From assembly GCA_963665405.2 (NCBI GenBank), contig CAXXUH010000003.1:292809-356808 (forward strand): a DNA stretch of 64,000 bases, read 5' to 3'. Origin of the DNA: Dehalococcoidia bacterium. Lineage in GTDB: Bacteria; Chloroflexota; Dehalococcoidia; Lucifugimonadales; G963665405. Below are positions 1 through 64,000 of this stretch, one piece after another. The number at the start of each line of letters is the position of its first letter. The first letter of the stretch is position 1. A program made the position numbers and the translations under genes. The notes beneath the pieces were generated by a model. The model was given only the letters and a program-made list of their open reading frames with translations, made no database searches and was not told the origin of the DNA.

Positions 1-170
1 ATCGGGGTTGCAGGATGCGGTCAGCAGCTCGGGTGGGACGGCGAGATGTTCGATGCCCAATGTCGTGCCTTCGTTTGCTCGGGTCCTGAGAGTCGCCGTA
101 GCGTGCCATGGCGCGCAGTAGGGGCCGGGGCTGCCCCGCGCGCGGTCGTGGACGGGCGGTCGCTCGCCGC

Positions 171-1289
171 CTAGGCGGCGCAGGCCTCCGTCAGAGAGAC
201 GTAGCTCAGGTCGAGCGCTTCGGCCACGGCCGGGTGAGTGACATGGCCCCTGTATACGTTGATCCCCATCGCCAGGGGACTCCGGTCCCTGATCATCGCG
301 TCCAGGTCCGAGTTGGCGAGCTCGAGGACGTAAGGGTAGGTGGCGTTGGCAAGCGAGGTGCTGGAGGTGTTCGCGACCATTCCCGGTATGTTCGGCACCG
401 CACACAGTGTCACGCCGTTCACGGAATAGGCCGGCTCGCTGATGCTGGTCTTGCGGATCGCCTCGACGGAGCCGCCCTGGTCGATGGCGACGTCGATGAT
501 TATGGTCCCGTCACGCATGTCGTGTAGCAGCTCCTTGTCGATGACCTTCGGAGCCTTGGCGCCGGGGATCAGGACGGCACCCACGACCACGTCGGCCTCC
601 TGCACCAGCTCGGCGAGGGTCGCGGGAGAGGAGACGACCGTCCCCAGCGTCCCGCCGGATATCTCGTTGATCTGCCTGAGCCGGTCGAGGTTCACGTCCG
701 CGACGGTTACGGCCGCCCCGGCGGCTGCGGCAGCGGCTGCCGCATTGAAGCCCACCGTGCCTCCGCCCACGACCACCACTCGGCAGAATTGGGTGCCCGG
801 CACCCCGCCCAGGAGCTTGCCGGGACCCCCGCTGTCGCTTTGCAGGAGTCTGGCCGCCATCTGCGGCGCCAGCTTGCCGGCGATCTCGCTCATCGGATAG
901 AGGAGCGGAAGGCTGCCATCCTCTAGCTGCACCGTCTCGTAGGCGACGGCCGTCGCCCCGGAAGACATCAGCGCCTGCGTCAGCTTCGGCTCGGGTGCGA
1001 GATGCAGGTAGCCGAATATGATCTGATCCCTGCGGATCAGACCGTACTCGGGAGGCTGAGGCTCCTTGACCTTGACCACCATGTCTGCCTCGCCGTACAC
1101 ATCCTCGGCCCGCCTGACGAGCGTGGCGCCCGCGCGGCGGAAGTCTGCGTCCGGAAAGCTGGCCGCCTCGCCGGTACCGGCCTCGACAAGTACAGTGTGT
1201 CCCTCTCGGGCCAGCAGGTCGACCTTGTCCGGCGTCAGAGATACCCGGCGCTCGTCGGCCATAATCTCGTTGGGGATCCCAATGATCAT
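171..1289 (-). CDS. ald: L-alanine dehydrogenase
   Basis: ORF 171..1364(-). The N-terminus MIIGIPNEIMADERRVSLTPDKV and the Rossmann motif VVVVGGGTVG are typical of the Ald/PNT family. Start moved to ATG 1289, which has GGAGG about 10 nt upstream. Confidence 0.9.
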   Translation of the reverse strand: MIIGIPNEIMADERRVSLTPDKVDLLAREGHTVLVEAGTGEAASFPDADFRRAGATLVRRAEDVYGEADMVVKVKEPQPPEYGLIRRDQIIFGYLHLAPEPKLTQALMSSGATAVAYETVQLEDGSLPLLYPMSEIAGKLAPQMAARLLQSDSGGPGKLLGGVPGTQFCRVVVVGGGTVGFNAAAAAAAAGAAVTVADVNLDRLRQINEISGGTLGTVVSSPATLAELVQEADVVVGAVLIPGAKAPKVIDKELLHDMRDGTIIIDVAIDQGGSVEAIRKTSISEPAYSVNGVTLCAVPNIPGMVANTSSTSLANATYPYVLELANSDLDAMIRDRSPLAMGINVYRGHVTHPAVAEALDLSYVSLTEACAA

Positions 1290-1400
1290 CAGCGGTAGCC
1301 TCCGAATTGGGTTTGGTCGGTCAGGTACCATTATCGCACACGAGTGCGGAACTCGCCCGCGCACCGGACGCCACCCGCGTTAGCAGGCTGATGAATACGG

Positions 1401-1690
1401 GGGTGTGCAGAGGGGCTAGGACCCTATGCCGGGAGTCTGAGGGTGTCCCTCAGAAGACTCTTGTTTCCCTCTGGTGGGGAGGGGTAACGCCGCTGGTTGT
1501 CGCCCGGGGGATGCAGAGTTGGGGGGTGCGGATCCCGACAAGTCGGGATTGCAAGGAGTCTGAGGGTTTCCCTCAGATATTTCTCTCCCCTGCCTGGCCA
1601 GGAAGGGGACCAGGTCCGATGATGCTTCGCTCATCGAGACTCTCGATGCCCCGATCAATCGGCGCGTATCGGAGGGGATGGTCGAACAGC
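1401..1690. repeat. Composite copies of the window-wide stacked-hairpin repeat family
   Basis: 1401-1456 carries CAGAGGGGC..hairpin plus GAGTCTGAGGGTGTCCCTCAGA. 1529-1690 carries GATCCCGACAAGTCGGGAT, GAGTCTGAGGGTTTCCCTCAGA, CCTGGCCAGG and ATGATGCTTCGCTCATCGAGACTCTCGATG modules. The same modules recur throughout the window. Confidence 0.8.
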
Positions 1691-1694
1691 GTTC

Positions 1695-4592
1695 CTACAG
1701 CGCCTCAGCCAGCAGCTCTACCAGGTGCTTGGGGCGCGCACCCGTGCCCGACTCGATCTGCTGCCGGCAGGACACGCCCTCGCTTACCACCTCGAAGTCC
1801 CCGTCCTCGGACCGGATCGCGGGGAAGAGACTCTGCTCCCCGATCCTCATCGACACATCGTAGTGCTCCTTCTCCAGGCCGAACGACCCGGCCATCCCGC
1901 AGCAGCCGGTCTCGATCTCCTTCGGGCGGCAGCCTCCGATCGACCGAAGGACCTCCATGGCCGGGCCGGTGCCGACCAGCGCCTTCTGGTGACAGTGGCC
2001 GTGGAAAAGGACGTCTCTCGGCCGGTCTCCCAGGTCGAACCTGGGTCCATCGGCGGTCTGAGCGTAGAGCACGAACTCCTCAATCAGCATGGTGCTGCGA
2101 GCGATGGCCTTTGCTCTCGGCCCCCCTCCGACAAGGTCGACGTAATCGTCCCGGAAGCCCAGGATGCAGCTCGGCTCGAGACCCACCACCTTCGCTCCCG
2201 ATTCGACGTACGGGGATATCGCGTCGATGTTGACCCGGGCGTTGTTTCGTGCCTTGTTCAGCATGCCCGCCGAGAGCATGGGACGGCCGCAGCATCGGGT
2301 GGGCGGCACGATGACTTCGTAACCGAGAGCTTCCATCACCCGGGTCGCCGCGATTCCCAGGTGGGGGTGGTTGTAGTTCGTGAAGGTGTCGGCGAAGAGG
2401 ACGACCTGGCCCCTGGTGCTGGACGTCCTGGCGGAACCTCCTCTGGCCTTGAACCACTGGGTGAAGGTGCGGCTCGCGAAGGCGGGGAGGGCACGCCTCC
2501 GGTCCAGGCCGGCCACCCCCTCCAACACCGTGGCCGATGCCTCGGACCTGAGCAGCCAGTTCGACACGGGCGTCAGGAACGAGCCCAGGCGGCTGAGGTC
2601 GGCGATGTTGCCGACGATGCGGTTCCGCAGCGGGTAGCCATGCTCGGTGTGGTAGCGGTACAGAAACTCGTACTTGAGCTTCGCCATGTCCACGTTCGAT
2701 GGACACTCCGCCTTGCAGCCCTTGCACTCGAGGCATAGGTCGAGAACGTCGAAGAGCCTCTGGCCGGTCAGCTCCTCGATCGGAAGGGCTCCCGATATCG
2801 CCGCGCGCAGCGCATTGGCGCGCCCGCGGGTCGAGTGTTCCTCGTCGCGCGTGACCATGTACGACGGGCACATCGTGCCGCCGAGGACCTTCCGGCACGC
2901 CCCCTGCCCATTACACATCTCGACGGCTCCGGCAAAGCTACCCTCATCGACATAGCTCAGGCCGGTCTTCACCGGGTGCGTCCGGTACGCGGGAGAGATC
3001 CTGAGGTTCTCGGTCATGGGCGGCGAGTCGACGATCTTCCCGGGATTCATGACGCCCTTCGGGTCGAAGGCGCTCTTCACCTGCCGGAAGGCATCGTAGA
3101 GCTGGCTTCCGAACATCTTCTCGTTCCACGGACTCCGGACCAGCCCGTCCCCGTGCTCGCCGCTCATCGCCCCGCCGAACTCCAGGACGAGGTCGCTGAC
3201 CTGCGCCGCGATGGAGACCATCTTGTAGATGTCCTCCTGCCGCTTCAGGTTGATCAGCGGGCGGATGTGGAGGCAGCCGACGCTCGCGTGGCCGTAGTAT
3301 CCGGCCGTCGTGCCGTGATCTCGGACGATCTCGTCGAACCGCCGGATATAGTCGGGCAGCCGCTCGGGAGAGACCGCTGTGTCCTCGACGAACGGCTGCG
3401 GCTTTGCGTCGCCCCGAACGTTCATCATCAGCCCGAGGCCGGCCTTCCTGACCGCCCACACCCTGGCCTGTTCCTCCGAAGTCTTGAGCCTCCTGACCGC
3501 GTAGCCCAGCCGTCGCTGCCGAAGGCGCCGCTCCAGCTCGTCCAGCCTGCTCTCCAGATCGGACTCCGACTCTCCGACCAGCTCCACGACGAGCAGCGAC
3601 TCCGGGTCGCCCTCGATGAAGTCCATCGTACGCGAGTACTCGAGGTTCGTCCGAGCCTGACGCAGGATCATGCTGCCCATCTGCTCCACCGCCGCGGGGT
3701 TCATCTCCAGCGTGACGACCGTCGCCTCCATCGACTCGATCAGATCGGCGAAGTGGATCACCGCCAGTGCCCTGAACCTCGGCCGCCGCACGAGCCGGAC
3801 CTTGGCCTCGGTTATCGCGACCAGCGTGCCCTCCGAGCCCACGACGAACCTGGCCATGTTGAACGCCTTGCCGTCGCCCAGCTCGTCGAGGTTGTAGCCG
3901 CCGACCCTCCGCATGATCTTGGGGTACCGAGCCAGCACCTCGTCTCTGTTCGCCTCGGCGATTCTCGGCAGACTCCGGTAGATGTCGCCCTCCAACCCGT
4001 CGAGACGCATCCTGGACCCGAGGGCCTCGCCATCGAGATCGCCGAAGCGCGTGACGGTCCCATCGGCGAGGACCACGTCCATCTCGATCACGTTGTCGAT
4101 CGTCTTGCCCCACATGATGGAGTGCGCCCCGCACGAGTTGTTCCCCAGCGCGCCGCCCACGTTGCTCCGATTGCTCGTGCTGGGATCGGGCGCGAAGAAT
4201 ACGCCGTCGGGCTGGAGGAGGTGGTTGAGCTCGTCCAGGATGATCCCGGGCTGCACCCGCGCCCAGCCCTCCTCGACGTTCACTTCGAGGACGGCCCTCA
4301 TGTGCTTGGAGAAGTCGATCACCACGGCCCGGCCGACCGTCTGACCGGCCAGGCTGGTGCCCCCACCTCGGGGAAGCACAGGGACACCGTGCCGGTCCGC
4401 CGTCTCGATCACCGCGACGACGTCCTCGGCGGTCCTGGGAATCACCACTCCGATCGGCTCGATCTGGTAGATGCTCGCGTCGGTGCTGTAGAGGAGGCGC
4501 GACATCTTGTCGAACCGCACCTCGCCCTCGACCTGACTCTCCAGGTCGGCGACTAGGTCCCGGGTGTCCGCCTCGGCGGCCGCATCAGGCAT
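1695..4592 (-). CDS. FAD-binding oxidase fused to a (Fe-S)-binding/CCG domain (GlcD-GlcF-like, D-lactate/glycolate dehydrogenase type)
   Basis: 965-aa ORF with an ATG start. N-terminal FAD-PCMH domain (PRGGGTSLAGQ). Central CxxCxxCxxxCP ferredoxin-like motif (CLECKGCKAECP). C-terminal Cys-rich CCG repeats (CCGRP, CCGMAGSFG). Confidence 0.85.
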   Translation of the reverse strand: MPDAAAEADTRDLVADLESQVEGEVRFDKMSRLLYSTDASIYQIEPIGVVIPRTAEDVVAVIETADRHGVPVLPRGGGTSLAGQTVGRAVVIDFSKHMRAVLEVNVEEGWARVQPGIILDELNHLLQPDGVFFAPDPSTSNRSNVGGALGNNSCGAHSIMWGKTIDNVIEMDVVLADGTVTRFGDLDGEALGSRMRLDGLEGDIYRSLPRIAEANRDEVLARYPKIMRRVGGYNLDELGDGKAFNMARFVVGSEGTLVAITEAKVRLVRRPRFRALAVIHFADLIESMEATVVTLEMNPAAVEQMGSMILRQARTNLEYSRTMDFIEGDPESLLVVELVGESESDLESRLDELERRLRQRRLGYAVRRLKTSEEQARVWAVRKAGLGLMMNVRGDAKPQPFVEDTAVSPERLPDYIRRFDEIVRDHGTTAGYYGHASVGCLHIRPLINLKRQEDIYKMVSIAAQVSDLVLEFGGAMSGEHGDGLVRSPWNEKMFGSQLYDAFRQVKSAFDPKGVMNPGKIVDSPPMTENLRISPAYRTHPVKTGLSYVDEGSFAGAVEMCNGQGACRKVLGGTMCPSYMVTRDEEHSTRGRANALRAAISGALPIEELTGQRLFDVLDLCLECKGCKAECPSNVDMAKLKYEFLYRYHTEHGYPLRNRIVGNIADLSRLGSFLTPVSNWLLRSEASATVLEGVAGLDRRRALPAFASRTFTQWFKARGGSARTSSTRGQVVLFADTFTNYNHPHLGIAATRVMEALGYEVIVPPTRCCGRPMLSAGMLNKARNNARVNIDAISPYVESGAKVVGLEPSCILGFRDDYVDLVGGGPRAKAIARSTMLIEEFVLYAQTADGPRFDLGDRPRDVLFHGHCHQKALVGTGPAMEVLRSIGGCRPKEIETGCCGMAGSFGLEKEHYDVSMRIGEQSLFPAIRSEDGDFEVVSEGVSCRQQIESGTGARPKHLVELLAEAL

Positions 4593-4741
4593 GGTGCGGT
4601 CTCGTCACTCGTTGGGGGCGAATAGAGACTAACAGGACCATGGTACCGGGGACCGGAGGACCTTTCGGCCATGCAGCGTAGAGGAAGCTGCTGATACGGT
4701 TAGAGACATCGCTCAGAGGCGTCGCAATAAGGAGAGGAAAG

Positions 4742-4924
4742 ATGTCTGACATACTCAATTCGCTGACGAAGGCCATCTCCGGGTTCGTATCGAAGGTCCT
4801 CGGTATCTTCGGGGGCTCGGCAAAGGACAAGCCGGTCCCGGCCGCGCAGGTGACCGACCCTCACGAGGCGGAGATTGAAGAAGAGGCCGTACCTGTCCAG
4901 GAGGCCGTGGCCGCCAAGCAGTAG
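4742..4924 (+). CDS. Small hypothetical protein (60 aa)
   Basis: ATG preceded by AAGGAGAGGAAAG. Amphipathic N-terminus and acidic C-terminus. No recognisable family. Confidence 0.4.
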   Translation: MSDILNSLTKAISGFVSKVLGIFGGSAKDKPVPAAQVTDPHEAEIEEEAVPVQEAVAAKQ

Positions 4925-4927
4925 GGG

Positions 4928-5722
4928 TCAGTACTCGCCCCAGGAACCCTTGGCCATCAACCCGCCGTCGACGCAGACGTACTCACCCGTCATGAACGAC
5001 GCCCGGCTGCTGGCCAGAAACACCACGACGTTCGCGATGTCCTCGGGCTGCCCTATGCGTCCGACCGGGTGCAGCTCTCCCGCATCGCGCAGGTTCGTCT
5101 GAATAACGTCCTCGTCCTCCCCGAAGGCTGCCCGCCACATCGGGGTGTCCACCCCGCCGGGGCAGACCGTCAGGACACGTATGTTCTCGCGCGCGTAGTC
5201 CAGCGCAATCTGCCGGGTCAGCGAGATGTCGCCCCCCTTCGACGCGGCGTACGGCGGGACAAGCTGCTGCGACTGCAGACCCTGGATGCTCGCCGTGCTT
5301 ATGATGACCCCCCCGCCCCTCTTGCGCATCTCGGGAATAACGTACTTCGCCATCAGGAACCGGCTCTTCAAGTTCACCCCGATGATGCGGTCCCACATCT
5401 CCTCTGAGGTATCCTCGACGTTCGTGTACGATTCGGGCGGCTGTATCCCGACGTTGTTGAACAGGACGTCGACTCCCCCGAACGCCGACACGGCCTCGGC
5501 GACAATTCTTTCGCAGTCGGCCGGCCGAGACAGGTCCGCCTCGGCGACGATCGCTTTTCCGCCCGCATCCTGAATCCGGTCCGCCGTTTCCTGGGCTGCG
5601 CTCGCGTTGATGTCGGCTATCGCGACGCTGGCGCCCTGCCTGCCGAACTCCACCGCAGCCCCGGCGCCGATGCCCATCGCGCCGCCGGTGACAATCACGA
5701 CCTTACCGTCGAATTCGCCCAT
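4928..5722 (-). CDS. Short-chain dehydrogenase/reductase (SDR)
   Basis: TGGAMGIG cofactor motif and YAASK catalytic motif. Start moved to ATG 5722 (MGEFDGKVVIVTGG), with AGGAGG 7 nt upstream. Confidence 0.85.
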   Translation of the reverse strand: MGEFDGKVVIVTGGAMGIGAGAAVEFGRQGASVAIADINASAAQETADRIQDAGGKAIVAEADLSRPADCERIVAEAVSAFGGVDVLFNNVGIQPPESYTNVEDTSEEMWDRIIGVNLKSRFLMAKYVIPEMRKRGGGVIISTASIQGLQSQQLVPPYAASKGGDISLTRQIALDYARENIRVLTVCPGGVDTPMWRAAFGEDEDVIQTNLRDAGELHPVGRIGQPEDIANVVVFLASSRASFMTGEYVCVDGGLMAKGSWGEY

Positions 5723-5866
5723 GGGTACCTCCTGGGGTATCGCTCTGCGGCGCTCCGTGGAGCACTCGGTCAAGGCTCGTTGCTTCGTGGGGCAGGCCGA
5801 GTGTACCAGTCGCGCTCAACGGCCGCAACGAGTCCTGCGGACGGCCCAGCCGAGTCGCGGGGGCCG

Positions 5867-5957
5867 GGGAGTGCAGATCCCGACAAGTCGGGATTGCCGG
5901 GAGTCTGAGGGCGTCCCTCAGATTCAATTTCACCCCCCTCTTTTCTAGGAGGGGGTG
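5867..5957. repeat. Stacked-hairpin repeat copy
   Basis: GATCCCGACAAGTCGGGAT hairpin, then GAGTCTGAGGGCGTCCCTCAGA hairpin, then CCCCCCTC..GAGGGGGG hairpin. Confidence 0.8.
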
Positions 5958-6038
5958 GCGGGCAGGGCGAGCGGGGCCAGACACAAGAAAAGAGCCCGCG
6001 ATCGCGGGTCCTCGGGCGACCCCGGTGTTCGATGCCGC

Positions 6039-6863
6039 CTACTTGGGCATCCGGACGATCCGGTACCTCAGGGTCCCCCGGGGGGTGTCGACCAGGATCT
6101 CCTGCCCGGCCGACCTGCTCATGAGAGCCTTCCCGACCGGCGACCTGTCCGAGATCTTGCCCTCGAGAGAGTTGGCTTCGTAGGCGTTGACCACAATGAA
6201 GGTCTTCTCCCGCCCGGAGTCCACGTCCTTGAGGACGACCGTGCTGCCCAGGCGGACCGTCTTCCCGTTGCCCCGCTTGGTCGGATCGATGATGACGGCG
6301 ACCTTCAGCATCGTTTCGATCTCGGAAATCCGAGACTCCACGTGTCCGAGCTGCTCGCGGGCCGCCTCCAGGGGGGTGTTCTCGCGGACGTCCTTGTCGG
6401 CGGCGGCCCTCCCGATCTCGGCCGCGAGCGGGGCGCGCTCCGACTTCAGCCTGCCCAGCTCGGCGTCGAGCTGGGCGTGGCCCTGTGGCGTCAGCTCGAC
6501 GGCCTCTTTGGTGTCGGCCGCCTCGCTACGCCCGATCCGGCTCTTGGCCTTGCGGATTCTCACATGCTGAGCCAGGTTCCGTTCGATGAGGCCCTTTTTC
6601 CTGGCGTAAGTAAGAAACGTCCGAACAACCTGAAGGCGTTCGGACGCTTGGACCGTGGTGCTCCCCCCTAGCTGCTCGGCGTAGTCGCCGATCTCCAGGG
6701 GGCTTATTCCAGAGAGGGTTCGCTCGGCTCCGCACCACTGCACGAAGCGCGACAGCTCGGTGTGGGTGGTACTGTGATCGATCTTTGCCTTGAGGTTGCT
6801 AACGTATTGCCCGACGGCCTCCAGGAGGGTGACATCCTGTGGGATATCCTGATCTTCCGGCAA
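6039..6863 (-). CDS. GreA-family transcript-cleavage factor with an about 115-aa N-terminal integrase-SAM-like (core-binding-like) extension
   Basis: The C-terminal 155 aa show a GreA coiled coil with an acidic tip (DKDVRENTPLEAAREQ) and a GreA C-domain (GSTVVLKD...ISDRSPVGKALMSRSAGQ). The N-terminus (LEAVGQYVSNL...VVRTFLTYARKKGLIERNLA) resembles a phage-integrase N-terminal SAM-like domain. Confidence 0.8.
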   Translation of the reverse strand: MPEDQDIPQDVTLLEAVGQYVSNLKAKIDHSTTHTELSRFVQWCGAERTLSGISPLEIGDYAEQLGGSTTVQASERLQVVRTFLTYARKKGLIERNLAQHVRIRKAKSRIGRSEAADTKEAVELTPQGHAQLDAELGRLKSERAPLAAEIGRAAADKDVRENTPLEAAREQLGHVESRISEIETMLKVAVIIDPTKRGNGKTVRLGSTVVLKDVDSGREKTFIVVNAYEANSLEGKISDRSPVGKALMSRSAGQEILVDTPRGTLRYRIVRMPK

Positions 6864-6946
6864 TACTTTGTGCTCCTCTACTGATTACTCGTCCCTTCCA
6901 TGTTAATGAATGAGGCACGCCCGTGTCAACGCGCACCCCGGTCACA

Positions 6947-7189
6947 AAGGGCCTTTTCAAAGTCCGATGGTTGGCCATCCAGTGGTCGTTCGACGCCTCC
7001 GACTTTCCTGCGCGTAGGACCGCACAGGGCATGTGCCAGGCCCCGGCCGGGGGTTCCGAAGGGGGCAGAGCCCCCTTCGCGGGGTTGGGTGCCCCAATCC
7101 ATTGGGCGGGCGGGCGGGGACGAGATCACCCAGAGAGGGCACCTCAACGGGGGAGGTACGGGGAATGGTGGGAGAATGAAAAGACCCTA
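6947..7189 (+). mobile_element. MITE copy M1 (short variant)
   Basis: Terminal inverted repeats AAGGGCCTTTTC / GAAAAGACCCTA. Flanked by the direct repeat CCGGTCACA on both sides. The interior is shared with the copies at 18.75, 21.86 and 39.77 kb. Confidence 0.65.
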
Positions 7190-7267
7190 CCGGTCACAAA
7201 GGGCGCACCGTGGTCGCCGAGAACTCTCGTCCGGGAAGCCGAGCCAATAACCGCCGGGCGTTCGCCA

Positions 7268-10054
7268 TCACTCCATATCGCCCCAGGTCAGGCCCTTCTT
7301 GAGATCGACCTTCAGGGGTACCACCAGCTCCATGGCGCCGGGCATCAGCGTGCTGGCCACCTCGGACATCTGCTCCATCTCGTCCGTGGGGACCTCGAAG
7401 ATCAGCTCGTCGTGCACCTGGACGATCATCTTCGAGCGCATCCCCGACGTCTCCAGGTGCTCGTGGATACGGATCATCGCGATCTTGATGATGTCGGCGG
7501 CGGTGCCCTGCATGGGCATGTTCACCGCCATCCTCTCCCCCGCCGACCTGACGTGGAAGTTGCTCGACCGGATCTCGGGAATGTAGCGCCTGCGTCCCAG
7601 GAGCGTCTCCACGTATCCTCGCTCCTTGACGTCCGCTTTGACCGAGTCGATATACGTCTTGATGCCGGGATACGTGCCGAAATAGGTCTCGATGAACGCC
7701 GCACCCTCCTCGGGGCTGAATCCGGTCTGCTGCCTGATACCGAAGGCGCTCAGCCCGTAGATGACACCGAAGTTCATTATCTTCGCGATACGACGCATAT
7801 CCGCGTCGACCTGGTCCACCTGTACTCCGTACACCGACGCCGCGGTCGCGGAGTGTATATCCTCGTTGTCGGCGAACGCCTTCACCAACCCGCCGTCCTT
7901 TGACAGGTGCGCCAGGACCCGCAGCTCTATCTGTGAGTAGTCGGCCGCGAGGAGCAGGTAGTCCCCCTGTCGGGCCACGAACGCTTTTCTGACGCGACGG
8001 CCCAGCTCGGTCCTGACCGGAATGTTCTGGACGTTCGGGTCGTTGCTCGACACCCTCCCTGTCGCCGATCCGGTCTGGTTGTAGCTCGTGTGAATGCGCC
8101 CGGTCCGAGGATCGACGAGTCCGGGCAGGGCGTCCACGTACGTCGACTTGATCTTGGAGACCTGCCGGTACTCGAGAATCTGGTCCAGCACCCCGTACGC
8201 CTTGGGGTCCACGTCGTCCACCTCGCCCTTGTCCAGCATCTGCTTGAGCCAATCGAGGGAGGCAGCGTCCGTGGAGTAGCCCTTCTGGGTCCTCTTGGTC
8301 GTTGGGAGCCTCAGCTCCTTGAAGAGGATGTCTCCAAGCTGCTGAGACGAGTTCAGGTTGAATGCGTGGCCGACCGCCTCGTAGACGGAGGCCTCGATGG
8401 ACGCCATCTGCGTCCCCAGCTCGCCGGACATGTCGACGAGCCGCTGTGAGTCCAGCGCGATGCCGGCGAGCTGCATCTGGACCAGTACCGGGACCAGTGG
8501 CATTTCGACGGTCTCGAACACCTTGAGCAGGCTCTTCTCCTCGAGCTCCTTACGCAGGCACTCCCAGAGTCTGAGGGTGACCTCCGCGTCCGCGGCCGCG
8601 TAAGGCGCCGCCTTCTCGATCGGCACAGCCGACATCGAGATCTGCTTCCGCCCCGTCCCGATCAGATCGGCTATCGGGGTCATCTCCTCCTGGAGGCAGT
8701 CCAGGGCGAGCGCCTTCAGACCGATAGCCTGTCTTCCGCCCAGGTGTGCCGCCACCATCGTGTCGGTGACCAAGTTAGTTACCGGGACGCCGTACCGCGC
8801 CAGGACGGTGATGTCGTAGTTCGCGTTGTGGGCCACCTTTCGGACTGACTCGCCCTGCATGAGCGACCTTATCCCGTCGACCACCCGATCCAGGGCCATC
8901 TGACCGTCCTCCTCGTGACCGACGGGCACGTACCATCCGTGCCCGGCAGCGTTCGAGAACGAGATCCCCACCAGGTCCGAGCCCGTGGCGCTGAGCGCCG
9001 AGGTCTCGGTGTCGAAGGCGAAGAGGTCCGATGACCGTAAGGACTCCGTCATCTCGCGAAGGGACTCGGGCGAGGTTACGACGACGGTCTCGACCTCGGG
9101 CCGACCGACCGACCCGGAATGCTTCTCCTCCGCCCCAGGCTCCTCCGGCGACTCGCCGGGAATCCTCCGCACCAGACTGAAGAACTCCAGGTCTCTCAGC
9201 AGCGCCACCACCTTGGACCGGTCGTATCCGCCGAACTTCGCGGCGTCGAGGTCCAGGGTTACCGGAGCGTCACGGGCGATCGTCGTGAGCCACCTTGCCT
9301 GCTTCGCGACCTCCTCGTTCTCCCGGAGACTCTCCTGAATCCTCGGCGGAGTGACCTCGTCCAGATGCCCGTACAGGCTCTCGATGCTTCCGAACTCGGA
9401 GATCAGCCGGATCGCCGTCTTGGAGCCGACGCCCGGGACTCCGGGGATGTTGTCCGACGTGTCGCCCTGAAGCCCCTTCAGGTCGGCCACGTGCTCGGGG
9501 CCAAGGCCGCCATACCGCTCGCGGACCATCGCTTCGTCGTAGACCGTCCGCTTCTGTACGCTGTAGCTGAGCACCACCCGAACCCACGGGGAGACGAGCT
9601 GCAGGGTGTCTGTGTCGCCGGTGAGGATGAGGGTCTCGACCTCGCGCTCCTCCGCCTGGCGGCCGAGGGTGCCGAGGAGGTCGTCGGCCTCGTAGCCGTC
9701 CAACTCGATGATCGGGATCTCCAGAACCCCCGCGACCTGCCGGACCCGGTCGAACTGAGCCGCCAGCTCCGGGGGCATAGGCGGACGCTGGGCCTTGTAC
9801 TCCTTGAACACCTCGTCTCGGAAGGTCGGGGCGGACGTGTCGAAGGTGAGGATGATATGGGTCGGGTGCCAGTCGGCGAGGGCACGGAGCAGGCTGTTCA
9901 GGAACCCGTAGACCGCGCGGACCTCCTCGCCGGTGCTCCTGATGTTCAGCGGCTCCCGGATGGCGTGCCAGGCCCGGTAGACCAGGGCATGACCGTCCAG
10001 AAGCATCAGCAACGGCCGCTCCGCGAGCATCGACTTCGTGCCGTCATTGGCCAT
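7268..10054 (-). CDS. polA: DNA polymerase I
   Basis: 928-aa ORF. It has a 5'-3' exonuclease N-terminus (LLDGHALVYRAWHA), a 3'-5' exonuclease-like middle and Pol A motifs (DYSQIELRVLAH, QVHDELIFE). Confidence 0.95.
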   Translation of the reverse strand: MANDGTKSMLAERPLLMLLDGHALVYRAWHAIREPLNIRSTGEEVRAVYGFLNSLLRALADWHPTHIILTFDTSAPTFRDEVFKEYKAQRPPMPPELAAQFDRVRQVAGVLEIPIIELDGYEADDLLGTLGRQAEEREVETLILTGDTDTLQLVSPWVRVVLSYSVQKRTVYDEAMVRERYGGLGPEHVADLKGLQGDTSDNIPGVPGVGSKTAIRLISEFGSIESLYGHLDEVTPPRIQESLRENEEVAKQARWLTTIARDAPVTLDLDAAKFGGYDRSKVVALLRDLEFFSLVRRIPGESPEEPGAEEKHSGSVGRPEVETVVVTSPESLREMTESLRSSDLFAFDTETSALSATGSDLVGISFSNAAGHGWYVPVGHEEDGQMALDRVVDGIRSLMQGESVRKVAHNANYDITVLARYGVPVTNLVTDTMVAAHLGGRQAIGLKALALDCLQEEMTPIADLIGTGRKQISMSAVPIEKAAPYAAADAEVTLRLWECLRKELEEKSLLKVFETVEMPLVPVLVQMQLAGIALDSQRLVDMSGELGTQMASIEASVYEAVGHAFNLNSSQQLGDILFKELRLPTTKRTQKGYSTDAASLDWLKQMLDKGEVDDVDPKAYGVLDQILEYRQVSKIKSTYVDALPGLVDPRTGRIHTSYNQTGSATGRVSSNDPNVQNIPVRTELGRRVRKAFVARQGDYLLLAADYSQIELRVLAHLSKDGGLVKAFADNEDIHSATAASVYGVQVDQVDADMRRIAKIMNFGVIYGLSAFGIRQQTGFSPEEGAAFIETYFGTYPGIKTYIDSVKADVKERGYVETLLGRRRYIPEIRSSNFHVRSAGERMAVNMPMQGTAADIIKIAMIRIHEHLETSGMRSKMIVQVHDELIFEVPTDEMEQMSEVASTLMPGAMELVVPLKVDLKKGLTWGDME

Positions 10055-10150
10055 AACCGTATCCCAGGCTCGTCATGAGGGGATTATACACGCGCGTGCA
10101 GATTAGACGGACCGAGACCAGATAAAGCATTTCTTCGTCGATCGTGTCCA

Positions 10151-10445
10151 GCAAGACGATGATGGGGGTTGAGGTCCCGACAAGTCGGGATTGCCGGGAG
10201 TCTGAGGGTGTCCCTCAGATATAATTTCTCCCCCCTTCATGACTGGGGGGCCCAGGGGGATCCCCTGAACCGCGAAGTCGAGCTCATGCGTTGAGGCCTA
10301 GCAAGACGATGAAACATGGGGAGTGCAGAGGGGTGAAGCCCCTTTGCCGGGAGTCTGAGGGTTTCCCTCAGATACGATTTTTCCCCCCTTCCTGGCCAGG
10401 AAGGGGGCCAGGGGGATGGTCGAAAGGGTTTCCGACACCCTGCCG
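10151..10445. repeat. Two tandem composite stacked-hairpin repeat copies
   Basis: AGCAAGACGATGA leaders at about 10151 and about 10300. Each is followed by hairpin modules including GAGTCTGAGGGT(G/T)TCCCTCAGA and CCTTCCTGGCCAGGAAGGGGGCCAGGGGGATGGTCGAAAGG. Confidence 0.8.
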
Positions 10446-10504
10446 GGACTCATTCGGCGACGTCAGGCATTTCGTCTCCCGATCAGCGTATTCGAAACGC
10501 CGGT

Positions 10505-11926
10505 TTACACCCCCGCTAACCCCCGCAGCTCCCCGAGGATGGTCTGAGCCTCCTCGGGCGACTCGGCCTCCGCGTAGAGGCGCAGGAGGGGCTCGGTGCC
10601 GGAGAAGCGCACAAGTCCCCAATAGCCGCCGTCGAGGACGAACCTTACGCCGTCCGCCGTCTCTAGGTCCTCGACTCGGTGAGACCCGAGCTTCTTCGGA
10701 TGCGCAGCGTCGATCCGCCCGGCGATCTGCTCCCGATCCCGCTCCGGGAAGTTTACGTCCCACCGATCGTAGAAGTGCGGACCGACCTTGCCATGGAGAT
10801 CCGCCAGTAGCTGCGACACCGACTTGCCCGTCTTCACCATCATGTCTAGGACCATCAGGCCGCTGAGGATGCCGTCGCGCTCGGGGATGTGACCCTTGAA
10901 GGCGTATCCTCCGCTCTCCTCCCCGGCGGCCAGCGCGTCCTCTCGCATCATCACCGGCCCGAGGTACTTGAACCCCACGGGCGTAACGAAGACCGGCACG
11001 CCGTAGAGCTCGCCGAGCCGGTCCACCATGCTCGTCATCGTCAGGGAACGGACGAGGGGTCCCCGGCGCCCCAGCACTTCGAGCTGGTACATGCAGAGCA
11101 GCGCGAACGTCTCCAGCGTCGTGATGAACCGGCCGGTCTCGTCGACGACGCCCAGCCGGTCGGCGTCGCCGTCGGTGGCGAGCCCGACGCTTGCCCTCCG
11201 CCTGCGGATCGTGGAGATGAGCCCGTGCAGGTTGTGGGCGAGAGGCTCGGGTTGGGACATGCCCGGAAACGCCGGGTTCCGTCCGCCGCGCAGCTGCGAG
11301 ACCCGGGTGTCGCCGCCCGACAGGAGCCTGGTGTAATAGCCGGACCCCGTCCCGTACATCGAATCCACCAATACCCGAAGCCCGGCGCGCCTGATGGCCC
11401 CGATGTCGACGAGGGAGGCGAGCTGCTTTTTGTAGCCCTCCTCGAGAGCCACGAGCTTGACGGCACCGCTGGCCTCGGCGTCGGCCAGCTCCATGCGGCG
11501 TACGGTTTGGGCGGCCTCCGCGCCGGCGATGTTCCGCTCGAGCCGCTCGACAAGCTCCGGCGACGCGCTGCCGCCATAGTCGGGTTTGTACTTGTAGCCG
11601 TTCCATTGCGGCGGATTGTGGCTCGCCGTTATGACGACCCCGCCCCCGGCGCCTCTGCTGACCACCGCGTAGCTGACCGCGGGGGTCGGCGCGGGCTTGT
11701 CCCCGAGAAAGGTCGTGACGCCGTTGGCGGCGGTGACCTCCGCGACGGCTGCGGCGAACTCGCCGGAGCCGAAGCGCGTGTCGTAGCCGATGACCACGCC
11801 CCGGTCCTCAAAGCCCTGATCGATGAGGAGCTCCGCGGTCCCCTGAGCGCAGAGCCGGACGTTGCCGAAGGTGTACTCCTCGGCAATTACGGCCCGCCAG
11901 CCGTCTGTGCCGAACTTTATCGCCAT
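10505..11926 (-). CDS. Phosphoglucomutase/phosphomannomutase family (alpha-D-phosphohexomutase)
   Basis: MAIKFGTDGWRA N-terminus, active-site TASHNP, metal loop DGDADR. Confidence 0.9.
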   Translation of the reverse strand: MAIKFGTDGWRAVIAEEYTFGNVRLCAQGTAELLIDQGFEDRGVVIGYDTRFGSGEFAAAVAEVTAANGVTTFLGDKPAPTPAVSYAVVSRGAGGGVVITASHNPPQWNGYKYKPDYGGSASPELVERLERNIAGAEAAQTVRRMELADAEASGAVKLVALEEGYKKQLASLVDIGAIRRAGLRVLVDSMYGTGSGYYTRLLSGGDTRVSQLRGGRNPAFPGMSQPEPLAHNLHGLISTIRRRRASVGLATDGDADRLGVVDETGRFITTLETFALLCMYQLEVLGRRGPLVRSLTMTSMVDRLGELYGVPVFVTPVGFKYLGPVMMREDALAAGEESGGYAFKGHIPERDGILSGLMVLDMMVKTGKSVSQLLADLHGKVGPHFYDRWDVNFPERDREQIAGRIDAAHPKKLGSHRVEDLETADGVRFVLDGGYWGLVRFSGTEPLLRLYAEAESPEEAQTILGELRGLAGV

Positions 11927-11948
11927 GGGCCGTGCAGCCGGTTGTCGA

Positions 11949-13205
11949 TCATGAGACGCGTGAGTCGGCGTCGGTGGCGGGCTGCTGCTCTCCCACGAAC
12001 CCCTCGCGTCTGAGGACCGCGGCCTTGTCGGTGCGCTCCCAGGGCAGGTTCAGGTCGTCCCGTCCGAAGTGGCCGTAAGTCGCGGTCTGCTTGTAAATCG
12101 GCGCGCGCAGGCCGAGATCCCTTATGATAGCCCCCGGCCTCAGGTCGAAGTGCTTGTCGATCAGCTTGACGATCGTGTCGTCCGGCACCTTGTTCGTTCC
12201 GAACGTCTCGATGGAGATCGAGGTGGGTCTGGCCATGCCGATGGCGTAGGAAACCTGAAGCTCTATACGGTCGACGAGACCGGCGGCCACCAGGTTCTTG
12301 GCGACGTGGCGGGCGGCGTAGGCCGCCGAGCGGTCCACCTTCGTCGGGTCTTTGCCGGAGAAGGCGCCTCCGCCGTGGCGCGCCGCCCCGCCATACGTGT
12401 CCACAAGGATCTTACGGCCCGTCAGGCCGGTGTCGCCGACCGGGCCACCGATGACGAACCGGCCGGACGGGTTTACCACGTACTTCGTGTTCTTGTCGGT
12501 AAGCGACTTTGGGATGACGTGGTTGGCGACCTCTTCGATCAGGTCGCGCCTGATTACGGACTGGCTCACCTCCGGGTTGTGCTGGGTGCTCAGCACCACC
12601 GTGTCCACCCGCTTGGGAACGCCGTACTCGTACTCCACGGTCACCTGCGACTTGCCGTCGGGGCGCATGTACGGCAGGATCCTGTCCTTCCGCACGTCCG
12701 CCATGCGCTTGCAGAGCCGGTGCGAAAGCGAGATGGGCAGCGGCATCAGCTCGGGTGTCTCGGTACACGCGAAGCCGACCATCATTCCCTGATCCCCCGC
12801 ACCGAGCGAGTCCTCGTCGGTGCCGTCCCCGTCGTCGAGATCCCTCACCTCCACCGACTTGGACACCCCGGTGCCGATGTCGTGCGACTGGCTGTGGATG
12901 GAGACCACCACCCCGCAGGCCTGGTAGTCGAAGCCGTACTTTGAGTCGACATACCCCGCGTCCCTCAGCGTATGCCGGACCACGGCCGGGATGTCGACGT
13001 ACGTCTCGGTCGTGATCTCTCCCATGACCATCACCAGCCCGGTCGTGGTGACGACCTCGCAGGCCACCCGGGCCTCCGGGTCGCTGGCCAGGATAGAGTC
13101 GAGCACCGCGTCCGAGATCTGGTCGCACAGCTTGTCCGGATGACCCTCCGTCACCGACTCCGACGTGAAGAGGTAGGATGGTGAATCTGTGAAGCTAAAC
13201 GGCAT
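11949..13205 (-). CDS. metK: S-adenosylmethionine synthetase
   Basis: [28 protein letters not shown] and [16 protein letters not shown] signatures. Confidence 0.95.
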
Positions 13206-13271
13206 TTCTTGCTCCTTCTGCTATCTTCGCCACCCCGACTCGTCGGGGCTCCCCGGGCATGGCAAAGAGGT

Positions 13272-14552
<1,281 letters not shown>

Positions 14553-14674
14553 CTAGTCTAGGCTTCCAGAACCGGCCGGTGGCCGCGTCGCCAACCGACA
14601 ATCCGGAACGCCCCCCTGCAGGGGGGGAAGTTATGTCTGCCGGACACCCCTCATCCGCATTTGCTTGGCGGCAG

Positions 14675-15625
14675 TCAAGCGCCTTGTCGCTGGGGCAGCG
14701 ACACGCCGTTGCCGAGAGGCGGGAACTGGGACAGAGCCGTATACGCCCTGAAGCGCGAATCGATCTCCGAGTGGATCAGAGAGGCCAGCCGGTCGAGGCT
14801 GAAGCTCTCCACCGTAAAGGAACCCATGACCGTCCCGAGCACGGCCGCGCGGCGGAACCCGCCCGGGCTCAGGTCTCCGGTGGCCGCCAGATAGCCCATG
14901 AAGCCTCCGGCGAACGAGTCTCCCGCTCCGGTCGGATCGACGACCGACTCCAGCGGAAACGCCGGGGCCGCGAAGATCTCCTCGCCGTGGAAGAGCAGCA
15001 CCCCGTGCTCGCCCCGCTTGATGACCACGGTCCGCGGTCCGAGGGCCTGGATCGACCGGGCCGCCTTGATCAGGTTGACCTCCCCGGCGAGCTGCCGCGC
15101 CTCACCCTCGTCGACGAATAGGAGGTCGACCGAGCCCACAACCTCGGTCAACCCGTCGGGCTTGATGTCGATCCAGAAGTTCATCGAGTCCAGCGCCACC
15201 AGCGCCGGCCGCTCCTCCATCTGTCGCAGGACGTCTAGCTGGAGGCCGGGATCGATGTTGGCGAGAAACAGATAGGGCAGCCGCCGATGATCGGGAGTGA
15301 GCGAAGGGGCGAAGTCGCCGAAGACGTTTAGCTGCGTGTCCAGAGTCTCCCTGGTGTTGAAGTCCTCCATCCCGTAGACGCCCGACCAGCGAAACGTCGC
15401 GCCCTTCGCCCGCGCCAGGCCGGACGTGTCGACGCCGTGCGACGTCAGAAGCTCCACATGCTCGGCGAGGAAGTCGTCCCCGACCACGGCGACGACGCTT
15501 ACACTCGTAAAGTAGCTGCTTGCCACTGAGAAATATGCGGCGGAGCCGCCGAGCGCGTCCTCCCGGCTCCCGGCGTGGGTCTTGACGGAATCGTACGCGA
15601 CCGACCCCACGACGAGTACGGACAT
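14675..15625 (-). CDS. PfkB-family carbohydrate/nucleoside kinase (probable adenosine kinase by context)
   Basis: PfkB signature DPTGAGDSFAGGF near the C-terminus. Sits between ahcY and the mtn genes. The substrate is an inference from context only. Confidence 0.75.
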   Translation of the reverse strand: MSVLVVGSVAYDSVKTHAGSREDALGGSAAYFSVASSYFTSVSVVAVVGDDFLAEHVELLTSHGVDTSGLARAKGATFRWSGVYGMEDFNTRETLDTQLNVFGDFAPSLTPDHRRLPYLFLANIDPGLQLDVLRQMEERPALVALDSMNFWIDIKPDGLTEVVGSVDLLFVDEGEARQLAGEVNLIKAARSIQALGPRTVVIKRGEHGVLLFHGEEIFAAPAFPLESVVDPTGAGDSFAGGFMGYLAATGDLSPGGFRRAAVLGTVMGSFTVESFSLDRLASLIHSEIDSRFRAYTALSQFPPLGNGVSLPQRQGA

Positions 15626-15979
15626 CTACGGGTCTGCCCCATGGCTCGTCGGATGCCCCTTTTCGATCCACGCGGCGGTCCCCTCCTCCACGTTGTAGAG
15701 CGTCTCCTGGTCGAAGCCCATCGCCGCGGCCATCTCGCAGGCCAGGCCGCTCCTGACGCCCTGAGCGCAGATGAACAGCAGCTTCTTCCCGGTCGGCAGC
15801 TCGTCGATGCGCGCGAGAACGTCGTCCACCGTGATGAACAACGCGTCTTTCACATGACCCTCGGCATACTCGTCCGGCCGTCGGACGTCGACGAAGGCAA
15901 CGTCGTCCCGGCCGTACATCTCCGCGGCCTCGCCGATGCTGATGCGGTAGTAGGCTTCGCCCTCGTTTCTCGTTGGCAT
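15626..15979 (-). CDS. Rhodanese-like domain protein
   Basis: 117 aa. Rhodanese fold pattern FVDVRRPDEYAEGHV and active-site loop CAQGVRS. Stop/start abutment with both neighbours. Confidence 0.8.
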   Translation of the reverse strand: MPTRNEGEAYYRISIGEAAEMYGRDDVAFVDVRRPDEYAEGHVKDALFITVDDVLARIDELPTGKKLLFICAQGVRSGLACEMAAAMGFDQETLYNVEEGTAAWIEKGHPTSHGADP

Positions 15980-16847
15980 CTATCTCTCCTCGAGTGCCGG
16001 CGCCAGATATTTCCCGACGATGGGGAGCAGGCGCTCGACCGCGCTCCGCGAGATCCGCTCCGGTGCCGTCACGATCGCCCCCTCTAGCGCGGATCCACAG
16101 TCACATTGTCGGTCCAAGGGGATGGCGCCGGCAACCTTTCGTACCATCTCTCGCGAGGTCTCCACGTTCCTCGTCATGTTCTCCACGATAAGCTCGACCG
16201 AGACCTGCTCCTCGCTATAGTGCCAGGTGTCGTAGTCGGTCACCAGGGCCATGCTCGCGTAGCATATCTCGGCCTCGCGCGCCAGCTTCGCCTCGGGCAG
16301 CGCGGTCATGCCGATCAGACCCGCGCCCCACGACCGGTACATCTCCGACTCCGCCCTCGTCGAGAACTGCGGTCCTTCGATGACGACGAACGTTCCGCCG
16401 TCATGAGCCGTCGTGCCCTGGGCGCGGGCCGTCTCCGTCAAGATACTCCTCAGCTCCGGGCAAAAGGGATCGGCGAACCCGACGTGGGCGACGATCCCGT
16501 CGCCGAAGAAGGTGTTCACCCGGTTCCTGGTCCGGTCGATTATCTGGTCGGGGACCACCACGTCCAGCGGCCGGAAGTCCTCCCTCAGGCTCCCGACAGC
16601 CGTGATCGAGACGATGCGCTCCACTCCCAGGCTCTTCAGGGCGTAGATGTTCGCCCTCGCCGGAATCTCGGTTGGAGACAGGCGGTGCCCCCGGCCGTGC
16701 CGGGGGAGGAACGCGACCCTGGACCCGGCCAGGTCCCCCGTGACGATCGCGTCGCTGGGCTTCCCAAAGGGAGTGTCGACGACCGACTCTTCCAGATCGG
16801 TCAGGCCGTCCATCTCGTATAGGCCCGACCCTCCGATGAACGCGACC

Positions 16848-16861
<14 letters not shown>
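15980..16861 (-). CDS. mtnP: S-methyl-5'-thioadenosine phosphorylase
   Basis: IGGSGLY phosphate loop, FLPRHGRGH, TAVGSLRE and MTALPEAKLAREAE motifs. The ORF extends to 16939, but TTG 16861 gives the usual short N-terminus (M-AGARVAFIGGSG) and a 14-nt overlap with mtnA. The start is tentative. Confidence 0.85.
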
Positions 16862-17915
<1,054 letters not shown>

Positions 17916-18010
17916 GGGGTCTCTTCACACTAGGGAACGTCCGGGGGCGTCCGAGCGGCGTCCTGCCTGGGGTGGGACCTCGTTCCACGATCACGGGACG
18001 AGGCCGGTCT

Positions 18011-18045
18011 CAAAACAAAGACTTCTCTGGATGAGAGAAGTCTTT
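18011..18045 (-). terminator. Intrinsic terminator forming the riboswitch expression platform
   Basis: The minus strand reads AAAGACUUCUCU-CAUCC-AGAGAAGUCUUU followed by GUUUUG. The 5' arm overlaps sequence complementary to the aptamer P1 3' strand (GAUGAGAG), as expected for an OFF switch. Confidence 0.8.
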
Positions 18046-18060
18046 CGGTCGAAGATCTCG

Positions 18061-18176
18061 CTCTCATCTCCCGAGCAATTTGGGCTCGCCGGAATTGGCA
18101 CCGTATCGCGCGCCTGGGCGCCACGACCGGTTGCCGGGCTTCGAAGGGCCGGTCCCTCCGCCTCTCTGGATAAGAG
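18061..18176 (-). promoter_or_regulatory. SAM-I (S-box) riboswitch aptamer
   Basis: The minus strand reads CUCUUAUCCAGAGAGGCGGAGGGACCGGCCCUUCGAAGCCCGGCAACC...GGUGCCAAUUCCGGCGAGC...GCUCGGGAGAUGAGAG. It shows the P1 pairing CUCUUAUC/GAUGAGAG and the conserved AGAGNGGCNGAGGGA, GCAACC and GGUGCCAAUUCC cores. It lies about 145 nt upstream of mtnA. Confidence 0.9.
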
Positions 18177-18262
18177 TCTCTACTATTCAGATGTGTTCGG
18201 CTGCTCCGCTTCGGGGGGCCCTCCGTCTCTCGTGGTCGGCTTTCCGCGCATAAAACGGAAAA

Positions 18263-18291
18263 ATGCTACTATGGCCCGCCCGCAGTGTCAA
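18263..18291 (-). promoter_or_regulatory. Putative sigma-70-type promoter for the riboswitch-led operon
   Basis: The minus strand has TTGACA (18286-18291), a 17-nt spacer, and TAGCAT (18263-18268). It lies about 85 nt upstream of the aptamer. Confidence 0.4.
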
Positions 18292-18369
18292 GGCGCGCCC
18301 GCTCTGCCGACGAGCTCGCCCACCCTGTTAGTTAATCGGAGCCGGGACAAACAAAACCGACGCTAGCAG

Positions 18370-18745
18370 AATGACAAGAAGTCGGGATTGCCGGTCCTTC
18401 CGCGGAAGGATGAGGGCCTCCGTTGTCATTCTGAGCGAAGAGAAGAATCTGGGGAGGCGGAAGGCCCCCCATGCGTACGCCGATTAGGCCCCACCCCAAA
18501 ATAGAGAGGTATATGATTTCTGAGGGACACCCTCAGACTCCCAGCAGAGGGGTCGAGCCCCTCTGCACACCCCCTGCCGTTGTCATTCTGCGCCACCAAC
18601 AACAAAGCCTTGAAACACTCACAGGCTCTGAGCGAATAGAAGAATCTGGAGCGGGGTCTAAACCTCGGTCGTAGGGGCGCACGGCCGTACGCCCGAGAGT
18701 CTCCTTCAGAACTGGTTTCTCCCCCCTTCCTGGCCATGTACGGAC
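18370..18745. repeat. Stacked-hairpin repeat cluster, including the only inverted-orientation copy
   Basis: GTCGGGAT and GTCATTCTGAGCGAAGAGAAGAATCTGG modules. An inverted copy TCTGAGGGACACCCTCAGACTCCCAGCAGAGGGGTCGAGCCCCTCTGCAC lies at about 18517-18570. Confidence 0.75.
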
Positions 18746-18751
18746 CGGGGA

Positions 18752-18945
18752 CAGGGGCTTTTCAAAGTCCGGCAGTTGGCCATCCAGCGGTCGTTCCACG
18801 CCTCCGACTTTCCTGCGCGTAGGAGCCCACGGGGCACGCGCTAGGCCCCGGCCGGGGGTTCCGAAGGGGGCAGAGCCCCCTTTGCGGGGTTTGGGGTGCC
18901 CCCAAACTACAGGGCGGGCGGGTGGGAAAGAGACAGGCACGCTAA
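18752..18945 (+). mobile_element. MITE copy M4 (3'-truncated)
   Basis: Left TIR CAGGGGCTTTTC and a shared interior (TTGGCCATCCAGCG...CCGGCCGGGGGTTCCGAAGGGGGCAGAGCCCCCTTTGCGGGGTTTGGGGTGCCCC...GGGCGGGCGGGTGGG). No right TIR. It is followed by an ATGATGCTTCGCTCATCGAG module. Confidence 0.6.
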
Positions 18946-19057
18946 AGGGGCTGGAAGGGGCCAGGTCCAATGATGCTTCGCTCATCGAGACTCTCGATGC
19001 CCCGATTCATCGGGGCGTATCGGAGGGGACGGTCGAAAGGGCTTCGTGAACACCCTG

Positions 19058-20197
19058 TTAACCTATCCTGCCGAACTCCGGAAGGGGACCGCCTATCAGT
19101 GGCCGGAGGTAGACGAGAAACTCCGGGGTCACGAAGCCGGTGGACCGATCCAGATACTCGTCCGGCATCGTCCTGACCCGGTCGGCAACGTCGGCCAGCG
19201 GCGCCACCCCCGTGCTGCACGAGCGGACGGCAGCACGTCCCGGCCGCCTCTTCGCCGTCCTGGGCACGTCGGTCCGCGCATCGGTGCGATACACACATGC
19301 CGCCATGGAGCGTTGGATGGTTCCGGGCGCCTCGTAACGGGCCCTGGTCCGCAGCCGCCTGGCTACGGCGGTGGCCAGATACCGGCCGGCGCCGTCGAAG
19401 TAGGGGTGGCCGAAGTCGTCTACGAAGAGCGGCTCTCCCTGTGCGCCGAGGACGCCGTCGGGACCCCTGGCGTTCTCCGCGACGACGGCCAGCGCATACC
19501 CGAATCGTGAGCAGGCGTCCTCCACGGTGTCGAGGAACCGGTCCTCGTCGACGGGGACCTCTGGGACGCATATGACGTGCGGGGCGTCGCGCTCGTCGCG
19601 CCGTGCGAGGGCGGACGAGGCGGCCAGCCAGCCGGCATCCCGTCCCATCACCTCCAGGATCGTCACCGGTGCGGCTCGGCCCATCGCCTCCGCGTCCCGG
19701 CCGGACCCCATCGTGGCCAGGACCACGAACCTCGCGGCGCTGCCGTACCCCGGGCAGTGGTCCGTCACCATCAGGTCGTTGTCGATCGTCTTCGGGACGT
19801 TCATCACCGTCAGCGAGACCCCGGCGGACGCGGCCGCGGCCGCCAAGGCGTGTCCCGTGGCGGCTGAGTCGTTCCCGCCGACGATGATCAGGAGCTCGAT
19901 TCCCCGCCTCCGAAGGACCTTCAGGACCGGGCCGACGTCTTCAGTCGTCAGCTTGCGGCGGGTCGAGCCGAGCGCCGCGCCGGGGCTCGCGGCGATCCTG
20001 CGCCAGCTCGCCTTCGAGACCTTCCCGAGATCTTCGAGCCGGTCGTCCACGAGACCCTCGAGGCCGTGGACCGCTCCGTAGACCTGGCCGAAGGCGTCGC
20101 TGTCGAACGCCTCCTGGACGATCCCGAAGAGGCTCCGGTTGATAACGGGCGTTGGACCGCCCGACTGCATCGTCAGCAGGTTCGGCTTCTTCGTCAT
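19058..20197 (-). CDS. 6-phosphofructokinase (ATP- or PPi-dependent, PFK family)
   Basis: The N-terminus MQSGGPTPVINRSL, plus GGNDS, PKTIDNDL and MGRDAGWLA motifs, are typical of PFK. Confidence 0.85.
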   Translation of the reverse strand: MTKKPNLLTMQSGGPTPVINRSLFGIVQEAFDSDAFGQVYGAVHGLEGLVDDRLEDLGKVSKASWRRIAASPGAALGSTRRKLTTEDVGPVLKVLRRRGIELLIIVGGNDSAATGHALAAAAASAGVSLTVMNVPKTIDNDLMVTDHCPGYGSAARFVVLATMGSGRDAEAMGRAAPVTILEVMGRDAGWLAASSALARRDERDAPHVICVPEVPVDEDRFLDTVEDACSRFGYALAVVAENARGPDGVLGAQGEPLFVDDFGHPYFDGAGRYLATAVARRLRTRARYEAPGTIQRSMAACVYRTDARTDVPRTAKRRPGRAAVRSCSTGVAPLADVADRVRTMPDEYLDRSTGFVTPEFLVYLRPLIGGPLPEFGRIG

Positions 20198-20245
20198 CTC
20201 TCAGACGCCGTTGAGGTTGGACCTGTCGTTATACGCGCCCGACGG

Positions 20246-21754
20246 CTACCCGTCCACCAGGAACGCGGCCGCCACGTGGCGGCGCTGTATCTTGCCCGTC
20301 ACCGTCCGCGGAAGGCTGTCGGCGACGTAGATGCGGTCGGGCACCTTGAACGCGGCCAGGCGCTCGCCGCAGAACGTCCTCAACGCCGCTTCGTCCGCAT
20401 CGTCTCTCAGCACCACCGCGGCGTGGACCGCCTCGCCGTACTTGGAGTCCGGTGCCGCGAAGCAGACCGCCTCGGCCACCGAGGGGTGGGCGAGCAGGGC
20501 CGCGTCCACCTCCAGTGGCGATATCTTCTCGCCTCCCCGGTTTATCAGCTCCTTGATCCGTCCTGTCAGCGTCAGGTACGCGTCGCCGCTCAGGAACCCC
20601 TGATCGCCGGTGCGGAACCACCCGTCGCTGAACGACTCCTGGTTCGCGGCCGGGTTGTTGCGGTAGCCGCCCATCACGTTGGGACCCTTTATAGCTACCT
20701 CACCGACATCCCCGGCCTCCATGAATCTCCCGTCCCGGTCCATTACCCCGACCTCGACCCCGGTCGCGGCTCCCACGGTTCCGGGGACGCGGTCGCCCGG
20801 CGGCAGGGGGTTCGACGTCATCTGGTGGGCGGCCTCCGTCATTCCATAGGCCTCGAGCACCGGCGCGCCGAAGCGGCTTTCCAGATTGCCGAGCACCCTC
20901 GGTGCCAGCGCGGCCGAGCACGACCTGATGAACCGGAAGCTCTCGCGCGGCGCGCCGTCTGCGTCGGCCCGGTCGAGAAGTATCTGGTGGATGGTCGGGA
21001 CCGCGGAGTACCAGGTTGCCCCGGTCGCCGTCCGGGTCGGCCAGAACGCGCCCGCGCTGAACCGCGAGGGCACGACCATCTCCCCTCCGGAGGCCAGCGT
21101 CGAGAGGGCGGCTCCGACGAGGCCGTGGACGTGGAACAGCGGCATGACCACCATCGCCACGTCCTCCGGCGACAGGGCGTAGCTGGCCCCGATGTTCTCG
21201 ACCGAGGCCAGCAGGTTCGCGTGGGTCAGGGGTACGCCCTTGGGCCGGCTCGTGGTGCCCGACGTGTGGAGAAAGAGGGCCACGTCGCTGCCGTCGGGTG
21301 GCTCCGGATCCGACCGGTTCGTGAGCTGCCGGCCCTCGCGGGTCAGCTCCACGGTTCCACCGGGCGTCGGGGAGGCGGCGAGAACGGGGATTCCGAGCTC
21401 GCCGGCCGCCTCACGTGCGGCGAGGACGTCCGGCGGCAGGATCGCGAGCCGCGACGAGGCGTCGCCCATGTAGAAAGCGAACTCTTCACGCGTATACGCG
21501 GGGTTGAGAGGAGCCGCGATCGCACCGGCCCTCAAAACGGCGAGGAACGTCACGAGGAACTCCAGGCCGTTCGGCAGAGCCATCGAAACCGCACTGCCGC
21601 GCTCCAGGCCCGCGCCCGCCAGCAGCTCGGCGACACGATCGACCTCGTCCCGAAGCGATCCGTAGCTCAGGGCGGGGCCGCCGGGGATCGTAACGGCGGT
21701 GGACGCCGGTGAGTCCGAGCTCAGAATGCTGAGAAGAGAGTTTGAGGTCTTCAT
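20246..21754 (-). CDS. AMP-dependent synthetase/ligase (acyl-CoA synthetase family)
   Basis: AMP-binding motif LHTSGTTSRPKGV, plus YGMTEA, GWFRTGD and the C-terminal PRTVTGKIQRR. Confidence 0.85.
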   Translation of the reverse strand: MKTSNSLLSILSSDSPASTAVTIPGGPALSYGSLRDEVDRVAELLAGAGLERGSAVSMALPNGLEFLVTFLAVLRAGAIAAPLNPAYTREEFAFYMGDASSRLAILPPDVLAAREAAGELGIPVLAASPTPGGTVELTREGRQLTNRSDPEPPDGSDVALFLHTSGTTSRPKGVPLTHANLLASVENIGASYALSPEDVAMVVMPLFHVHGLVGAALSTLASGGEMVVPSRFSAGAFWPTRTATGATWYSAVPTIHQILLDRADADGAPRESFRFIRSCSAALAPRVLGNLESRFGAPVLEAYGMTEAAHQMTSNPLPPGDRVPGTVGAATGVEVGVMDRDGRFMEAGDVGEVAIKGPNVMGGYRNNPAANQESFSDGWFRTGDQGFLSGDAYLTLTGRIKELINRGGEKISPLEVDAALLAHPSVAEAVCFAAPDSKYGEAVHAAVVLRDDADEAALRTFCGERLAAFKVPDRIYVADSLPRTVTGKIQRRHVAAAFLVDG

Positions 21755-21857
21755 GGTCGAGACGCGCCGGGTGCCACCGAACGGGTCCGATGCGGAGGTA
21801 TACGATCCGATTCTAACACGGTCCCCTGTAAGGCCGCGAGCCGGCCGCGGTTACGCC

Positions 21858-22160
21858 CAGGGTCTTTTCAAATTCCGATAGTTGGCCATCCGGCGTGTGG
21901 CTCCAGGCCGTCGACCTTCCTCAGCGTAGAAGCGCGCAGGGCATACGCCACGCCCCGGCCGGGGGTTCCGAAGGGGGCAGAACCCCCTTTGCGGTCCGCC
22001 TCAGGCGGATGGGTGCCCCTGAGTCTCTGGCGGCGTGGCCTTTTGCAAGTCGCCCCTCCCGGTCTTCATAGCTGCCGGTCTTACCGGCCGGGTGGGCGGG
22101 AACAAGAAGGCGCCTCAACGGGGGAGGTACGGGGGGTAGTGGGAGAACGAAAAGACCCTG
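21858..22160 (+). mobile_element. MITE copy M2 (full length)
   Basis: TIRs CAGGGTCTTTTC / GAAAAGACCCTG. 10-bp flanking direct repeat CGGTTACGCC / CGGTTACACC with one mismatch. Confidence 0.7.
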
Positions 22161-22221
22161 CGGTTACACCAGACGTGCGCGCACTCTTCGAGTACGCGTA
22201 CACACACTCCCTTAGTAAGTC

Positions 22222-22254
22222 TTGACACTATTTGGAGGTAAGTATATACTTACC
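22222..22254 (+). promoter_or_regulatory. Near-consensus promoter with an overlapping 18-bp perfect palindrome (operator candidate)
   Basis: TTGACA (22222-22227), a 17-nt spacer and TATACT (22245-22250). GGTAAGTATATACTTACC (22237-22254) is a perfect palindrome covering the -10. It lies 66 nt upstream of the binding-protein gene. Confidence 0.55.
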
Positions 22255-22319
22255 GGTGGCCTAAGTATCGACATAGTGCGTCGCTGCGTCACTGCCATTT
22301 CCACCCCCGAGGTTGCTGC

Positions 22320-23348
22320 ATGCTCGTCCGCCGCGCGCTCCTCGGCGCAGCGGTCCTGCTGTTCGCTCTCCTCGCGGTGGCAGGCTGCGCGAACGAGGAA
22401 GTGGGCGAGGCCCCCGACTCTCCGGGCTCGCTGGTCGTCTACTCGGGTCGGAGCGAGTCGTTGGTGGGTCCGCTCATCGAGCAGTTCGAGCAGGCGACCG
22501 GGATCGACGTCAAAGTGAAGTACGGCGGAACGGCGGAGCTGGCCGCGACGCTGCTCGAAGAGGGCGACAACACTCCCGCCGACGTCTTCTTCGCCCAGGA
22601 CCCGGGAGGGCTCGGCGCGGTCGTCGGCTCACTGTCCGTGCTCCCAAAGGACATCCTGGCCCTGGTGCCGAAGACGTTCACGTCTCCAGAGGGCCGGTGG
22701 CTCGGAATCTCCGGCCGTGCCAGGGTCGTCGTCTACAACACCGACACGCTGTCCGAGCAGGATCTCCCCGCGTCGATCGCCGGGTTCACGGACCCCATGT
22801 GGAAGGGAAGAATCGGGTGGGCTCCCGGAAACGGGTCGTTCCAGGCGATGGTGACCGCCATGCGAGTGGTTTGGGGAGAGCTTCAAACCCGGTCGTGGCT
22901 GGAGGGCGTGCACGCCAACGAGCCGAAGGTATATCCGAAGAACACCCCCATAGTCGCTGCGGTCGGGGCCGGAGAGATCGAGGTGGGCTTCGTGAACCAC
23001 TACTACCTCTACCGTTTCATCCAGGAAGAGGGTGACGACTTCCCGGCAAGGAACTCGCATCTTCGGGAGGGCGGACCCGGGAGCGTGGTGCTCGTAGCCG
23101 GTGCCGGGATACTGGACACAGCCGAGAATCGCAAGAACGCCGAGGCGTTCCTACGGTTCATGGTCTCGACGGAGGCCCAGCAGTACTTTGCGAGCGAGAC
23201 CCTGGAGTATCCCCTCGTCGAGGGAGTGACAACCCATCCGCTTCTGACTCCTATAGGGGAGATAGCGAGGCCCGAAATCGACATGGCGGGCCTTGCCGAC
23301 CTCCGCGGCACCCAGGACCTCCTCAGAGACCTTGGCATTATTCCGTGA
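22320..23348 (+). CDS. ABC transporter substrate-binding lipoprotein, Fe(3+)/FbpA-AfuA-like
   Basis: Lipoprotein signal MLVRRALLGAAVLLFALLAVAGC. Family-1 SBP pattern VVYSGRSE...KYGGTAELAATLLEEG...DVFFAQD. No permease or ATPase gene follows. Confidence 0.8.
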   Translation: MLVRRALLGAAVLLFALLAVAGCANEEVGEAPDSPGSLVVYSGRSESLVGPLIEQFEQATGIDVKVKYGGTAELAATLLEEGDNTPADVFFAQDPGGLGAVVGSLSVLPKDILALVPKTFTSPEGRWLGISGRARVVVYNTDTLSEQDLPASIAGFTDPMWKGRIGWAPGNGSFQAMVTAMRVVWGELQTRSWLEGVHANEPKVYPKNTPIVAAVGAGEIEVGFVNHYYLYRFIQEEGDDFPARNSHLREGGPGSVVLVAGAGILDTAENRKNAEAFLRFMVSTEAQQYFASETLEYPLVEGVTTHPLLTPIGEIARPEIDMAGLADLRGTQDLLRDLGIIP

Positions 23349-23387
23349 CGGCTAGGAGCCGTATCCAAGAGAAGAGGACGCGGAACC

Positions 23388-23852
23388 CAGATCCCGACTT
23401 GTCGGGATCGCAAGAAGTCTGAGAGCCTGCCCTGAGCTCCGATCCTATCGAGAGTCTCGGCATAGTTGGACCCGCCGAAGGGGTTTCCCTCAGAAATCAC
23501 CCCCAAGCGGGGCGAGGAAATGGGGAGCACAGAGGGGCGGGGCCCCTAGGGTGCTCCCACACCACAGGGAGGGTGGGTGGGAAACAGAAAGGCGCCCCAA
23601 AGGGGCCAGGGGGATGGTCGGAAGGATTGTCCAACACTGAACGAGCGTCGTGACTGGCAGAAGGAGCAACTCTCCAGGGCCTGTAGGGGCGGCAAGGCTT
23701 ATCCCCTGACAGGATGATGAGATATGGGGAGTGCAGAGGGGCAAAGCCCCTTTGCGGGGAGTCTGAGGGCCTCCCGCAGATATAACTTCTCTTCCCAATT
23801 CCTGGCCAGGAAGGGGGCCAGGGGGATGGTCGAAAGGCTTTTTAAGACCCTG
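23388..23852. repeat. Stacked-hairpin repeat cluster
   Basis: GATCCCGACTTGTCGGGAT, an interrupted TCTGAG...CCCTCAGA hairpin, GGGAGGGTGGGTGGG, a second CAGAGGGGCAAAGCCCC + GAGTCTGAGGGCCTCCCGCAGA copy and a CCTGGCCAGGAAGGGGGCCAGGGGGATGGTCGAAAGG tail. Confidence 0.8.
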
Positions 23853-24240
23853 TTATGAGGTGACCGGGTGTACAGACACTACCGGAGATACAGAAACGAG
23901 CGATTGGGCCGGGTCGCAGCCTCGCATTGGGCGATACTCGGCCTGGTCTCAGCGGTCGTCGCCGCCGGGGTTCTCCTGAGAGCGTAGGAGGCCCTCTAGA
24001 CGTCAGAGCGGATCAGCAGGCCCACGGCTCAGCACCTCCCCGCTGAGCAGCGGAACGGGTGGCGAGCCGAACGACGGCAGCAGCCTGGAGCGCCTCATCG
24101 ACCAAGCCTTTTTCCGAATGGTGACACCGCGACGCCGGAAGTGATACCATCCAACCGGCCCGGACGACCGCCAAGGGCCGAAGCCCGTAACAGCGGCGTC
24201 CCGAGGGCCTATTCCGACACACTGAACAGGAGGAGTACCG

Positions 24241-25605
24241 ATGGTTACCACGCGCCTGACCGGTGAGGAGATCGAGGAGCTGCAGGCACTGGGCAGCGCC
24301 CACTTCTGGCCCCACTCTCGACCGGCTGGAGACATGTCCGACGAGACTGGGATCAAGCTCGTCACCGGTGGGGAGGGCATCTGGGTCGAAGGCGCCGACG
24401 GGAACCGCTACGTCGACCTCATCGCCGGGATGTGGCTGAAGAACATCGGACACGGTCGCAAGGAGATCGCCGAGGCCGTCTACAAGCAGATGCTGGACAT
24501 CAGCTACTCCCCCGGCGGGACCGTCTCTCCGTCGACGGTGAAGCTGGCCGCCAAGGTCGCTAGCCTGGCGCCCGACAAAGAGTCGAGGGTCTACTTCGTC
24601 AGTGGCGGGTCCGAGGCCGTGGAGACCGCTCTCAAGATCGCGAAGAAGTACCAGAGGAACGTCGGACAGCCCGGCCGCTACAAGGTCATCAGCAGGCGGA
24701 ACTCCTACCACGGCGCGACCCACGCGTGCATAGCCCTGGGCGGCCACCCCGTGAACTCGCCCAACGACTACGGTCCGCCGCTTCCCGGCAACGTACACGT
24801 CGCCCAGCCCGGCGTGGACTGCGGCGCCCCAGGCGACTGCGACCTCAGCTGCGCCCGTGACATCGAGAAGGCGATCCTCCACGAGGAGCCTTCCACGGTG
24901 GCGGCGTTCATTGGGGAGCCCATCTCGGCAGCGGCCGGAATTCACGTTCCGCATCCCGACTACTGGCCGACCATCAGAGAGATATGCGACCGGTACGGCG
25001 TCGTCATGATCGTCGACGAGGTCATCACCGGGTTCGGGCGTACCGGCAAGATGTTCGCCACTGAGAACTGGGGGATCAAGCCCGACATCTTCACCGTCGC
25101 CAAGGCCCTGACCAGCGGCTACCTGCCGATAGGCGCGGCGGTCGTCAGCAAGAAGGTCGCCGACACGATGGTCGGCGAAGGAGAGCAGAGCCTGAAGCAT
25201 CTGATCACCTTCGGAGGCAACCCGCCCGCATGTGCCGCCGGCCTGACCAACGTGGAAATAATCGAGAAGGAGAACCTCGTCGAGAACTCGGCCACGATGG
25301 GCGAGTACCTCTTCGAGCAGCTTCAGACGCTCTACGAGCACAAGATCACCGGCGACGTTCGCGGAGGAATGGGCCTTCTGGCAGCTGTCGAGTTCGTCAA
25401 GAACCGCGACCCGAAGACACCGTTCGCTCCCGAGGACCAGTTCGACAGGAAGCTCGGGCTGGCAATGGAGAAGCACGGCCTCCTCGGGCGCGGCTTCATG
25501 GGCACCATGTTCTTCTCGCCGCCCCTCACCATCACCAAGGACGAGATAGACCACGTCGTCCATCAGGTCAACGAGGTGGCGTCGGAGGTCGAAGCAAGCC
25601 TCTAG
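24241..25605 (+). CDS. Class-III (omega) aminotransferase
   Basis: 454 aa with AGGAGG upstream. Pattern SGGSEAVETALK, DEVITGFGRTG and FTVAKALTSGYLP (PLP lysine). Confidence 0.9.
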   Translation: MVTTRLTGEEIEELQALGSAHFWPHSRPAGDMSDETGIKLVTGGEGIWVEGADGNRYVDLIAGMWLKNIGHGRKEIAEAVYKQMLDISYSPGGTVSPSTVKLAAKVASLAPDKESRVYFVSGGSEAVETALKIAKKYQRNVGQPGRYKVISRRNSYHGATHACIALGGHPVNSPNDYGPPLPGNVHVAQPGVDCGAPGDCDLSCARDIEKAILHEEPSTVAAFIGEPISAAAGIHVPHPDYWPTIREICDRYGVVMIVDEVITGFGRTGKMFATENWGIKPDIFTVAKALTSGYLPIGAAVVSKKVADTMVGEGEQSLKHLITFGGNPPACAAGLTNVEIIEKENLVENSATMGEYLFEQLQTLYEHKITGDVRGGMGLLAAVEFVKNRDPKTPFAPEDQFDRKLGLAMEKHGLLGRGFMGTMFFSPPLTITKDEIDHVVHQVNEVASEVEASL

Positions 25606-25611
25606 CGAACA

Positions 25612-25945
25612 AAGAAACGGGGAGCGCGGAGGGGCGAAGCCCCTATGCCGGGAGTCTGAGAGCCTGCCCTGAGCTCGTCGAAGGGATGTTCCTCAGAAAT
25701 CACCCCCAAGCTGGGCGAGGAAACGGGGAGCGCAGAGGGGCGGAGCCCCTATGCCGGGAGTCTGAGGGTGTCCCTCAGAAATCACCGCCCCTCCATTTTC
25801 TTGGGGGTGGGGCTCTTGAAACGCCAACACGTCGCTTGTAGCTATCCAAAGAAATGGGGAGCGCAGAGAGGCGGAGTTCCTATGCCGGGAGTCTGAGGGT
25901 GTCCCTCAGAAATCACCCCCCTATTTTTTCTTGGGGGTGGGGCCG
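25612..25945. repeat. Three tandem composite stacked-hairpin repeat copies
   Basis: GGGGAGCGC(G/A)GAGGGGCG(A/G)AGCCCCTATGCCGGGAGTCTGAG... units start at about 25617, 25723 and 25855. The first carries an inserted AGCCTGCCCTGAGCTCGTCGAAGGG module in the second hairpin. Confidence 0.85.
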
Positions 25946-25965
25946 CCAAATGCCCGACCCCCACG

Positions 25966-27111
25966 CTAGCTCCCCGGCGGGACGTACCCCGCGAGGGTCA
26001 CCGCGACATCCAAGGCGTGGTCGGCCCTGAAGATCGTCAGGATCACCTCGTCGCCTGGCTTGAGGCCGTTGAAGTAGTCGACGATGTCGGACACGGCCCT
26101 CACAGGCCTGCGATCTACGGCCACGATCACATCTCCGCGGCCGTCGGGAACCCTCAGCGGGTCCGCCCGAAGCCCGGCCGCCTGCGCCGGCGTATCCGGC
26201 AGCACCCGCCTGATGTAGACTCCCTCGTCGATCGACAGCCCGCCCGCCTGGACAAGCTCCGTCGTGAGCTCCATGCCGTTGATGCCTAACCACGGACGCC
26301 GGACCTCTTCCCCGCGCACCAGCAGCTCAGGCATCAGATCGGCGATCAGGTTGCTTGGGACGGCGAAGCCGATCGTCGGCTGACCTCCCTGACCAAGCTG
26401 GATCGCCGACGTGACGCCGATCACCTCTCCGTCGGAGTTGATCAGCGGCCCGCCCGAGTTGCCGGGGTTGAGCGTGGCGTCGGTCCAGATCATGTTGGGG
26501 ATCGGCCGCCGAAGTAGAGCCGGACCCTGTCCGACTCCGCTGATCACCCCGACGCTGACCGAGTTCTTCAGCCGGAACGGGCTGCCGATCGCCACGGCGA
26601 GCTGCCCCGGCTTCAGGTTCTCCGAGTCGCCCAGAGTCAGGGGCACGATATCCCTGACCTCCGCGGGGTCGACGCGTATCACCGCCAGATCATCCGCCGG
26701 GCTGTTCCCCATCCTGGTGGCGGGCAGCACCCTTCCGTCGGACAGAGTCACCGATATCTCGTTTGCGCCTTCCACCACGTGGTTGTTGGTCACGATGTGG
26801 CCGTCGGCGTCGATAAGGAACCCGGCGCCGGTGTCGTCCGGCCGCAGGGACGACGCACTCCGGCTCACGCTGATCTCGACCACGGCCGGGCTCGTCCTGT
26901 CGAACAGCGACGTGACCAGGTCCTCGTCGAAGATCGTCGATCCCGTCGAGGCCTCGCTCGACCTGAACGCGAAGGCACCCAGAGCGAACCCTAACAGGAC
27001 GCCCAGAGCCAGGGTGATCACCACGAGCGACCAGGTATCGTTCCCTCGCCGCCGGCTCGGCCGCCTCGTCGTGGGCTCCTCGGGAGCGTCCGGAAAATCT
27101 GTGGGCTGCAT
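25966..27111 (-). CDS. HtrA/DegP-family serine protease with a PDZ domain
   Basis: N-terminal TM segment, catalytic triad context (TNNHVV, DLAVIRV, GNSGGPL) and a C-terminal PDZ-like segment. Confidence 0.9.
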   Translation of the reverse strand: MQPTDFPDAPEEPTTRRPSRRRGNDTWSLVVITLALGVLLGFALGAFAFRSSEASTGSTIFDEDLVTSLFDRTSPAVVEISVSRSASSLRPDDTGAGFLIDADGHIVTNNHVVEGANEISVTLSDGRVLPATRMGNSPADDLAVIRVDPAEVRDIVPLTLGDSENLKPGQLAVAIGSPFRLKNSVSVGVISGVGQGPALLRRPIPNMIWTDATLNPGNSGGPLINSDGEVIGVTSAIQLGQGGQPTIGFAVPSNLIADLMPELLVRGEEVRRPWLGINGMELTTELVQAGGLSIDEGVYIRRVLPDTPAQAAGLRADPLRVPDGRGDVIVAVDRRPVRAVSDIVDYFNGLKPGDEVILTIFRADHALDVAVTLAGYVPPGS

Positions 27112-27314
27112 TGCGAAGCTCCTGCGTGGGTCCCGATCGATTCAGATTGCCACGGCCCACCCGGCCGCACGGACGTGGCTTCTCAAATCAGTCTAGACCA
27201 TCTCGGGCATCGGCTGCATCCAAGTATATGATGCCGATACCGGGCCCATCGTCGCCCGCGCCGAACATCGGAGAGTCGTATTCGGGTCGTACTGGACATA
27301 TAACGGAGGAAGCT

Positions 27315-28673
27315 GTGGGAGGTTGGTCCAGGAAGACAGTGCAGAGCTGGGGACGGTCTAACCGTCGCCTGCTGCCTATCGCGGCCGGCGTCGCGGCGAT
27401 CGTGGCGGTCGCCTGCGGTGGCGGGACCGGGACCGGCGTCACCGACGAAACGCCGGCCGTGCCGACGCGGCAAAGCGCCCCCACCGCCACGCCGGAGACG
27501 AGCACCCTGCTTCTCGACGACGGCTACCGGCTGCCCGATTACATCACCAGCCAGTGGACGACCGACTTCTCCAAACACTCGGTCCCGTACCAGGAGATTC
27601 GCTCGGGCGGACCCGGCAAAGACGGCATCCGCCCTCTCGACAACCCCACGTTCATCGATGTCTCTGAGGCCCCCGGCTACATGAGAGACCAGGAGGCGGT
27701 CATCAGCGTCGAGATCAACGGCGATGCCAGAGCCTATCCGCTGGCCATCTTGATGGCCCACGAGATAGTCAACGACGAGGTGGGCGGGACTCCAGTCGTG
27801 GTGACCTACTGCCCCCTGTGCAACAGCGGCATCGCTTTCAGCCGCCTCCTCGATGGCAGACTCTTGGACTTCGGCACCACCGGAAACCTGCGTTTCAGCA
27901 ACCTGGTAATGTGGGACCGGCAGACGGAGTCGTGGTGGCAGCAGCTGACTGGAGATGCCATCGTAGGCGAGCTGACTGGCAAGCAGCTAGAGTTTATCTC
28001 GGTGCAAATGGTCTCCTGGGGCCAGTTCAGAGAGTCGTTCCCGAATGGCCGGCTGCTGTCCCGCGACACCGGATTCGCCCGGAACTACGACCGCCCCTCA
28101 TACGGCGGATACGATCGAGAAGGGACCCGGCCGTTCCTCTTCCGTGGCGACATCGACCCCAGGCTGGAAGCCGTCGAGCGGGTCGTGTCGGTCGAGATCG
28201 ACGGACAGGCGATCGCTTACCCCTTCAGCCTTCTGGTTCGGAGGCCTGTGATAAACGACACCTTCGCGGGCAGGGACCTGGTGATCTTCTACGTCGGTGG
28301 CACGCTGACACCCTTCCCGGAGACCAACCTGGCCCCCAGGTCCTCTGGCACCGGCCTGGGCTCCAGGGCCATCGAGCAGCTTCAAGAGAAATTGAAGCTG
28401 ACTCCCGAAGAAGCCTTCATGCCTCAGAGGGACGTCGGCTCGGCGGCGGTCTACGAGCCGTTCGCCGATGGCAGGAAGCTGACCTTCGAAGCCAGGGACG
28501 GCCGGATCGTGGACGTAGAGACCGGCTCGACGTGGAACATCCTCGGCGAGGCCGTCGACGGCGAGCTCGCTGGAAAGCGCCTCAAGACGGTTCGTCACGG
28601 CAACGATTTCTGGTTCGCCTGGGCGCAGTTCTTCCCCGAGACCGCCGTTTTCGCCATCGCCGATCCTGCCTAG
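27315..28673 (+). CDS. DUF3179 domain-containing lipoprotein
   Basis: DUF3179 pattern (GIRPLDNPTF, AYPL, VTYCPLCNSG, FGTTGNLRFSNLVMWDRQTESWWQQ). Start moved to GTG 27315 with GGAGGA 5 nt upstream, giving a lipoprotein-like signal ...AAIVAVAC. Confidence 0.8.
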   Translation: MGGWSRKTVQSWGRSNRRLLPIAAGVAAIVAVACGGGTGTGVTDETPAVPTRQSAPTATPETSTLLLDDGYRLPDYITSQWTTDFSKHSVPYQEIRSGGPGKDGIRPLDNPTFIDVSEAPGYMRDQEAVISVEINGDARAYPLAILMAHEIVNDEVGGTPVVVTYCPLCNSGIAFSRLLDGRLLDFGTTGNLRFSNLVMWDRQTESWWQQLTGDAIVGELTGKQLEFISVQMVSWGQFRESFPNGRLLSRDTGFARNYDRPSYGGYDREGTRPFLFRGDIDPRLEAVERVVSVEIDGQAIAYPFSLLVRRPVINDTFAGRDLVIFYVGGTLTPFPETNLAPRSSGTGLGSRAIEQLQEKLKLTPEEAFMPQRDVGSAAVYEPFADGRKLTFEARDGRIVDVETGSTWNILGEAVDGELAGKRLKTVRHGNDFWFAWAQFFPETAVFAIADPA

Positions 28674-28687
28674 CAGGATGACGGAAA

Positions 28688-28816
28688 ATGGGGTGTGCAG
28701 AGGGGCGAAGCCCCTTTGCCGGGAGTCTGAGGGTTTCCCTCAGATATCAGCTATGTCCCCCTTCCTGGCCGGGAAGGGGGACAGGGGGATGGTCGAAAGG
28801 GTTCTTCGGCACCCTG
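28688..28816. repeat. Stacked-hairpin repeat copy
   Basis: GGGGTGTGCAGAGGGGCGAAGCCCCTTTGCCGGGAGTCTGAGGGTTTCCCTCAGATAT...CCTTCCTGGCCGGGAAGGGGGACAGGGGGATGGTCGAAAGG. Confidence 0.85.
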
Positions 28817-29002
28817 TCTAGTTGCCTGAACAACCGGGCCCGGAGCCCCCGTCGAAGGCCCTCCCTCTCTCCGATGCGGCGTCCCCGTCCGCCCATCGCC
28901 GCTGACCCCCAGGGTTGACAGCACCCTCGGACTGCTCATACCATCGACGCCTGAACACAGGCGTACGTGACAGAGCGGTCCGCGTCCGAGCAAGGAGGAT
29001 CT

Positions 29003-30136
29003 ATGAAGATCGGAATGTTCCTGATGCCGTCTCATCCCCCTGAGCGCAGCACCTACGACGCTCACCACTGGGACATCGACACCATCGTTCTCGCCGACGA
29101 GCTGGGCTACACCGAGGCCTGGATCGGCGAGCACTTCACCGCGATCTGGGAGCCGTTCCCGTCGCCCGATCTGATGATCGCGCAGGCGCTCATGCGCACC
29201 AGGAACATCAAGCTCGGCCCAGGCGTGCACCTGCTCCCATTCCACCACCCGGTCGAGCTCGCCCACCGCATCGCCTACCTGGACCATCTGGCTCAGGGGC
29301 GCCTGCTGCTCGGCATAGGCTCCGGCGGGATACCCACCGACATGCAGATGTTCGGGATCGACTTCGACTCGGGCGAGCACCGGGAGATGACCCGCGAGTC
29401 CCTGGAGATCATGCTCCACATCTGGACCCAGGAGGGCCCGTCCGAGTACAAGGGCAAGTTCTGGTCGGTCAAGATACCGGACCCCAAGGAGTACGAGTGG
29501 GCGACCCTGCGGGTCTTCCGCAAGCCGTTCCAGCAGCCGTACCCACCCATCGGCGTCGCCGCGGCGAGCCCGAACTCGGAGACGCTCAAGATCGCGGGGG
29601 AGAAGGGCTACATCCCCATGAGTCTGGGACTTGGCGCCGCTTACCTGGCGAGCCACTGGGACGCCGTCCTGGAGGGCGCCGCGCGCGGAAACCGTGTGCC
29701 TCCTCCCCGCAGTGAGTGGCGGATCGTCCGAGACGTCTGGGTGGCCGACACCGACGAAGAGGCCCTCCGCGCCGCCAGGGAGGGCATGCTGTTCCGGTCG
29801 TGGAAGGAGTACCTGCATCCGCTCTTCCACTTCGGTCCAGTCCCGCTCACCCGCGGAATGAAGCACGACGTGAGCATCCCCGACGACGACGTCACGGTCG
29901 AGTACATGCTGGACCACCTGTGGCTCGTGGGCTCCCCCGAGACGGTGGCCGGCAAGATACGCAGCCTGTACGAGACCTCGGGCGGGTTCGGGACGCTCCT
30001 CGCGATGGTCCTGGACCACTCCGGCGATCAACAGGGCTGGGAGCGCTGCATGCGTCTCCTCGCAGACGACGTCATGCCACGCGTGGCCGACCTCACCGGT
30101 GAGGAGGCCGCGCCCATAGCCTCCGCCAACGACTAG
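29003..30136 (+). CDS. LLM-class (luciferase-like) flavin-dependent oxidoreductase
   Basis: MKIGMFLMPSHPP...ADELGYTEAWIGEHF pattern. ATG 29003 has AAGGAGGA upstream. Confidence 0.85.
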   Translation: MKIGMFLMPSHPPERSTYDAHHWDIDTIVLADELGYTEAWIGEHFTAIWEPFPSPDLMIAQALMRTRNIKLGPGVHLLPFHHPVELAHRIAYLDHLAQGRLLLGIGSGGIPTDMQMFGIDFDSGEHREMTRESLEIMLHIWTQEGPSEYKGKFWSVKIPDPKEYEWATLRVFRKPFQQPYPPIGVAAASPNSETLKIAGEKGYIPMSLGLGAAYLASHWDAVLEGAARGNRVPPPRSEWRIVRDVWVADTDEEALRAAREGMLFRSWKEYLHPLFHFGPVPLTRGMKHDVSIPDDDVTVEYMLDHLWLVGSPETVAGKIRSLYETSGGFGTLLAMVLDHSGDQQGWERCMRLLADDVMPRVADLTGEEAAPIASAND

Positions 30137-30328
30137 AGTCTCCGTCCGGCTCTCGGGACCTTCGACAAGCGCGGGAACGATATCCCCGTTCGTGGTGGGC
30201 CGGTCGAACCACGGAGCCCGACGCTCGCCCCTTCCTTCGCGAGCAGCCTGGCCTCGGCGGCCCCCTGGCCTTTGCAGCCCATTGGCTTCGGGTGGCCCCT
30301 GTTATCAACGCGACCTTTTCAGCAAGTC

Positions 30329-30916
30329 TCACTTCGGGCCTCCGTCACTAGTTCTACTCACGGGCACGATCGCCCTGAAGCCGCGAGGATCGAAGCCTAC
30401 TGCGAGAACAAGCCTCCGCAGGTTGCGCGCCTTCGTGTTGATGTTGCCCCAGGTCTCGACCCACCATCCGTCGCCGACCCGCCGAGCCGGGTCTGGATGC
30501 CCCAGTTTCTGCCGCGATTGCGACAGCAGGGGGTGCTTTCTGTACCCGGCTATCGGCGGCTGGTCCGTCGCCACCAACCCTGTTGTGATCAGCCACTCAG
30601 CTGTACAGGCGACGAATTCCGCCCAATGTTCGATCTCCTTGGTTTCACCCTTGGGACCGACCCAGCGGCGAGGCTTCGCTCCCTTGAGAGTTACGTCCAA
30701 CACCATCTCATCGATCCCGAAAGCTCGACCAGCGCTACTGCTGTCAGCCTCAAAGTAGACACTTTGGTCTGCTGGTCCTGCCTGATCACCTGGTAGGTCC
30801 AAGAGCCGCCTCAATACAATGTTGTATCGGTTGAGACCCCCGAACCCACTTATCTTGGCTGCCGCGTCCAACACCGCTGCGACCTGATCATCGATGTCGA
30901 TCTTCTTCACTAACAT
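30329..30916 (-). CDS. Hypothetical protein (195 aa) in a visibly lower-GC stretch
   Basis: Open frame with ATG 30916 (MLVKKIDIDDQV). I recognise no family. The composition differs by eye from the neighbours. Confidence 0.5.
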   Translation of the reverse strand: MLVKKIDIDDQVAAVLDAAAKISGFGGLNRYNIVLRRLLDLPGDQAGPADQSVYFEADSSSAGRAFGIDEMVLDVTLKGAKPRRWVGPKGETKEIEHWAEFVACTAEWLITTGLVATDQPPIAGYRKHPLLSQSRQKLGHPDPARRVGDGWWVETWGNINTKARNLRRLVLAVGFDPRGFRAIVPVSRTSDGGPK

Positions 30917-30992
30917 CCCGGGCCCGTTCAACGCCCGACCGAGATGCTAAGATGTCGCTCGTCTGCGAAGGACGTACCCCAATGAGGAGTCC

Positions 30993-32207
30993 ATGGCGTT
31001 CACGCTGATCTCAGTCGACAACAAAGAGAAAAGGCTCCTCATCTTCGCCTCGGTGGCCCACTCGGTCTCCGACGCCTGGCACCTTATCTACCCTGCGCTA
31101 CTCTTCCTCATCGCCCTCGAGTACGACAACTTCTTCTTCCTCGGAGTCCTCGCCAACATCGTAATCGTATCCCGCGCTCTGTCGGGGGTGCTGGCCGGCT
31201 TTCTGGCGGACCGGTTCAGCAACCGGCTGCTCCTTGCCGCCTTTGCTCTGCTGTGCGCCCTGGGCTCCTTCATGGTCTACCTATCACAGAATCAGTTCAT
31301 GCTGGCCCTGTCCCTCTTCGTGCTGGGCGTAGGTACCGGGATCTACCACCCTGTGGGGCTGTCGTCCATCAGCCGCAACATCCGGCGACGAACCGAGGCG
31401 CTCGGCATTCACGAGGCGGCGGGCGCCATCGGGCTGAGCGTCTTTCCGGTCATCCTCGTGAGCGTCGGCGTGGCGACGGGATGGCGGTCCTCGTTCCTGC
31501 TCGCGAGCATAGTATCCCTGGCACTGCTGCCAATGCTCCCGCTCGTCCCGAAGGAGTTCGACGTGCCCCGCCGCCCTCCGGCTGCCGAGAGAAAGGCCCA
31601 GCCGCGTCTTTGGGAAATCTTTGGCCGGAGGCCCGTGATCCTGCTCTACGCCGCCGCCATCCTGCTGGAGGCTCCCCAGATCGGGTTCATGACCTTCCTC
31701 CCGATCGCCATCGCTGTAATCGGCGGACTGGAGGAGAGCCAGGTCTTGGGGATCTCGACGACTGGGCTGTTCATCAGCCTGGCGATCCTCGTGGGCGCCG
31801 TCGGCAGCTTCATCGGTGGCTGGCTGGGTGGCCTCTTCGCCCCCGAGCGAGTCCTGAGCCTCCTTCTGCTTGTGCCCATACCGTTGCTGCTACTGCTGGG
31901 CGTCGCCGAGGGTAACGTGCTGCTCGCACTGGCCCCGATAGTCAGGGTGCCCTTCAACGCCACCGCGCCGCTCCTCAACACGATGATCGGCAAGTACCTG
32001 CCGGTCGACGCGCAGGGCCGAGGGTTTGCGGTGCTGTATGGACTGGGACCCGTCGTCGGCTCCCTGGTTGCACTACTGGCTGGCGCCATCGCTCAGACCT
32101 ACGGACTGAACTGGGTCTTCCCCGTCATGGCCGTCTTCCTTCTGATCGCCTCTCCGCTGCCTTTCCTGATGCTGCTGCCGGTCAAGGGAGGGGCCGAGCC
32201 GCCCTAG
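30993..32207 (+). CDS. MFS transporter
   Basis: 404 aa with about 12 hydrophobic segments and the MFS loop motif GFLADRFSNR. Confidence 0.85.
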   Translation: MAFTLISVDNKEKRLLIFASVAHSVSDAWHLIYPALLFLIALEYDNFFFLGVLANIVIVSRALSGVLAGFLADRFSNRLLLAAFALLCALGSFMVYLSQNQFMLALSLFVLGVGTGIYHPVGLSSISRNIRRRTEALGIHEAAGAIGLSVFPVILVSVGVATGWRSSFLLASIVSLALLPMLPLVPKEFDVPRRPPAAERKAQPRLWEIFGRRPVILLYAAAILLEAPQIGFMTFLPIAIAVIGGLEESQVLGISTTGLFISLAILVGAVGSFIGGWLGGLFAPERVLSLLLLVPIPLLLLLGVAEGNVLLALAPIVRVPFNATAPLLNTMIGKYLPVDAQGRGFAVLYGLGPVVGSLVALLAGAIAQTYGLNWVFPVMAVFLLIASPLPFLMLLPVKGGAEPP

Positions 32208-32237
32208 CACGAAGGCTAGCCCATCGATCGCGTTTTC

Positions 32238-32550
32238 CGGGGAGTCCACGGGGGCGGAGCCCCTTTGGCGGTCCTTCCCCCGGAAGAACGGGCTGTTGTG
32301 CCTGGATCGAGCAACGCGAAGTCGTTCGTGGGGAGGCAGTTGACCCCTCATCGCAAGATCAGGACGGGGAGTCCAGAGGGACCGAGCCCCTTTGTCGAAG
32401 GCCCGGCGGGCCGCTCTCCTACGCCTCTCTGCTGGACCCACGCGCTCCGATCAGCCTACGAAAAGGGATGTCCAGAGGGGCAGAGCCCCTTTGTCGGGGG
32501 CCCGGGGGTGTCCCCCGGATAAACAACCCCTTTGGGCGGGTGGGCGGGCA
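32238..32550. repeat. Degenerate stacked-hairpin repeat cluster with a G4 motif
   Basis: Three GGGG(A/C)..GAGCCCCTTTG hairpin units, ending with GGGCGGGTGGGCGGG (32534-32548). Confidence 0.7.
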
Positions 32551-32755
32551 AGCCGCGCTACGATTAGCGTGATCGACGAGAGCTCGCGCGGGGAGGAACG
32601 CAGTCCAACCCAGGGATTGATTACTCGCCCACCCATGAGTATCCTTCTCGTTGGTCCGACTACATCCCGGTCGGTGCGCCTTTCGTATATCTTATCCAGG
32701 CGCTTGAAGCCGGGTTGCGCCTTGAGCGTCAACAGTCGAGAGCGAGCGAGAGACA

Positions 32756-34534
32756 TTGAAGCGAGTCTTAGTGGTCCTGGTTGCGGCGGCGGCCGGGCTC
32801 ATGGCCGCGGCCGCATGCTCCAGCGAGGGCGGAGCCGCACCCACGGCGACGGCGCCGTCTGGCGGCGATGTCTCCCTGGTATACCTACCTGCTCCGATAG
32901 ATGAAGTATCGATAGACTTCCCGATCTCGGGCTCGGAGGAGGCGGAGCTGAGGATCGTCTCGGCTCTGCCGAATAGCTGTTACACCCTGTCCGATCGGGA
33001 CCTGAGCCGCGAGGGCGACACCTTCAGGGTCGAGCTCGTCAACCGGCAGGAGGTCGGGGACATCGCCTGCGCGGAGATCTATAAGAACCTGGAGACGACC
33101 TTCCCGCTCGGCTCGGACATCCAGCCCTGCAAGATCTACACAGTCGTTGCCAACGGGCAGCCCCACTCGGTCCAGGCGATCCACCCGGCGGTCAAATGCG
33201 CGCAGGGCCCAGACGCAACCCTCACCCCCGAGGGCTCCTCGGCGGCGGCCCAGCAGGGGGCGGCCGCACTGTGTACGGCCGCCCCCCTCGGAGTCTCGGT
33301 CGGCGACCGCTGGACCCTGGCCGGCCCGATCAGGATAGAGGGGCCCTTCCCAGGACAGCTCCCGCCGGATGCCGCGCAGTGGGCGGTCACGTACACGGTC
33401 CTGGCGATTCAGGACCGCGACTGGCCGGTCAGAGCGCCGACGGAGGACGACCCCGAGCCGGACACAGTGTTCGTGGAGGACTCGTTCGTCATACTCCAGT
33501 CCGATCTCGTGATCGCCGATGCGGCCGGCCAGATCATCAGCGCGGAGGAGGAGGAGCTGCCCGGCATTGCCGTATCGATCGCCAGCCTCAGCCCCGTTCT
33601 TACCCTGGACTGGGAGTGCCACGGGGATATCTGGTTCGGTCTGAACGTCACCGGGCAGGTGGAGGGTGGGCCCGAGACCAGATACTCGGTCCAGCAGGGC
33701 GATGTGGTGCAGTTCGCTCAGTCGGTCTCGATCTCAGCGCCCGAGCAGGGGATCGAGCAGGTCAGCAACCTGGTCTTCGGCTACGACAGAGTCACCGGCA
33801 GGCTGGTCCTGGTGCAGACGGTCAGCCAGGGGACGGCGAACGGCGAGCCGTTCATCGTCGAGATGGTTCAGCAGCTCCTGCCAGATGACTTCGCCGGTCC
33901 GGCCGACGTCGGGAGGACTGCCGACTCCCAGAGGGGCGAGATCCCGGACGGCATCGCCGATCTTATCGAGAGGCTCGAGGCGGAGCCGGTCGCCGACCCG
34001 CCGGCGTCAGTGACGCAGTACACGTTCCGGGGCGAGACCGTCTACTACGTTCCGCCTCGGTGCTGCGACGTCTACGGAACCCTCTACAACCGCGACGGCC
34101 TCCTCGTCGGCCATCCCGAAGGCGGCTTCACCGGCGAGGGGGACGGGCGGCTGCCCGACTTCTTCGACGGCCGGAGCGACCCGAACGTCGTCTGGGAGGA
34201 CTCGCGGACGAGAGGCCCCGATCTCGTACAGGTGCTCGCTCCGATCGACAGACTGGAGATCCAGGCCGCAGCAACTGAGCCCCCGCAGTACAGGGTGCTG
34301 GTGGACTCCGTCCTGCCCGACTCGTGCGCGTCCTTCGACGGCTTCAGCGTGGACCAGGTCGGCGAGACGATCCGCATTCAGATCTTCAACGTGAGGTCCG
34401 CCGACCTTGACGTCGAGTGCGATCAGGTTGCCAGTCGGGTGAGCGTCGAGATCGTGTTGGGCGCCGGCTTCGAAACCGGAGTCGTCTACACGATCGACGT
34501 CAACGGAACAGTCAGAACCTTCACCGCCCAGTAA
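32756..34534 (+). CDS. Secreted lipoprotein of unknown function with homologous N- and C-terminal domains
   Basis: TTG start giving MKRVLVVLVAAAAGLMAAAAC, a lipobox-like signal. The terminal roughly 95-aa domains share APID, LP(N/D)SC, (D/E)T(F/I)R(V/I) and YT(V/I)..NG motifs. Confidence 0.75.
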   Translation: MKRVLVVLVAAAAGLMAAAACSSEGGAAPTATAPSGGDVSLVYLPAPIDEVSIDFPISGSEEAELRIVSALPNSCYTLSDRDLSREGDTFRVELVNRQEVGDIACAEIYKNLETTFPLGSDIQPCKIYTVVANGQPHSVQAIHPAVKCAQGPDATLTPEGSSAAAQQGAAALCTAAPLGVSVGDRWTLAGPIRIEGPFPGQLPPDAAQWAVTYTVLAIQDRDWPVRAPTEDDPEPDTVFVEDSFVILQSDLVIADAAGQIISAEEEELPGIAVSIASLSPVLTLDWECHGDIWFGLNVTGQVEGGPETRYSVQQGDVVQFAQSVSISAPEQGIEQVSNLVFGYDRVTGRLVLVQTVSQGTANGEPFIVEMVQQLLPDDFAGPADVGRTADSQRGEIPDGIADLIERLEAEPVADPPASVTQYTFRGETVYYVPPRCCDVYGTLYNRDGLLVGHPEGGFTGEGDGRLPDFFDGRSDPNVVWEDSRTRGPDLVQVLAPIDRLEIQAAATEPPQYRVLVDSVLPDSCASFDGFSVDQVGETIRIQIFNVRSADLDVECDQVASRVSVEIVLGAGFETGVVYTIDVNGTVRTFTAQ

Positions 34535-34659
34535 GGGATGCCCCTTGGGAAGGCTCCGTGATCGCCCGCAACCTCCGGCCGGGTAGGGAAGCCGCGCTCC
34601 TGCACAGCAGCCCTGCGAAACGTAGCTCCGGCCAAATGCCCGGTGATTGATCCCCGACT

Positions 34660-34770
34660 AACATACTCTTCTGGGGTTCCGAAGGGGGCTCCGCCCCCTT
34701 TGCGGGGTTTGGGGTGCCCCAAAAACCACAGGGCGGGCGGGGGGGGGGGGGGAGAGAACCACCCCAACGG
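34660..34770 (+). repeat. MITE-interior fragment carrying a G14 homopolymer
   Basis: GGGGTTCCGAAGGGGGCTCCGCCCCCTTTGCGGGGTTTGGGGTGCCCC followed by GGGCGGGC and 14 consecutive G (34739-34752). Confidence 0.75.
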
Positions 34771-34788
34771 GCTGGGCTCGTCACGAGC

Positions 34789-35250
34789 TCACCCCGCTCG
34801 GGCGGCCTCCAGCTCGTCGATGTGCTCTCTCCAGTGGTGCGCGATCGCCTGTAGACGGCGAATCGCGGACGACTCTCCATCCTCGTTGCGAACCAGAACC
34901 GTCACTCCTGGGTCGGGCAGCGCGCGGACCGCGGTGGCTAGTCGGGTCTGTAGGCCGCGAATTTCCTCGATCAGGTCCCCGACGCTCCGGCCGGCCATGC
35001 CCCCGACCGTTTCGGCGTTAAGCTCATCCGTTTTGCCTTGCAGCGTTGTCGGCCCGCCGCCCCGGCCGACCGACTCCATGCCCTCTACCGTCCCCCGGTG
35101 CCAGAACACCATGTGGGACAGGACCTCTCGTATGCCCCATTCCCCGACCCGGACGCCGGACGCCGCCCCCGGCCCTTCGAAATACTCTAGCCCGCGTTCC
35201 ACCGCCTTCTCAACCGCGGCGAGGAGCTCCTCGACCTGACCAGTAGGCAT
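34789..35250 (-). CDS. DinB/ClbS-like four-helix-bundle protein
   Basis: 153 aa. His-containing helices (LSHMVFWHRG, IAHHWREHIDEL) resemble the DinB superfamily. The assignment is by pattern only. Confidence 0.6.
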   Translation of the reverse strand: MPTGQVEELLAAVEKAVERGLEYFEGPGAASGVRVGEWGIREVLSHMVFWHRGTVEGMESVGRGGGPTTLQGKTDELNAETVGGMAGRSVGDLIEEIRGLQTRLATAVRALPDPGVTVLVRNEDGESSAIRRLQAIAHHWREHIDELEAARAG

Positions 35251-35315
35251 CGCTCAAGCCTCCGCTCTGAATCGTAACCCTCGGCCCGAAGTGCTTCGGG
35301 CCGGCTCGGGTAACC

Positions 35316-36255
35316 CTACAGGCGCGACCCGCTCGGCACAAGGTCCGCCGTGACCGGCGACGTCGGCAGCGGCGTCGGCACCGGCTCGGGCTGGATGGTA
35401 CGGTCGACGGCGTTCGCGATCCGCTCCACCTCTCGGGCGAGCACCGCCAGGTCCGCGGTCGCGATCGACTGCGGACCGTCGCACCTGGCCTCCGACGGGT
35501 TCGGATGCGCCTCGATCAGCAATCCGTCCGCCCCTGCGGCGATCGCCGCCTTAGCCATCGGGATGACCAGGTCCCGGCGGCCCGTCGCGTGGCTGGGATC
35601 GACGATCACGGGGAGGTGCGACTCCCTCTTCACGACCTGCACCGCGGTCAGGTCGAGGACGTTCCTGGTGAACTCGGAATCGAATCAGCACAAAAGTCTC
35701 TCCGTCCCGGCTGCGAATCCCGCGCTCGCAGAGGATGACGTTCGGGTTACCCGCCTTGAGTATGTACTCCGCGGACAGGAGCCACTCGCCGATCCCGGCG
35801 TGGAACCCCCGCTTCAGCAACACCGGCTTGCCCGCCGCCGCGACCGCCTCCAGAAGCCGGTACGCCTGCATCGTACGGGCACCGATCTGCAGGATGTCGG
35901 CGTGCCGGGCCACGTTTTCCACATCCATCTCGGACATGACCTCGGTCACGACCATCAGGCCGGTCTCGCGCCGAGCCTCATCGAGCAGGAGGAGGCCCTC
36001 GTCGTGGAGACCCTGGAAGCCGTGAGGCGACGTGCGTGGCTTGAAGGCTCCGCCTCGAAGAATCGGGAAGCCGGCCGCCTTCACCGCCGTCGCCGTATGC
36101 GCGAGCTGCTCCCGGCTCTCGACCGCGCAGGGGCCGACCATCATGACCACGCGACGGCCCCCGAACTCTATACCACCGGCCCTGACCCTGACACCGTTCC
36201 CGCCAGGGCCGGCCTGCTCACTGCCTGTGCCGTTGTCCTCCGCTCCTGCATCCAT
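35316..36255 (-). pseudogene. 3-deoxy-7-phosphoheptulonate (DAHP) synthase, class I-beta type, disrupted by a 25-nt insertion
   Basis: ORF 35551..36285 matches DAHPS up to NVILCERGIR. ORF 35316..35642 continues in another frame with ESHLPVIVDPSHATGRRDLV...GADGLLIEAHPNP. Deleting 35686-35710 restores GIR-RFDSEFTRNVLDLTAV in frame. The probable start ATG 36255 has AAGGAGGA upstream. Confidence 0.8.
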
Positions 36256-36286
36256 CTCCTGTCCTCCTTCTCCGTCTGCATGCACT

Positions 36287-36310
36287 AAAAAACCCTCCCG
36301 GTTGGGAGGG
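36287..36310 (-). terminator. Intrinsic terminator closing the island genes
   Basis: The minus strand reads CCCUCCC-AACC-GGGAGGG followed by UUUUUU, 47 nt downstream of the 94-aa ORF. Confidence 0.7.
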
Positions 36311-36356
36311 TGGTTCGCGATCGCCTAGGGTCTTCTTGCAGTTCGCTAGCTCGCGC

Positions 36357-36641
36357 TCATCCCTCCCCCGCCGTCGAGGTCGCATAAAAGTATCCAAAGA
36401 AGAAGACCACATTCCCGTGCCGGTTCACGGCGAGCTTCTCGCCCAGTAGTTCAGCCGCGGAACCGAGGCGGCGACGGATGGCAGCCGTCGTTTCGCCTGC
36501 GTCCGGGATGAGCTTTCCAGCTTGGCCGGTCCCGAGCTGTCCGATGTAGTCCATGTACTGTCGCATTATCGCGCCGCGCTTTCCGGTTAGGGACAATTCA
36601 AGCTGCGCATCCCGGAGTGAAACAACTTTGAGTGTTGGCAC
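36357..36641 (-). CDS. Hypothetical 94-aa protein (island gene 3)
   Basis: GTG start with AGGAGG 13 nt upstream. I recognise no family. Confidence 0.5.
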   Translation of the reverse strand: MPTLKVVSLRDAQLELSLTGKRGAIMRQYMDYIGQLGTGQAGKLIPDAGETTAAIRRRLGSAAELLGEKLAVNRHGNVVFFFGYFYATSTAGEG

Positions 36642-36713
36642 GTCCGTCAGGGACCTCCTGTCAAACTAGGCTCACGACATTGTTGGGCTGAATTCTGTGG
36701 ACGGCTTTGGCAC

Positions 36714-36968
36714 TCAACGAAGCCATCCACCGCTGTCGGTCTTGTTGTGTCGAGGATTCCGTCCGTGCTTTCGGCGGAAGTTGAACAGACGACTCGCCTC
36801 AGATCGGCGAGCGGCCCGGTCACTGGAGAATGACCGTTCTACTGTCATGCTGCCCGTCTTGCCGTCTCGTCGATGCTGCGCGGCCCGACGTCTCGGATTG
36901 GTGGTCTTGCCGATGTAGGTCGTCCGGCCCGTCCTTCGGAGAGAGTACACATAGTGTCTGCGGGCCAT
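36714..36968 (-). CDS. Minimal GIY-YIG nuclease-superfamily protein (island gene 2)
   Basis: HYVYSL...TTYIGKTTNPRRRAAQH...SEASRL...GRNPRHN fits GIY, YIG, Arg, Glu and Asn positions. The ORF stays open upstream to GTG 37061/37055 through a VOC-like leader. Confidence 0.65.
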   Translation of the reverse strand: MARRHYVYSLRRTGRTTYIGKTTNPRRRAAQHRRDGKTGSMTVERSFSSDRAARRSEASRLFNFRRKHGRNPRHNKTDSGGWLR

Positions 36969-37123
36969 TGCCAAGGCCCCCCGGTGATTGAGTTGCGTGA
37001 AGGATGCAAGATCACGCACACGCAGCACCACATGGCCCAACTTCTTGATGTTCACAACCACCTCCTTCGTTGTCTCAGATTACATCTAGAATCAGCAGGG
37101 GTCCTTCGCTTCGGCACTTATAC

Positions 37124-38227
37124 CTAATCTCCAGGCACCTCCTTTTTAGTTCGTGCGTCCCAAGGCTTTGATACAGATCTCACGATCTTATAGATCCGCT
37201 CGAAGCGTTGTATCGTACGCGGGTTCCACGACACTGTCGCCTTGATCAGCTTCCCATCAGGACTGTGCTCTGGCCACACCGTGTATCTGCCGAGTGCCTT
37301 GACACTGAGGATCAATCGGTTCTCGTGATGCAATTTGCCGCGGTCCAATCCTGACGCGCACGCGATCCGGACCTTGATGCGGTTGGACTTTTGCCGATCG
37401 AGAACCGGGCGCAGAGCACGTAATTCCGCAACATCATCGTACACGAAAATCCGCTCGACCTTTACCCCCTTCTTGGCGGTGTCGAAATTGATGTCCGAGT
37501 ATTGGACGCCTAGCAGAGCGTCCTTCCAGTCCGCAAGCTCATCGTAACTCACAGCGTGTATCCAGTCTCCGGCTGAAGTGTTTCCATACAGGTGCCCCAT
37601 GACGAGGTCGTGGTCATTCTCCCCATACTCGAGCTCGTCTGCCGAAACCAGCCTCCGAACCTGCCCCAAGCATTCTTCAAGCTTGTACTCAGCCCAGATG
37701 CGCTGTAGGCCTAAGGACTCTCTCACAGCATCTCGAAATAGCGAACAGAACTCAGGAAGACTCCCGACATGAAGCGGACCAAGCTCATCGATCCTTCCCA
37801 TTACTTGAGTGCACGCTGGGCTTACGGCCGCTTCAAAGTTCTTGTCCGCACGGCTACCATCGTAGCTCGCCATCGTCACGCCGAACAGATCCGTCGGAAT
37901 CTTCAGGCTCTGGGACCGATCCTCCAGGATGAATGTGCGTTCGCGACCTAGCAGACCCGTGAAGAGCCCCAGCTCGAAAAGGACATTGTCCCGAGGACCC
38001 AGTACCGTCTGGCCCCGGCTCTGAACAAGGTCGTCTGCAGTGAGCGCAAGCACGGCGAAGTCGAACTGACGAGCAGTCTCGACAAGGGATTCCAAGTAGC
38101 CTCTCGATAGTTCGAAAACCAAGGTCCACAGGGTCACATCAGCTGCGTATTGTAGGTTAGACTCGATCGCCCGAGCCACGTCCAGCCTTTCTTTCGTGGA
38201 TCCTATGAACACGCTCGGCCTAGTCAT
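37124..38227 (-). CDS. TIR-like (CAP12/Pycsar-effector-type, PF10137-like) domain protein with an unassigned about 230-aa C-terminal domain (island gene 1)
   Basis: N-terminal pattern VFIGSTKE...DFAVLALTADD...RDNVLFELGLFTGLLGRERTFIL...KIPTDLFGV. Start moved to ATG 38227 (ATG 38254 is also possible). The C-terminal domain has no family I can name. Confidence 0.75.
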   Translation of the reverse strand: MTRPSVFIGSTKERLDVARAIESNLQYAADVTLWTLVFELSRGYLESLVETARQFDFAVLALTADDLVQSRGQTVLGPRDNVLFELGLFTGLLGRERTFILEDRSQSLKIPTDLFGVTMASYDGSRADKNFEAAVSPACTQVMGRIDELGPLHVGSLPEFCSLFRDAVRESLGLQRIWAEYKLEECLGQVRRLVSADELEYGENDHDLVMGHLYGNTSAGDWIHAVSYDELADWKDALLGVQYSDINFDTAKKGVKVERIFVYDDVAELRALRPVLDRQKSNRIKVRIACASGLDRGKLHHENRLILSVKALGRYTVWPEHSPDGKLIKATVSWNPRTIQRFERIYKIVRSVSKPWDARTKKEVPGD

Positions 38228-38544
38228 ATTCGACCTGCCGTCACTTCCTCTCATGACTAGCATCAGGTCCCACACTGGGCGGTAGACGGCCATTGTAGCA
38301 ATACTATCAGGCCCGGATGTCGTACATAGTCCTCGAACGCTCCCCAAGGCGGTATGGGTAGTGCCGTGAGGTGAAAGGATCTTCCGGTAGGCACCGCCCT
38401 GGGCACTTTGGCGCCTGCAGGGAGATTGCCGCATCTTCAGGCATCGCTCTTGCGAACGTCAGGATCCTTACTGCGACCGGTCTGGACTTTTCCGTCCGGG
38501 ACAGAGAGAATTCGTCCTGTCCAGAAAGAGTTGGAGGTGCGGAG

Positions 38545-39768
38545 ATGGCTCAACGTTACGACCTTGTGCTGAAGGGCGGGGAGGTCCTCGACCCGAGCCA
38601 GGGGCTCAGGGGCGTCCAGGACGTCGCCTTCCGTGATGGCAAGGTGGCTGAGATCGTACCTGGAAGCGCCGTGGACGGCGCCCGGCAGGTTATCGACGTC
38701 TCGGGCAAGCTGGTGACGCCGGGACTGATTGACGTTCACGGCCACTACTACAACCACGTGGTGCCCTTCGCCACGGCGGCCGACGAGGTCTGCCTGCCCA
38801 ACGGCGTGACGACGACAGTCGACGCCGGAAGCTCCGGGTGGACCCACTTCGACGGGTTCAGGGAGTATATCCTCACCAGGGAGAAGACCCGTCTGATGGC
38901 GCTGGTCAACCTGTCGGCGCTCGGCATGCTCGACCCTCACCGCGACGGCGGCTTCGGGCCTACGACGATGACGATTAGCGGTGGCCCCAAGACGATGTTC
39001 CCGGACAATGCCGCCGGCGAGCTGATGGACCTCCGGTTCGCGCAGGTCGAAGAGACCATACGGTGCATCAAGGACAACCCCAACGTCGCCATCGGCGTCA
39101 AGATTCGGCTGGACGTCAGCATCAGCGGCGAGGCCAACAGCATCCCCGCTCTGGAGCGCGCGAGACAGGTGGCGGACGCCACCGGCACGTTCATAATGGT
39201 CCACGTCGCGCGAGTCCCCATACCCATGGCCAGGGTCTTCGAATACCTCCGGCCCGGCGACATCGTCACCCACATCTTCCACAGCGCCGAGAACAGCATC
39301 CTCGACGCCACGGGGAACGTAAGGACCGAGGTTCTCGAGGCGAAGTCCAAGGGCATCGTGATGGACATCGGCGCCATCCGGGGCAACTTCGGCCTCAACG
39401 TCTCGCAGGCGGCCATCGGGCAGCGTATGCTTCCGGACACCATCAGCACCGACTTGAGCATCCACAAGCACAAGCCCGGCCCCCCGCCGTACGTCCTGCC
39501 CGACCTGATGTCCCTGTTCATGGGCATCGGAATGTCGCTCGAAGAGGTGGTAACGGCGGTCACGGAGACGCCGGCCAAGGCCATCGGCGAGGCCGGCACG
39601 CTCGGAACCCTCCGAGCGGGAGCCGTCGGAGACGCCGCGGTGCTCGAGCTGGTGTCGGGAGACTTCACCTACGACGACGGCGAGGGCGTCGAGGTCACGA
39701 CCAAACAGCGCATCGCGCCGGTCATGACGATCAAGGACGGCAAGGTCTGGAAGCCGGACCCGGCGTGA
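38545..39768 (+). CDS. Amidohydrolase-superfamily metallohydrolase (deacetylase/dihydroorotase-like)
   Basis: MAQRYDLVLKGGEVLDPSQG...LIDVHGHYY pattern. ATG 38545 has GGAGGTGCGGAG upstream. Confidence 0.8.
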   Translation: MAQRYDLVLKGGEVLDPSQGLRGVQDVAFRDGKVAEIVPGSAVDGARQVIDVSGKLVTPGLIDVHGHYYNHVVPFATAADEVCLPNGVTTTVDAGSSGWTHFDGFREYILTREKTRLMALVNLSALGMLDPHRDGGFGPTTMTISGGPKTMFPDNAAGELMDLRFAQVEETIRCIKDNPNVAIGVKIRLDVSISGEANSIPALERARQVADATGTFIMVHVARVPIPMARVFEYLRPGDIVTHIFHSAENSILDATGNVRTEVLEAKSKGIVMDIGAIRGNFGLNVSQAAIGQRMLPDTISTDLSIHKHKPGPPPYVLPDLMSLFMGIGMSLEEVVTAVTETPAKAIGEAGTLGTLRAGAVGDAAVLELVSGDFTYDDGEGVEVTTKQRIAPVMTIKDGKVWKPDPA

Positions 39769-39770
39769 CC

Positions 39771-40083
39771 CAGGGTCTTTTCTAAGTCCGATGCTTGGCC
39801 ATCCAGCGCGCGGTACAGGTCCGACTTTCCTCAGCGTAGGGGGGTGCAGGGCGTGTACCGGGCCCGGCCGGGGGTTCCGAAGGGGGCCCTGCCCCCTTCG
39901 CGGGGTTTGGAGGCTGTCCTGAGCTTGTCGAAGGGGTGCCCCGAATCTCTGACGGCGTGGCCCCTTGCAAACCAGCCTTCCTGGTCTTCATAGCTGCCGG
40001 TCTTACCGGCCGGGTGGGTGGGAATAACAAGGGCACCCCAACGGGGCGCTACAGGAGAGTAGGGGAAATATGAAAAGACCCGG
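39771..40083 (+). mobile_element. MITE copy M3 (full length)
   Basis: TIRs CAGGGTCTTTTC / GAAAAGACCCGG. Flanking direct repeat GGCGTGACC(C), whose left copy contains the amidohydrolase stop codon. Confidence 0.7.
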
Positions 40084-40179
40084 GCGTGACCCCGTCCGCC
40101 AGCCTCTCAACGCATCAAACTACGCATCAGTTAGTGCACACATATGCGTATCAGAGAGACCCAACAGGAGGAGTCATCG

Positions 40180-41799
40180 ATGACGGACGGAGTGTCGTAC
40201 CACAGCCTCAACCCGATCTCCTTTCTGGAGCGGAGCGCCTTCGTCTACCCGGAAAAGCCCGCCGTGGTGTACGGGGACCGGACCTACACCTACGCCCAGT
40301 TCTACGACCGGGTGAACCGCCTCGCCGGCGCGCTCAGGCGGGCGGGCGTCCAAAAGGGCGACAGGGTGGCCTTCCTGGTCCCGAACATCCCGCCCATGCT
40401 CGAGGGGCACTACGGACCCCTCCGCATCGGAGCCGTCCTGGTTACGGTCAACATCCGGCTGTCCGCCCGGGAGATCGGCTACATCCTGAACCACTCGGGC
40501 GCCAAAGTCCTGGTGTTCGACTCGGAGATGGCCCCGGCGGTCCGGGCCCTGAGGGACGAGGTTCCCGGCGTGGAGACCTTCGTCCAGGTCGTCGATGCCG
40601 CACCCAGGGCAGAGGACATCCCCGGTCCCGACTACGAGTCGTTCCTCGCGTCGGCGCCACCGGGCGACCACCGTGCGGACCTGGACTCAGAGCTGGACAC
40701 GATAGCGATCAACTACACCTCCGGCACCACGGGGCTGCCCAAGGGGGTCGAGTACCACTCGCGGGGCGCTTACCTGAACGCCCTGGGCGAGTCGATCGAG
40801 TCCGGCATAAGCTGGCGGAGCGTCTACCTGTGGACCCTGCCGATGTTCCATTGCAACGGCTGGTGCTACACCTGGGGCGTGACCGCGATGGGAGCCACCC
40901 ACGTCTGCCTGCGGCGCGTCGAGCCCGGGGAGGTCTACTGCCTGATCGAGCAGGAGGGTGTGACGCACATGTGCTGCGCCCCGACCATCCTGACGGCCCT
41001 GCACTCGTCTCCCGACGCCGCGGAGCGGGACCTCTCCGGCCTGACGATCATGACCGCCGGGGCCCCTCCCGCGCCTCAGGTGATCCGGACGATGGAGAGC
41101 ATGGGCGCCTACGTCCACCACGCCTACGGCCTGACCGAGACCTACGGGCCCCACACGATCTGCGCCATCCAGCCGGGCTGGGACGAGCTGCCGGCCGACG
41201 AGCGCGCACGTCTGAAGGCTCGCCAGGGCGTCTCGTTCATCATCGCCGAGCCGGGACTCAGGGTGGTCGACGAGAGCATGCGGGACGTCCCACGCGACGG
41301 CGAGACGATGGGCGAGGTCGTTATGCGTGGCAACAACGTCATGTCCGGCTACTTCGACGACCGGGAGGCGACCGAGAAGGCGTTCACCGGCGGCTGGTTT
41401 CACTCCGGCGACCTGGCCGTCTGGCACCCCGACGGCTACATCGAGCTGCGGGACCGCTCCAAGGACGTGATCATCTCAGGCGGCGAGAACGTCTCCAGCC
41501 AGCAGGTGGAGAAGGTGATAATGGAGCACCCCGGCGTGCTCGAGGTCTGCGTCGTCGGCGTCCCCGACGACAAGTGGGGCGAGGTCCCCAAGGCCTTCGT
41601 GGTCAGGGGCTCCGGCTCCGAGGTGAGTTCGGACGAGATCATCCAGTTCACCCGCGACCGGATCGCGCACTTCAAGGCCCCCAAGTACGTCGAGTTCGGA
41701 GAGCTTCCCAAGACCGCGACCGGGAAGATACAGAAGTACATCCTCCGCGACCGGGAGTGGCAGGGCCACGAGAGGCGAATCCAGGGCTCGACGGGCTAG
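40180..41799 (+). CDS. AMP-dependent acyl-CoA synthetase
   Basis: YTSGTTGLPKGV, YGLTET, GWFHSGD and PKTATGKIQK motifs. ATG 40180 has AGGAGG 8 nt upstream. Confidence 0.9.
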   Translation: MTDGVSYHSLNPISFLERSAFVYPEKPAVVYGDRTYTYAQFYDRVNRLAGALRRAGVQKGDRVAFLVPNIPPMLEGHYGPLRIGAVLVTVNIRLSAREIGYILNHSGAKVLVFDSEMAPAVRALRDEVPGVETFVQVVDAAPRAEDIPGPDYESFLASAPPGDHRADLDSELDTIAINYTSGTTGLPKGVEYHSRGAYLNALGESIESGISWRSVYLWTLPMFHCNGWCYTWGVTAMGATHVCLRRVEPGEVYCLIEQEGVTHMCCAPTILTALHSSPDAAERDLSGLTIMTAGAPPAPQVIRTMESMGAYVHHAYGLTETYGPHTICAIQPGWDELPADERARLKARQGVSFIIAEPGLRVVDESMRDVPRDGETMGEVVMRGNNVMSGYFDDREATEKAFTGGWFHSGDLAVWHPDGYIELRDRSKDVIISGGENVSSQQVEKVIMEHPGVLEVCVVGVPDDKWGEVPKAFVVRGSGSEVSSDEIIQFTRDRIAHFKAPKYVEFGELPKTATGKIQKYILRDREWQGHERRIQGSTG

Positions 41800-41805
41800 G
41801 AGGCA

Positions 41806-41890
41806 CAGGGGCAGTACAGAGGGGCGAAGACCCTTTGCCGGGAGTCTGAGGGTGTCCCTCAGATACTAGTTTTCTCTCTTTTCAAAGAGG
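41806..41890. repeat. Stacked-hairpin repeat copy between convergent genes
   Basis: CAGAGGGGCGAAGACCCTTTGCCGGGAGTCTGAGGGTGTCCCTCAGATAC followed by a CTCTTTTCAAAGAG hairpin. Confidence 0.8.
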
Positions 41891-42664
41891 TCAGCTAACC
41901 CACTTCGCGTCCCGCTTCTCCAGAAACGCCCCGATGCCCTCGCTCGCGTTCGGCGACATCAGGTTGCCCACCATGACCCTCTCGGCGAACCTGTACGCCT
42001 CCGGCCGGTCCATCGTGAGCTGCTTGTAAAAGGCCGCCTTGCCGAGCGCCATCACCGACGGGCTGTACGAAGCCACCCGGCGGGCCAGCGACATCGTCTC
42101 CTCCTCCAGATCGTCGACGGGAACGACCCTGTTGACGAGTCCGGAGGCCAGCGCGTCCCGGGCCGAGATCGGCGTCCCGGTCAGAAGCATCTCCATCGCC
42201 TTCTTGGGCGGGACCGCCCGCGCCAGCGCGACGCCCGGTGTCGTGCAGAAGAGCCCGATCTGGACCCCAGGGGTGGCGAAAGACGCCTCCTCCGATGCGA
42301 TGACCATGTCGCAGGTGGCGACGAGCTGGCAGCCGGCGGCGGTCGCCAGGCCCCGCACCTGGGCGATCACCGGCTGGGGCAGCAGCCGTATCGTCTCCAT
42401 GACCTCCGTGCAGAGGTCGAAGATCTCGGCGTACGCCTCGCGATCTCCCTCGATCAGCTCCGTCAGGTCGTGCCCGGAGCTGAAGGCCGGCCCCTCGGCC
42501 CGCAGGACAACCACGTGGACCCCTGCGTCGTCTCTCGCCTCATCCAGCCGAGCCTTGAGGGCGGACAGGACCTCGTGCGAGAGCGCGTTGCGCCGCCGCA
42601 GATTGTCGAGGGTGATGACCGAGATGTCGCCGATCCGCTGCCGCGGAACAAGCTCCTGTGTCAT
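41891..42664 (-). CDS. Enoyl-CoA hydratase/isomerase (crotonase family)
   Basis: 257 aa with crotonase pattern VVLRAEGPAFSSGHDL and GLATAAGCQL. Confidence 0.9.
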   Translation of the reverse strand: MTQELVPRQRIGDISVITLDNLRRRNALSHEVLSALKARLDEARDDAGVHVVVLRAEGPAFSSGHDLTELIEGDREAYAEIFDLCTEVMETIRLLPQPVIAQVRGLATAAGCQLVATCDMVIASEEASFATPGVQIGLFCTTPGVALARAVPPKKAMEMLLTGTPISARDALASGLVNRVVPVDDLEEETMSLARRVASYSPSVMALGKAAFYKQLTMDRPEAYRFAERVMVGNLMSPNASEGIGAFLEKRDAKWVS

Positions 42665-42844
42665 ATCCTGCCCCTTCGATAGGAAGAGCGCCGATCGCCC
42701 GTTTCGACCATTGTAGACAGGGGGAAACGTCCGGTCAACGCCGGGGTTCTTCAGTCCCTTCCCCTCGCAGGGGAAGGTTAGGAAGGGGTCGCGTCCAGCC
42801 AGGCCCCCAGGCCCTTTCCCGGAGTCCGCGAACCAGCTGACCCC

Positions 42845-44236
42845 TCAGAGCGCGGAACCGCTCCAGCCCCCCAGCGCCTTCTCAAGAAAACGAGCAACCG
42901 CCAGCGCCAGGTCCTCGCGCCATGGACGGGAAACCACCTGTATCCCGATCGGCAGGCCCTCCGGCGATGTGCCGCCTCGGATGGCGACGGCGGGCCATCC
43001 GGCGACGTTGTAGGCATGGGAGTAGCTGAAGCCGCCGGGGAAGTAGTCCATCGACCGGCCGTGGAGCGATGCCGGGTGGGCGCTCGCCGGGCCGAGGATC
43101 ACGTCGTGGTCCTCCATGAAAGACAGCATCTCGCTGCGATAAGCCTCCCACCGCACCACCGTCTCCAGGAACTGCGTGGTCGTCATCCGGTGCGGGGCCG
43201 CGAGCTCCAGACGCTTCTGGAGGAAAGGGTCCATCTCGTCGGTGCCGGCCGATTTGAGAATGCCTCGCGCGCTCTCGCCGCCGTCGGCGCCGTGGAGCTC
43301 CATGTGAAGCTGCGACGCCTGCTCGATGGCCCGTGGGCAACCCTCTTCGATCGACTTTACCGATCCTTCCAGGAGCGCGGCCGCGGATCGCACGGCGTCC
43401 ATCGTCTCCGGCGTCGGCGTGGCGACACCGTTGTCGGCGTGGAACGCCACCCGAACCTCCTTCAGGTCCACCTGGTCCGGGTCGCCGAGTGGGATCGGCA
43501 CCACCGTTGGATCGACCCAATCCATTCCGGCCAGAATCGGCAACGTGAGGACAAGGTCGTCGACAGACCGGGCCATCGGACCGATCTGCGTCACCGCGGC
43601 GAAAACGCCGCCGAACGGAGGCCAGTGGCCGGTCCTCGGCACACGCCCCGACGTTGGCTTGATCCCGGCGATACCACAGCAGTGGGCGGGCCACCGTATG
43701 CTCCCCCCTGCGTCGCTGCCCAGACCCAGCGGCGAGCCTCCCGCGGCGATGATGGCGGCCTCGCCCCCGCTGCTGCCACCGGGCGTGCGCTCCAGGTCCC
43801 ACGGGTTGTTGGTCCGCCCGTACACCAGGTTCGAGCACTCCAGGCCAAAGCTTATCTCTGGCACGTTCGTCTTGCCGATAAGGATCGCTCCTGCTCCCCT
43901 CAGTCTCGCCACGACCGGCGCATCGCGGTCCGGAACGAAGCTCGCACGGCCCTTGGTCCCGCCCGTCGAGATCACCCCTTCGACCTCCAGCGCGTCCTTT
44001 ACGGTGAACGGCACTCCGTGGAGCGGCCCGATTATCTCTCCCCTGGCGATGCCCGCGTCGGCGTTCCCCGCCGCCTTTCTGGCCGAGTCAGCCAATAGCT
44101 GCACGACGGCGTTGAGCCTGCCGTTCACCTCCTCGATCCGCTTCAGGTGCGCCTCGACGACCTCGAGCGAAGAAACCCGTTTGTCGCGGATCGCCCGAGC
44201 AAGCTCAGTTGCGGAAAGACCGGTGACCTCTGGCAT
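42845..44236 (-). CDS. Amidase (amidase-signature family)
   Basis: AS signature GGSSGGEAAIIAAGGSPLGLGSDAGGSIR and KTNVPE. Confidence 0.9.
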   Translation of the reverse strand: MPEVTGLSATELARAIRDKRVSSLEVVEAHLKRIEEVNGRLNAVVQLLADSARKAAGNADAGIARGEIIGPLHGVPFTVKDALEVEGVISTGGTKGRASFVPDRDAPVVARLRGAGAILIGKTNVPEISFGLECSNLVYGRTNNPWDLERTPGGSSGGEAAIIAAGGSPLGLGSDAGGSIRWPAHCCGIAGIKPTSGRVPRTGHWPPFGGVFAAVTQIGPMARSVDDLVLTLPILAGMDWVDPTVVPIPLGDPDQVDLKEVRVAFHADNGVATPTPETMDAVRSAAALLEGSVKSIEEGCPRAIEQASQLHMELHGADGGESARGILKSAGTDEMDPFLQKRLELAAPHRMTTTQFLETVVRWEAYRSEMLSFMEDHDVILGPASAHPASLHGRSMDYFPGGFSYSHAYNVAGWPAVAIRGGTSPEGLPIGIQVVSRPWREDLALAVARFLEKALGGWSGSAL

Positions 44237-44308
44237 TGACTGCTCCCTTCAGAGGCGATCCAACGCCTCCGTGGATTGGCGAGTCCGGCGAAATCAGTCT
44301 CTGGAAAA

Positions 44309-45496
44309 TTACCAGTTGGCGCGGTCGCTCTTCCACGGGTGCGCCCTGACGGCGTCCTCGTTGAGGTCGGTGCCCCAGCCGAGGCCGGTCGGGGTGGTCA
44401 TGTGGCCGTCCACGATCTCGGGCGGGTTTGTGACCAGATCGTCCTTCCACGGGACGTCGTCGATGTCGATCTCCATGATGCGCACGTTCGGCAGGACCGC
44501 GCAGAGGCTCGCTCCGATGAACGACCCCAGGTGGCTGTAGTAGTTGTGGGGCGCGACGTTCAGCTGGTACACCTCCGCCAGGTCGCCGATCTTCTTCGAC
44601 TGGGTGAAGCCGTTCCAGACCACGTCCACCATAAAGACGTCCGCGGCGTGCAGATCGAAGTAGGGAAGGTACTCCTTCATGTAGAACAGGTTCTCGCCGG
44701 TGCATATCTTGGTCGTCGTCGACTCCTTGATCTGCAGGATCGCTCCTGGATCGTACATGTCGATCTCGAGCCAGAGCAGGTCGAACTGCTCGAGCACCCT
44801 GGCGATCCGCATGGCGCTCTCCGGCTTGAAGTTGAAGTTCAGGTCCAGGTTGATGTCCACGTCCGGACCGACGGCCTCCCGGAACGTCCCGATAAGACTC
44901 TCGATGTGACGGAGCATCGCCCGGCTGACCACCTGATCCGTCGTGCCCGGTCCGCTTCCGAAGCCGCCGTGAACCCACCCAGCGGGCTCCCCCGGAATCA
45001 CAATGTTGGTCTTGAGGGCCGTGAACCCGCGGCGGACGACCTCCTTGCCAAGCGCCGATATGTCGTCCATCGTCCTTATCGGAGGCGTGCCGAGGACGTC
45101 CGGATGGATCGCCCTCGATGTTCCGCAGTGCGACCAGTACAGCCGGACACTGTCTCGCGTCGGACCCCCGAACAGCTCGACCACGGAGATGCCCAGAGCC
45201 TTGGCCTTGAGGTCGACCAGAGCACAGTCGAGCCCGGCGATGGCCTTGGCCGCGATGCCGCCCGGGCTTTGCCGCGTGGCCCGGATCATGTCCCAAAACC
45301 GCATCTCGAAGGCTCGCGGGTCCTGGCCGATCAGCAGCGGGGCAAGGTCCTGAATCGTCCCGATGACGCCGTGCGGAGACTTGCCGTCGCTGCACTCCCC
45401 ATAGCCGGTGACGCCCGCGTCCGTCTCGATCTTGACGAACGTCCATGGACGCCACCCCGCGTCCACGAGAAACGTCTCTATGCTCTCGATCTTCAA
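44309..45496 (-). CDS. Enolase-superfamily enzyme (mandelate racemase / acid-sugar dehydratase type)
   Basis: MKIESIETFLVDAGWRPWTFVKIETDAGVTGYGE N-terminal capping domain, plus a barrel with LWLEID and FMVDV motifs. Confidence 0.85.
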   Translation of the reverse strand: MKIESIETFLVDAGWRPWTFVKIETDAGVTGYGECSDGKSPHGVIGTIQDLAPLLIGQDPRAFEMRFWDMIRATRQSPGGIAAKAIAGLDCALVDLKAKALGISVVELFGGPTRDSVRLYWSHCGTSRAIHPDVLGTPPIRTMDDISALGKEVVRRGFTALKTNIVIPGEPAGWVHGGFGSGPGTTDQVVSRAMLRHIESLIGTFREAVGPDVDINLDLNFNFKPESAMRIARVLEQFDLLWLEIDMYDPGAILQIKESTTTKICTGENLFYMKEYLPYFDLHAADVFMVDVVWNGFTQSKKIGDLAEVYQLNVAPHNYYSHLGSFIGASLCAVLPNVRIMEIDIDDVPWKDDLVTNPPEIVDGHMTTPTGLGWGTDLNEDAVRAHPWKSDRANW

Positions 45497-45550
45497 GTTT
45501 CCAGATTCCTCTTTCCAGCTTCCCGTACCATCTGGGGCGCCCCCATACTA

Positions 45551-45895
45551 CCCCATCTTGGGGGGACGGCGGCCAATCGTCTGAGAGCCTGTCCTGAGCT
45601 AGTCGGACGGGTGTCCCTCGGAAGCATCGCCACCCCTTCTTAGACGGCTGCGGCGAACGGAGAGTCCGGGGGAAAAGACCCCTTGTCGGGAGTCCGAAAG
45701 CGTACTGGATGTCATTCCGAGCCGCAGCGAAGAATCTGGGGCTGGGCCGCCGCCCCAGACCCCTCGTCGTCCCGACGCGGATCCTCGTTCTGGGGGTTCT
45801 AAGGGAGCCTTGGCCCCATTCGCGGGGGCTTGGGGGACTCCCCCAAGAATAAGACCCCTCAGGGCGGGTGCGTGGGACATACGCGATCCGATTGG
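45551..45895. repeat. Degenerate stacked-hairpin / MITE-interior repeat cluster
   Basis: TCTGAGAGCCTGTCCTGAGCTAGTCGGACGGGTGTCCCTCGGA, GTCATTCCGAGCCGCAGCGAAGAATCTGG and a partial MITE interior (GGGCGGGTGCGTGGG). Confidence 0.7.
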
Positions 45896-45937
45896 TCCGA
45901 ACGGGCATCCCTCAAAAGTAGTTTCCCACTTCCTAAG

Positions 45938-47649
45938 CCCGAATCCACCGAAGGTATGACGTTGCAGCAGCAGAATGGGTGATGAGGGGCAAAGGGAGGC
46001 GATGGTCCGGGCACGATTCGGGTAAATGGGGCCGGTGTCTGTCTTCAGCCGCCGCGGGGAGACCTTGTGACCGTCTGGGGACGTTGGGTAGGGCGAGATG
46101 GCGGGGAGAGGACGCGGCGAGAGGTGCTCGCGGACCGGACTGGCGCGAGTTTGCGGGGACGTTCGGTTGGGCGGATGGCGGGTCAGTTGCGGACGGGCGC
46201 CGTCAGGCTGGGAGTGGAATCGCTCGCAGCCGTGCCAGGGCGCGACTGAACTGGGTTTCCCAAGGCCAGCGCTGTGGCAGATGCAGGGTGAGGCGGCGTG
46301 CCGAGCGGGTGAGCCGTCCGGCCAGGGAGAAGAACCGTCGCCGAAGGGTCTTGGTGGTCGCGATCTGCTCGCCCAGACCGATCCGCGCCGTCCAGCGGGC
46401 CAGGTTGTGGGCCATCACCTGTACCGCCAGCCAAGCGCCGTTGGCGGCGAAGCGGCCGGACGGCATGTGGTTCAGACCGACGCCGTACTTGAGGTCTCGA
46501 ATGGCGTTCTCGATCTCGGCGTGGCGGCGGTGGTCGGCCTCCAGTTCCAGGGTCTCTCCGTCCCGGTCGGTGATGAAGCCGTGATAGCTGTAGGTGGCGA
46601 AGAGGGCCAGTTGGGAACCGGGCGTGGGCTTCACCCGCCGGACGATGAGCCGCACCGGTGCGGCGCCGGGCTCAGTCCGGAAGGGGGTGTAGGTGGTCTG
46701 CGCCACATCGGCGGCGCCGTCCATCCAGTAGGGGACCGGCGTCCAGTCTGCATCGGGAATCGCCTCGATCAGGTTCCGCAGGCTTTTGTGCTGGCGGATG
46801 GTGATGGAGAAGCGGACATCCATCTCACGACAGGCGGCGACGAGAGCGTGGGCGTAGAAGCCGCTGTCGGCCCGCGCCGTAAGTTGCCCGCTGGCCCCGG
46901 CACGGCGAACCCGGCTCACCGTTTCACGCAGGAAGTGGGCGGCGCCCCGAGCGGTGTTGGCGCGGCCCTCGCGCAGCCGGGACATCAGCACGTCGCCGGT
47001 GCCGGCGGCGACGGCCAACAGGGGGTGATAGCCCCGCTTGCCGGGATAGCCGTGGTGGCGCGCTCCCTCCTTGGCCAGTCCATAGGTCTCGCAGATGGTC
47101 GAGTCCAGGTCGATGGTCAGGGGCGAGTCGCCGGGTCCGGCCCCAGCGGCCCAGGCCCGGGCCAACAACTGGCGGCTCACGCGGTCGAGTTGACGGACAT
47201 GCCCCCACCGGAAGCTGCGCAGGAAGGTCCCCAGGGTGGATGGCGCCTTGACCACGCAGCCTAGAACACCGACCGTCCCACCAGCGCGCAGCGCATCGGC
47301 GTCGTCGATGCAGTCGCCGCCAGCCAGCGCGGAAGCGACCAGCGTCAGCATCTTGTCCCCCGTGTTCGCCCGTCCCGGCGCGCCGCCGAGGTCAAGGTGA
47401 TGGTCGACGAGTTCTCGCAGGCCCAGGTGCCGGGCGAGGGTGGCCGGCACGAGCAGGCCGGCATTGGCCACCAGGCGATGGTCGTCAAAGAGGATGCGGA
47501 TACGGTCGGGTTTGTTCTGTGGCAGCATCTATTGGGTGCTCCTTGTTTCCGCGCGGGTTTCTGTTCCAAAACCATTATCCCAGATTCAGAGGAGCACCCT
47601 CTAGCTTCTTCATGGGCTGTCCCCAAGGCCGTCCTTCGGTGGATTCGGG
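45938..47649 (-). mobile_element. IS1380-family insertion sequence, copy 1 (intact)
   Basis: Ends CCCGAATCCACCGAAGG... / ...CCTTCGGTGGATTCGGG are perfect inverted repeats. A 5-bp direct repeat CTAAG sits at 45933-45937 and 47650-47654. Confidence 0.85.
46203..47528 (-). CDS. IS1380-family DDE transposase
   Basis: 441 aa. LTIDLDST, HGYPGKRGYHPLLA and ADSGFY...IENAIRDLKYG are typical of IS1380-type DDE transposases. Confidence 0.9.
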   Translation of the reverse strand: MLPQNKPDRIRILFDDHRLVANAGLLVPATLARHLGLRELVDHHLDLGGAPGRANTGDKMLTLVASALAGGDCIDDADALRAGGTVGVLGCVVKAPSTLGTFLRSFRWGHVRQLDRVSRQLLARAWAAGAGPGDSPLTIDLDSTICETYGLAKEGARHHGYPGKRGYHPLLAVAAGTGDVLMSRLREGRANTARGAAHFLRETVSRVRRAGASGQLTARADSGFYAHALVAACREMDVRFSITIRQHKSLRNLIEAIPDADWTPVPYWMDGAADVAQTTYTPFRTEPGAAPVRLIVRRVKPTPGSQLALFATYSYHGFITDRDGETLELEADHRRHAEIENAIRDLKYGVGLNHMPSGRFAANGAWLAVQVMAHNLARWTARIGLGEQIATTKTLRRRFFSLAGRLTRSARRLTLHLPQRWPWETQFSRALARLRAIPLPA

Positions 47650-47654
47650 CTAAG

Positions 47655-47785
47655 GGGGCGACCGCCAATGGGGAGTACAGAGGGGCGAAGCCGCTTTGTC
47701 TGGAGTCTCCCGGCGCGCCGCCGAGGTCAAGGTGAGGGTGTCCCTCAGAAATACATTTTCCACTCTTCCCCTTAAGAGGGTGGGT
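47655..47785. repeat. Stacked-hairpin repeat copy carrying a 28-nt IS-derived segment
   Basis: CAGAGGGGCGAAGCCGCTTTG hairpin, then GGAGTCT-[insert]-GAGGGTGTCCCTCAGA. The insert region 47708-47735 is identical to IS interior 47373-47400. Confidence 0.85.
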
Positions 47786-47910
47786 TGGCGAAACAGGCGC
47801 AGGCAACAGACGCCTGGTCTGAGGTCCGTGAGCGTGCCTAGGCGCGGACGCCCCCAGGACGATATGGTACCATTGCCCACGCCGCCCAAACCCCCTTTCA
47901 AGGAGACGCC

Positions 47911-48969
47911 ATGAAAACGAGAGCCGCCGTCCTTGTCGAGCCCAACAAGCCCCTCGCCGTGGACGAGATGGAGGTCCCCGACCCCGGACCGGACCAGGTG
48001 ATCGTCAAGCAGATCTCCACCGGAGTCTGCCTGTCCCAGGTCCACCAGATCTCAAAGACCGCGCCGGAGGACTGCCCACAGCTTCTAGGACACGAGGGGA
48101 CCGGAGTCGTCACCCACGTCGGGAGCCGCGTGACGCACCTCAAAGAGGGCGACTGGGCGATCGTCACGTGGGTCCCGAGGGCCGGATACCCGGGACGCGA
48201 TTTCATCGACGGCCTGTCCCCAACCGGCGTGAAGTTTCGCGGCGAGCTGGCCAAAGGGCCGGTCTACACCTTCGCCGAAGACGTCCTGGCTCACGAGCAG
48301 CTCGTAGTCGGCATCCCAAAACAGGATGCGACCCTAGAGAGCTGCATCGTCGGCTGCGCCATCCTCACCGGGGCGGGCGCCGTCCTCCACAGTGCGAAGG
48401 TGCGGCCCGAGGACTCCGTCGTCGTGATCGGGGCGGGCGGTGTGGGCCTCTCCGCAATCAAGATGGCCTCGCTTCTCCAGGCCTATCCGGTGATCGCGGT
48501 CGACATCAGGGACGAGAAGCTGGAGTTCGCGAAGGGCTGGGGTGCGACCCACGGCGTCAACTCGGCCAAGGTGGACCCGGTCGAGGCGGTCCGTGACATC
48601 ACGGGCGGCGGAGCCGACTTCTCGTTCGACGCGGTCGGAAGCCGCCCGACCCAGGAGATCCTTCTGCCGATGCTGCGCAGCGGTGGACCGGGCGCCGACA
48701 ACGTTGGGGGCATGGCGGTCCTCATCGGCTGGCCCGAGGTGTTCACCATCGACGGAGCCCACTTCGTATTCAACCAGCGTCAATTCCGTGGCAGCCACGG
48801 ATCGAGCATCCCGGACCGCGACTTCCCGATGTACCTGCGGATGCACCGCGAGGGGCGGTTCCCCCTCGACAAGCTGGTCACCCGGAGCTACACCCTGGAC
48901 CAGGCCCAGCAGTCGATGGAAGACCTCGCCGCCGGCAAGATATCGGGCAGAGCCATAATCAAGTTCTAG
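47911..48969 (+). CDS. Zinc-dependent alcohol dehydrogenase (MDR family)
   Basis: GHEGTGVVTHVGSRV and GAGGVGLSAI Rossmann motifs. 352 aa. Confidence 0.9.
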   Translation: MKTRAAVLVEPNKPLAVDEMEVPDPGPDQVIVKQISTGVCLSQVHQISKTAPEDCPQLLGHEGTGVVTHVGSRVTHLKEGDWAIVTWVPRAGYPGRDFIDGLSPTGVKFRGELAKGPVYTFAEDVLAHEQLVVGIPKQDATLESCIVGCAILTGAGAVLHSAKVRPEDSVVVIGAGGVGLSAIKMASLLQAYPVIAVDIRDEKLEFAKGWGATHGVNSAKVDPVEAVRDITGGGADFSFDAVGSRPTQEILLPMLRSGGPGADNVGGMAVLIGWPEVFTIDGAHFVFNQRQFRGSHGSSIPDRDFPMYLRMHREGRFPLDKLVTRSYTLDQAQQSMEDLAAGKISGRAIIKF

Positions 48970-48984
48970 GCATTGCGGAAAGGG

Positions 48985-49465
48985 AAATCCAGATCCCGAC
49001 AAGTCGGGATTACCGGGAGCCTGAGAGCCTGCCCTGAGCTTGACGAAGGGGTGTCTCTGGTGGAACCGGGAAGTCCAGAGGGGCGAAGCCCCTTTGGCGG
49101 GAGTCTGAGGGTGTCCCTCAGAAACAAGCCTTCTTCTTCCTACCTATCAAATCAGGCGGCGAGCCGAGCCCGTCAAACGACGCGGTACGCCGACACCACA
49201 CTTAGGAGGAGAACTCGTAGAGGGACGATGAACCGGGAAGTCCAGAGGGGCGGAGCCCCTTTGGCGGGAGTCTGAGGGTGTCCCTCATAAACAACCCTTT
49301 TTTTCTTACCCATCTTCCCCTCGCAGGGGAAGGTGAGGAAGAGCGCCTCCCAACCGGAACGCCCGGTCTTCGGGCTGGTCCCACGGGGTTCCAAAGGGGG
49401 ATCGCCCCCTTTGCGGGGTTTGGGGTGCCCCTACCTCTCGGGCGGGTGGGCGGGCCAGACACGGG
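48985..49465. repeat. Stacked-hairpin repeat cluster ending with a MITE-interior fragment
   Basis: GATCCCGACAAGTCGGGAT, an interrupted hairpin with AGCCTGCCCTGAGCTTGACGAAGGG, two CCAGAGGGGCG(A/G)AGCCCCTTTGGCGGGAGTCTGAGGGTGTCCCTCA copies, and GGGCGGGTGGGCGGG at 49440-49454. Confidence 0.8.
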
Positions 49466-49555
49466 TGAGTAACCTCGCCGTAGAATGATGAACGACCGGC
49501 TTCGAGACGACTAAGTCGGGATTACCCCGGAGCAAAGCAGAGCTAGGAGGACCCC

Positions 49556-50305
49556 GTGAGACTCACCGGCAAGGTAGCACTGATAACCGGAGCGGCTCGC
49601 GGCCAGGGTGCCGTCGAGGCGCGACTCTTCGCGAAGGAGGGCGCCAGCGTAGTCCTCACCGACATAAGGGACGACGAGGGCGAGAAGGTGGCGGCCGAGA
49701 TCAACGAGCTCGGTGGTAAGGCCCACTACATGCGGCACGACGTCATCGAGGAGAGGGAGTGGGTCGTCGCCGTCGCGCGGACCGTCGAGCTGTTCGGCGG
49801 GCTCCACGTGCTGATCAACAACGCCGGCATCTTCGTAACCACGGTCATTGAGCACACCACCGTCGAAGAGTGGGACCGCATCATGGACATCAACGCGCGC
49901 GGGGTCTTCCTCGGGATCAAGCACGCCATCCCGGCGATGCGGGAGTCGGGCGGCGGCTCCATCGTCAACATCTCCTCGACCGCGGGGCTGGTGGGGAACC
50001 CCAGAGAGGGGGCGTACACAGCCTCCAAGGGCGCCGTCCGCCTCATGACCAAGAGCGCTGCCATCCAGGCCGCGAAAGACGGCATCCGAGTCAACTCCGT
50101 CCACCCGGGCTTCATCGACACTGAGATGGTCGCCTTCATCTCGCAGGACCCGGAGTCCATGGCGGAGATCATGCCTAAGATTCCCCTCGGCCGCAGCGGT
50201 ACCTCCGACGACATCGCCAAGGGCGCGCTCTTCCTCGCCTCCGACGAGGCCTCGTACGTCACCGGCACCGAGCTCGTCATCGACGGCGGCTACGTAGCCC
50301 AGTAA
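49556..50305 (+). CDS. Short-chain dehydrogenase/reductase (SDR)
   Basis: GTG start. TGAARGQG, NNAG and YTASKGAV motifs. Confidence 0.9.
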   Translation: MRLTGKVALITGAARGQGAVEARLFAKEGASVVLTDIRDDEGEKVAAEINELGGKAHYMRHDVIEEREWVVAVARTVELFGGLHVLINNAGIFVTTVIEHTTVEEWDRIMDINARGVFLGIKHAIPAMRESGGGSIVNISSTAGLVGNPREGAYTASKGAVRLMTKSAAIQAAKDGIRVNSVHPGFIDTEMVAFISQDPESMAEIMPKIPLGRSGTSDDIAKGALFLASDEASYVTGTELVIDGGYVAQ

Positions 50306-50446
50306 GAACCCCGGCGTACACCCTCCCCGAAGGCCCCTGGACCCCGCACGTCAATCGCCACGGTTGCTCCAGGCCAATCGACCCGGTATCCTGATCGTCG
50401 AATCCCGAACCCCTTGCGGCATTCAGCCAACACGAAAGGCCGCAAC

Positions 50447-51769
50447 ATGACCGCCCCGACAGTGTTCATCAGCTACAGCCACGACTCCGAAGAACACGGA
50501 GATAGAGTGCTCGCCCTTGCGGATAGGTTGAGGCGCGAGGGCATAGACGCGAGCCTTGACCAGTACGAGGATTCTCCGCCCGAGGGGTGGCAAGGATGGA
50601 TGGACAGGCACGTCCGAGAGTCGGACTTCGTTCTCATGGTGTGTACTGAGACCTACTACCGCCGCGTCCTCCGAAAAGAGAAGCCGGGAGCGGGACGGGG
50701 AGTCAAGTGGGAAGGCAATCTGATCTATATCCACCTATACGAAGCCGAGGCGAACCGGCGCTTTATTCCCGTGGTTTTCGGAGACGGTAGCCTCGAACAC
50801 ATCCCTGACCCGCTAAGGAGCGCGACGCACTATCGCGTCGACACGAAACGGGGATACGAGGACCTGTATCGTCGCCTAACAGATCAGCCCGGGACGCCGA
50901 AACCCGCGCTGGGTAAGCCACAGAGCCTGGCCTCACGTCGGCGAAAACAGCAGTTCTCAACAGCCGTTGTAGCCCCAGCGCAACGGGTCTCCATAGCCCA
51001 GCTCCCCGCGACAGGCGAGCACCTCTTCGGCCGGGACGACGAGCTCAAGCTGCTCGACGAGGCCTGGGACAACTCCGCCACCAACGTCATCAGCCTGGTG
51101 GCGTTCGGCGGCGTGGGCAAGTCGGCGCTGGTGAACTATTGGCTCGGTCAGATGGCCCAGAACCAGTACCGCGGGGCAGAGCGCGTCTACGCCATCTCCT
51201 TCTACAGCCAGGGCAGCCGGGAGGCCGTCACCTCGGCGGATCAGCTGATCGACGCTGCGCTGCGCTGGTTTGGGGACGAGGACCCGACCTCGGGCTCTCC
51301 GTGGGGGAAGGGCGAGCGACTGGCCCGTCTGGTAAAACGCGATAAAACGCTGCTCGTGCTGGACGGCCTGGAGCCGCTCCAGCAGCCGCCCGGTCCGGAC
51401 GGAGGCCGGCTGAAGGAGCACACGCTGACAGCACTCGTGCGCGAGCTGGCGGCGTCCAACGAGGGGCTTTGCGTCATCACCACGCGCCAAGAGGTGGGTG
51501 ACCTGAAACAATTTGGCCGGTCTACCGCACCCGTAACGGAGCTGGAGCACCTGTCCGACAAGGCTGGAGCCCAGCTTCTCCGAGTGCTGGGAGTTGAAGG
51601 GCGGGATAGCGAGCTTGAGCAGGCTTCGCACGAGTTCGGCGGCCACGGCCTTGCGCTGAACCTCCTGGGCACCTACCTCCACGATGTGGCTGGGGGCGAC
51701 GTCCGCCGCTGGCGCGAAGTAGACCTGCTCGAGCAGGACGAGGAACAGGGGGTCAGGCTCTGCGTGTAA
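50447..51769 (+). CDS. TIR/SEFIR-like domain plus NB-ARC (STAND P-loop NTPase) protein; N-terminal part of a split TIR-NB-ARC-TPR gene
   Basis: VFISYSHDSEEH...SDFVLMVCT (TIR/SEFIR-like). Walker A AFGGVGKSALV, Walker B LLVLDGLE, and the GLPLA-like GGHGLALNLLG. The stop TAA overlaps the next ATG (TAATG). Confidence 0.8.
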   Translation: MTAPTVFISYSHDSEEHGDRVLALADRLRREGIDASLDQYEDSPPEGWQGWMDRHVRESDFVLMVCTETYYRRVLRKEKPGAGRGVKWEGNLIYIHLYEAEANRRFIPVVFGDGSLEHIPDPLRSATHYRVDTKRGYEDLYRRLTDQPGTPKPALGKPQSLASRRRKQQFSTAVVAPAQRVSIAQLPATGEHLFGRDDELKLLDEAWDNSATNVISLVAFGGVGKSALVNYWLGQMAQNQYRGAERVYAISFYSQGSREAVTSADQLIDAALRWFGDEDPTSGSPWGKGERLARLVKRDKTLLVLDGLEPLQQPPGPDGGRLKEHTLTALVRELAASNEGLCVITTRQEVGDLKQFGRSTAPVTELEHLSDKAGAQLLRVLGVEGRDSELEQASHEFGGHGLALNLLGTYLHDVAGGDVRRWREVDLLEQDEEQGVRLCV

Positions 51770-53271
51770 TGGCGTCATACGAGAAACGACTCGGCGAGGG
51801 TCCTGCACTGGCGGTACTTCGGCTCGTTGGGCTGTTCGACCGACCCGCGCCGGGAGAGCAGGTCCGGGTCCTCAGACGGCCGCCGGCCATCCCCGCCCTG
51901 ACCGATACGCTGGCGAACCTTTCCGACACGCAATGGCGGCGGGCTCTCGCGCGTTTGCGTCAGGCACGACTCCTGTCCGAGGCCGACCCTCAATCTGACG
52001 ACCTGGACGCCCACCCACTGGTGCGCGAACACTTCGGACAGCGGCTCAGGGAAGAGTCTCCGGACGCCTGGCGGGAGGGCCACAGCCGGCTGTACGAACA
52101 CTTGCGAGACAGCACCAAGAAGTTCCCTGACACGATCGAGGAGATGGCGCCCCTGTACTCGGCTGTGTCCCACGGCTGCCAGGCCGGACGTCACCAGGAG
52201 ACATTTGACGACGTGTACTACCGGCGCATCCAGCGCGACGGGAGAACAAACTATTCCTTTGCTCAGCTTGGAGCCGTTGGCGCAGATACATCAGCGTTGT
52301 CGTGGTTCTTTTCCCCGCCCTGGAGCCATCCAGCCGACGGCCTCAACGAAAGTGACAAGGCTTTTGTGCTTGGCGCGGCGGGTTTCCGCCTGCGCGCGTT
52401 GGGGCGACTACGCGAGGCCGTACAGCCGTTGCAGGCTGGGTTGGAGGCTCGGATTGAACAAGAGCAGTGGGAAAACGCCGCAATCGCCGCCAGCAACCTC
52501 AGCGACCTCCATCTCATCATGGGGGAGACCGGCGAAGCAGTCGACTACGCGCGGCAGGCCGTTGAGCTGGCCGATCGCAGCGGAGACCAGTTCCAACAGA
52601 TGGCCAGCAGAGTCAGGTTGGCCCAGTCCCTGCACCAGACCGGCCGGATAGCCGAGGCTGAGGCGCTCTTCGAGGAGGCGGAGAAGATCCAGCAAGAGTT
52701 CCAGCCCGGGTTTCCTATCTTATACTCCCTCCAGGGCTATCAATACTGCGACCTGCTGATCGACCAGGGCAAGTATGACGAGGTTAGAGAACGGACTGCG
52801 CAAACACTCGAATGGGTAACGAGGGAGCAGTTGCTCCTAGCCATGGCCCTCGACCACGTTGCCCTGGGTCGAGCGTCGCTGCTCCAGGCCAAGCGCGACG
52901 ACCGCCGAGACTTCGCAGAGGCTCGGAACCACCTGGACCAGGCCGTGGAGGGCCTGCGGCGGGCAGGCATCCAGGCGTTCATCGCCCACGGCCTACTGGC
53001 CCGTGCCGCGCTGTACCGGGTGAGCGGCAACTTCGATCAGGCGCAACGGGACCTGGAGGAGGCCATGGCCATAGCCGAGCGTGGGTCCATGAGGCTTTAC
53101 GAAGCCGACGCCCGCCTGGAGTACGCTCGGCTGCATCTCGCGACTGGCGAGGGGGACTCGGCACGCCAGAGCCTCGACGCCACCAGGAACATGATCGCCG
53201 AAATGGGCTACCACCGGCGCGACGGCGAAGTCCAGGAGCTTGAGCAGCGGCTTGCCGCGCAAGGAGCCTGA
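51769..53271 (+). CDS. Winged-helix/TPR repeat protein; C-terminal part of the split STAND gene
   Basis: SYEKRLGEGPALAVLRLVGLFDRPA (post-NB-ARC region) followed by multiple TPR-like helical repeats (ALGRLREAVQPLQAG, IMGETGEAVDYARQAVEL, QTGRIAEAEALFEEA and others). Confidence 0.8.
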   Translation: MASYEKRLGEGPALAVLRLVGLFDRPAPGEQVRVLRRPPAIPALTDTLANLSDTQWRRALARLRQARLLSEADPQSDDLDAHPLVREHFGQRLREESPDAWREGHSRLYEHLRDSTKKFPDTIEEMAPLYSAVSHGCQAGRHQETFDDVYYRRIQRDGRTNYSFAQLGAVGADTSALSWFFSPPWSHPADGLNESDKAFVLGAAGFRLRALGRLREAVQPLQAGLEARIEQEQWENAAIAASNLSDLHLIMGETGEAVDYARQAVELADRSGDQFQQMASRVRLAQSLHQTGRIAEAEALFEEAEKIQQEFQPGFPILYSLQGYQYCDLLIDQGKYDEVRERTAQTLEWVTREQLLLAMALDHVALGRASLLQAKRDDRRDFAEARNHLDQAVEGLRRAGIQAFIAHGLLARAALYRVSGNFDQAQRDLEEAMAIAERGSMRLYEADARLEYARLHLATGEGDSARQSLDATRNMIAEMGYHRRDGEVQELEQRLAAQGA

Positions 53272-53272
53272 G

Positions 53273-53590
53273 ATGCCGGATCATCGCCGAGTCCTCGTGG
53301 TCGACCCGGACTCCGAAACAATGGACAAGATGACGGCCACGCTTGAAGGCGATGCCTACATCGTGACCGGCACCCAGAGCGACGGCGTCGCCCTGGACCT
53401 CGCCCAGTCGTCGGAGTTCGATGCACTCGTCATCAGCTCCGGGGTCCCGCTGTCCGACCGCGGATACCTGATGAGTCGCGCCCGCGACCGCCATCCCGAC
53501 ATCGCCGTCGTCATCGCCCAGGGTCCCCAATCAGTGCTCATCCAGCTCAGGCAGGCGTTCAAAGAAAAGGACAGCGAGAAGATCAGGTAG
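53273..53590 (+). CDS. Stand-alone CheY-like receiver domain protein
   Basis: VLVVDPD acidic pocket and FDALVISS putative phospho-acceptor Asp. ATG 53273 has AAGGAG upstream and sits 2 nt after the TPR gene stop. Confidence 0.6.
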   Translation: MPDHRRVLVVDPDSETMDKMTATLEGDAYIVTGTQSDGVALDLAQSSEFDALVISSGVPLSDRGYLMSRARDRHPDIAVVIAQGPQSVLIQLRQAFKEKDSEKIR

Positions 53591-53594
53591 CGAG

Positions 53595-53825
53595 ATACGG
53601 GGTGTGCAGAGGAGCGAAGCCCCCATGCCGGGAGTCTGAGGGTGTCCCTCAGATATGACCCTTCTCTCGTCGCCCAAGTGGGGGGCCGAGCCCGTCAAGC
53701 GATGCAACGCCCCGTCGTCCTGCCCAGAAGTGATCCGCCCAGCAGGATGACGACACATGGGGAGTGCAGAGGGGCGAGCCCCTTTGCCCGGAGTCTGAGG
53801 GTGTCCCTCTCTGCCTGGGCCATCC
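53595..53825. repeat. Two stacked-hairpin repeat copies
   Basis: GGGGTGTGCAGAGGAGCGAAGCCCCCATGCCGGGAGTCTGAGGGTGTCCCTCAGATAT and GGGGAGTGCAGAGGGGCGAGCCCCTTTGCCCGGAGTCTGAGGGTGTCCCTC. Confidence 0.8.
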
Positions 53826-54013
53826 GGGCAAGATACCCCCAGCGGGCTAACGGTTAGTACCAAATACCCAGTCACCCTGGTACTTCAGGTTCTGTCGCCT
53901 GACGGTACTTTACGGTTTAATTCCATCAGACGGGCAGCACAATGGCGGTGTTATTCGACAGGCGCCCCTGGCCGGCCGGCTGCCCCACAGACAGCGCTGA
54001 CACCGAGTTTCAT

Positions 54014-54256
54014 ATGCCAAGAGGGCTGCCGTTTTTTGCCTTCGGCCTGGCGGCGGGAATCATTTCTACGCTGGGCGTCGTTACCGGTCCCTGGCTGCCT
54101 ACTCAGGCGGGCAGCGTCTCCGACGGAGCTGTCGACGGAACCTCCTCTCCTGGAACGACCCTGGCAGCTACCGAGTTCCAGGATTCGGACCCCCGAGCTC
54201 ACGTTGGCAGAATCGTCGAACGTCACCTCCACTGTCCGAAGCTCTTCAGGCGGTAG
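54014..54256 (+). CDS. Membrane-anchor ORF, probably the displaced N-terminus of the downstream protease
   Basis: MPRGLPFFAFGLAAGIISTLGVVTGPWL TM helix. The ORF ends in GRIVERH..., which resembles the pre-catalytic segment of HtrA-like proteases. Its stop overlaps the GTG of the next ORF in a different frame. Confidence 0.35.
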   Translation: MPRGLPFFAFGLAAGIISTLGVVTGPWLPTQAGSVSDGAVDGTSSPGTTLAATEFQDSDPRAHVGRIVERHLHCPKLFRR

Positions 54257-54798
54257 TGCGGGTCCGCACCAGGATCGCCGCCGGCTCGGGCGTGATCATC
54301 GACCCAGCCGGGCTTGTGTTGACCAGCGCCCATCTGGTGGGTGACAGCCTCAGCGCGCAGGTTCTGGTCGACGACACCAGGACCGTCATCGGCACGGTGA
54401 TCCACCTGGACGAGCTCAGAGACCTGGCCCTGTTGCAGCTGCCTCACGGCAAATATCGCTCGGCGAGGCTGGGCCGCAGCTCCGACGTCGTGCTGGGAGC
54501 CTGGGTATCGGCTATCGGTTACCCGTTGAACCTGGCAGGTCCGGCTACGATCACGACCGGCGTCGTGTCCCGTCTTCTCGATGAGCCGGAGTCTCGACGA
54601 GAGGTGTTGCAGACCGATGCGGCCATACACATTGGCAGCAGTGGCGGCCCCATCGTCGGCTCGAACGGAGAGGTGATAGGGATAATCGCGTCGGTGCTCG
54701 GCGAGTACAAATCCTTCCCGACGAGTGGGATCAGCTACGCCGTCTCTGTTAAGACGATCCGAGACGATTTCCTTGAAGAAATCGGCCTGGATCCCTAG
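54256..54798 (+). CDS. Trypsin-like (S1C) serine protease catalytic domain
   Basis: GSGVIIDPAGLVLTSAHLV (His), LRDLALLQL (Asp) and GSSGGPIV (Ser). No signal or anchor in this frame. Confidence 0.65.
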   Translation: MRVRTRIAAGSGVIIDPAGLVLTSAHLVGDSLSAQVLVDDTRTVIGTVIHLDELRDLALLQLPHGKYRSARLGRSSDVVLGAWVSAIGYPLNLAGPATITTGVVSRLLDEPESRREVLQTDAAIHIGSSGGPIVGSNGEVIGIIASVLGEYKSFPTSGISYAVSVKTIRDDFLEEIGLDP

Positions 54799-54819
54799 AT
54801 AGCCCCTCCAGCTCGCCGT

Positions 54820-55665
54820 CTATGCGGCTCGTCTTCTCGATGCCAGAACGACGCCTGCCCCCACTGCGACGAGTCCGCCGATGCTCCCTAACACGATGAT
54901 GAGCGCTAGGATTCCGCCGCTCATGCCGCCGCCTTCGTCCTCCAGTGGGAACGCTGCGGGCGTGGGCTCGGGCGGCGCTTCGAAGGTGGGCAGCGGCTCT
55001 GCAGTCGATGTCGCCGTCGGCACGGCTGATGGTGCCGCGGTCGAGGTTGGCGTGGGCGTCGCGGTCGCCGCTACGGCTGCCGGAACCAGCGTCGGCGTTG
55101 CAGTTGGCCGCACCGGCGTCGAGGGCGCCGTCGGCGTTGCTGTCGCCTCAGCCGGTGGCACAGGCGTTGACGTTGGAGTCGGCGTCGGAGTCGTGGTAGA
55201 CGTGGGCGTCGCCCCCGTCTCCGCTGGAGGCGTGGCGGTCGGCGTAGCCTGCACCGTCGGCGAGGGCGTCTGAGTAGCCTCCGGTGCGGGTGCGGGCGTT
55301 GGAGTGGCCTCCGGCGTGAGCGTGGCAGCCGGTGCGCCTGTCCAGACCAGAGCGAAGGTTGAGAAGCTGGACAGGAAGGCGGTGAACGTCCGGCGCGAGA
55401 AGTCGTGCGTTGTCAGGATGCTGTCCCACTCGCCCGAGGACGGCCTGAATCGCCGAATAGACAGTCGACCAGCTACGACCTCGTCTAACATCGCGGTGGG
55501 CCCACCAAGCTCCTGCACCTCCTGATCTGACAGCGTCACCGTCAGGGCAGCCGCGAAGAAGAAATTTGCGTCCCGGATCGGATTGCCTTCCGCGTCGAAC
55601 AGGTCGATCTGAACCGCTCGCAGGGCGCGCCCCAGAGGCTGGACCTCCAGCGACGCGGCGTCCAA
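54820..55665 (-). CDS. Pro/Thr/Ala-rich protein with a C-terminal TM anchor
   Basis: About 115-aa low-complexity (T/P/A)n linker, then GILALIIVLGSIGGLVAVGAGVVLASRRR. TTG start 5 nt from the IS end. No signal peptide or SD sequence, so the N-terminus is uncertain. Confidence 0.55.
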   Translation of the reverse strand: MDAASLEVQPLGRALRAVQIDLFDAEGNPIRDANFFFAAALTVTLSDQEVQELGGPTAMLDEVVAGRLSIRRFRPSSGEWDSILTTHDFSRRTFTAFLSSFSTFALVWTGAPAATLTPEATPTPAPAPEATQTPSPTVQATPTATPPAETGATPTSTTTPTPTPTSTPVPPAEATATPTAPSTPVRPTATPTLVPAAVAATATPTPTSTAAPSAVPTATSTAEPLPTFEAPPEPTPAAFPLEDEGGGMSGGILALIIVLGSIGGLVAVGAGVVLASRRRAA

Positions 55666-55674
55666 GAGCTTTAG

Positions 55675-57357
55675 CCCGAATCCACCGAATGACGGCCTTG
55701 GGGACAGCCCATGAAGAAGCTAGAGGGTGCTCCTCTGAATCTGGGATAATGGTTTTGGAACAGAAACCCGCGCGGAAACAAGGAGCACCCAATAGATGCT
55801 GCCACAGAACAAACCCGACCGTATCCGCATCCTCTTTGACGACCATCGCCTGGTGGCCAATGCCGGCCTGCTCGTGCCGGCCACCCTCGCCCGGCACCTG
55901 GGCCTGCGAGAACTCGTCGACCATCACCTTGACCTCGGCGGCGCGCCGGGACGGGCGAACACGGGGGACAAGATGCTGACGCTGGTCGCTTCCGCGCTGG
56001 CTGGCGGCGACTGCATCGACGACGCCGATGCGCTGCGCGCTGGTGGGACGGTCGGTGTTCTAGGCTGCGTGGTCAAGGCGCCATCCACCCTGGGGACGTT
56101 CCTGCGCAGCTTCCGGTGGGGGCATGTCCGTCAACTCGACCGCGTGAGCCGCCAGTTGTTGGCCCGGGCCTGGGCCGCTGGGGCCGGACCCGGCGACTCG
56201 CCCCTGACCATCGACCTGGACTCGACCATCTGCGAGACCTATGGACTGGCCAAGGAGGGAGCGCGCCACCACGGCTATACCGGCAAGCGGGGCTATCACC
56301 CCCTGTTGGCCGTCGCCGCCGGCACCGGCGACGTGCTGATGTCCCGGCTGCGCGAGGGCCGCGCCAACACCGCTCGGGGCGCCGCCCACTTCCTGCGTGA
56401 AACGGTGAGCCGGGTTCGCCGTGCCGGGGCCAGCGGGCAACTTACGGCGCGGGCCGACAGCGGCTTCTACGCCCACGCTCTCGTCGCCGCCTGTCGTGAG
56501 ATGGATGTCCGCTTCTCCATCACCATCCGCCAGCACAAAAGCCTGCGGAACCTGATCGAGGCGATTCCCGATGCAGACTGGACGCCGGTCCCCTACTGGA
56601 TGGACGGCGCCGCCGATGTGGCGCAGACCACCTACACCCCCTTCCGGACTGAGCCCGGCGCCGCACCGGTGCGGCTCATCGTCCGGCGGGTGAAGCCCAC
56701 GCCCGGTTCCCAACTGGCCCTCTTCGCCACCTACAGCTATCACGGCTTCATCACCGACCGGGACGGAGAGACCCTGGAACTGGAGGCCGACCACCGCCGC
56801 CACGCCGAGATCGAGAACGCCATTCGAGACCTCAAGTACGGCGTCGGTCTGAACCACATGCCGTCCGGCCGCTTCGCCGCCAACGGCGCTTGGCTGGCGG
56901 TACAGGTGATGGCCCACAACCTGGCCCGCTGGACGGCGCGGATCGGTCTGGGCGAGCAGATCGCGACCACCAAGACCCTTCGCGACGGTTCTTCTCCCTG
57001 GCCGGACGGCTCACCCGCTCGGCACGCCGCCTCACCCTGCATCTGCCACAGCGCTGGCCTTGGGAAACCCAGTTCAGTCGCGCCCTGCACGGCTGCGAGC
57101 GATTCCACTCCCAGCCACGGCGCCCGTCCGCAACTGACCCGCCATCCGCCCAACCGAACGTCCCCGCAAACTCGCGCCAGTCCGGTCCGCGAGCACCTCT
57201 CGCCGGCGTCCTCTCCCCGCCATCTCGCCCTACCCAACGTCCCCAGACGGTCACAATCACCGGCCCCATTTACCCGAATCGTGCCCGGACCATCGCCTCC
57301 CTTTGCCCCTCATCACCCATTCTGCTGCTGCAACATCATACCTTCGGTGGATTCGGG
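55675..57357 (+). mobile_element. IS1380-family insertion sequence, copy 2
   Basis: Same termini as copy 1. 5-bp direct repeat TTTAG at 55670-55674 and 57358-57362. It lacks a 28-nt segment present in copy 1. Confidence 0.85.
55796..57116 (+). pseudogene. IS1380-family transposase, frameshifted
   Basis: Identical to copy 1 over about 395 aa apart from a P/T difference. CTTCGCGACGG (about 56977-56987) corresponds to CTTCGGCGACGG in copy 1, a loss of one G. This changes the frame so the last about 45 aa are replaced and the ORF reads through to 57430. Confidence 0.8.
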
Positions 57358-57368
57358 TTTAGCTTTAG

Positions 57369-58857
57369 CCCGAATCCACCGAAGGACGGCCTTGGGGACA
57401 GCCCTTGAAGAGCCAGCGGGGCTCCTCTGAATCTGGGATAATGGTTTTGGAACAGAAACCCGCCCGGAAACTAAGGAGCACCCAACAGATGCTGCCACAG
57501 AACAAACCCGCGTATCCGCATCCTTTGAAGACCATCGCCTGGTGGCCAATGCCGGCCTGCTCCTGCCGGCCACTCCGGCACGGGAACTCGTCGACCGTTT
57601 CACCTTGACCTCGGCGGAGCGCCGGGACGGGCGAACACTGGGGACAAGATGCTGACGCGGTCGCTTCCGCGCCCTGGCAGCCGGCGACTGCATCGACGAC
57701 GCCGATGCGCTGCGCGCTGGTGGGACGGTCGGTGTTCTAGGCTGCGTGGTCAAGGCGCCATCCACTCTGGGGATCTTCCTGCGCAGCTTCCGGTGGGGGC
57801 ATGTCCGTCAACTTGACCGCGTGAGCCGCCAGTTGTTGGCCCGGGCCTGGAAGCCGGGGCCGGACCCGGCGACTCGCCCCTGACCATCGACCTGGACTCG
57901 ACCATCTGCGAGACCTATGGACTGGCCAAGGAGGGAGCGCTCAACCTATGGCCCGTCGGCTATCACCCGGCTGGCCATTGCCGCCGGCACTGATGTCCAT
58001 GCCGAGGTCCGGGCCGACACCGCCCGTGGCGCCGCCGCACGGCGGGGCCAACAACTCACGGTGCGGGCTCGACGCGGCTTCTACGCCCACACTGTCGTTG
58101 CCGCCTTGGATGTCCGCTTCTCTATCACCATGCCAGCGCCCACCGGGACCTGATCGAGGCGATACCAGAGGAGGACTGGACTCCCATTCCCAGGATGGAT
58201 GGCGCCGATGTCGCCGAGACGACTTACACCCCTCCAGGCCAAGCCGGACGCCGCGCCGGTGCGGCTCATTGTCCGGCGGGAGCGATGCCCGGTTCCCAGC
58301 TCGCCCTCGATACAGCTATCACGCCCATCACCGACCGCGATGGGGAGACGCTGGAACTGGAGGCCGATCATCGCCGCCACGCCGAGGTCGAGGCCATACG
58401 CGACGGTTCTGCCGTCGGCGCGCTTCGCCGCCAACGGCGCCTGGCTGGCGGTCCAGGTGATGGCCGGACGGCGCGGATTGGTCTGGGCGAGGGGACCCTG
58501 ATCACCACCCTCAGGCGACGGGTCTTCGACTGGTGCGGATCACCCGCTCGGCGCGCCGCCTCACTTTGCATCTCCCCCGGCGCTGGCCTTGGGAAACCCA
58601 GTTCAGTCGCGCCTTGGCCCGGCTGCAAGCCATTCCGTTCCCGGCCTGACGGCCAGCCTGCAACTGACCCAACGTCCCCCATCTCGCGCCACCCCGGTCG
58701 CGAGTGCTGCGTATCCTCTCGCCATCCCGCGCATCGCAACTCCCGCATAGGGTCTTAGGGGCCCTGTCCATCTACCCCAAGGCCATCTCCCCTGTAGCTC
58801 CCTCACCCCCTTCCGCTGTCCTCACGCCGTCCATCCGTGTCCTTCGGTGGATTCGGG
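57369..58857 (+). mobile_element. IS1380-family insertion sequence, copy 3 (decayed, no intact ORF)
   Basis: Both termini are retained (CCCGAATCCACCGAAGG / CCTTCGGTGGATTCGGG). The interior aligns to copies 1 and 2 with many small deletions and substitutions. Flanks are TTTAG and CTTAG. Confidence 0.8.
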
Positions 58858-58924
58858 CTTAGCTGGAACGTCGTGGCCAGAGACGGCGCTGCCAGCTGTA
58901 GGCTGACGCCCTGGGGTTGAGCTC

Positions 58925-61900
58925 GTGTTGGGCCATCCGCCCTTCGAGGGCGTCGACAACGTCATCGGCCGGCCCATCTTCCTGCCGCCGCTGGACCTGG
59001 CGAATGCTCAGCCCATCGACCCTGCGGTGAACACCACAGTCAGTGTCGTCTTGCGGGAAGGTGAAGAGCCCGTTTCAGTCTTCGTGGCTCCAGGCAGTCT
59101 GGAGGATCAGGACGGCAACCTCTACACCGGATTGCTCAGCATCACCGAGGTTCCACCGGACCTAACCCCGGCGGCCTTGCCGGACGACCTGCTTCCGGAT
59201 ACTGTCGTGACCATCCAGCCCGGCGAGATGGTCTTCACCACACCGGCGCCGATTACGTTCCCCAACCGAGCTGGCTTCCCGGCTGGAAGCGACATGGAGC
59301 TCTGGTCGATCAGCCCTGTCACAGGCGTGTTTGAACAGGTGGGCACAATGCGGGTCAGTGCCGACGGAAGCGTGATTGAAACGATCTCCGGCGGCATCCG
59401 CAACAGTAGCTGGCACTTCCCAGTGCCGCCCCCGCCGCCAGAGACCCTGGACCCGACAGACGACGACTTCAACCCCGACGAGTGTCAGGCATGCGGTGGC
59501 CAAGCGAGCGGCTCTGCTAGCTCTGAGATCCAGTTCTACACGGGAGCGCTGATCGAGACCCACGAGCTCGTACCCTACCAGTCCCAGGGCGTGGGCCGCG
59601 GCTTGACCCTGAGATATAGCTCGTTGACCGCGGACCCACGGCCCATCGTGCACCTCGGTATGGACAACGTCCCGTTCTTAGGGGTCGACGGGCGAATGGC
59701 CACCAGTCTGGTCATCGACCTGGGTGGGTTCAACGTGGTGTCTGGTGGTTTTTGGCACTTGCCTCTACCCGGAAGCTTTAGAGGCGCGCTGATGCCCGTC
59801 GGGAGCATCGATCGCAGCGGTCGTTATCCTTACCAGGTGACGGTGGGATTCGGTCGCATTTTTGCGAACTGCGTTATCTCTATTGGGTGTTCCACACATT
59901 TCATTGGCAGATTCTCTCAAGCGGCTCGAGGGACCCTGATCAGCGTCAGTGCTATCTCCAGCCCGTTCGGCGCCGGCTGGGCACTGGCCGGGTGGCAGGA
60001 GCTGGTGGAGAACGCCGATGGGTCGGTGCTGCTCATCGACGGCAATGGAACGACGGTGGTCTTCAGCAACCCCCAGGATGGCGTCTATGAATCTCCCCCC
60101 GGAGACTTCTCGACGCTGAAGAGGCTCCCCGGCGGAACCTTCAGCCGCACCCTCAAGGACCAGACCGAGTTCCTGTTCAACGACGAGAACAAGCTCGCGC
60201 TGGTGCGAGACCGCAACGGCAACGAGACCCGCCACGAGTATGACACCGCGGGCAGACTCATCAAGATCGTCGACCCGGTGGGCCTGGAAACGGTCTTCAC
60301 CTACACGGAGATTCCGGGCGTGGGGGACAGGATCACCTCCATCACCGATCCTGCCGGTCGCACAACCCAGCTGGAGCATGACGACAGAGGCAATCTGACT
60401 CGAATCACCGACCCCGACGGTTCGGCGCGGACCTTCGAGTACGACGACCAGCACCACCTGACCGCCGAGATCGACAAGCTGGGGAATCGGGAGGAGGCCT
60501 TTTACGACCCCGTCTCCGGGCGGGCTACCGGAGCGCTTCGCAAGGACGGGTCATTCGTAAGTGTCGATCCGGTAGCGACGCGAGGTCTCCACCCCCGGCA
60601 ATTTGGGCTGGGAGGACTCATCGACGCGCCCTTTGCGGTCAATCGCGGCGACCCCATAGCTAGCTACGCCGACGCCAACGGCAACATGACCACCACGACG
60701 CTTGACACCCTGGGGCAAGCGGCTTCTTCATTCGACGCCATAGGCTCCTTGGGAGCTACCGTACGCGACGAGGACCACCTGGTCGTCGCTCGCACGGATG
60801 GTGAGGGCAATGCCACCTTCTTCGAATACGACGAACGCGGAAACCTGACCCGAGTGCTCGATGACCTAGCCGGCGGTGTCGTCAGGTGGGTCAACCTGGC
60901 AGGGGGGGATTGGCTAAATCCGGACAATTGGAACACCGGCGTCGTCCCTGGTCCATCTGACAACGTCTTCATCGGGCTCGATGGCGGGACCTATCAGGTC
61001 ACCCTCTCGACCAATGTAACGATCAGATCCTTGACCGTGGGCGGGAGCGTCGGGACGCAGCTGCTGGCTCTTACCGGCAGCACCGTGATCGCCCCCGCAG
61101 GAGTGCATATCAGGGCCAGCGCTATCGTCAACCTTCGCAGCAGCACGATCAATGGGGATCTGCTGAACGACGGGACGCTGCTGGCCCGAGCCACCAGCGC
61201 GATCAACGGGGCGTTGAGCAACGGAGTGGACGCGACGCTGAGGGTAGAGGGACTGGCAGCTATTGCTCATGCGACACTCACGGTGGCGAACGGCTTCACC
61301 AACGAGGGGCTGATCGAGCTGTTCGGCGACGTCTCCTTCCGCTCGGCGACGCTGAACGTGAGCGCGGGGACTCTGGTCAACGCGGTGGGTGGGAGCATCG
61401 ACGCGCTGGCTGGCGGTGGGGGTCCCCGGGCCCTCAATGCCCAGCTCGACAACCAGGGGACGCTGACGGTGAGCCAGGTGCTGACCATCGGCAAGGCGTC
61501 TGCGGCCCACACCAACAGCGGGACGATCAGCGTCACCGGCGGCAACCTGACGCTGAACCAGTCGGGGACGTCTCCGAGCTTCACCAGCACGGGCGGCATC
61601 ACGTTGGCCGCGGGCCGGACGCTGACGATCAACGGCGGGACACTGAACCACGACGCGGGGAGCATCGGCGGTGAGGGCGCCCTGGCCCTGTCCGGCGTGG
61701 CCGTCAACCTGGGAGTCGACTTCGCCAACGACGTGGGCGCCCTCTCCTTCACCAACTCGACCGTCAACGGCCCAGGGATACTGACCAACCCAGTGGGGAA
61801 GACCATGACCGTCGCCGGTACCACGATCAATGCGGAGCTGGCGAACCTGGGGACACTGCGGGCGCGGGCCACCAGCGCGATCAACGGGGCGTTGAGCAAC

Positions 61901-64000
61901 GGAGTGGCCGCGACGCTGAGGGTAGAGGGACTGGCAGCTATTGCTCATGCGACACTCACGGTGGCGAACGGCTTCACCAACGAGGGAGCGATCGAGCTGT
62001 TCGGCGACGTCTCCTTCCGCTCGGCGACGCTGAACGTGAGTTCGGGCACTCTGGTCAACGCGGTGGGTGGGAGCATCGACGCGCTGGCTGGCAGTGGGGG
62101 ACCCCGGGCCCTCAATGCCCAGCTCGACAACCGGGGGACGCTGACGGTGAGCCAGGTGCTGACCATGGGCAAGGCGTCTGCGGCCCACACCAACAGCGGG
62201 ACGATCAGCGTCACCGGCGGCAACCTGACGCTGAATCAGTCGGGAACCTCTCCGAGCTTCACCAACACGGGCCGCATCACGTTGGCCGCGGGCCGGACGC
62301 TGACGATCAGCGGCGGGACACTGAACCACGACGCGGGGAGCATCGGCGGTGAGGGCGCCCTGGCCCTGTCCGGCGTGGCCGTCAACCTGGGAGTCGACTT
62401 CACCAACGACGTGGGCGCCCTCACCTTCACCAACTCGACCGTCAACGGCCCAGGGATACTGACCAACCCAGTGGGTAAGTCCATCACGCTGAGCGGTACC
62501 ACGGTGAACGCGGAGCTGGTGAACGACGGGACACTACGGGCGCGGGCCACCAGCGCGATCAACGGGGCATTGAGCAACGGAGTGGCCGCGACGCTGAGGG
62601 TAGAGGGACTGGCAGCTATTGCTCATGCGACACTCACGGTGGCGAACGGCTTCACCAACGAGGGAGCGATCGAGCTGTTCGGCGACGTCTCCTTCCGCTC
62701 GGCGACGCTGAACGTGAGTTCGGGCACTCTGGTCAACGCGGTGGGTGGGAGCATAGACGTCCTGGCTGGGGGTGGTGGGCCTCGCACGCTCAATGCCCAG
62801 ATCGACAACCAGGGAACGCTGACGGTGAGCCGGGTGGTGACCATGGGCAAGGCGTCCGCGGCACACACCAACAGCGGGACGATAAGCGTCGCGGGCGGCA
62901 ACCTGACGGTGTCACCAGCGACCTCCCTGACCAATACGGGCACGATCGAGATCGCCGCAACCCGGGTATTCTCCCTGAGTGGGGCGTACACGCAAGGGTC
63001 GACCGGCGCGCTCAGCGTGGACATAGCCGGTCCCGCGGCCGGACAGTTCGGCCGCGTCACGGTGAGTGGCGCTGCGTCGCTGGCGGGGACACTCAACATC
63101 GACATGCTCTCGGGCACGACGGTAATTGCCGGTGACGCGTACGCCGTCGTGACCTATGGCTCGCGCGCGGGAACGTTCGATCCGATCACTGTTTCTGGCC
63201 TCGACCCTGGATTTGTCCTCGATCCCTCGTATGGCGCATCCGCCTTGACCCTCACCGCGGTAGCGGTCGTAGCCGCGTCCGCCTCCACAGAGTCGGTCTT
63301 CGTTGCCTATCTAACCCAGTTCGCCGACCGTCTCGACCAATCTACTGCCCGCGCGCGCCTCTCGTTGGCGCCCAGATCGACCAGCCTGACAGCGGCGGCT
63401 CTGGTCACGAGCGTGAATACGGTCGAGGAGTACGACGCTGACGTAGCTTTGTTCTACTACGTGCTGCCGGCGTCCAATTGGGGCACCCAGACGGACCTGA
63501 GCTGGGTCATAGGCGAGGCGAGCGCCCGGTGGAACGGTTCGTTCGTCGTTGCGGAGCCTGACGGAGCGGATGTGGTCGGCGGGGTCGAGAGCCTTTTCAG
63601 GATATCTGCTGGGTCCCGAACCTTGTCGATGGTGGCGAATGCGAGCACGGACGTCGAGCTATTCGACCGTGTGGCTCGACTGGCCGAGGAGTTGGCCCCG
63701 ACACCGATGGTCGCGCCCCATCCGGCCACCACGCCGGCCAGCTCGACTGCGCTGGACGGGTCGACTCCAACATTGGGACCCACAAGTATCTCCATCGCCG
63801 CCGTCGGCACGATTCAATTGGGCGTCGAATTTACCTATGACCCTGTCTTCAGCCAGATCACCAGCGTCACCGACGAGCTCGGCCACCAGACGCTCATCGA
63901 GATCGATCCGGCCAACGGGAACGCGCTGTCCAGCACCCGCGTAGTAGGTCTTCCTGATACTGAAAGCACTGAGACCGACGACATTGTCACCCTGTTCTCC
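58925..64000 (+). CDS. Very large YD/RHS-repeat protein with an embedded beta-helix-like repeat array (3' end outside the window)
   Basis: My manual translation of the frame with codons starting at 58925 found no stop codons between the TGA at 58904-58906 and the window end. It is absent from the ORF track, probably because it has no stop in the window. YD repeats include YDTAGRLIKIVDPVG, HDDRGNLTRITDPDGSARTFEYDDQHHL, FEYDERGNLTRV and FTYDPVFSQITSVTDELGH. The start codon is uncertain. Confidence 0.8.
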   Translation, partial: MLGHPPFEGVDNVIGRPIFLPPLDLANAQPIDPAVNTTVSVVLREGEEPVSVFVAPGSLEDQDGNLYTGLLSITEVPPDLTPAALPDDLLPDTVVTIQPGEMVFTTPAPITFPNRAGFPAGSDMELWSISPVTGVFEQVGTMRVSADGSVIETISGGIRNSSWHFPVPPPPPETLDPTDDDFNPDECQACGGQASGSASSEIQFYTGALIETHELVPYQSQGVGRGLTLRYSSLTADPRPIVHLGMDNVPFLGVDGRMATSLVIDLGGFNVVSGGFWHLPLPGSFRGALMPVGSIDRSGRYPYQVTVGFGRIFANCVISIGCSTHFIGRFSQAARGTLISVSAISSPFGAGWALAGWQELVENADGSVLLIDGNGTTVVFSNPQDGVYESPPGDFSTLKRLPGGTFSRTLKDQTEFLFNDENKLALVRDRNGNETRHEYDTAGRLIKIVDPVGLETVFTYTEIPGVGDRITSITDPAGRTTQLEHDDRGNLTRITDPDGSARTFEYDDQHHLTAEIDKLGNREEAFYDPVSGRATGALRKDGSFVSVDPVATRGLHPRQFGLGGLIDAPFAVNRGDPIASYADANGNMTTTTLDTLGQAASSFDAIGSLGATVRDEDHLVVARTDGEGNATFFEYDERGNLTRVLDDLAGGVVRWVNLAGGDWLNPDNWNTGVVPGPSDNVFIGLDGGTYQVTLSTNVTIRSLTVGGSVGTQLLALTGSTVIAPAGVHIRASAIVNLRSSTINGDLLNDGTLLARATSAINGALSNGVDATLRVEGLAAIAHATLTVANGFTNEGLIELFGDVSFRSATLNVSAGTLVNAVGGSIDALAGGGGPRALNAQLDNQGTLTVSQVLTIGKASAAHTNSGTISVTGGNLTLNQSGTSPSFTSTGGITLAAGRTLTINGGTLNHDAGSIGGEGALALSGVAVNLGVDFANDVGALSFTNSTVNGPGILTNPVGKTMTVAGTTINAELANLGTLRARATSAINGALSNGVAATLRVEGLAAIAHATLTVANGFTNEGAIELFGDVSFRSATLNVSSGTLVNAVGGSIDALAGSGGPRALNAQLDNRGTLTVSQVLTMGKASAAHTNSGTISVTGGNLTLNQSGTSPSFTNTGRITLAAGRTLTISGGTLNHDAGSIGGEGALALSGVAVNLGVDFTNDVGALTFTNSTVNGPGILTNPVGKSITLSGTTVNAELVNDGTLRARATSAINGALSNGVAATLRVEGLAAIAHATLTVANGFTNEGAIELFGDVSFRSATLNVSSGTLVNAVGGSIDVLAGGGGPRTLNAQIDNQGTLTVSRVVTMGKASAAHTNSGTISVAGGNLTVSPATSLTNTGTIEIAATRVFSLSGAYTQGSTGALSVDIAGPAAGQFGRVTVSGAASLAGTLNIDMLSGTTVIAGDAYAVVTYGSRAGTFDPITVSGLDPGFVLDPSYGASALTLTAVAVVAASASTESVFVAYLTQFADRLDQSTARARLSLAPRSTSLTAAALVTSVNTVEEYDADVALFYYVLPASNWGTQTDLSWVIGEASARWNGSFVVAEPDGADVVGGVESLFRISAGSRTLSMVANASTDVELFDRVARLAEELAPTPMVAPHPATTPASSTALDGSTPTLGPTSISIAAVGTIQLGVEFTYDPVFSQITSVTDELGHQTLIEIDPANGNALSSTRVVGLPDTESTETDDIVTLFS
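61145..62907 (+). repeat. Tandem 678-bp (226-codon) in-frame repeats, about 2.6 copies, inside the YD/RHS ORF
   Basis: CCACCAGCGCGATCAACGGGG recurs at 61191, 61869 and 62547, an exact 678-bp period. The copies are nearly identical at the nucleotide level. The encoded units are Gly/Asn/Thr/Leu-rich. Confidence 0.9.

What the first reader, a model, noticed from the sequence alone, without database searches (positions are those of the whole stretch)
36357..38227. Lower-GC three-gene island: TIR-like effector-type protein with an unknown C-terminal domain, a minimal GIY-YIG nuclease and a 94-aa protein; candidate undescribed defence module
Seen: three co-oriented minus-strand genes lie in a stretch that is visibly less GC-rich than its surroundings. 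They are closed by a strong intrinsic terminator (36287-36310).
- Gene 1 (368 aa) has an N-terminal domain with the pattern VFIGSTKE / DFAVLALTADD / RDNVLFELGLFTGLLGRERTFIL / KIPTDLFGV. Its C-terminal roughly 230 aa (WIHAVSYDELADWKD...GVKVERIFVYDD...NRIKVRIA...) I cannot assign.
- Gene 2 is an 84-aa GIY-YIG core.
- Gene 3 is unassigned.

Known: this TIR-like family (PF10137 type) supplies effectors in CBASS (Cap12) and Pycsar. There it is fused to a nucleotide-sensor domain and encoded beside a cyclase. No cyclase, SAVED or cNMP-binding signature is visible here.

Inference: this is a self-contained sensor-effector (NADase-like) protein partnered with a nuclease, possibly a new defence or abortive-infection configuration.
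Basis: partly seen in the sequence, partly recalled or inferred. Interest (0 to 1): 0.8.

Follow-up and report, generated by a model that had tools for sequence, protein, structure and literature searches.

The report
Lone TIR enzyme with PLD-like sensor
A horizontally acquired gene in a Chloroflexota genome joins a Cap12/Pycsar-type TIR (NAD-degrading) domain to a catalytically dead phospholipase-D-fold domain that probably acts as its sensor; the two small genes beside it are independent repeated elements, not its partners.

Summary
Three co-oriented minus-strand ORFs lie in a low-GC stretch (0.53-0.59 against 0.65-0.70; GC3 0.64-0.66 against 0.82-0.92) that ends at a terminator-like hairpin.

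Gene 1 (37124-38227) has a clear PF10137 TIR domain. The Glu of its RDNVLFELG motif aligns with FEFG of Cap12. The unassigned C-terminal 218 aa model confidently (pLDDT 92.7) as a PLD fold. The closest structures are the TrmB/TrmBL2 regulator domain and Nuc-type nucleases. The HxK(x)4D motif is absent. The same domain occurs fused to XRE-type HTH domains and to hydrophobic, putatively two-helix membrane N-termini, and some relatives weakly match DUF6879. This fits a sensor or regulatory module.

The three-gene module is not supported. The other TIR-PLD-like gene that has readable flanks has neither small gene beside it. The 84-aa GIY-YIG gene is a conserved family in Chloroflexota and Acidimicrobiia genomes (dN/dS 0.07-0.29). 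Its neighbours vary, none of those scanned is a TIR, and its element has a shared 5' boundary. Gene 3 is a 3'-truncated copy of an abundant, multi-copy ~101-aa gene that sits among insertion sequences.

No cyclase lies nearby.

Verdict: a rare stand-alone TIR effector with a new sensor domain, which is a new variant of a known kind, next to mobile debris. Its function is inferred, not shown.

The parts
36300..38600 (.). Low-GC, low-GC3 stretch, probably horizontally acquired mosaic DNA. It lies between a DAHP synthase gene and an amidohydrolase gene.
   Evidence: GC is 0.53-0.59 against 0.65-0.70. GC3 is 0.64-0.66 against 0.82-0.92. Flanking genes were identified by Pfam.
37124..38227 (-). Gene 1: a 367-aa TIR-like plus PLD-like fusion protein. 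Alternative in-frame starts are at 38293 (389 aa) and 38434 (436 aa).
   Evidence: ORF. The 99%-identical P0001 is called as 389 aa. Full-length homologues are P0002 (48% identity) and the 323-aa P0137 (47% by tblastn on L011).
37859..38212 (-). Cap12/PycTIR-type TIR domain (residues 6-123).
   Evidence: PF10137 E=1.4e-26. PADLOC CBASS TIR effector and PycTIR models give E of 1e-35 to 1e-44. PDB Cap12 7UN8 gives E=4.8e-22, Cap12 9LMQ 1.9e-20 and PycTIR 8JSJ 1.4e-15.
37973..37975 (-). Codon of Glu85 in the RDNVLFELG motif, the predicted catalytic glutamate.
   Evidence: Translation and position. It aligns with FEFG of Cap12 and with EFG of PycTIR. That this Glu is catalytic is taken from knowledge of TIR NADases, not tested here.
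37127..37780 (-). C-terminal domain (residues 150-367): two long helices followed by a PLD-fold core without the HKD motif. Proposed sensor or oligomerisation module.
   Evidence: AlphaFold2 pLDDT 92.7 and pTM 0.86. Foldseek hits TrmBL2/TrmB, Nuc, BfiI, Zucchini, NucT and PLD3 at E of 5e-7 to 1e-3, and viral NucT-like/PLD proteins. No Pfam or PDB sequence hit. HxK(x)4D is absent. Homologues are fused to HTH domains or to hydrophobic N-termini.
36714..36968 (-). Gene 2: an 84-aa minimal GIY-YIG nuclease-family protein, an independent and probably mobile mini-gene.
   Evidence: PF01541 23.9 bits. Fifteen related clusters at 59-98% identity, eight of them exactly 84 aa. Conserved GIY, YIG, R, E and N. 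dN/dS 0.07-0.29. Neighbours differ between loci.
36969..37061 (-). In-frame upstream extension of gene 2. The part from 36969 to 37008 is the conserved 5' flank of the GIY-YIG element. The part from 37009 to 37061 is locus-specific: a strong SD, a GTG, and 'VNIKKLGHVVLRVRDL', which looks like the N-terminus of a VOC/glyoxalase protein.
   Evidence: Sequence. In seven loci the DNA homology to the window starts at the same point, window 37008. L014 and L015 have a different extension upstream of 'ASFTQL'. The VOC resemblance is by eye only.
36357..36641 (-). Gene 3: a 94-aa ORF, a 3'-truncated copy of a repeated ~101-aa gene. Only 36398-36681 is homologous to the family. The last 12 codons are locus-specific and the family's basic tail is missing.
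   Evidence: 162 homologues at E<=0.01; the 120 listed are 60-99% identical and most cover residues 1-82 only. Family consensus. All DNA matches end at window 36398. dN/dS is about 0.2.
36292..36311 (-). Intrinsic-terminator-like hairpin with a T-run, closing the three ORFs.
   Evidence: with the sequence. The scan's hit count does not exceed the shuffled control.

Best explanation
The stretch is a horizontally acquired mosaic, not an operon-type module.

Its one substantial gene, gene 1, is a rare stand-alone effector protein. An N-terminal Cap12/PycTIR-type TIR domain (predicted NAD+ hydrolase, Glu85) is joined through two long helices to a catalytically inactive PLD-fold domain. That domain resembles the regulatory domain of TrmB-family regulators and is distantly related to DUF6879.

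Proposed mechanism, by analogy with TIR-STING, TIR-SAVED and PycTIR (inferred, not shown):
1. The PLD-like domain binds a trigger. The trigger could be a small molecule or nucleotide, or a nucleic-acid or phage-derived cue.
2. Binding changes the oligomeric state and brings the TIR domains together.
3. The assembled TIR domains form active NADase sites, which leads to NAD+ depletion and abortive infection or growth arrest.

The two small genes downstream are not partners. Gene 2 is an autonomous, probably mobile minimal GIY-YIG gene. Gene 3 is a truncated copy of a multi-copy ~101-aa repeat gene of these Chloroflexota genomes.
For: Shown:
- The TIR domain is identified and the FELG Glu aligns with Cap12 and PycTIR.
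- The C-terminal domain is a PLD fold at high model confidence. The top structural neighbours are TrmBL2/TrmB, then PLD nucleases.
- The domain has no HxK(x)4D motif. The equivalent strand reads HHENRLILS, with only the Asn invariant among the seven close relatives.
- The same domain (40-46% identity) is fused to XRE-type HTH domains in P0138-P0141. At lower identity (about 32-33%) it follows hydrophobic N-termini in P0142-P0144, which I read by eye as two membrane helices. Nine of 38 relatives weakly hit DUF6879. One domain attached to alternative output modules is the pattern expected of a sensor or regulatory module.
- No cyclase, STING, SAVED or cNMP-binding domain was detected in gene 1 or in the flanking genes.
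- Composition is atypical.
- The trio is not conserved.
- The GIY-YIG element has a shared 5' boundary at window 37008 and sits in varied contexts rich in mobile elements and defence genes.
- Gene 3's family is multi-copy. One identical protein is found on 16 contigs, inside a repeat of about 0.65-1 kb among IS elements. The window copy is truncated at 36398.

Inferred: NADase activity, ligand-triggered oligomerisation, and a defence role.
Against: - No experiment bears on any of this.
- The architecture is very rare. Three distinct sequences were found in the protein searches, and the C-terminal-domain scan of JGI metagenomes returned one locus, an HTH-fused one.
- The immediate neighbours are metabolic genes, not defence genes. 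The only defence-type gene noticed in the window is a bSEFIR-like gene 12 kb away.
- Contexts of the domain's other homologues were too short to be informative.
- The ligand is unknown. The PLD-like domain could merely mediate dimerisation.
- Foldseek TM-scores are modest (0.44-0.51).
- The start codon is uncertain.
- No 'empty site' genome was available to prove insertion.
Confidence: 0.55

Rival explanations
1. One reading: the three genes form one co-operating defence module, with a TIR sensor-effector, a GIY-YIG nuclease and a small accessory protein.
For: The genes are co-oriented, have short gaps (62 and 72 bp if the GTG starts are used), share low GC, and end at a single terminator-like hairpin. 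The arrangement is conserved at 99% identity in two related strains.
Against: - The two strains are near-identical, so they are not independent evidence.
- P0002 has neither small gene next to it.
- Apart from those two strains, none of the 25 other loci carrying a GIY-YIG homologue encodes a relative of gene 1, and no PF10137 family was reported among 56 of their neighbouring ORFs.
- Gene 3 is a truncated copy of a repeat that occurs in more than 10 unrelated contexts.
- The GIY-YIG element has its own conserved boundary at 37008, inside the putative intergenic region or extension.
Confidence: 0.05
2. Gene 1 is an orphan effector of a signalling system encoded elsewhere. The PLD-like domain would be the receptor for a nucleotide second messenger made in trans, and the HTH-fused and membrane-type homologues would be alternative outputs of the same signal.
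For: Every characterised PF10137 effector (Cap12, PycTIR) is messenger-activated; this rests on established knowledge, and the PDB matches are. One sensor domain on TIR, HTH or hydrophobic N-terminal outputs resembles the SAVED/CARF repertoire.
Against: No cyclase or other signal synthase was found in the 64-kb window by the PADLOC scan, and none among the genes next to the homologues with readable flanks. PLD-fold messenger receptors are not known.
Confidence: 0.2
3. Gene 1 is not an immune gene. It would be a regulatory or metabolic NAD- or nucleotide-processing protein, or non-functional cargo left in a decaying mobile region.
For: The neighbours are metabolic genes. The adjacent DNA is visibly degraded: gene 3 is truncated and a locus-specific leader is fused to the GIY-YIG gene. 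The architecture is rare.
Against: The ORF is intact. Catalytic and structural motifs are conserved at 44-48% identity across three lineages, with many invariant residues in the C-terminal domain. The TIR domain is closest to immune effectors.
Confidence: 0.15
4. The C-terminal domain is an active PLD-family nuclease or phosphodiesterase, which would make gene 1 a dual TIR plus nuclease effector.
For: Foldseek matches Nuc, BfiI, Zucchini, NucT and PLD3.
Against: There is no HxK(x)4D motif in the window protein, and it occurs in only 1 of the 38 relatives. His and Lys are not conserved at the equivalent strand. The best structural matches are the non-catalytic TrmBL2/TrmB domains.
Confidence: 0.05

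Closest known systems
CBASS Cap12 (TIR-STING; PDB 7UN8, 7UNA, 9LMQ). The related TIR-SAVED effector is cited from the literature, not matched here.
   Same: Same TIR subfamily (PF10137), with 76-82 bits to the PDB chains and a conserved (F/L)E(F/L)G glutamate. The order is the same: N-terminal TIR, then a C-terminal regulatory domain.
   Different: The C-terminal domain is a PLD fold, not STING or SAVED. The NCBIfam Cap12 equivalog score is 112 against a cut-off of 450. No CD-NTase lies nearby.
Pycsar PycTIR (PDB 8JSJ; PADLOC PDLC02371)
   Same: Same TIR subfamily (E=1.7e-35 to the PADLOC model and 1.4e-15 to the PDB chain).
   Different: In PycTIR the TIR domain is C-terminal, after the sensor region (the matches fall at PADLOC profile positions 150-287 and PDB chain residues 156-299). 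Here it is N-terminal. There is no pyrimidine cyclase and no cNMP-binding region.
TrmB-family C-terminal regulatory domain (PDB 5BPD and 5BOX for TrmBL2, 2F5T for the TrmB sugar-binding domain; the TrmB effector-binding domain is Pfam PF11495)
   Same: These are the best structural neighbours of the C-terminal domain, and the match includes the preceding long helices. The HTH-fused homologues P0138-P0141 mirror the TrmB layout of an HTH domain, a helical linker (a coiled-coil dimerisation helix in TrmB) and an effector-binding domain, as described in PMC4158304.
   Different: There is no sequence-level match to any Pfam family, including PF11495. TM-scores are only 0.44-0.48. Sugar binding is not implied. 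The review in PMC4158304 describes TrmBL2 as lacking the sugar-binding part of the domain. Here the partner is a TIR domain, not a wHTH.
PLD-superfamily nucleases (Nuc 1BYR, BfiI 2C1L, Zucchini 4GEM, NucT 6EHI)
   Same: Same fold (E of 1e-5 to 3e-4, TM up to 0.51 on the query and 0.70 on Nuc).
   Different: The catalytic HxK(x)4D motif is missing.
DUF6879 (PF21806)
   Same: Nine of 38 relatives of the C-terminal domain hit it weakly, best E=4.1e-6.
   Different: The window protein and its close relatives do not hit it at E<=10. DUF6879 itself has no known function, and no paper in the library mentions it.
Stand-alone minimal GIY-YIG proteins (prokaryotic Slx1-like group; PMC1564403)
   Same: Gene 2 is a bare GIY-YIG domain with no auxiliary domain, as described for the 'minimal variant'. 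The GIY, YIG, Arg and Glu residues are kept.
   Different: At 84 aa it is at the small end of the range. It forms its own tight family in Chloroflexota and Acidimicrobiia, with a conserved 40-nt 5' flank and varied insertion contexts. Assignment to the Slx1-like or the UvrC/homing branch was not tested.

Membership tests
PF10137 Cap12/PycTIR-type TIR domain | Match to the family HMM above the curated cut-off | tested here: met
   93.3 bits against 24.7, residues 6-123, nearly the full profile (2-118 of 119).
PF10137 Cap12/PycTIR-type TIR domain | Conserved catalytic glutamate in the (F/L)E(F/L)G motif | tested here: met
   Glu85 in RDNVLFELG aligns with RDNVVFEFG of Cap12 7UN8 and 9LMQ, and with RDNVHLEFG of PycTIR 8JSJ. 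The catalytic role of this residue comes from prior knowledge.
PF10137 Cap12/PycTIR-type TIR domain | NAD+ hydrolase activity | not testable with these tools
   Needs a biochemical assay.
CBASS (Cap12 effector of a CD-NTase operon) | CD-NTase cyclase encoded beside the effector | tested here: not met
   No cyclase among the Pfam families on record for called genes within about 10 kb. No Cdn model among the PADLOC hits for 52 window ORFs.
CBASS (Cap12 effector of a CD-NTase operon) | STING or SAVED sensor domain fused to the TIR domain | tested here: not met
   The NCBIfam Cap12 equivalogs match only residues 3-135, at 112 and 99 bits against a cut-off of 450. The C-terminal domain is a PLD fold.
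Pycsar (PycTIR) | Pyrimidine cyclase PycC adjacent, and a cNMP-sensing region N-terminal to the TIR domain | tested here: not met
   The PADLOC PycTIR model matches only through its TIR part (profile 150-287). No cyclase is present. The domain order is reversed.
PLD superfamily (catalytic) | PLD fold | tested here: met
   Foldseek to Nuc, BfiI, Zucchini, NucT, PLD3 and PPK at E of 1e-5 to 1e-3, using a model with pLDDT 92.7.
PLD superfamily (catalytic) | HxK(x)4D (HKD) active-site motif | tested here: not met
   A regular-expression search found the motif nowhere in the window protein and in 1 of 38 relatives. The equivalent strand is HHENRLILS, and only the Asn is invariant among the seven close relatives.
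TrmB-family effector-binding domain (PF11495) | Sequence match to the family, and structural similarity | tested here: inconclusive
   Structural similarity is the best in the PDB (E=5e-7, TM 0.44-0.48). There is no Pfam hit even at E<=10.
DUF6879 (PF21806) | Match to the family HMM | tested here: inconclusive
   The window domain gives no hit. Nine of 38 phmmer-linked relatives hit it at E<=0.01, best 4.1e-6. The individual hits seen were below the 23.9-bit cut-off.
GIY-YIG nuclease superfamily (PF01541) | HMM match and the GIY, YIG, Arg, Glu and Asn residues | tested here: met
   23.9 bits against 22.6, which is marginal and covers only the N-terminal half of the profile. Y7, Y17, G19, R27, E56 and N70/N74 are invariant in the family.
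GIY-YIG homing endonuclease (I-TevI/Seg type) | A DNA-binding domain appended to the catalytic domain | tested here: not met
   The protein is 84 aa, the catalytic core only.
GIY-YIG homing endonuclease (I-TevI/Seg type) | Presence/absence polymorphism at otherwise conserved sites, that is, mobility | tested here: inconclusive
   The gene lies in many unrelated contexts with a common 5' boundary. No matched occupied and empty sites were compared.
   They co-occur only in two 99.5%-identical strains. L001 has gene 1 alone. The 25 other GIY-YIG loci have no gene 1. Ten gene-3 loci have neither. Genes 2 and 3 are adjacent in L015, and a gene-3 remnant follows gene 2 in L005.

The most novel reading that the evidence does not exclude
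The inactive PLD-fold (DUF6879-related, TrmB-like) domain is a previously unrecognised receptor module of prokaryotic conflict and signalling systems. It would sense one class of ligand, possibly an unknown nucleotide-type messenger or a phage-derived cue, and would be wired to at least three outputs: a TIR NADase (this gene), hydrophobic, putatively two-helix membrane N-termini, and an XRE-type HTH transcription factor. That would parallel SAVED, CARF and STING but on an unrelated fold. Separately, the 84-aa GIY-YIG gene and the ~101-aa gene may be new kinds of very small mobile cassettes in Chloroflexota.
Probability: 0.2. Interest if true: 0.7.

Novelty: new variant of a known kind. Interest (0 to 1): 0.4.

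Why it matters
PF10137 TIR effectors are so far understood only as the output arm of cyclase-based systems (CBASS, Pycsar), where a STING, SAVED or cNMP-type sensor drives filament formation and NAD+ depletion. In this protein the same effector sits on a different, catalytically dead PLD-fold domain and has no cyclase nearby. The domain is also attached to HTH domains and to hydrophobic, membrane-type N-termini.

If the domain is a true sensor, that would add a new receptor fold to bacterial immune signalling and give a first functional handle on the DUF6879-like proteins.

The practical lesson is also useful. Gene adjacency in a low-GC patch was misleading here, because two of the three genes are independent repeated elements.

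Tried and rejected
1. Sequence searches of the C-terminal domain against Pfam (E<=10), PDB sequences (E<=10), PADLOC, NCBIfam and PHROGs gave nothing useful.
2. The genomic context of C-terminal-domain homologues was uninformative. The contigs were 1-7 kb. Neighbours were a methyltransferase fragment, an HTH_17 protein and unknowns, with no cyclase. The JGI metagenome scan returned a single locus.
3. The viral-contig scans with the C-terminal domain, the GIY-YIG gene and gene 3 were all negative. No sign of a phage origin was found in that collection.
4. Gene 3's fold: the AlphaFold2 model has pLDDT 80.7, but no PDB match has E<0.01 and the top hits are designed proteins. No Pfam, PHROG or PADLOC hit either.
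5. Island boundaries: there is no tRNA in the window, no Rfam hit between 30 and 45 kb, and no convincing flanking direct or inverted repeats.
6. No sigma-70-like promoter was found between 36.0 and 38.8 kb.
7. The first alignment used for the genome scan was too diverse and had to be trimmed.
8. The idea that gene 2's upstream extension is a remnant of a VOC/glyoxalase gene stays a visual impression. Pfam gives no such hit.
Full report

Yes. Three ORFs lie head to tail on the minus strand:
- Gene 1, 37124-38227, 367 aa. Alternative in-frame starts are at 38293 and 38434.
- Gene 2, 36714-36968, an 84-aa core. An in-frame GTG at 37061 follows a strong GAAGGAGG Shine-Dalgarno and gives 115 aa.
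- Gene 3, 36357-36641, 94 aa.

GC falls to 0.53-0.59 between about 36.4 and 38.6 kb, against 0.65-0.70 on both sides. Third-position GC is 0.64 for gene 1 and 0.66 for gene 2, against 0.82-0.92 for most of the larger ORFs in the window. This is the signature of foreign DNA in a high-GC genome.

A hairpin with a T-run lies at 36292-36311. The scan finds about as many such sites in shuffled sequence, so it counts only as a plausible terminator.

The window is 99.5% identical to two metagenome-assembled contigs. The closest GIY-YIG relatives are in Chloroflexota and Dehalococcoidia MAGs. The organism is therefore most likely a Dehalococcoidia-class Chloroflexota bacterium.

**2. Gene 1, N-terminal half**

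- PF10137 (CAP12-PCTIR_TIR) matches residues 6-123 at E=1.4e-26.
- PADLOC's CBASS TIR-effector and PycTIR models match the same part at E of 1e-35 to 1e-44.
- The NCBIfam Cap12 equivalogs reach only 112 and 99 bits against a cut-off of 450, because nothing beyond the TIR domain matches.
- Among solved structures the domain aligns with Cap12 TIR-STING (7UN8, E=4.8e-22), a second Cap12 (9LMQ) and PycTIR (8JSJ).
- Its RDNVLFELG motif lines up with their RDNVVFEFG and RDNVHLEFG. Glu85 is therefore the expected catalytic residue. That role is taken from prior knowledge of TIR NADases.

**3.

No sequence library recognises it.

An exhaustive phmmer search of 1.84 billion cluster representatives found 37 relatives:
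- One is another TIR fusion (P0137).
- Four are XRE-type HTH fusions at 40-45% identity (P0138-P0141).
- Weaker ones (P0142-P0144) have long hydrophobic N-termini that I read by eye as two membrane helices.
- One carries a methyltransferase domain.
- Nine of 38 weakly hit DUF6879.

With this alignment AlphaFold2 gave a confident model (pLDDT 92.7, pTM 0.86). It has two long helices followed by an alpha/beta core.

Foldseek against the PDB ranks TrmBL2 and TrmB first (E down to 5e-7). These are archaeal regulators built from an HTH domain, a coiled-coil dimerisation helix and a C-terminal effector-binding domain (PMC4158304). After them comes the PLD superfamily: Nuc, BfiI, Zucchini, NucT, PPK and PLD3. 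The viral library gives NucT-like and PLD-like proteins.

The PLD catalytic signature HxK(x)4D is absent. The corresponding strand reads HHENRLILS, and among the seven close relatives only the Asn is invariant.

The domain is therefore a catalytically dead PLD fold. It recurs on different output modules (TIR, HTH, hydrophobic N-termini), which is what a sensor or regulatory module looks like. The HTH-fused relatives reproduce the TrmB layout of HTH, helices and effector-binding domain.

**4. Is there a three-gene module?**

No.

Full-length relatives of gene 1 are very few:
- P0001, which is the same gene.
- P0002, 48% identical.
- P0137, 47% identical, on a 1.1-kb contig.

P0002's 4-kb contig has a methionine-synthase-like gene upstream. 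Downstream there are only ORFs with no similarity to genes 2 or 3.

*Gene 2*
- It belongs to a tight family of 84-aa proteins. Fifteen related clusters are 59-98% identical, and eight of them are exactly 84 aa.
- The family keeps the GIY, YIG, Arg, Glu and Asn positions.
- It evolves under purifying selection, with dN/dS of 0.07-0.29.
- Nineteen genome loci carry it: Dehalococcoidia at 59-93% identity, plus one partial match, and Acidimicrobiia at 53-62%.
- Its neighbours differ from locus to locus. They include ApeA and toxin-antitoxin genes, HsdR and YgjP, NucS-like proteins and a methyltransferase, Beta-protein and dCTP deaminase, Mom, resolvase and several transposases, and also transaldolase, dehydrogenases and transporters. 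No PF10137 protein appears among the families reported.
- In seven loci the DNA similarity to the window begins at exactly the same base, window 37008, which is 40 nt upstream of the ATG. The unit therefore has its own 5' end.
- The 53 nt further upstream in the window are locus-specific: the SD, the GTG, and 'VNIKKLGHVVLRVRDL'.
- A bare GIY-YIG domain without auxiliary domains is a known kind, the 'minimal variant' of PMC1564403.

*Gene 3*
- It has 162 homologues at E<=0.01. The 120 listed are 60-99% identical and almost all are 100-105 aa. Most match only residues 1-82 of the window ORF.
- The family ends in a basic tail, FFWEE..APRRRGRRRK. In the window this tail is replaced by 12 unrelated codons.
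- Every DNA match to the window stops at 36398.
- One identical family member is encoded on 16 contigs. It lies inside a repeat of about 0.65-1 kb, among IS elements, and one copy of the repeat is itself split by an IS.
- dN/dS of about 0.2 shows that it is a real protein. Its model has no structural neighbour.

Genes 2 and 3 are adjacent again in one Dehalococcoidia MAG (L015), between transposases. A remnant of gene 3's first 31 codons follows the GIY-YIG gene in L005. Gene 2 therefore seems to land next to the gene-3 repeat. Neither is tied to gene 1.

**5. Context**

The called genes within 10 kb are metabolic: amidohydrolase, acyl-CoA synthetase, enoyl-CoA hydratase, amidase, DAHP synthase and a DinB-like protein. 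No cyclase or other signal synthase was detected by the PADLOC scan of 52 window ORFs. There are no tRNA genes, Rfam hits or flanking repeats. None of the three genes has relatives in the viral contig collection.

**6. Most likely mechanism**

- Shown: a Cap12/PycTIR-type TIR domain with its glutamate, fused to an inactive PLD-fold domain that is shared with HTH-fused and membrane-type proteins.
- Inferred: by analogy with TIR-STING, TIR-SAVED and PycTIR, where ligand binding to the sensor drives oligomerisation and assembles the NADase sites, the PLD-like domain with its preceding helices binds an unknown trigger and switches on NAD+ hydrolysis. The outcome would be growth arrest or abortive infection.

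Rivals:
- An orphan effector that listens to a messenger made elsewhere (0.2).
- A non-immune or decaying gene (0.15).
- A dual TIR plus nuclease enzyme (0.05).
- The original three-gene module (0.05).

**7. Novelty and score**

The effector domain and the general logic are known. The PLD-fold partner is a new arrangement, and no description of it turned up in the literature searches. The absence of a cyclase is also unusual for this TIR subfamily.

It is rare and untested, and its genomic context gives little support for a defence role. I rate it a new variant of a known kind, with interest 0.4.

Noticed in passing
window 50414-51766 (+), with neighbour 51769-53268 (+): A 451-aa protein with a strong bacterial SEFIR match. 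PADLOC bSEFIR gives E=3.3e-57 over residues 10-184, and the PDB SEFIR domain 5Y8E gives E=1e-11. It is followed by a 500-aa TPR-repeat protein. This is a second STIR-superfamily defence-type gene, 12 kb from gene 1.
   Followed up: partly
window 45936-47655 and 55666-57360: Two copies of a ~1.7-kb IS that encodes a 441-aa DDE_Tnp_1_4 transposase bracket the bSEFIR region. The related strain L003 carries an extra copy inserted at about window 35015, so IS content differs between strains.
   Followed up: partly
window 35316-36285 (-): The DAHP synthase gene is split into 244-aa and 108-aa ORFs in the window but is a single 341-aa gene in L003. The adjoining 35011-35556 aligns to L003 at only 93% identity with 14 gap openings. 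This is probably long-read indel error rather than a true pseudogene.
   Followed up: partly
window 37009-37061 (-): A strong SD (GAAGGAGG) and a GTG open an in-frame leader, 'VNIKKLGHVVLRVRDL', that resembles the N-terminus of a VOC/glyoxalase protein. It may be the stump of a gene disrupted when the GIY-YIG element arrived. The same leader occurs in P0121 and, frame-shifted, in P0136. The resemblance has no HMM support.
   Followed up: partly
L032-L041 at about 3657-4660, and L039 at 4349: The ~101-aa gene-3 family lies in a repeat of about 0.65-1 kb that also carries a 56-aa ORF. The repeat is found in many contexts in Chloroflexota assemblies. In five loci it lies 466 bp from a divergent DDE_Tnp_1_4 transposase gene (intact in three, disrupted in two). 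In L039 it is split by an IS. The nature of this repeat is unknown.
   Followed up: partly
L016 4998-5252: The GIY-YIG homologue in this Dehalococcoidia MAG has an in-frame stop at codon 11, so some copies are decaying.
   Followed up: no
window 15.5-19.0 kb and 59.1-62.3 kb: Further clusters of ORFs with low GC3 (0.59-0.66), including a 471-aa ORF at 60914-62329. They have no PADLOC hits and may be additional foreign DNA.
   Followed up: no
L012 2531-3943 and L042 1449-2906 (P0140-like): One HTH-fused relative is 470-485 aa long and has an extra ~190-aa unassigned region between the HTH domain and the PLD-like domain. It lies next to a 531-aa protein with no Pfam match.
   Followed up: no

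What the first reader, a model, noticed from the sequence alone, without database searches (positions are those of the whole stretch)
50447..53271. TIR/SEFIR-NB-ARC and TPR halves of a STAND (NLR-like) protein are separated by a one-base shift at a G5 run
Seen: ORF 1 carries the TIR-like domain plus the P-loop NTPase motifs GGVGKS, LLVLDGLE and GHGLALNLLG. It ends at TAA, overlapping the ATG of ORF 2 (TAATG).

The ORF 2 frame is open upstream of that ATG and reads GGQALRV-MASYEKRL. Adding one G to GGGGG (51748-51752) would join ...LLEQDEEQG to GQALRVMASYEKRLGEG..., giving one TIR-NB-ARC-TPR ORF of about 950 aa.

Known: bacterial TIR-STAND/NLR-like proteins act in anti-phage defence.

Inference: three explanations fit. 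It may be a homopolymer sequencing error, a phase-variable or pseudogenised defence gene, or a genuine translationally coupled two-gene version. Other frameshifts in this window also sit at short homopolymers, including the transposase of IS copy 2 and possibly the protease at 54.2 kb.
Basis: partly seen in the sequence, partly recalled or inferred. Interest (0 to 1): 0.65.

Follow-up and report, generated by a model that had tools for sequence, protein, structure and literature searches.

The report
Frameshifted SEFIR-STAND-TPR defence gene allele
A roughly 941-residue immune-type gene of an uncultured sponge-associated Chloroflexota bacterium is cut into two reading frames here by the loss of one G from a six-G run; the broken copy is a real minority allele in nature, which makes this an ordinary recently inactivated defence gene rather than a new two-part system.

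Summary
ORF1 (50447-51769) encodes SEFIR/TIR, a P-loop NTPase and helical domain 1. ORF2 (51769-53271) encodes the winged helix and TPR array. They are the two halves of one STAND (NLR-like) protein, out of frame by one base at GGGGG 51748-51752.

- **The intact form exists.** Adding one G gives a 941-aa ORF identical in every residue to a protein from another public assembly. About 120 close homologues are single proteins, mostly 930-990 aa.
- **The frameshift is a real allele.** Independent assemblies of 20 DNA runs from 11 samples show G6 in 17 runs. G5 appears in 3 runs from 2 samples, 2 host species and 2 studies. Both forms occur in one sample.
- **It is heritable.** G5 travels with a synonymous SNP 960 bp upstream, so it is not a read error.
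- **The intact form is expressed.** Metatranscriptome contigs that cross the run carry G6.
- **A functional split is unlikely.** The break lies in a conserved motif at the start of the winged-helix domain, and the TAATG overlap reuses an internal Met codon.
- **Phase variation is not supported.** The tract is short and has two states only.

Best reading: a recent, segregating loss-of-function allele of a SEFIR-STAND-TPR abortive-infection gene. Interest is low to moderate.

The parts
50447..53271 (+). Whole SEFIR-STAND-TPR gene. It is 941 aa when the run is G6; here it is interrupted.
   Evidence: The +1G translation is a single ORF. It is identical to P0134. Homologues are single proteins, mostly 930-990 aa.
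50447..51769 (+). ORF1, 440 aa: SEFIR effector, linker, P-loop nucleotide-binding domain and helical domain 1. It ends in five out-of-frame residues, VRLCV, then TAA.
   Evidence: Pfam SEFIR, TIR_2, NACHT and AAA_16; PADLOC bSEFIR 2e-56; structural model.
50459..50881 (+). SEFIR (TIR-like) domain, residues about 5-145.
   Evidence: Pfam SEFIR matches residues 5-131 and TIR_2 residues 6-144. PDB bacterial SEFIR 5y8e at 1.7e-11 and Act1 SEFIR 9ot1. Invariant residues F7, Y10, D13, H17, D38, Y40, W48, W51, E89.
51107..51124 (+). Walker A motif GGVGKS.
   Evidence: Read directly from the sequence. G222, G224 and K225 are invariant in 52 homologues.
51350..51373 (+). Walker B motif LLVLDGLE.
   Evidence: Read directly from the sequence. 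D306, G307 and E309 are invariant.
51638..51670 (+). GxP-type helix of helical domain 1, GGHGLALNLLG.
   Evidence: G399, H400, L402, A403 and L404 are invariant. Helix 401-414 in the model.
51748..51752 (+). The G5 run. Intact alleles have G6 here (CAG GGG GGT = Q-G-G). Loss of one G shifts the frame at codons 435/436.
   Evidence: G6 in 17 of 20 DNA runs and in 2 RNA runs; G5 in X1, X2 and X14. It is the only gap in 6,984 bp against L015.
51767..51771 (+). TAATG stop/start overlap. The ATG is the codon of internal Met442 of the intact protein.
   Evidence: Met442 is present in the intact alleles. No Shine-Dalgarno-like sequence lies 5-10 nt upstream.
51769..53271 (+). ORF2, 500 aa: winged-helix domain lacking its first six residues, a helical domain and the TPR sensor array.
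   Evidence: Pfam TPR_12 and TPR_MalT; model helices 436-940; nearly all of the best-matching representatives carry this part at about 430-950 of longer proteins.
52003..52020 (+). LDAHPL, an MHD-like motif of the winged helix with a conserved His. In this allele it is encoded on a different polypeptide from the P-loop.
   Evidence: D521, H523 and P524 are invariant. The role of the His is inferred from Apaf-1 and plant NLRs.
52348..53268 (+). TPR array, fused residues about 635-941.
   Evidence: Regular helix pairs 635-940 in the model; Pfam TPR families.
52347..52388 (+). A 42-bp segment that is deleted in frame in some natural alleles, removing 14 aa at the start of the TPR array.
   Evidence: Skipped in X19, X20 and the RNA run X25. 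Corresponds to the 927-aa proteins P0125 and P0127.
53273..53590 (+). A 105-aa ORF that starts one base after the gene's stop codon (TGA 53269-53271, ATG 53273). It is syntenic in this species only and is probably not part of the system.
   Evidence: Present in L001-L003 and L015. Absent next to distant homologues. Only a sub-threshold TrkA_N hit and no PADLOC hit.

Best explanation
**What it is.** The locus is one gene for a STAND (NLR-like) immune protein of about 941 aa. Its layout is an N-terminal SEFIR (TIR-like) effector, an Apaf-1-like P-loop NTPase module (nucleotide-binding domain, helical domain 1, winged helix) and a C-terminal TPR sensor.

**What happened here.** In this genome one G has been lost from a G6 run (CAG GGG GGT). 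The ribosome therefore reads five wrong codons and stops after residue 435. That is a recent loss-of-function allele, a pseudogene in the making. It segregates at low frequency alongside the intact allele in natural populations of a sponge-associated Chloroflexota bacterium.

**How the intact protein most likely works (inferred).** The TPR array binds a phage-derived ligand. Autoinhibition held by the winged-helix His on bound ADP is released. ATP-dependent oligomerisation brings the SEFIR domains together. These cleave NAD+, and infection aborts.

**What the split allele most likely does (inferred).** ORF1 keeps the effector and the P-loop but loses the winged helix and the sensor. ORF2, if made at all by reinitiation at the internal Met442, has the sensor but no effector. 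The system is most likely inactive.

**Shown versus inferred.** Shown: the domain content, the single-base cause, the existence, expression and predominance of the intact allele, and the reality of the G5 allele. Inferred: anti-phage function, NADase chemistry and inactivity of the split form.
For: **Domains**
- Pfam SEFIR 65.9 bits, TIR_2 60.1, NACHT 34.1 (gathering score 26.7), TPR_12 57.1.
- PADLOC bSEFIR 2e-56.
- PDB SEFIR domains 5y8e and 5y8f.
- AlphaFold2 model with pLDDT 84.7. Its best structural matches are the STAND-TPR protein 6mfv, then Apaf-1, NRC4, MalT and CED-4.

**One gene**
- The +1G fusion equals P0134 with 0 of 941 differences.
- About 120 homologues are single chains.
- ORF2-like sequence sits at about 430-950 of longer proteins in nearly all of the 150 best representatives.
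- The two short representatives that were examined proved to be a contig-edge fragment and a gene-calling artefact over a continuous ORF.

**Real allele, not an error**
- G5 appears in Logan contigs of X1 (k-mer depth 6) and X2 (depth 18), both from sample S1, and of X14 (depth 10.6) from another host species and study.
- G6 appears in 17 other runs, including X3 from S1.
- SNP 50788T occurs only with G5 contigs, plus as a mixed site in X3. The 16 other G6 runs carry C (Fisher p = 0.018).
- Against L015 the run is the only indel in 6,984 bp, alongside 9 mismatches.
- Of 71 homopolymers of 5 nt or more in 23.5 kb tested, only a G14 tract and this run vary.

**Recent and unadapted**
- The flanks are identical to those of intact alleles.
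- The break lies in the conserved motif QG.HARRVM.SYE.W (G435, H437, A438 and R440 near-invariant, Y445 invariant), at the start of winged-helix helix 436-449.

**Expression.** RNA contigs from X26 and X25 cross the run with G6.

**Function of SEFIR.** bSEFIR defends against phi29 (10.1101/2022.05.11.491447) and depletes NAD+ through its N-terminal SEFIR domain (10.1101/2024.02.11.579819).
Against: - **No raw reads were available.** Only per-run contigs could be used, and these hide minority variants. Allele frequencies within a sample are therefore unknown.
- **Possible long-read origin.** The window's assembly, and probably runs X1-X3, may come from long reads, as the metaMDBG-style contig names suggest. 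Their main error type is homopolymer length.
- **Other broken copies look like errors.** Two near-identical broken copies come from 2x-coverage contigs.
- **Weak statistics.** The linkage test rests on few, partly non-independent runs, and X2 breaks the pattern (C with G5).
- **No G5 transcript was seen,** so nothing is known about expression of the split allele.
- **No experimental support for this family.** No member of this SEFIR-STAND-TPR family has been tested. The PADLOC bSEFIR profile matches only the SEFIR domain, positions 35-203 of 412.
Confidence: 0.75

Rival explanations
1. Sequencing or assembly error. The organism really has G6, and the G5 in the window is a homopolymer miscall of a long-read metagenome assembly.
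For: - The window contig and related contigs carry metaMDBG-style names, which points to long-read assembly.
- Two other broken copies of this gene lie in contigs labelled 2x, with +T in a TTT run and +G after CTC.
- The window also has private 25-bp and 3-bp differences from every run tested, including one from the same sample.
- 17 of 20 runs show G6.
Against: - G5 is reproduced by independent k-mer assemblies of X1 and X2, and of X14, which is from another host species, sample, study and year and carries its own private SNPs 51405A and 51805A.
- G5 is linked to SNP 50788T, 960 bp away. A read error could not produce that linkage.
- No other short homopolymer differs in 23.5 kb.
- It is the single indel in 7 kb against L015.
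Confidence: 0.1
2. Phase variation. The G tract is a contingency switch that turns a costly abortive-infection gene off (G5) and on (G6) reversibly by slipped-strand mispairing.
For: - Both tract lengths occur in one sample: X1 and X2 have G5, X3 has G6.
- G5 occurs in symbionts of two host species.
- X2 shows G5 on a 50788C consensus.
- The gene is a dispensable defence gene.
- A true hypervariable G14 tract exists in the same genome, so slippage does operate there.
Against: - The tract is only 5/6 nt, below the length of known homopolymer contingency tracts (general knowledge).
- The window holds 25 other G/C runs of 6 nt, so this tract is not unusual.
- It arises from ordinary codons for Q-G-G.
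- Only two states are seen.
- G5 is largely confined to the 50788T haplotype, which fits a single origin.
- Per-run contigs of mixed strains are chimeric, so the X2 exception is weak evidence.
Confidence: 0.1
3. A genuine two-gene version. ORF1 (effector plus NTPase) and ORF2 (winged helix plus TPR sensor) are translationally coupled through TAATG and reassemble into a working split NLR.
For: - The stop and start codons overlap (TAATG).
- ORF2 begins only seven residues after the break, at a domain boundary between helical domain 1 and the winged helix.
- The allele persists in at least two samples.
Against: - None of about 120 close homologues is split.
- Of the 14 or so short entries among the 150 representatives, the two that were checked were artefacts.
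- The ATG is the pre-existing codon of Met442, and the stop is simply the first out-of-frame stop.
- Both flanks are identical to those of intact alleles, so nothing has adapted.
- Near-invariant residues at positions 437, 438 and 440 are lost from both products.
- No Shine-Dalgarno-like sequence lies at the right distance.
Confidence: 0.03
4. Programmed -1 ribosomal frameshifting or transcriptional slippage at the G run restores the full-length protein from the G5 template.
For: - ORF2 lies in the -1 frame relative to ORF1.
- A G run lies just upstream of the stop.
Against: - In the ORF1 frame the codons are CAG GGG GTC, which is not an X XXY YYZ slippery heptamer (read from the sequence).
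- Intact G6 alleles dominate in nature, so recoding is not a conserved feature.
- Five G is short for transcriptional slippage (general knowledge).
Confidence: 0.02

Closest known systems
bSEFIR defence protein of Bacillus sp. NIO-1130 (Millman et al. 2022, 10.1101/2022.05.11.491447; NAD+ depletion stated in 10.1101/2024.02.11.579819)
   Same: Both have an N-terminal SEFIR domain. The PADLOC bSEFIR hit is 2e-56, the SEFIR score exceeds the TIR_2 score, and the conserved acidic and aromatic residues are present. Both are single-gene systems with the effector at the N-terminus.
   Different: Only profile positions 35-203 of 412 match. The rest of this protein is an Apaf-1-like STAND NTPase plus a TPR array, and it is more than twice as long. 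No member of this architecture has been tested.
Antiviral STAND proteins (Avs/AVAST) and bacterial NLR-related bNACHT proteins
   Same: Both have a tripartite layout of effector, STAND NTPase and C-terminal repeat sensor. The expected logic of ligand-triggered oligomerisation and abortive infection is the same. An AVAST5 filament structure (9nc9) appears among the structural matches.
   Different: No Avs or bNACHT model in PADLOC matches, even at E = 1. The effector here is SEFIR rather than a nuclease, protease, SIR2 or classical TIR.
Apaf-1, CED-4 and plant TIR-NLR (NB-ARC clade), and the TPR-STAND protein 6mfv
   Same: These are the best structural matches: 6mfv at 4.6e-13 and Apaf-1 at 4e-9. 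Shared motifs are Walker A and B, TTR, the GxP helix, the SY..L start of the winged helix, and an MHD-like DAHPL.
   Different: The Pfam NB-ARC model scores 14.8 bits, below its 23.5-bit threshold, whereas NACHT passes. Sequence identity to all of these is 12-18%.
Frameshift-inactivated accessory or defence genes segregating in bacterial populations (general phenomenon)
   Same: A single-base indel in a short homopolymer truncates a dispensable gene. The intact and broken alleles coexist.
   Different: Nothing distinctive, beyond the fact that it is documented here across wild sponge-symbiont metagenomes.

Membership tests
STAND (NLR-like) NTPase | P-loop NTPase with Walker A (GxxGxGK[ST]) and Walker B (hhhhD[GD]) motifs | tested here: met
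   GGVGKS at 51107-51124 and LLVLDGLE at 51350-51373. K225 and D306 are invariant in 52 homologues.
STAND (NLR-like) NTPase | Curated STAND-type NTPase profile above threshold | tested here: met
   Pfam NACHT scores 34.1 bits against a gathering score of 26.7. AAA_16 and nSTAND1 are below threshold.
STAND (NLR-like) NTPase | Helical domain 1 with a GxP motif, followed by a winged helix carrying a conserved His (MHD-like) | tested here: met
   GGHGLALNLLG and LDAHPL, with H400 and H523 invariant. Model helices 401-414 and 436-449 onward. Apaf-1 and 6mfv are the top structural matches.
STAND (NLR-like) NTPase | C-terminal repeat sensor and N-terminal effector on one polypeptide | tested here: not met
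   Met by the intact G6 alleles, which are 941 aa. Not met by the window's G5 allele, where effector plus NTPase and winged helix plus TPR lie in two ORFs.
NB-ARC subfamily (Pfam PF00931) | Match to the NB-ARC profile above the gathering score | tested here: not met
   14.8 bits at E = 0.017, against a cut-off of 23.5. The resemblance is at the level of fold and motifs only.
bSEFIR defence system | N-terminal SEFIR domain whose SEFIR hit is stronger than its TIR hit (the criterion of Millman et al.) | tested here: met
   SEFIR 65.9 bits against TIR_2 60.1 bits, at residues 5-144. PADLOC bSEFIR 2e-56.
bSEFIR defence system | Full-length similarity to the validated protein family | tested here: not met
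   Only profile positions 35-203 of 412 are matched.
bSEFIR defence system | Asp needed for SEFIR-SEFIR interaction (D40 in the Bacillus protein) | tested here: inconclusive
   D38 in LDQYE is invariant in 52 homologues. It was not aligned residue by residue to the Bacillus protein.
bSEFIR defence system | Protection against phage and NAD+ depletion on infection | not testable with these tools
   Needs expression and phage challenge.
Avs/AVAST and bNACHT families | Match to family HMMs in PADLOC | tested here: not met
   PADLOC on the intact P0001 at E up to 1 returns only bSEFIR.
Phase-variable contingency locus | Repeat tract long enough for high-rate slippage (for homopolymers, usually 7-8 nt or more) | tested here: not met
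   The tract is 5 or 6 G, made of ordinary Q-G-G codons. There are 25 other G/C runs of 6 nt in the window.
Phase-variable contingency locus | Tract length varies within a population | tested here: met
   X1 and X2 have G5 and X3 has G6, all from sample S1.
Phase-variable contingency locus | Switching is recurrent and independent of haplotype | tested here: inconclusive
   G5 is mostly on the 50788T haplotype (p = 0.018), which favours a single origin. X2 shows C with G5, and contigs of mixed strains are chimeric.
Translationally coupled split gene or programmed frameshift | The split or recoding site is conserved in orthologues | tested here: not met
   No split is seen among the 120 closest homologues. 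The two short representatives that were examined were artefacts.
Translationally coupled split gene or programmed frameshift | Canonical X XXY YYZ slippery site in the upstream frame | tested here: not met
   The codons are CAG GGG GTC.

The most novel reading that the evidence does not exclude
The G5/G6 run might act as a low-rate reversible switch that lets a sponge-symbiont population keep both defended and undefended cells for a costly NLR-like abortive-infection gene. Alternatively, the two ORFs might still work together as a naturally split NLR, with effector plus NTPase on one chain and winged helix plus TPR sensor on the other. The evidence does not exclude either, because no raw reads, lineage data or functional assays were available.
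Probability: 0.08. Interest if true: 0.55.

Novelty: new member of a known kind. Interest (0 to 1): 0.25.

Why it matters
- **Annotation.** The two ORFs should be annotated as one frameshifted gene (a pseudogene allele), not as a TIR/NTPase protein plus a separate TPR protein.
- **Biology.** The locus is a clean natural example of a defence gene being lost by a single-base deletion while the intact allele remains common and transcribed in the same host-associated population. This fits the view that abortive-infection genes are dispensable and turn over quickly.
- **An untested family.** The SEFIR-STAND-TPR family is large: 5,805 proteins at E of 1e-10 or better among the 8,000 candidates scored. 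It is found in Acidobacteriota, Chloroflexota, Planctomycetota and even a Methanosarcinaceae genome. It is experimentally untested, so the intact allele (P0134) is a reasonable candidate for a first functional test of a SEFIR effector under STAND control.

Tried and rejected
1. **Other broken copies as evidence of repeated pseudogenisation: rejected.** The 90% cluster also holds a 777+142-aa pair and a 932-aa copy. Both lie in contigs labelled 2x and carry G6, so they are probably low-coverage errors.
2. **Search for natural stand-alone ORF2-like proteins.** About 14 of the 150 best representatives are short. I checked two: P0201 is cut by a contig end, and P0321 is a gene-calling artefact over a continuous TIR-NTPase-TPR ORF.
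3. **The 105-aa downstream ORF as a partner gene: rejected.** It is not found next to distant homologues and has no family hit.
4. **Scan of species-representative genomes.** It did not find this species, only 46-53% relatives.
5. **Cluster look-ups of neighbouring proteins.** These gave no organism names. The phylum came instead from DNA polymerase I homologues, whose nearest named relatives at 64-66% identity are Chloroflexota/SAR202.
6. **Rfam and tRNA scans.** Nothing relevant to the locus.
7. **Test for a generally error-prone assembly: rejected.** No other short homopolymer varies in 23.5 kb.
8. **Programmed frameshift: rejected** on sequence grounds.


Full report
**1. The observation**

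- ORF1 starts at ATG 50447 and ends at TAA 51767-51769.
- The last A of that stop is the first base of the ATG of ORF2 (51769-51771). ORF2 runs to TGA 53269-53271.
- The G run is exactly five bases, 51748-51752.
- ORF2 lies in the -1 frame relative to ORF1, and that frame is open from 51619.
- Inserting one G gives a 941-codon ORF without internal stops, reading ...LLEQDEEQGGQALRVMASYEKRLGEG....

**2. What the two ORFs encode**

- ORF1 matches Pfam SEFIR (65.9 bits), TIR_2 (60.1 bits) and NACHT (34.1 bits, above the curated 26.7). It also gives sub-threshold hits to AAA_16 and nSTAND1.
- ORF2 matches TPR_12 and gives a sub-threshold hit to TPR_MalT.
- PADLOC recognises only the SEFIR domain: bSEFIR at 2e-56, covering profile positions 35-203 of 412.
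- The nearest solved sequences are the bacterial SEFIR domains 5y8e and 5y8f and the SEFIR of Act1.

An AlphaFold2 model of the intact protein was built on 52 homologues and is confident (pLDDT 84.7, pTM 0.72). It shows:
- SEFIR at residues 1-145;
- a disordered linker at 150-178;
- a nucleotide-binding domain and helical domain 1 up to about residue 424;
- a winged helix starting with helix 436-449;
- a further helical domain;
- regular TPR helix pairs from about residue 635 to the end.

Foldseek against the PDB puts the TPR-containing STAND protein 6mfv first (4.6e-13). Apaf-1, the NRC4 resistosome, MalT and CED-4 follow. No NACHT-type animal NLR is described among the top 50.

The STAND call is therefore sound. 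'NB-ARC' is right for fold and motifs: Walker A, Walker B, TTR, the GxP helix, the SY..L start of the winged helix, and an MHD-like LDAHPL. The Pfam NB-ARC model itself fails, at 14.8 bits against 23.5.

**3. One gene or two**

- The 120 best homologues share 45-63% identity with the fusion. Nearly all are single proteins of 930-990 aa carrying the same domains.
- Within the 90%-identity cluster there are several intact 941-aa proteins. One of them, P0134, is identical to my +1G fusion at every residue.
- Its locus, L015, comes from another sample. It aligns to window 47771-54753 over 6,984 bp with nine mismatches and a single gap, which is the G run.
- A profile-free search of 1.8 billion representatives with ORF2 alone finds the matching part at about 430-950 of longer proteins in nearly all of the 150 best hits.
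- Of the short hits, I examined two. P0201 is cut by a contig end. P0321 lies in a continuous TIR-NTPase-TPR ORF that the gene caller had truncated.

Orthologues are therefore not split, and the two-ORF state is derived.

**4. Error or real allele**

I laid the per-run Logan contigs of 20 DNA runs on the gene. These came from 11 samples and 8 host labels.
- Seventeen runs have G6.
- Three have G5. X1 and X2 are from sample S1, host A, with k-mer depths 6 and 18. X14 is from sample S9, host B, from another study and year, with depth 10.6.
- X14 carries two private non-synonymous SNPs, 51405A and 51805A.
- X3, from the same sample as X1 and X2, has G6. Both alleles therefore coexist in that sample.

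The synonymous SNP 50788T is seen only in the window, in X1, in X14 and as a mixed site in X3. All 16 other G6 runs have C there, and X2 has C with G5. By run, this association gives Fisher p = 0.018. A miscall cannot be linked to a SNP 960 bp away.

As a control I laid four runs on 17.3 kb upstream, and four on 6.2 kb around the gene.
- Of 71 homopolymers of 5 nt or more in those 23.5 kb, only two vary in length: a G14 tract at 34739-34752 and the focal run.
- The window's assembly is therefore not riddled with homopolymer errors.
- The method does detect real tract variation.

Two other broken copies in the cluster looked at first like repeated pseudogenisation: a 777+142-aa pair and a 932-aa protein. 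Both come from contigs labelled 2x. One has a +T in a TTT run and the other a +G after CTC, and both carry G6 at the focal run. I treat them as low-coverage errors, not as evidence.

Illumina metatranscriptomes of two hosts contain this gene. The two RNA contigs that cross the run, from X26 and X25, carry G6. The intact allele is therefore transcribed in situ. No G5 transcript was seen.

**5. Consequence of the frameshift**

- The deletion falls in codons 435/436, inside the conserved motif QG.HARRVM.SYE.W (G435, H437, A438 and R440 near-invariant, Y445 invariant). This is at the first helix of the winged-helix domain.
- ORF1 keeps SEFIR, the P-loop and helical domain 1, then ends in VRLCV.
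- ORF2 begins at Met442, which is an internal residue of the intact protein. The TAATG overlap is therefore a by-product of where the first out-of-frame stop falls, not a designed junction.
- No Shine-Dalgarno-like sequence lies 5-10 nt upstream of that ATG.
- The invariant His of the MHD-like motif (H523) is now on a different chain from the P-loop. In Apaf-1 and plant NLRs this His holds ADP in the closed state.
- I infer that the split allele is non-functional. Whether ORF1 alone is inert or deregulated cannot be told from sequence.

**6. Likely mechanism of the intact gene (inferred)**

- bSEFIR from Bacillus sp. NIO-1130 protects against phi29. It loses protection with a D40A change in its SEFIR domain (10.1101/2022.05.11.491447).
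- It is described as depleting NAD+ through the N-terminal SEFIR domain (10.1101/2024.02.11.579819).
- By analogy with Avs proteins and NLRs, the TPR array would sense a phage product. The NTPase module would then oligomerise, and the clustered SEFIR domains would degrade NAD+ and abort infection.
- The protein is not a member of the Avs or bNACHT HMM families. It shares only the SEFIR domain with the tested bSEFIR.

**7. Context**

- The window is chromosomal. It carries DNA polymerase I at 7271-10054 on the minus strand, whose nearest named relatives at 64-66% identity are Chloroflexota/SAR202.
- The holders of the sequence include sponge metatranscriptomes, among them runs labelled 'sponge metagenome'.
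- The gene sits between two copies of a DDE_Tnp_1_4 insertion sequence at 46206-47528 and 55796-57427. The order is: alcohol dehydrogenase, short-chain dehydrogenase, the SEFIR gene, a 105-aa ORF, and a trypsin-like protease.
- The 105-aa ORF is not conserved beside distant homologues.
- IS positions differ between samples.
- A second TIR-type gene lies 12 kb upstream.

**8. Verdict**

The best explanation is a recent, naturally segregating loss-of-function frameshift in a SEFIR-STAND-TPR defence gene (confidence about 0.75).

| Alternative | Confidence |
|---|---|
| Sequencing error | about 0.10 |
| Reversible phase variation | about 0.10 |
| Functional split gene | about 0.03 |
| Programmed recoding | about 0.02 |

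It is a new member of a known kind and of low to moderate interest. The family itself is large and untested, and the intact allele would be a sensible construct for a first functional test.

Noticed in passing
window 34739-34752: A G14 homopolymer in a non-coding stretch that is repeated in the metagenome. Its length varies between runs: two G fewer in X2 and four fewer in X9, and X14 has a nearby +GG at 34683. It is a genuine hypervariable tract and a possible phase-variable promoter or spacer.
   Followed up: partly
window 35686-35710 and about 36309: The window has 25 bp that X2, X5 and X9 lack (X14 does not cover the site), and 3 bp that all four runs tested lack. X2 is from the same sample as the G5 runs. 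This may be a private variant or an assembly artefact. It lies in or near the ORF at 35551-36285 on the minus strand.
   Followed up: partly
window 37127-38434 (-): A second TIR-type gene of 436 aa. It hits Pfam CAP12/Pycsar effector TIR (1.9e-26) and PADLOC TIR effector models (5e-45). Run X9 has a 1-bp deletion at 38302 and a replaced segment at 36405-37140, so this defence-like gene also varies between strains.
   Followed up: partly
window 46206-47528 (-), 55796-57427 (+), about 57363-58670: There are three copies of a DDE_Tnp_1_4 insertion sequence. Copy 1 is intact (441 aa). Copy 2 differs by small indels at 56982, 57087, 57117 and 57205, which gives an aberrant 544-aa ORF. The third copy is degenerate (76-92% identity). 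In L015, from another sample, an IS sits in the 3' end of the protease gene instead, so insertion sites are polymorphic.
   Followed up: partly
window 53433-53846, 55503-55700, 41394-41970, 45433-46000, 28700-29276: Short non-coding elements with k-mer depth of 300-3,500 in DNA runs, against 6-35 for their flanks. In metatranscriptomes the depth reaches about 5,000 at 53606-53700. Related copies also lie at about 49060-49320. This is an extremely abundant, transcribed repeat family of this symbiont or community.
   Followed up: no
window 53942-54256 and 54256-54798 (+): A 104-aa ORF with a hydrophobic segment abuts a 180-aa ORF that holds a complete Trypsin_2 domain, in a different frame. None of X1, X2, X3 or X10 shows an indel within these ORFs; the only one nearby is a 1-bp deletion in X10 at 53836, upstream of the first ORF. 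If this is a frameshift it is fixed, not polymorphic.
   Followed up: partly
window 52347-52388: A 42-bp in-frame deletion allele of the SEFIR-STAND-TPR gene, removing 14 aa at the start of the TPR array. It occurs in X19, X20 and the RNA run X25, and corresponds to the 927-aa proteins P0125 and P0127.
   Followed up: partly
window 18061-18176 (-): A SAM riboswitch (RF00162), 86.3 bits, matching the full-length model.
   Followed up: no
window 54820-55665 (-): A 281-aa ORF with a long Thr/Pro/Ala-rich low-complexity region and a C-terminal hydrophobic segment. It has no Pfam hit. It looks like a mucin-like surface protein, or it may be a spurious ORF.
   Followed up: no
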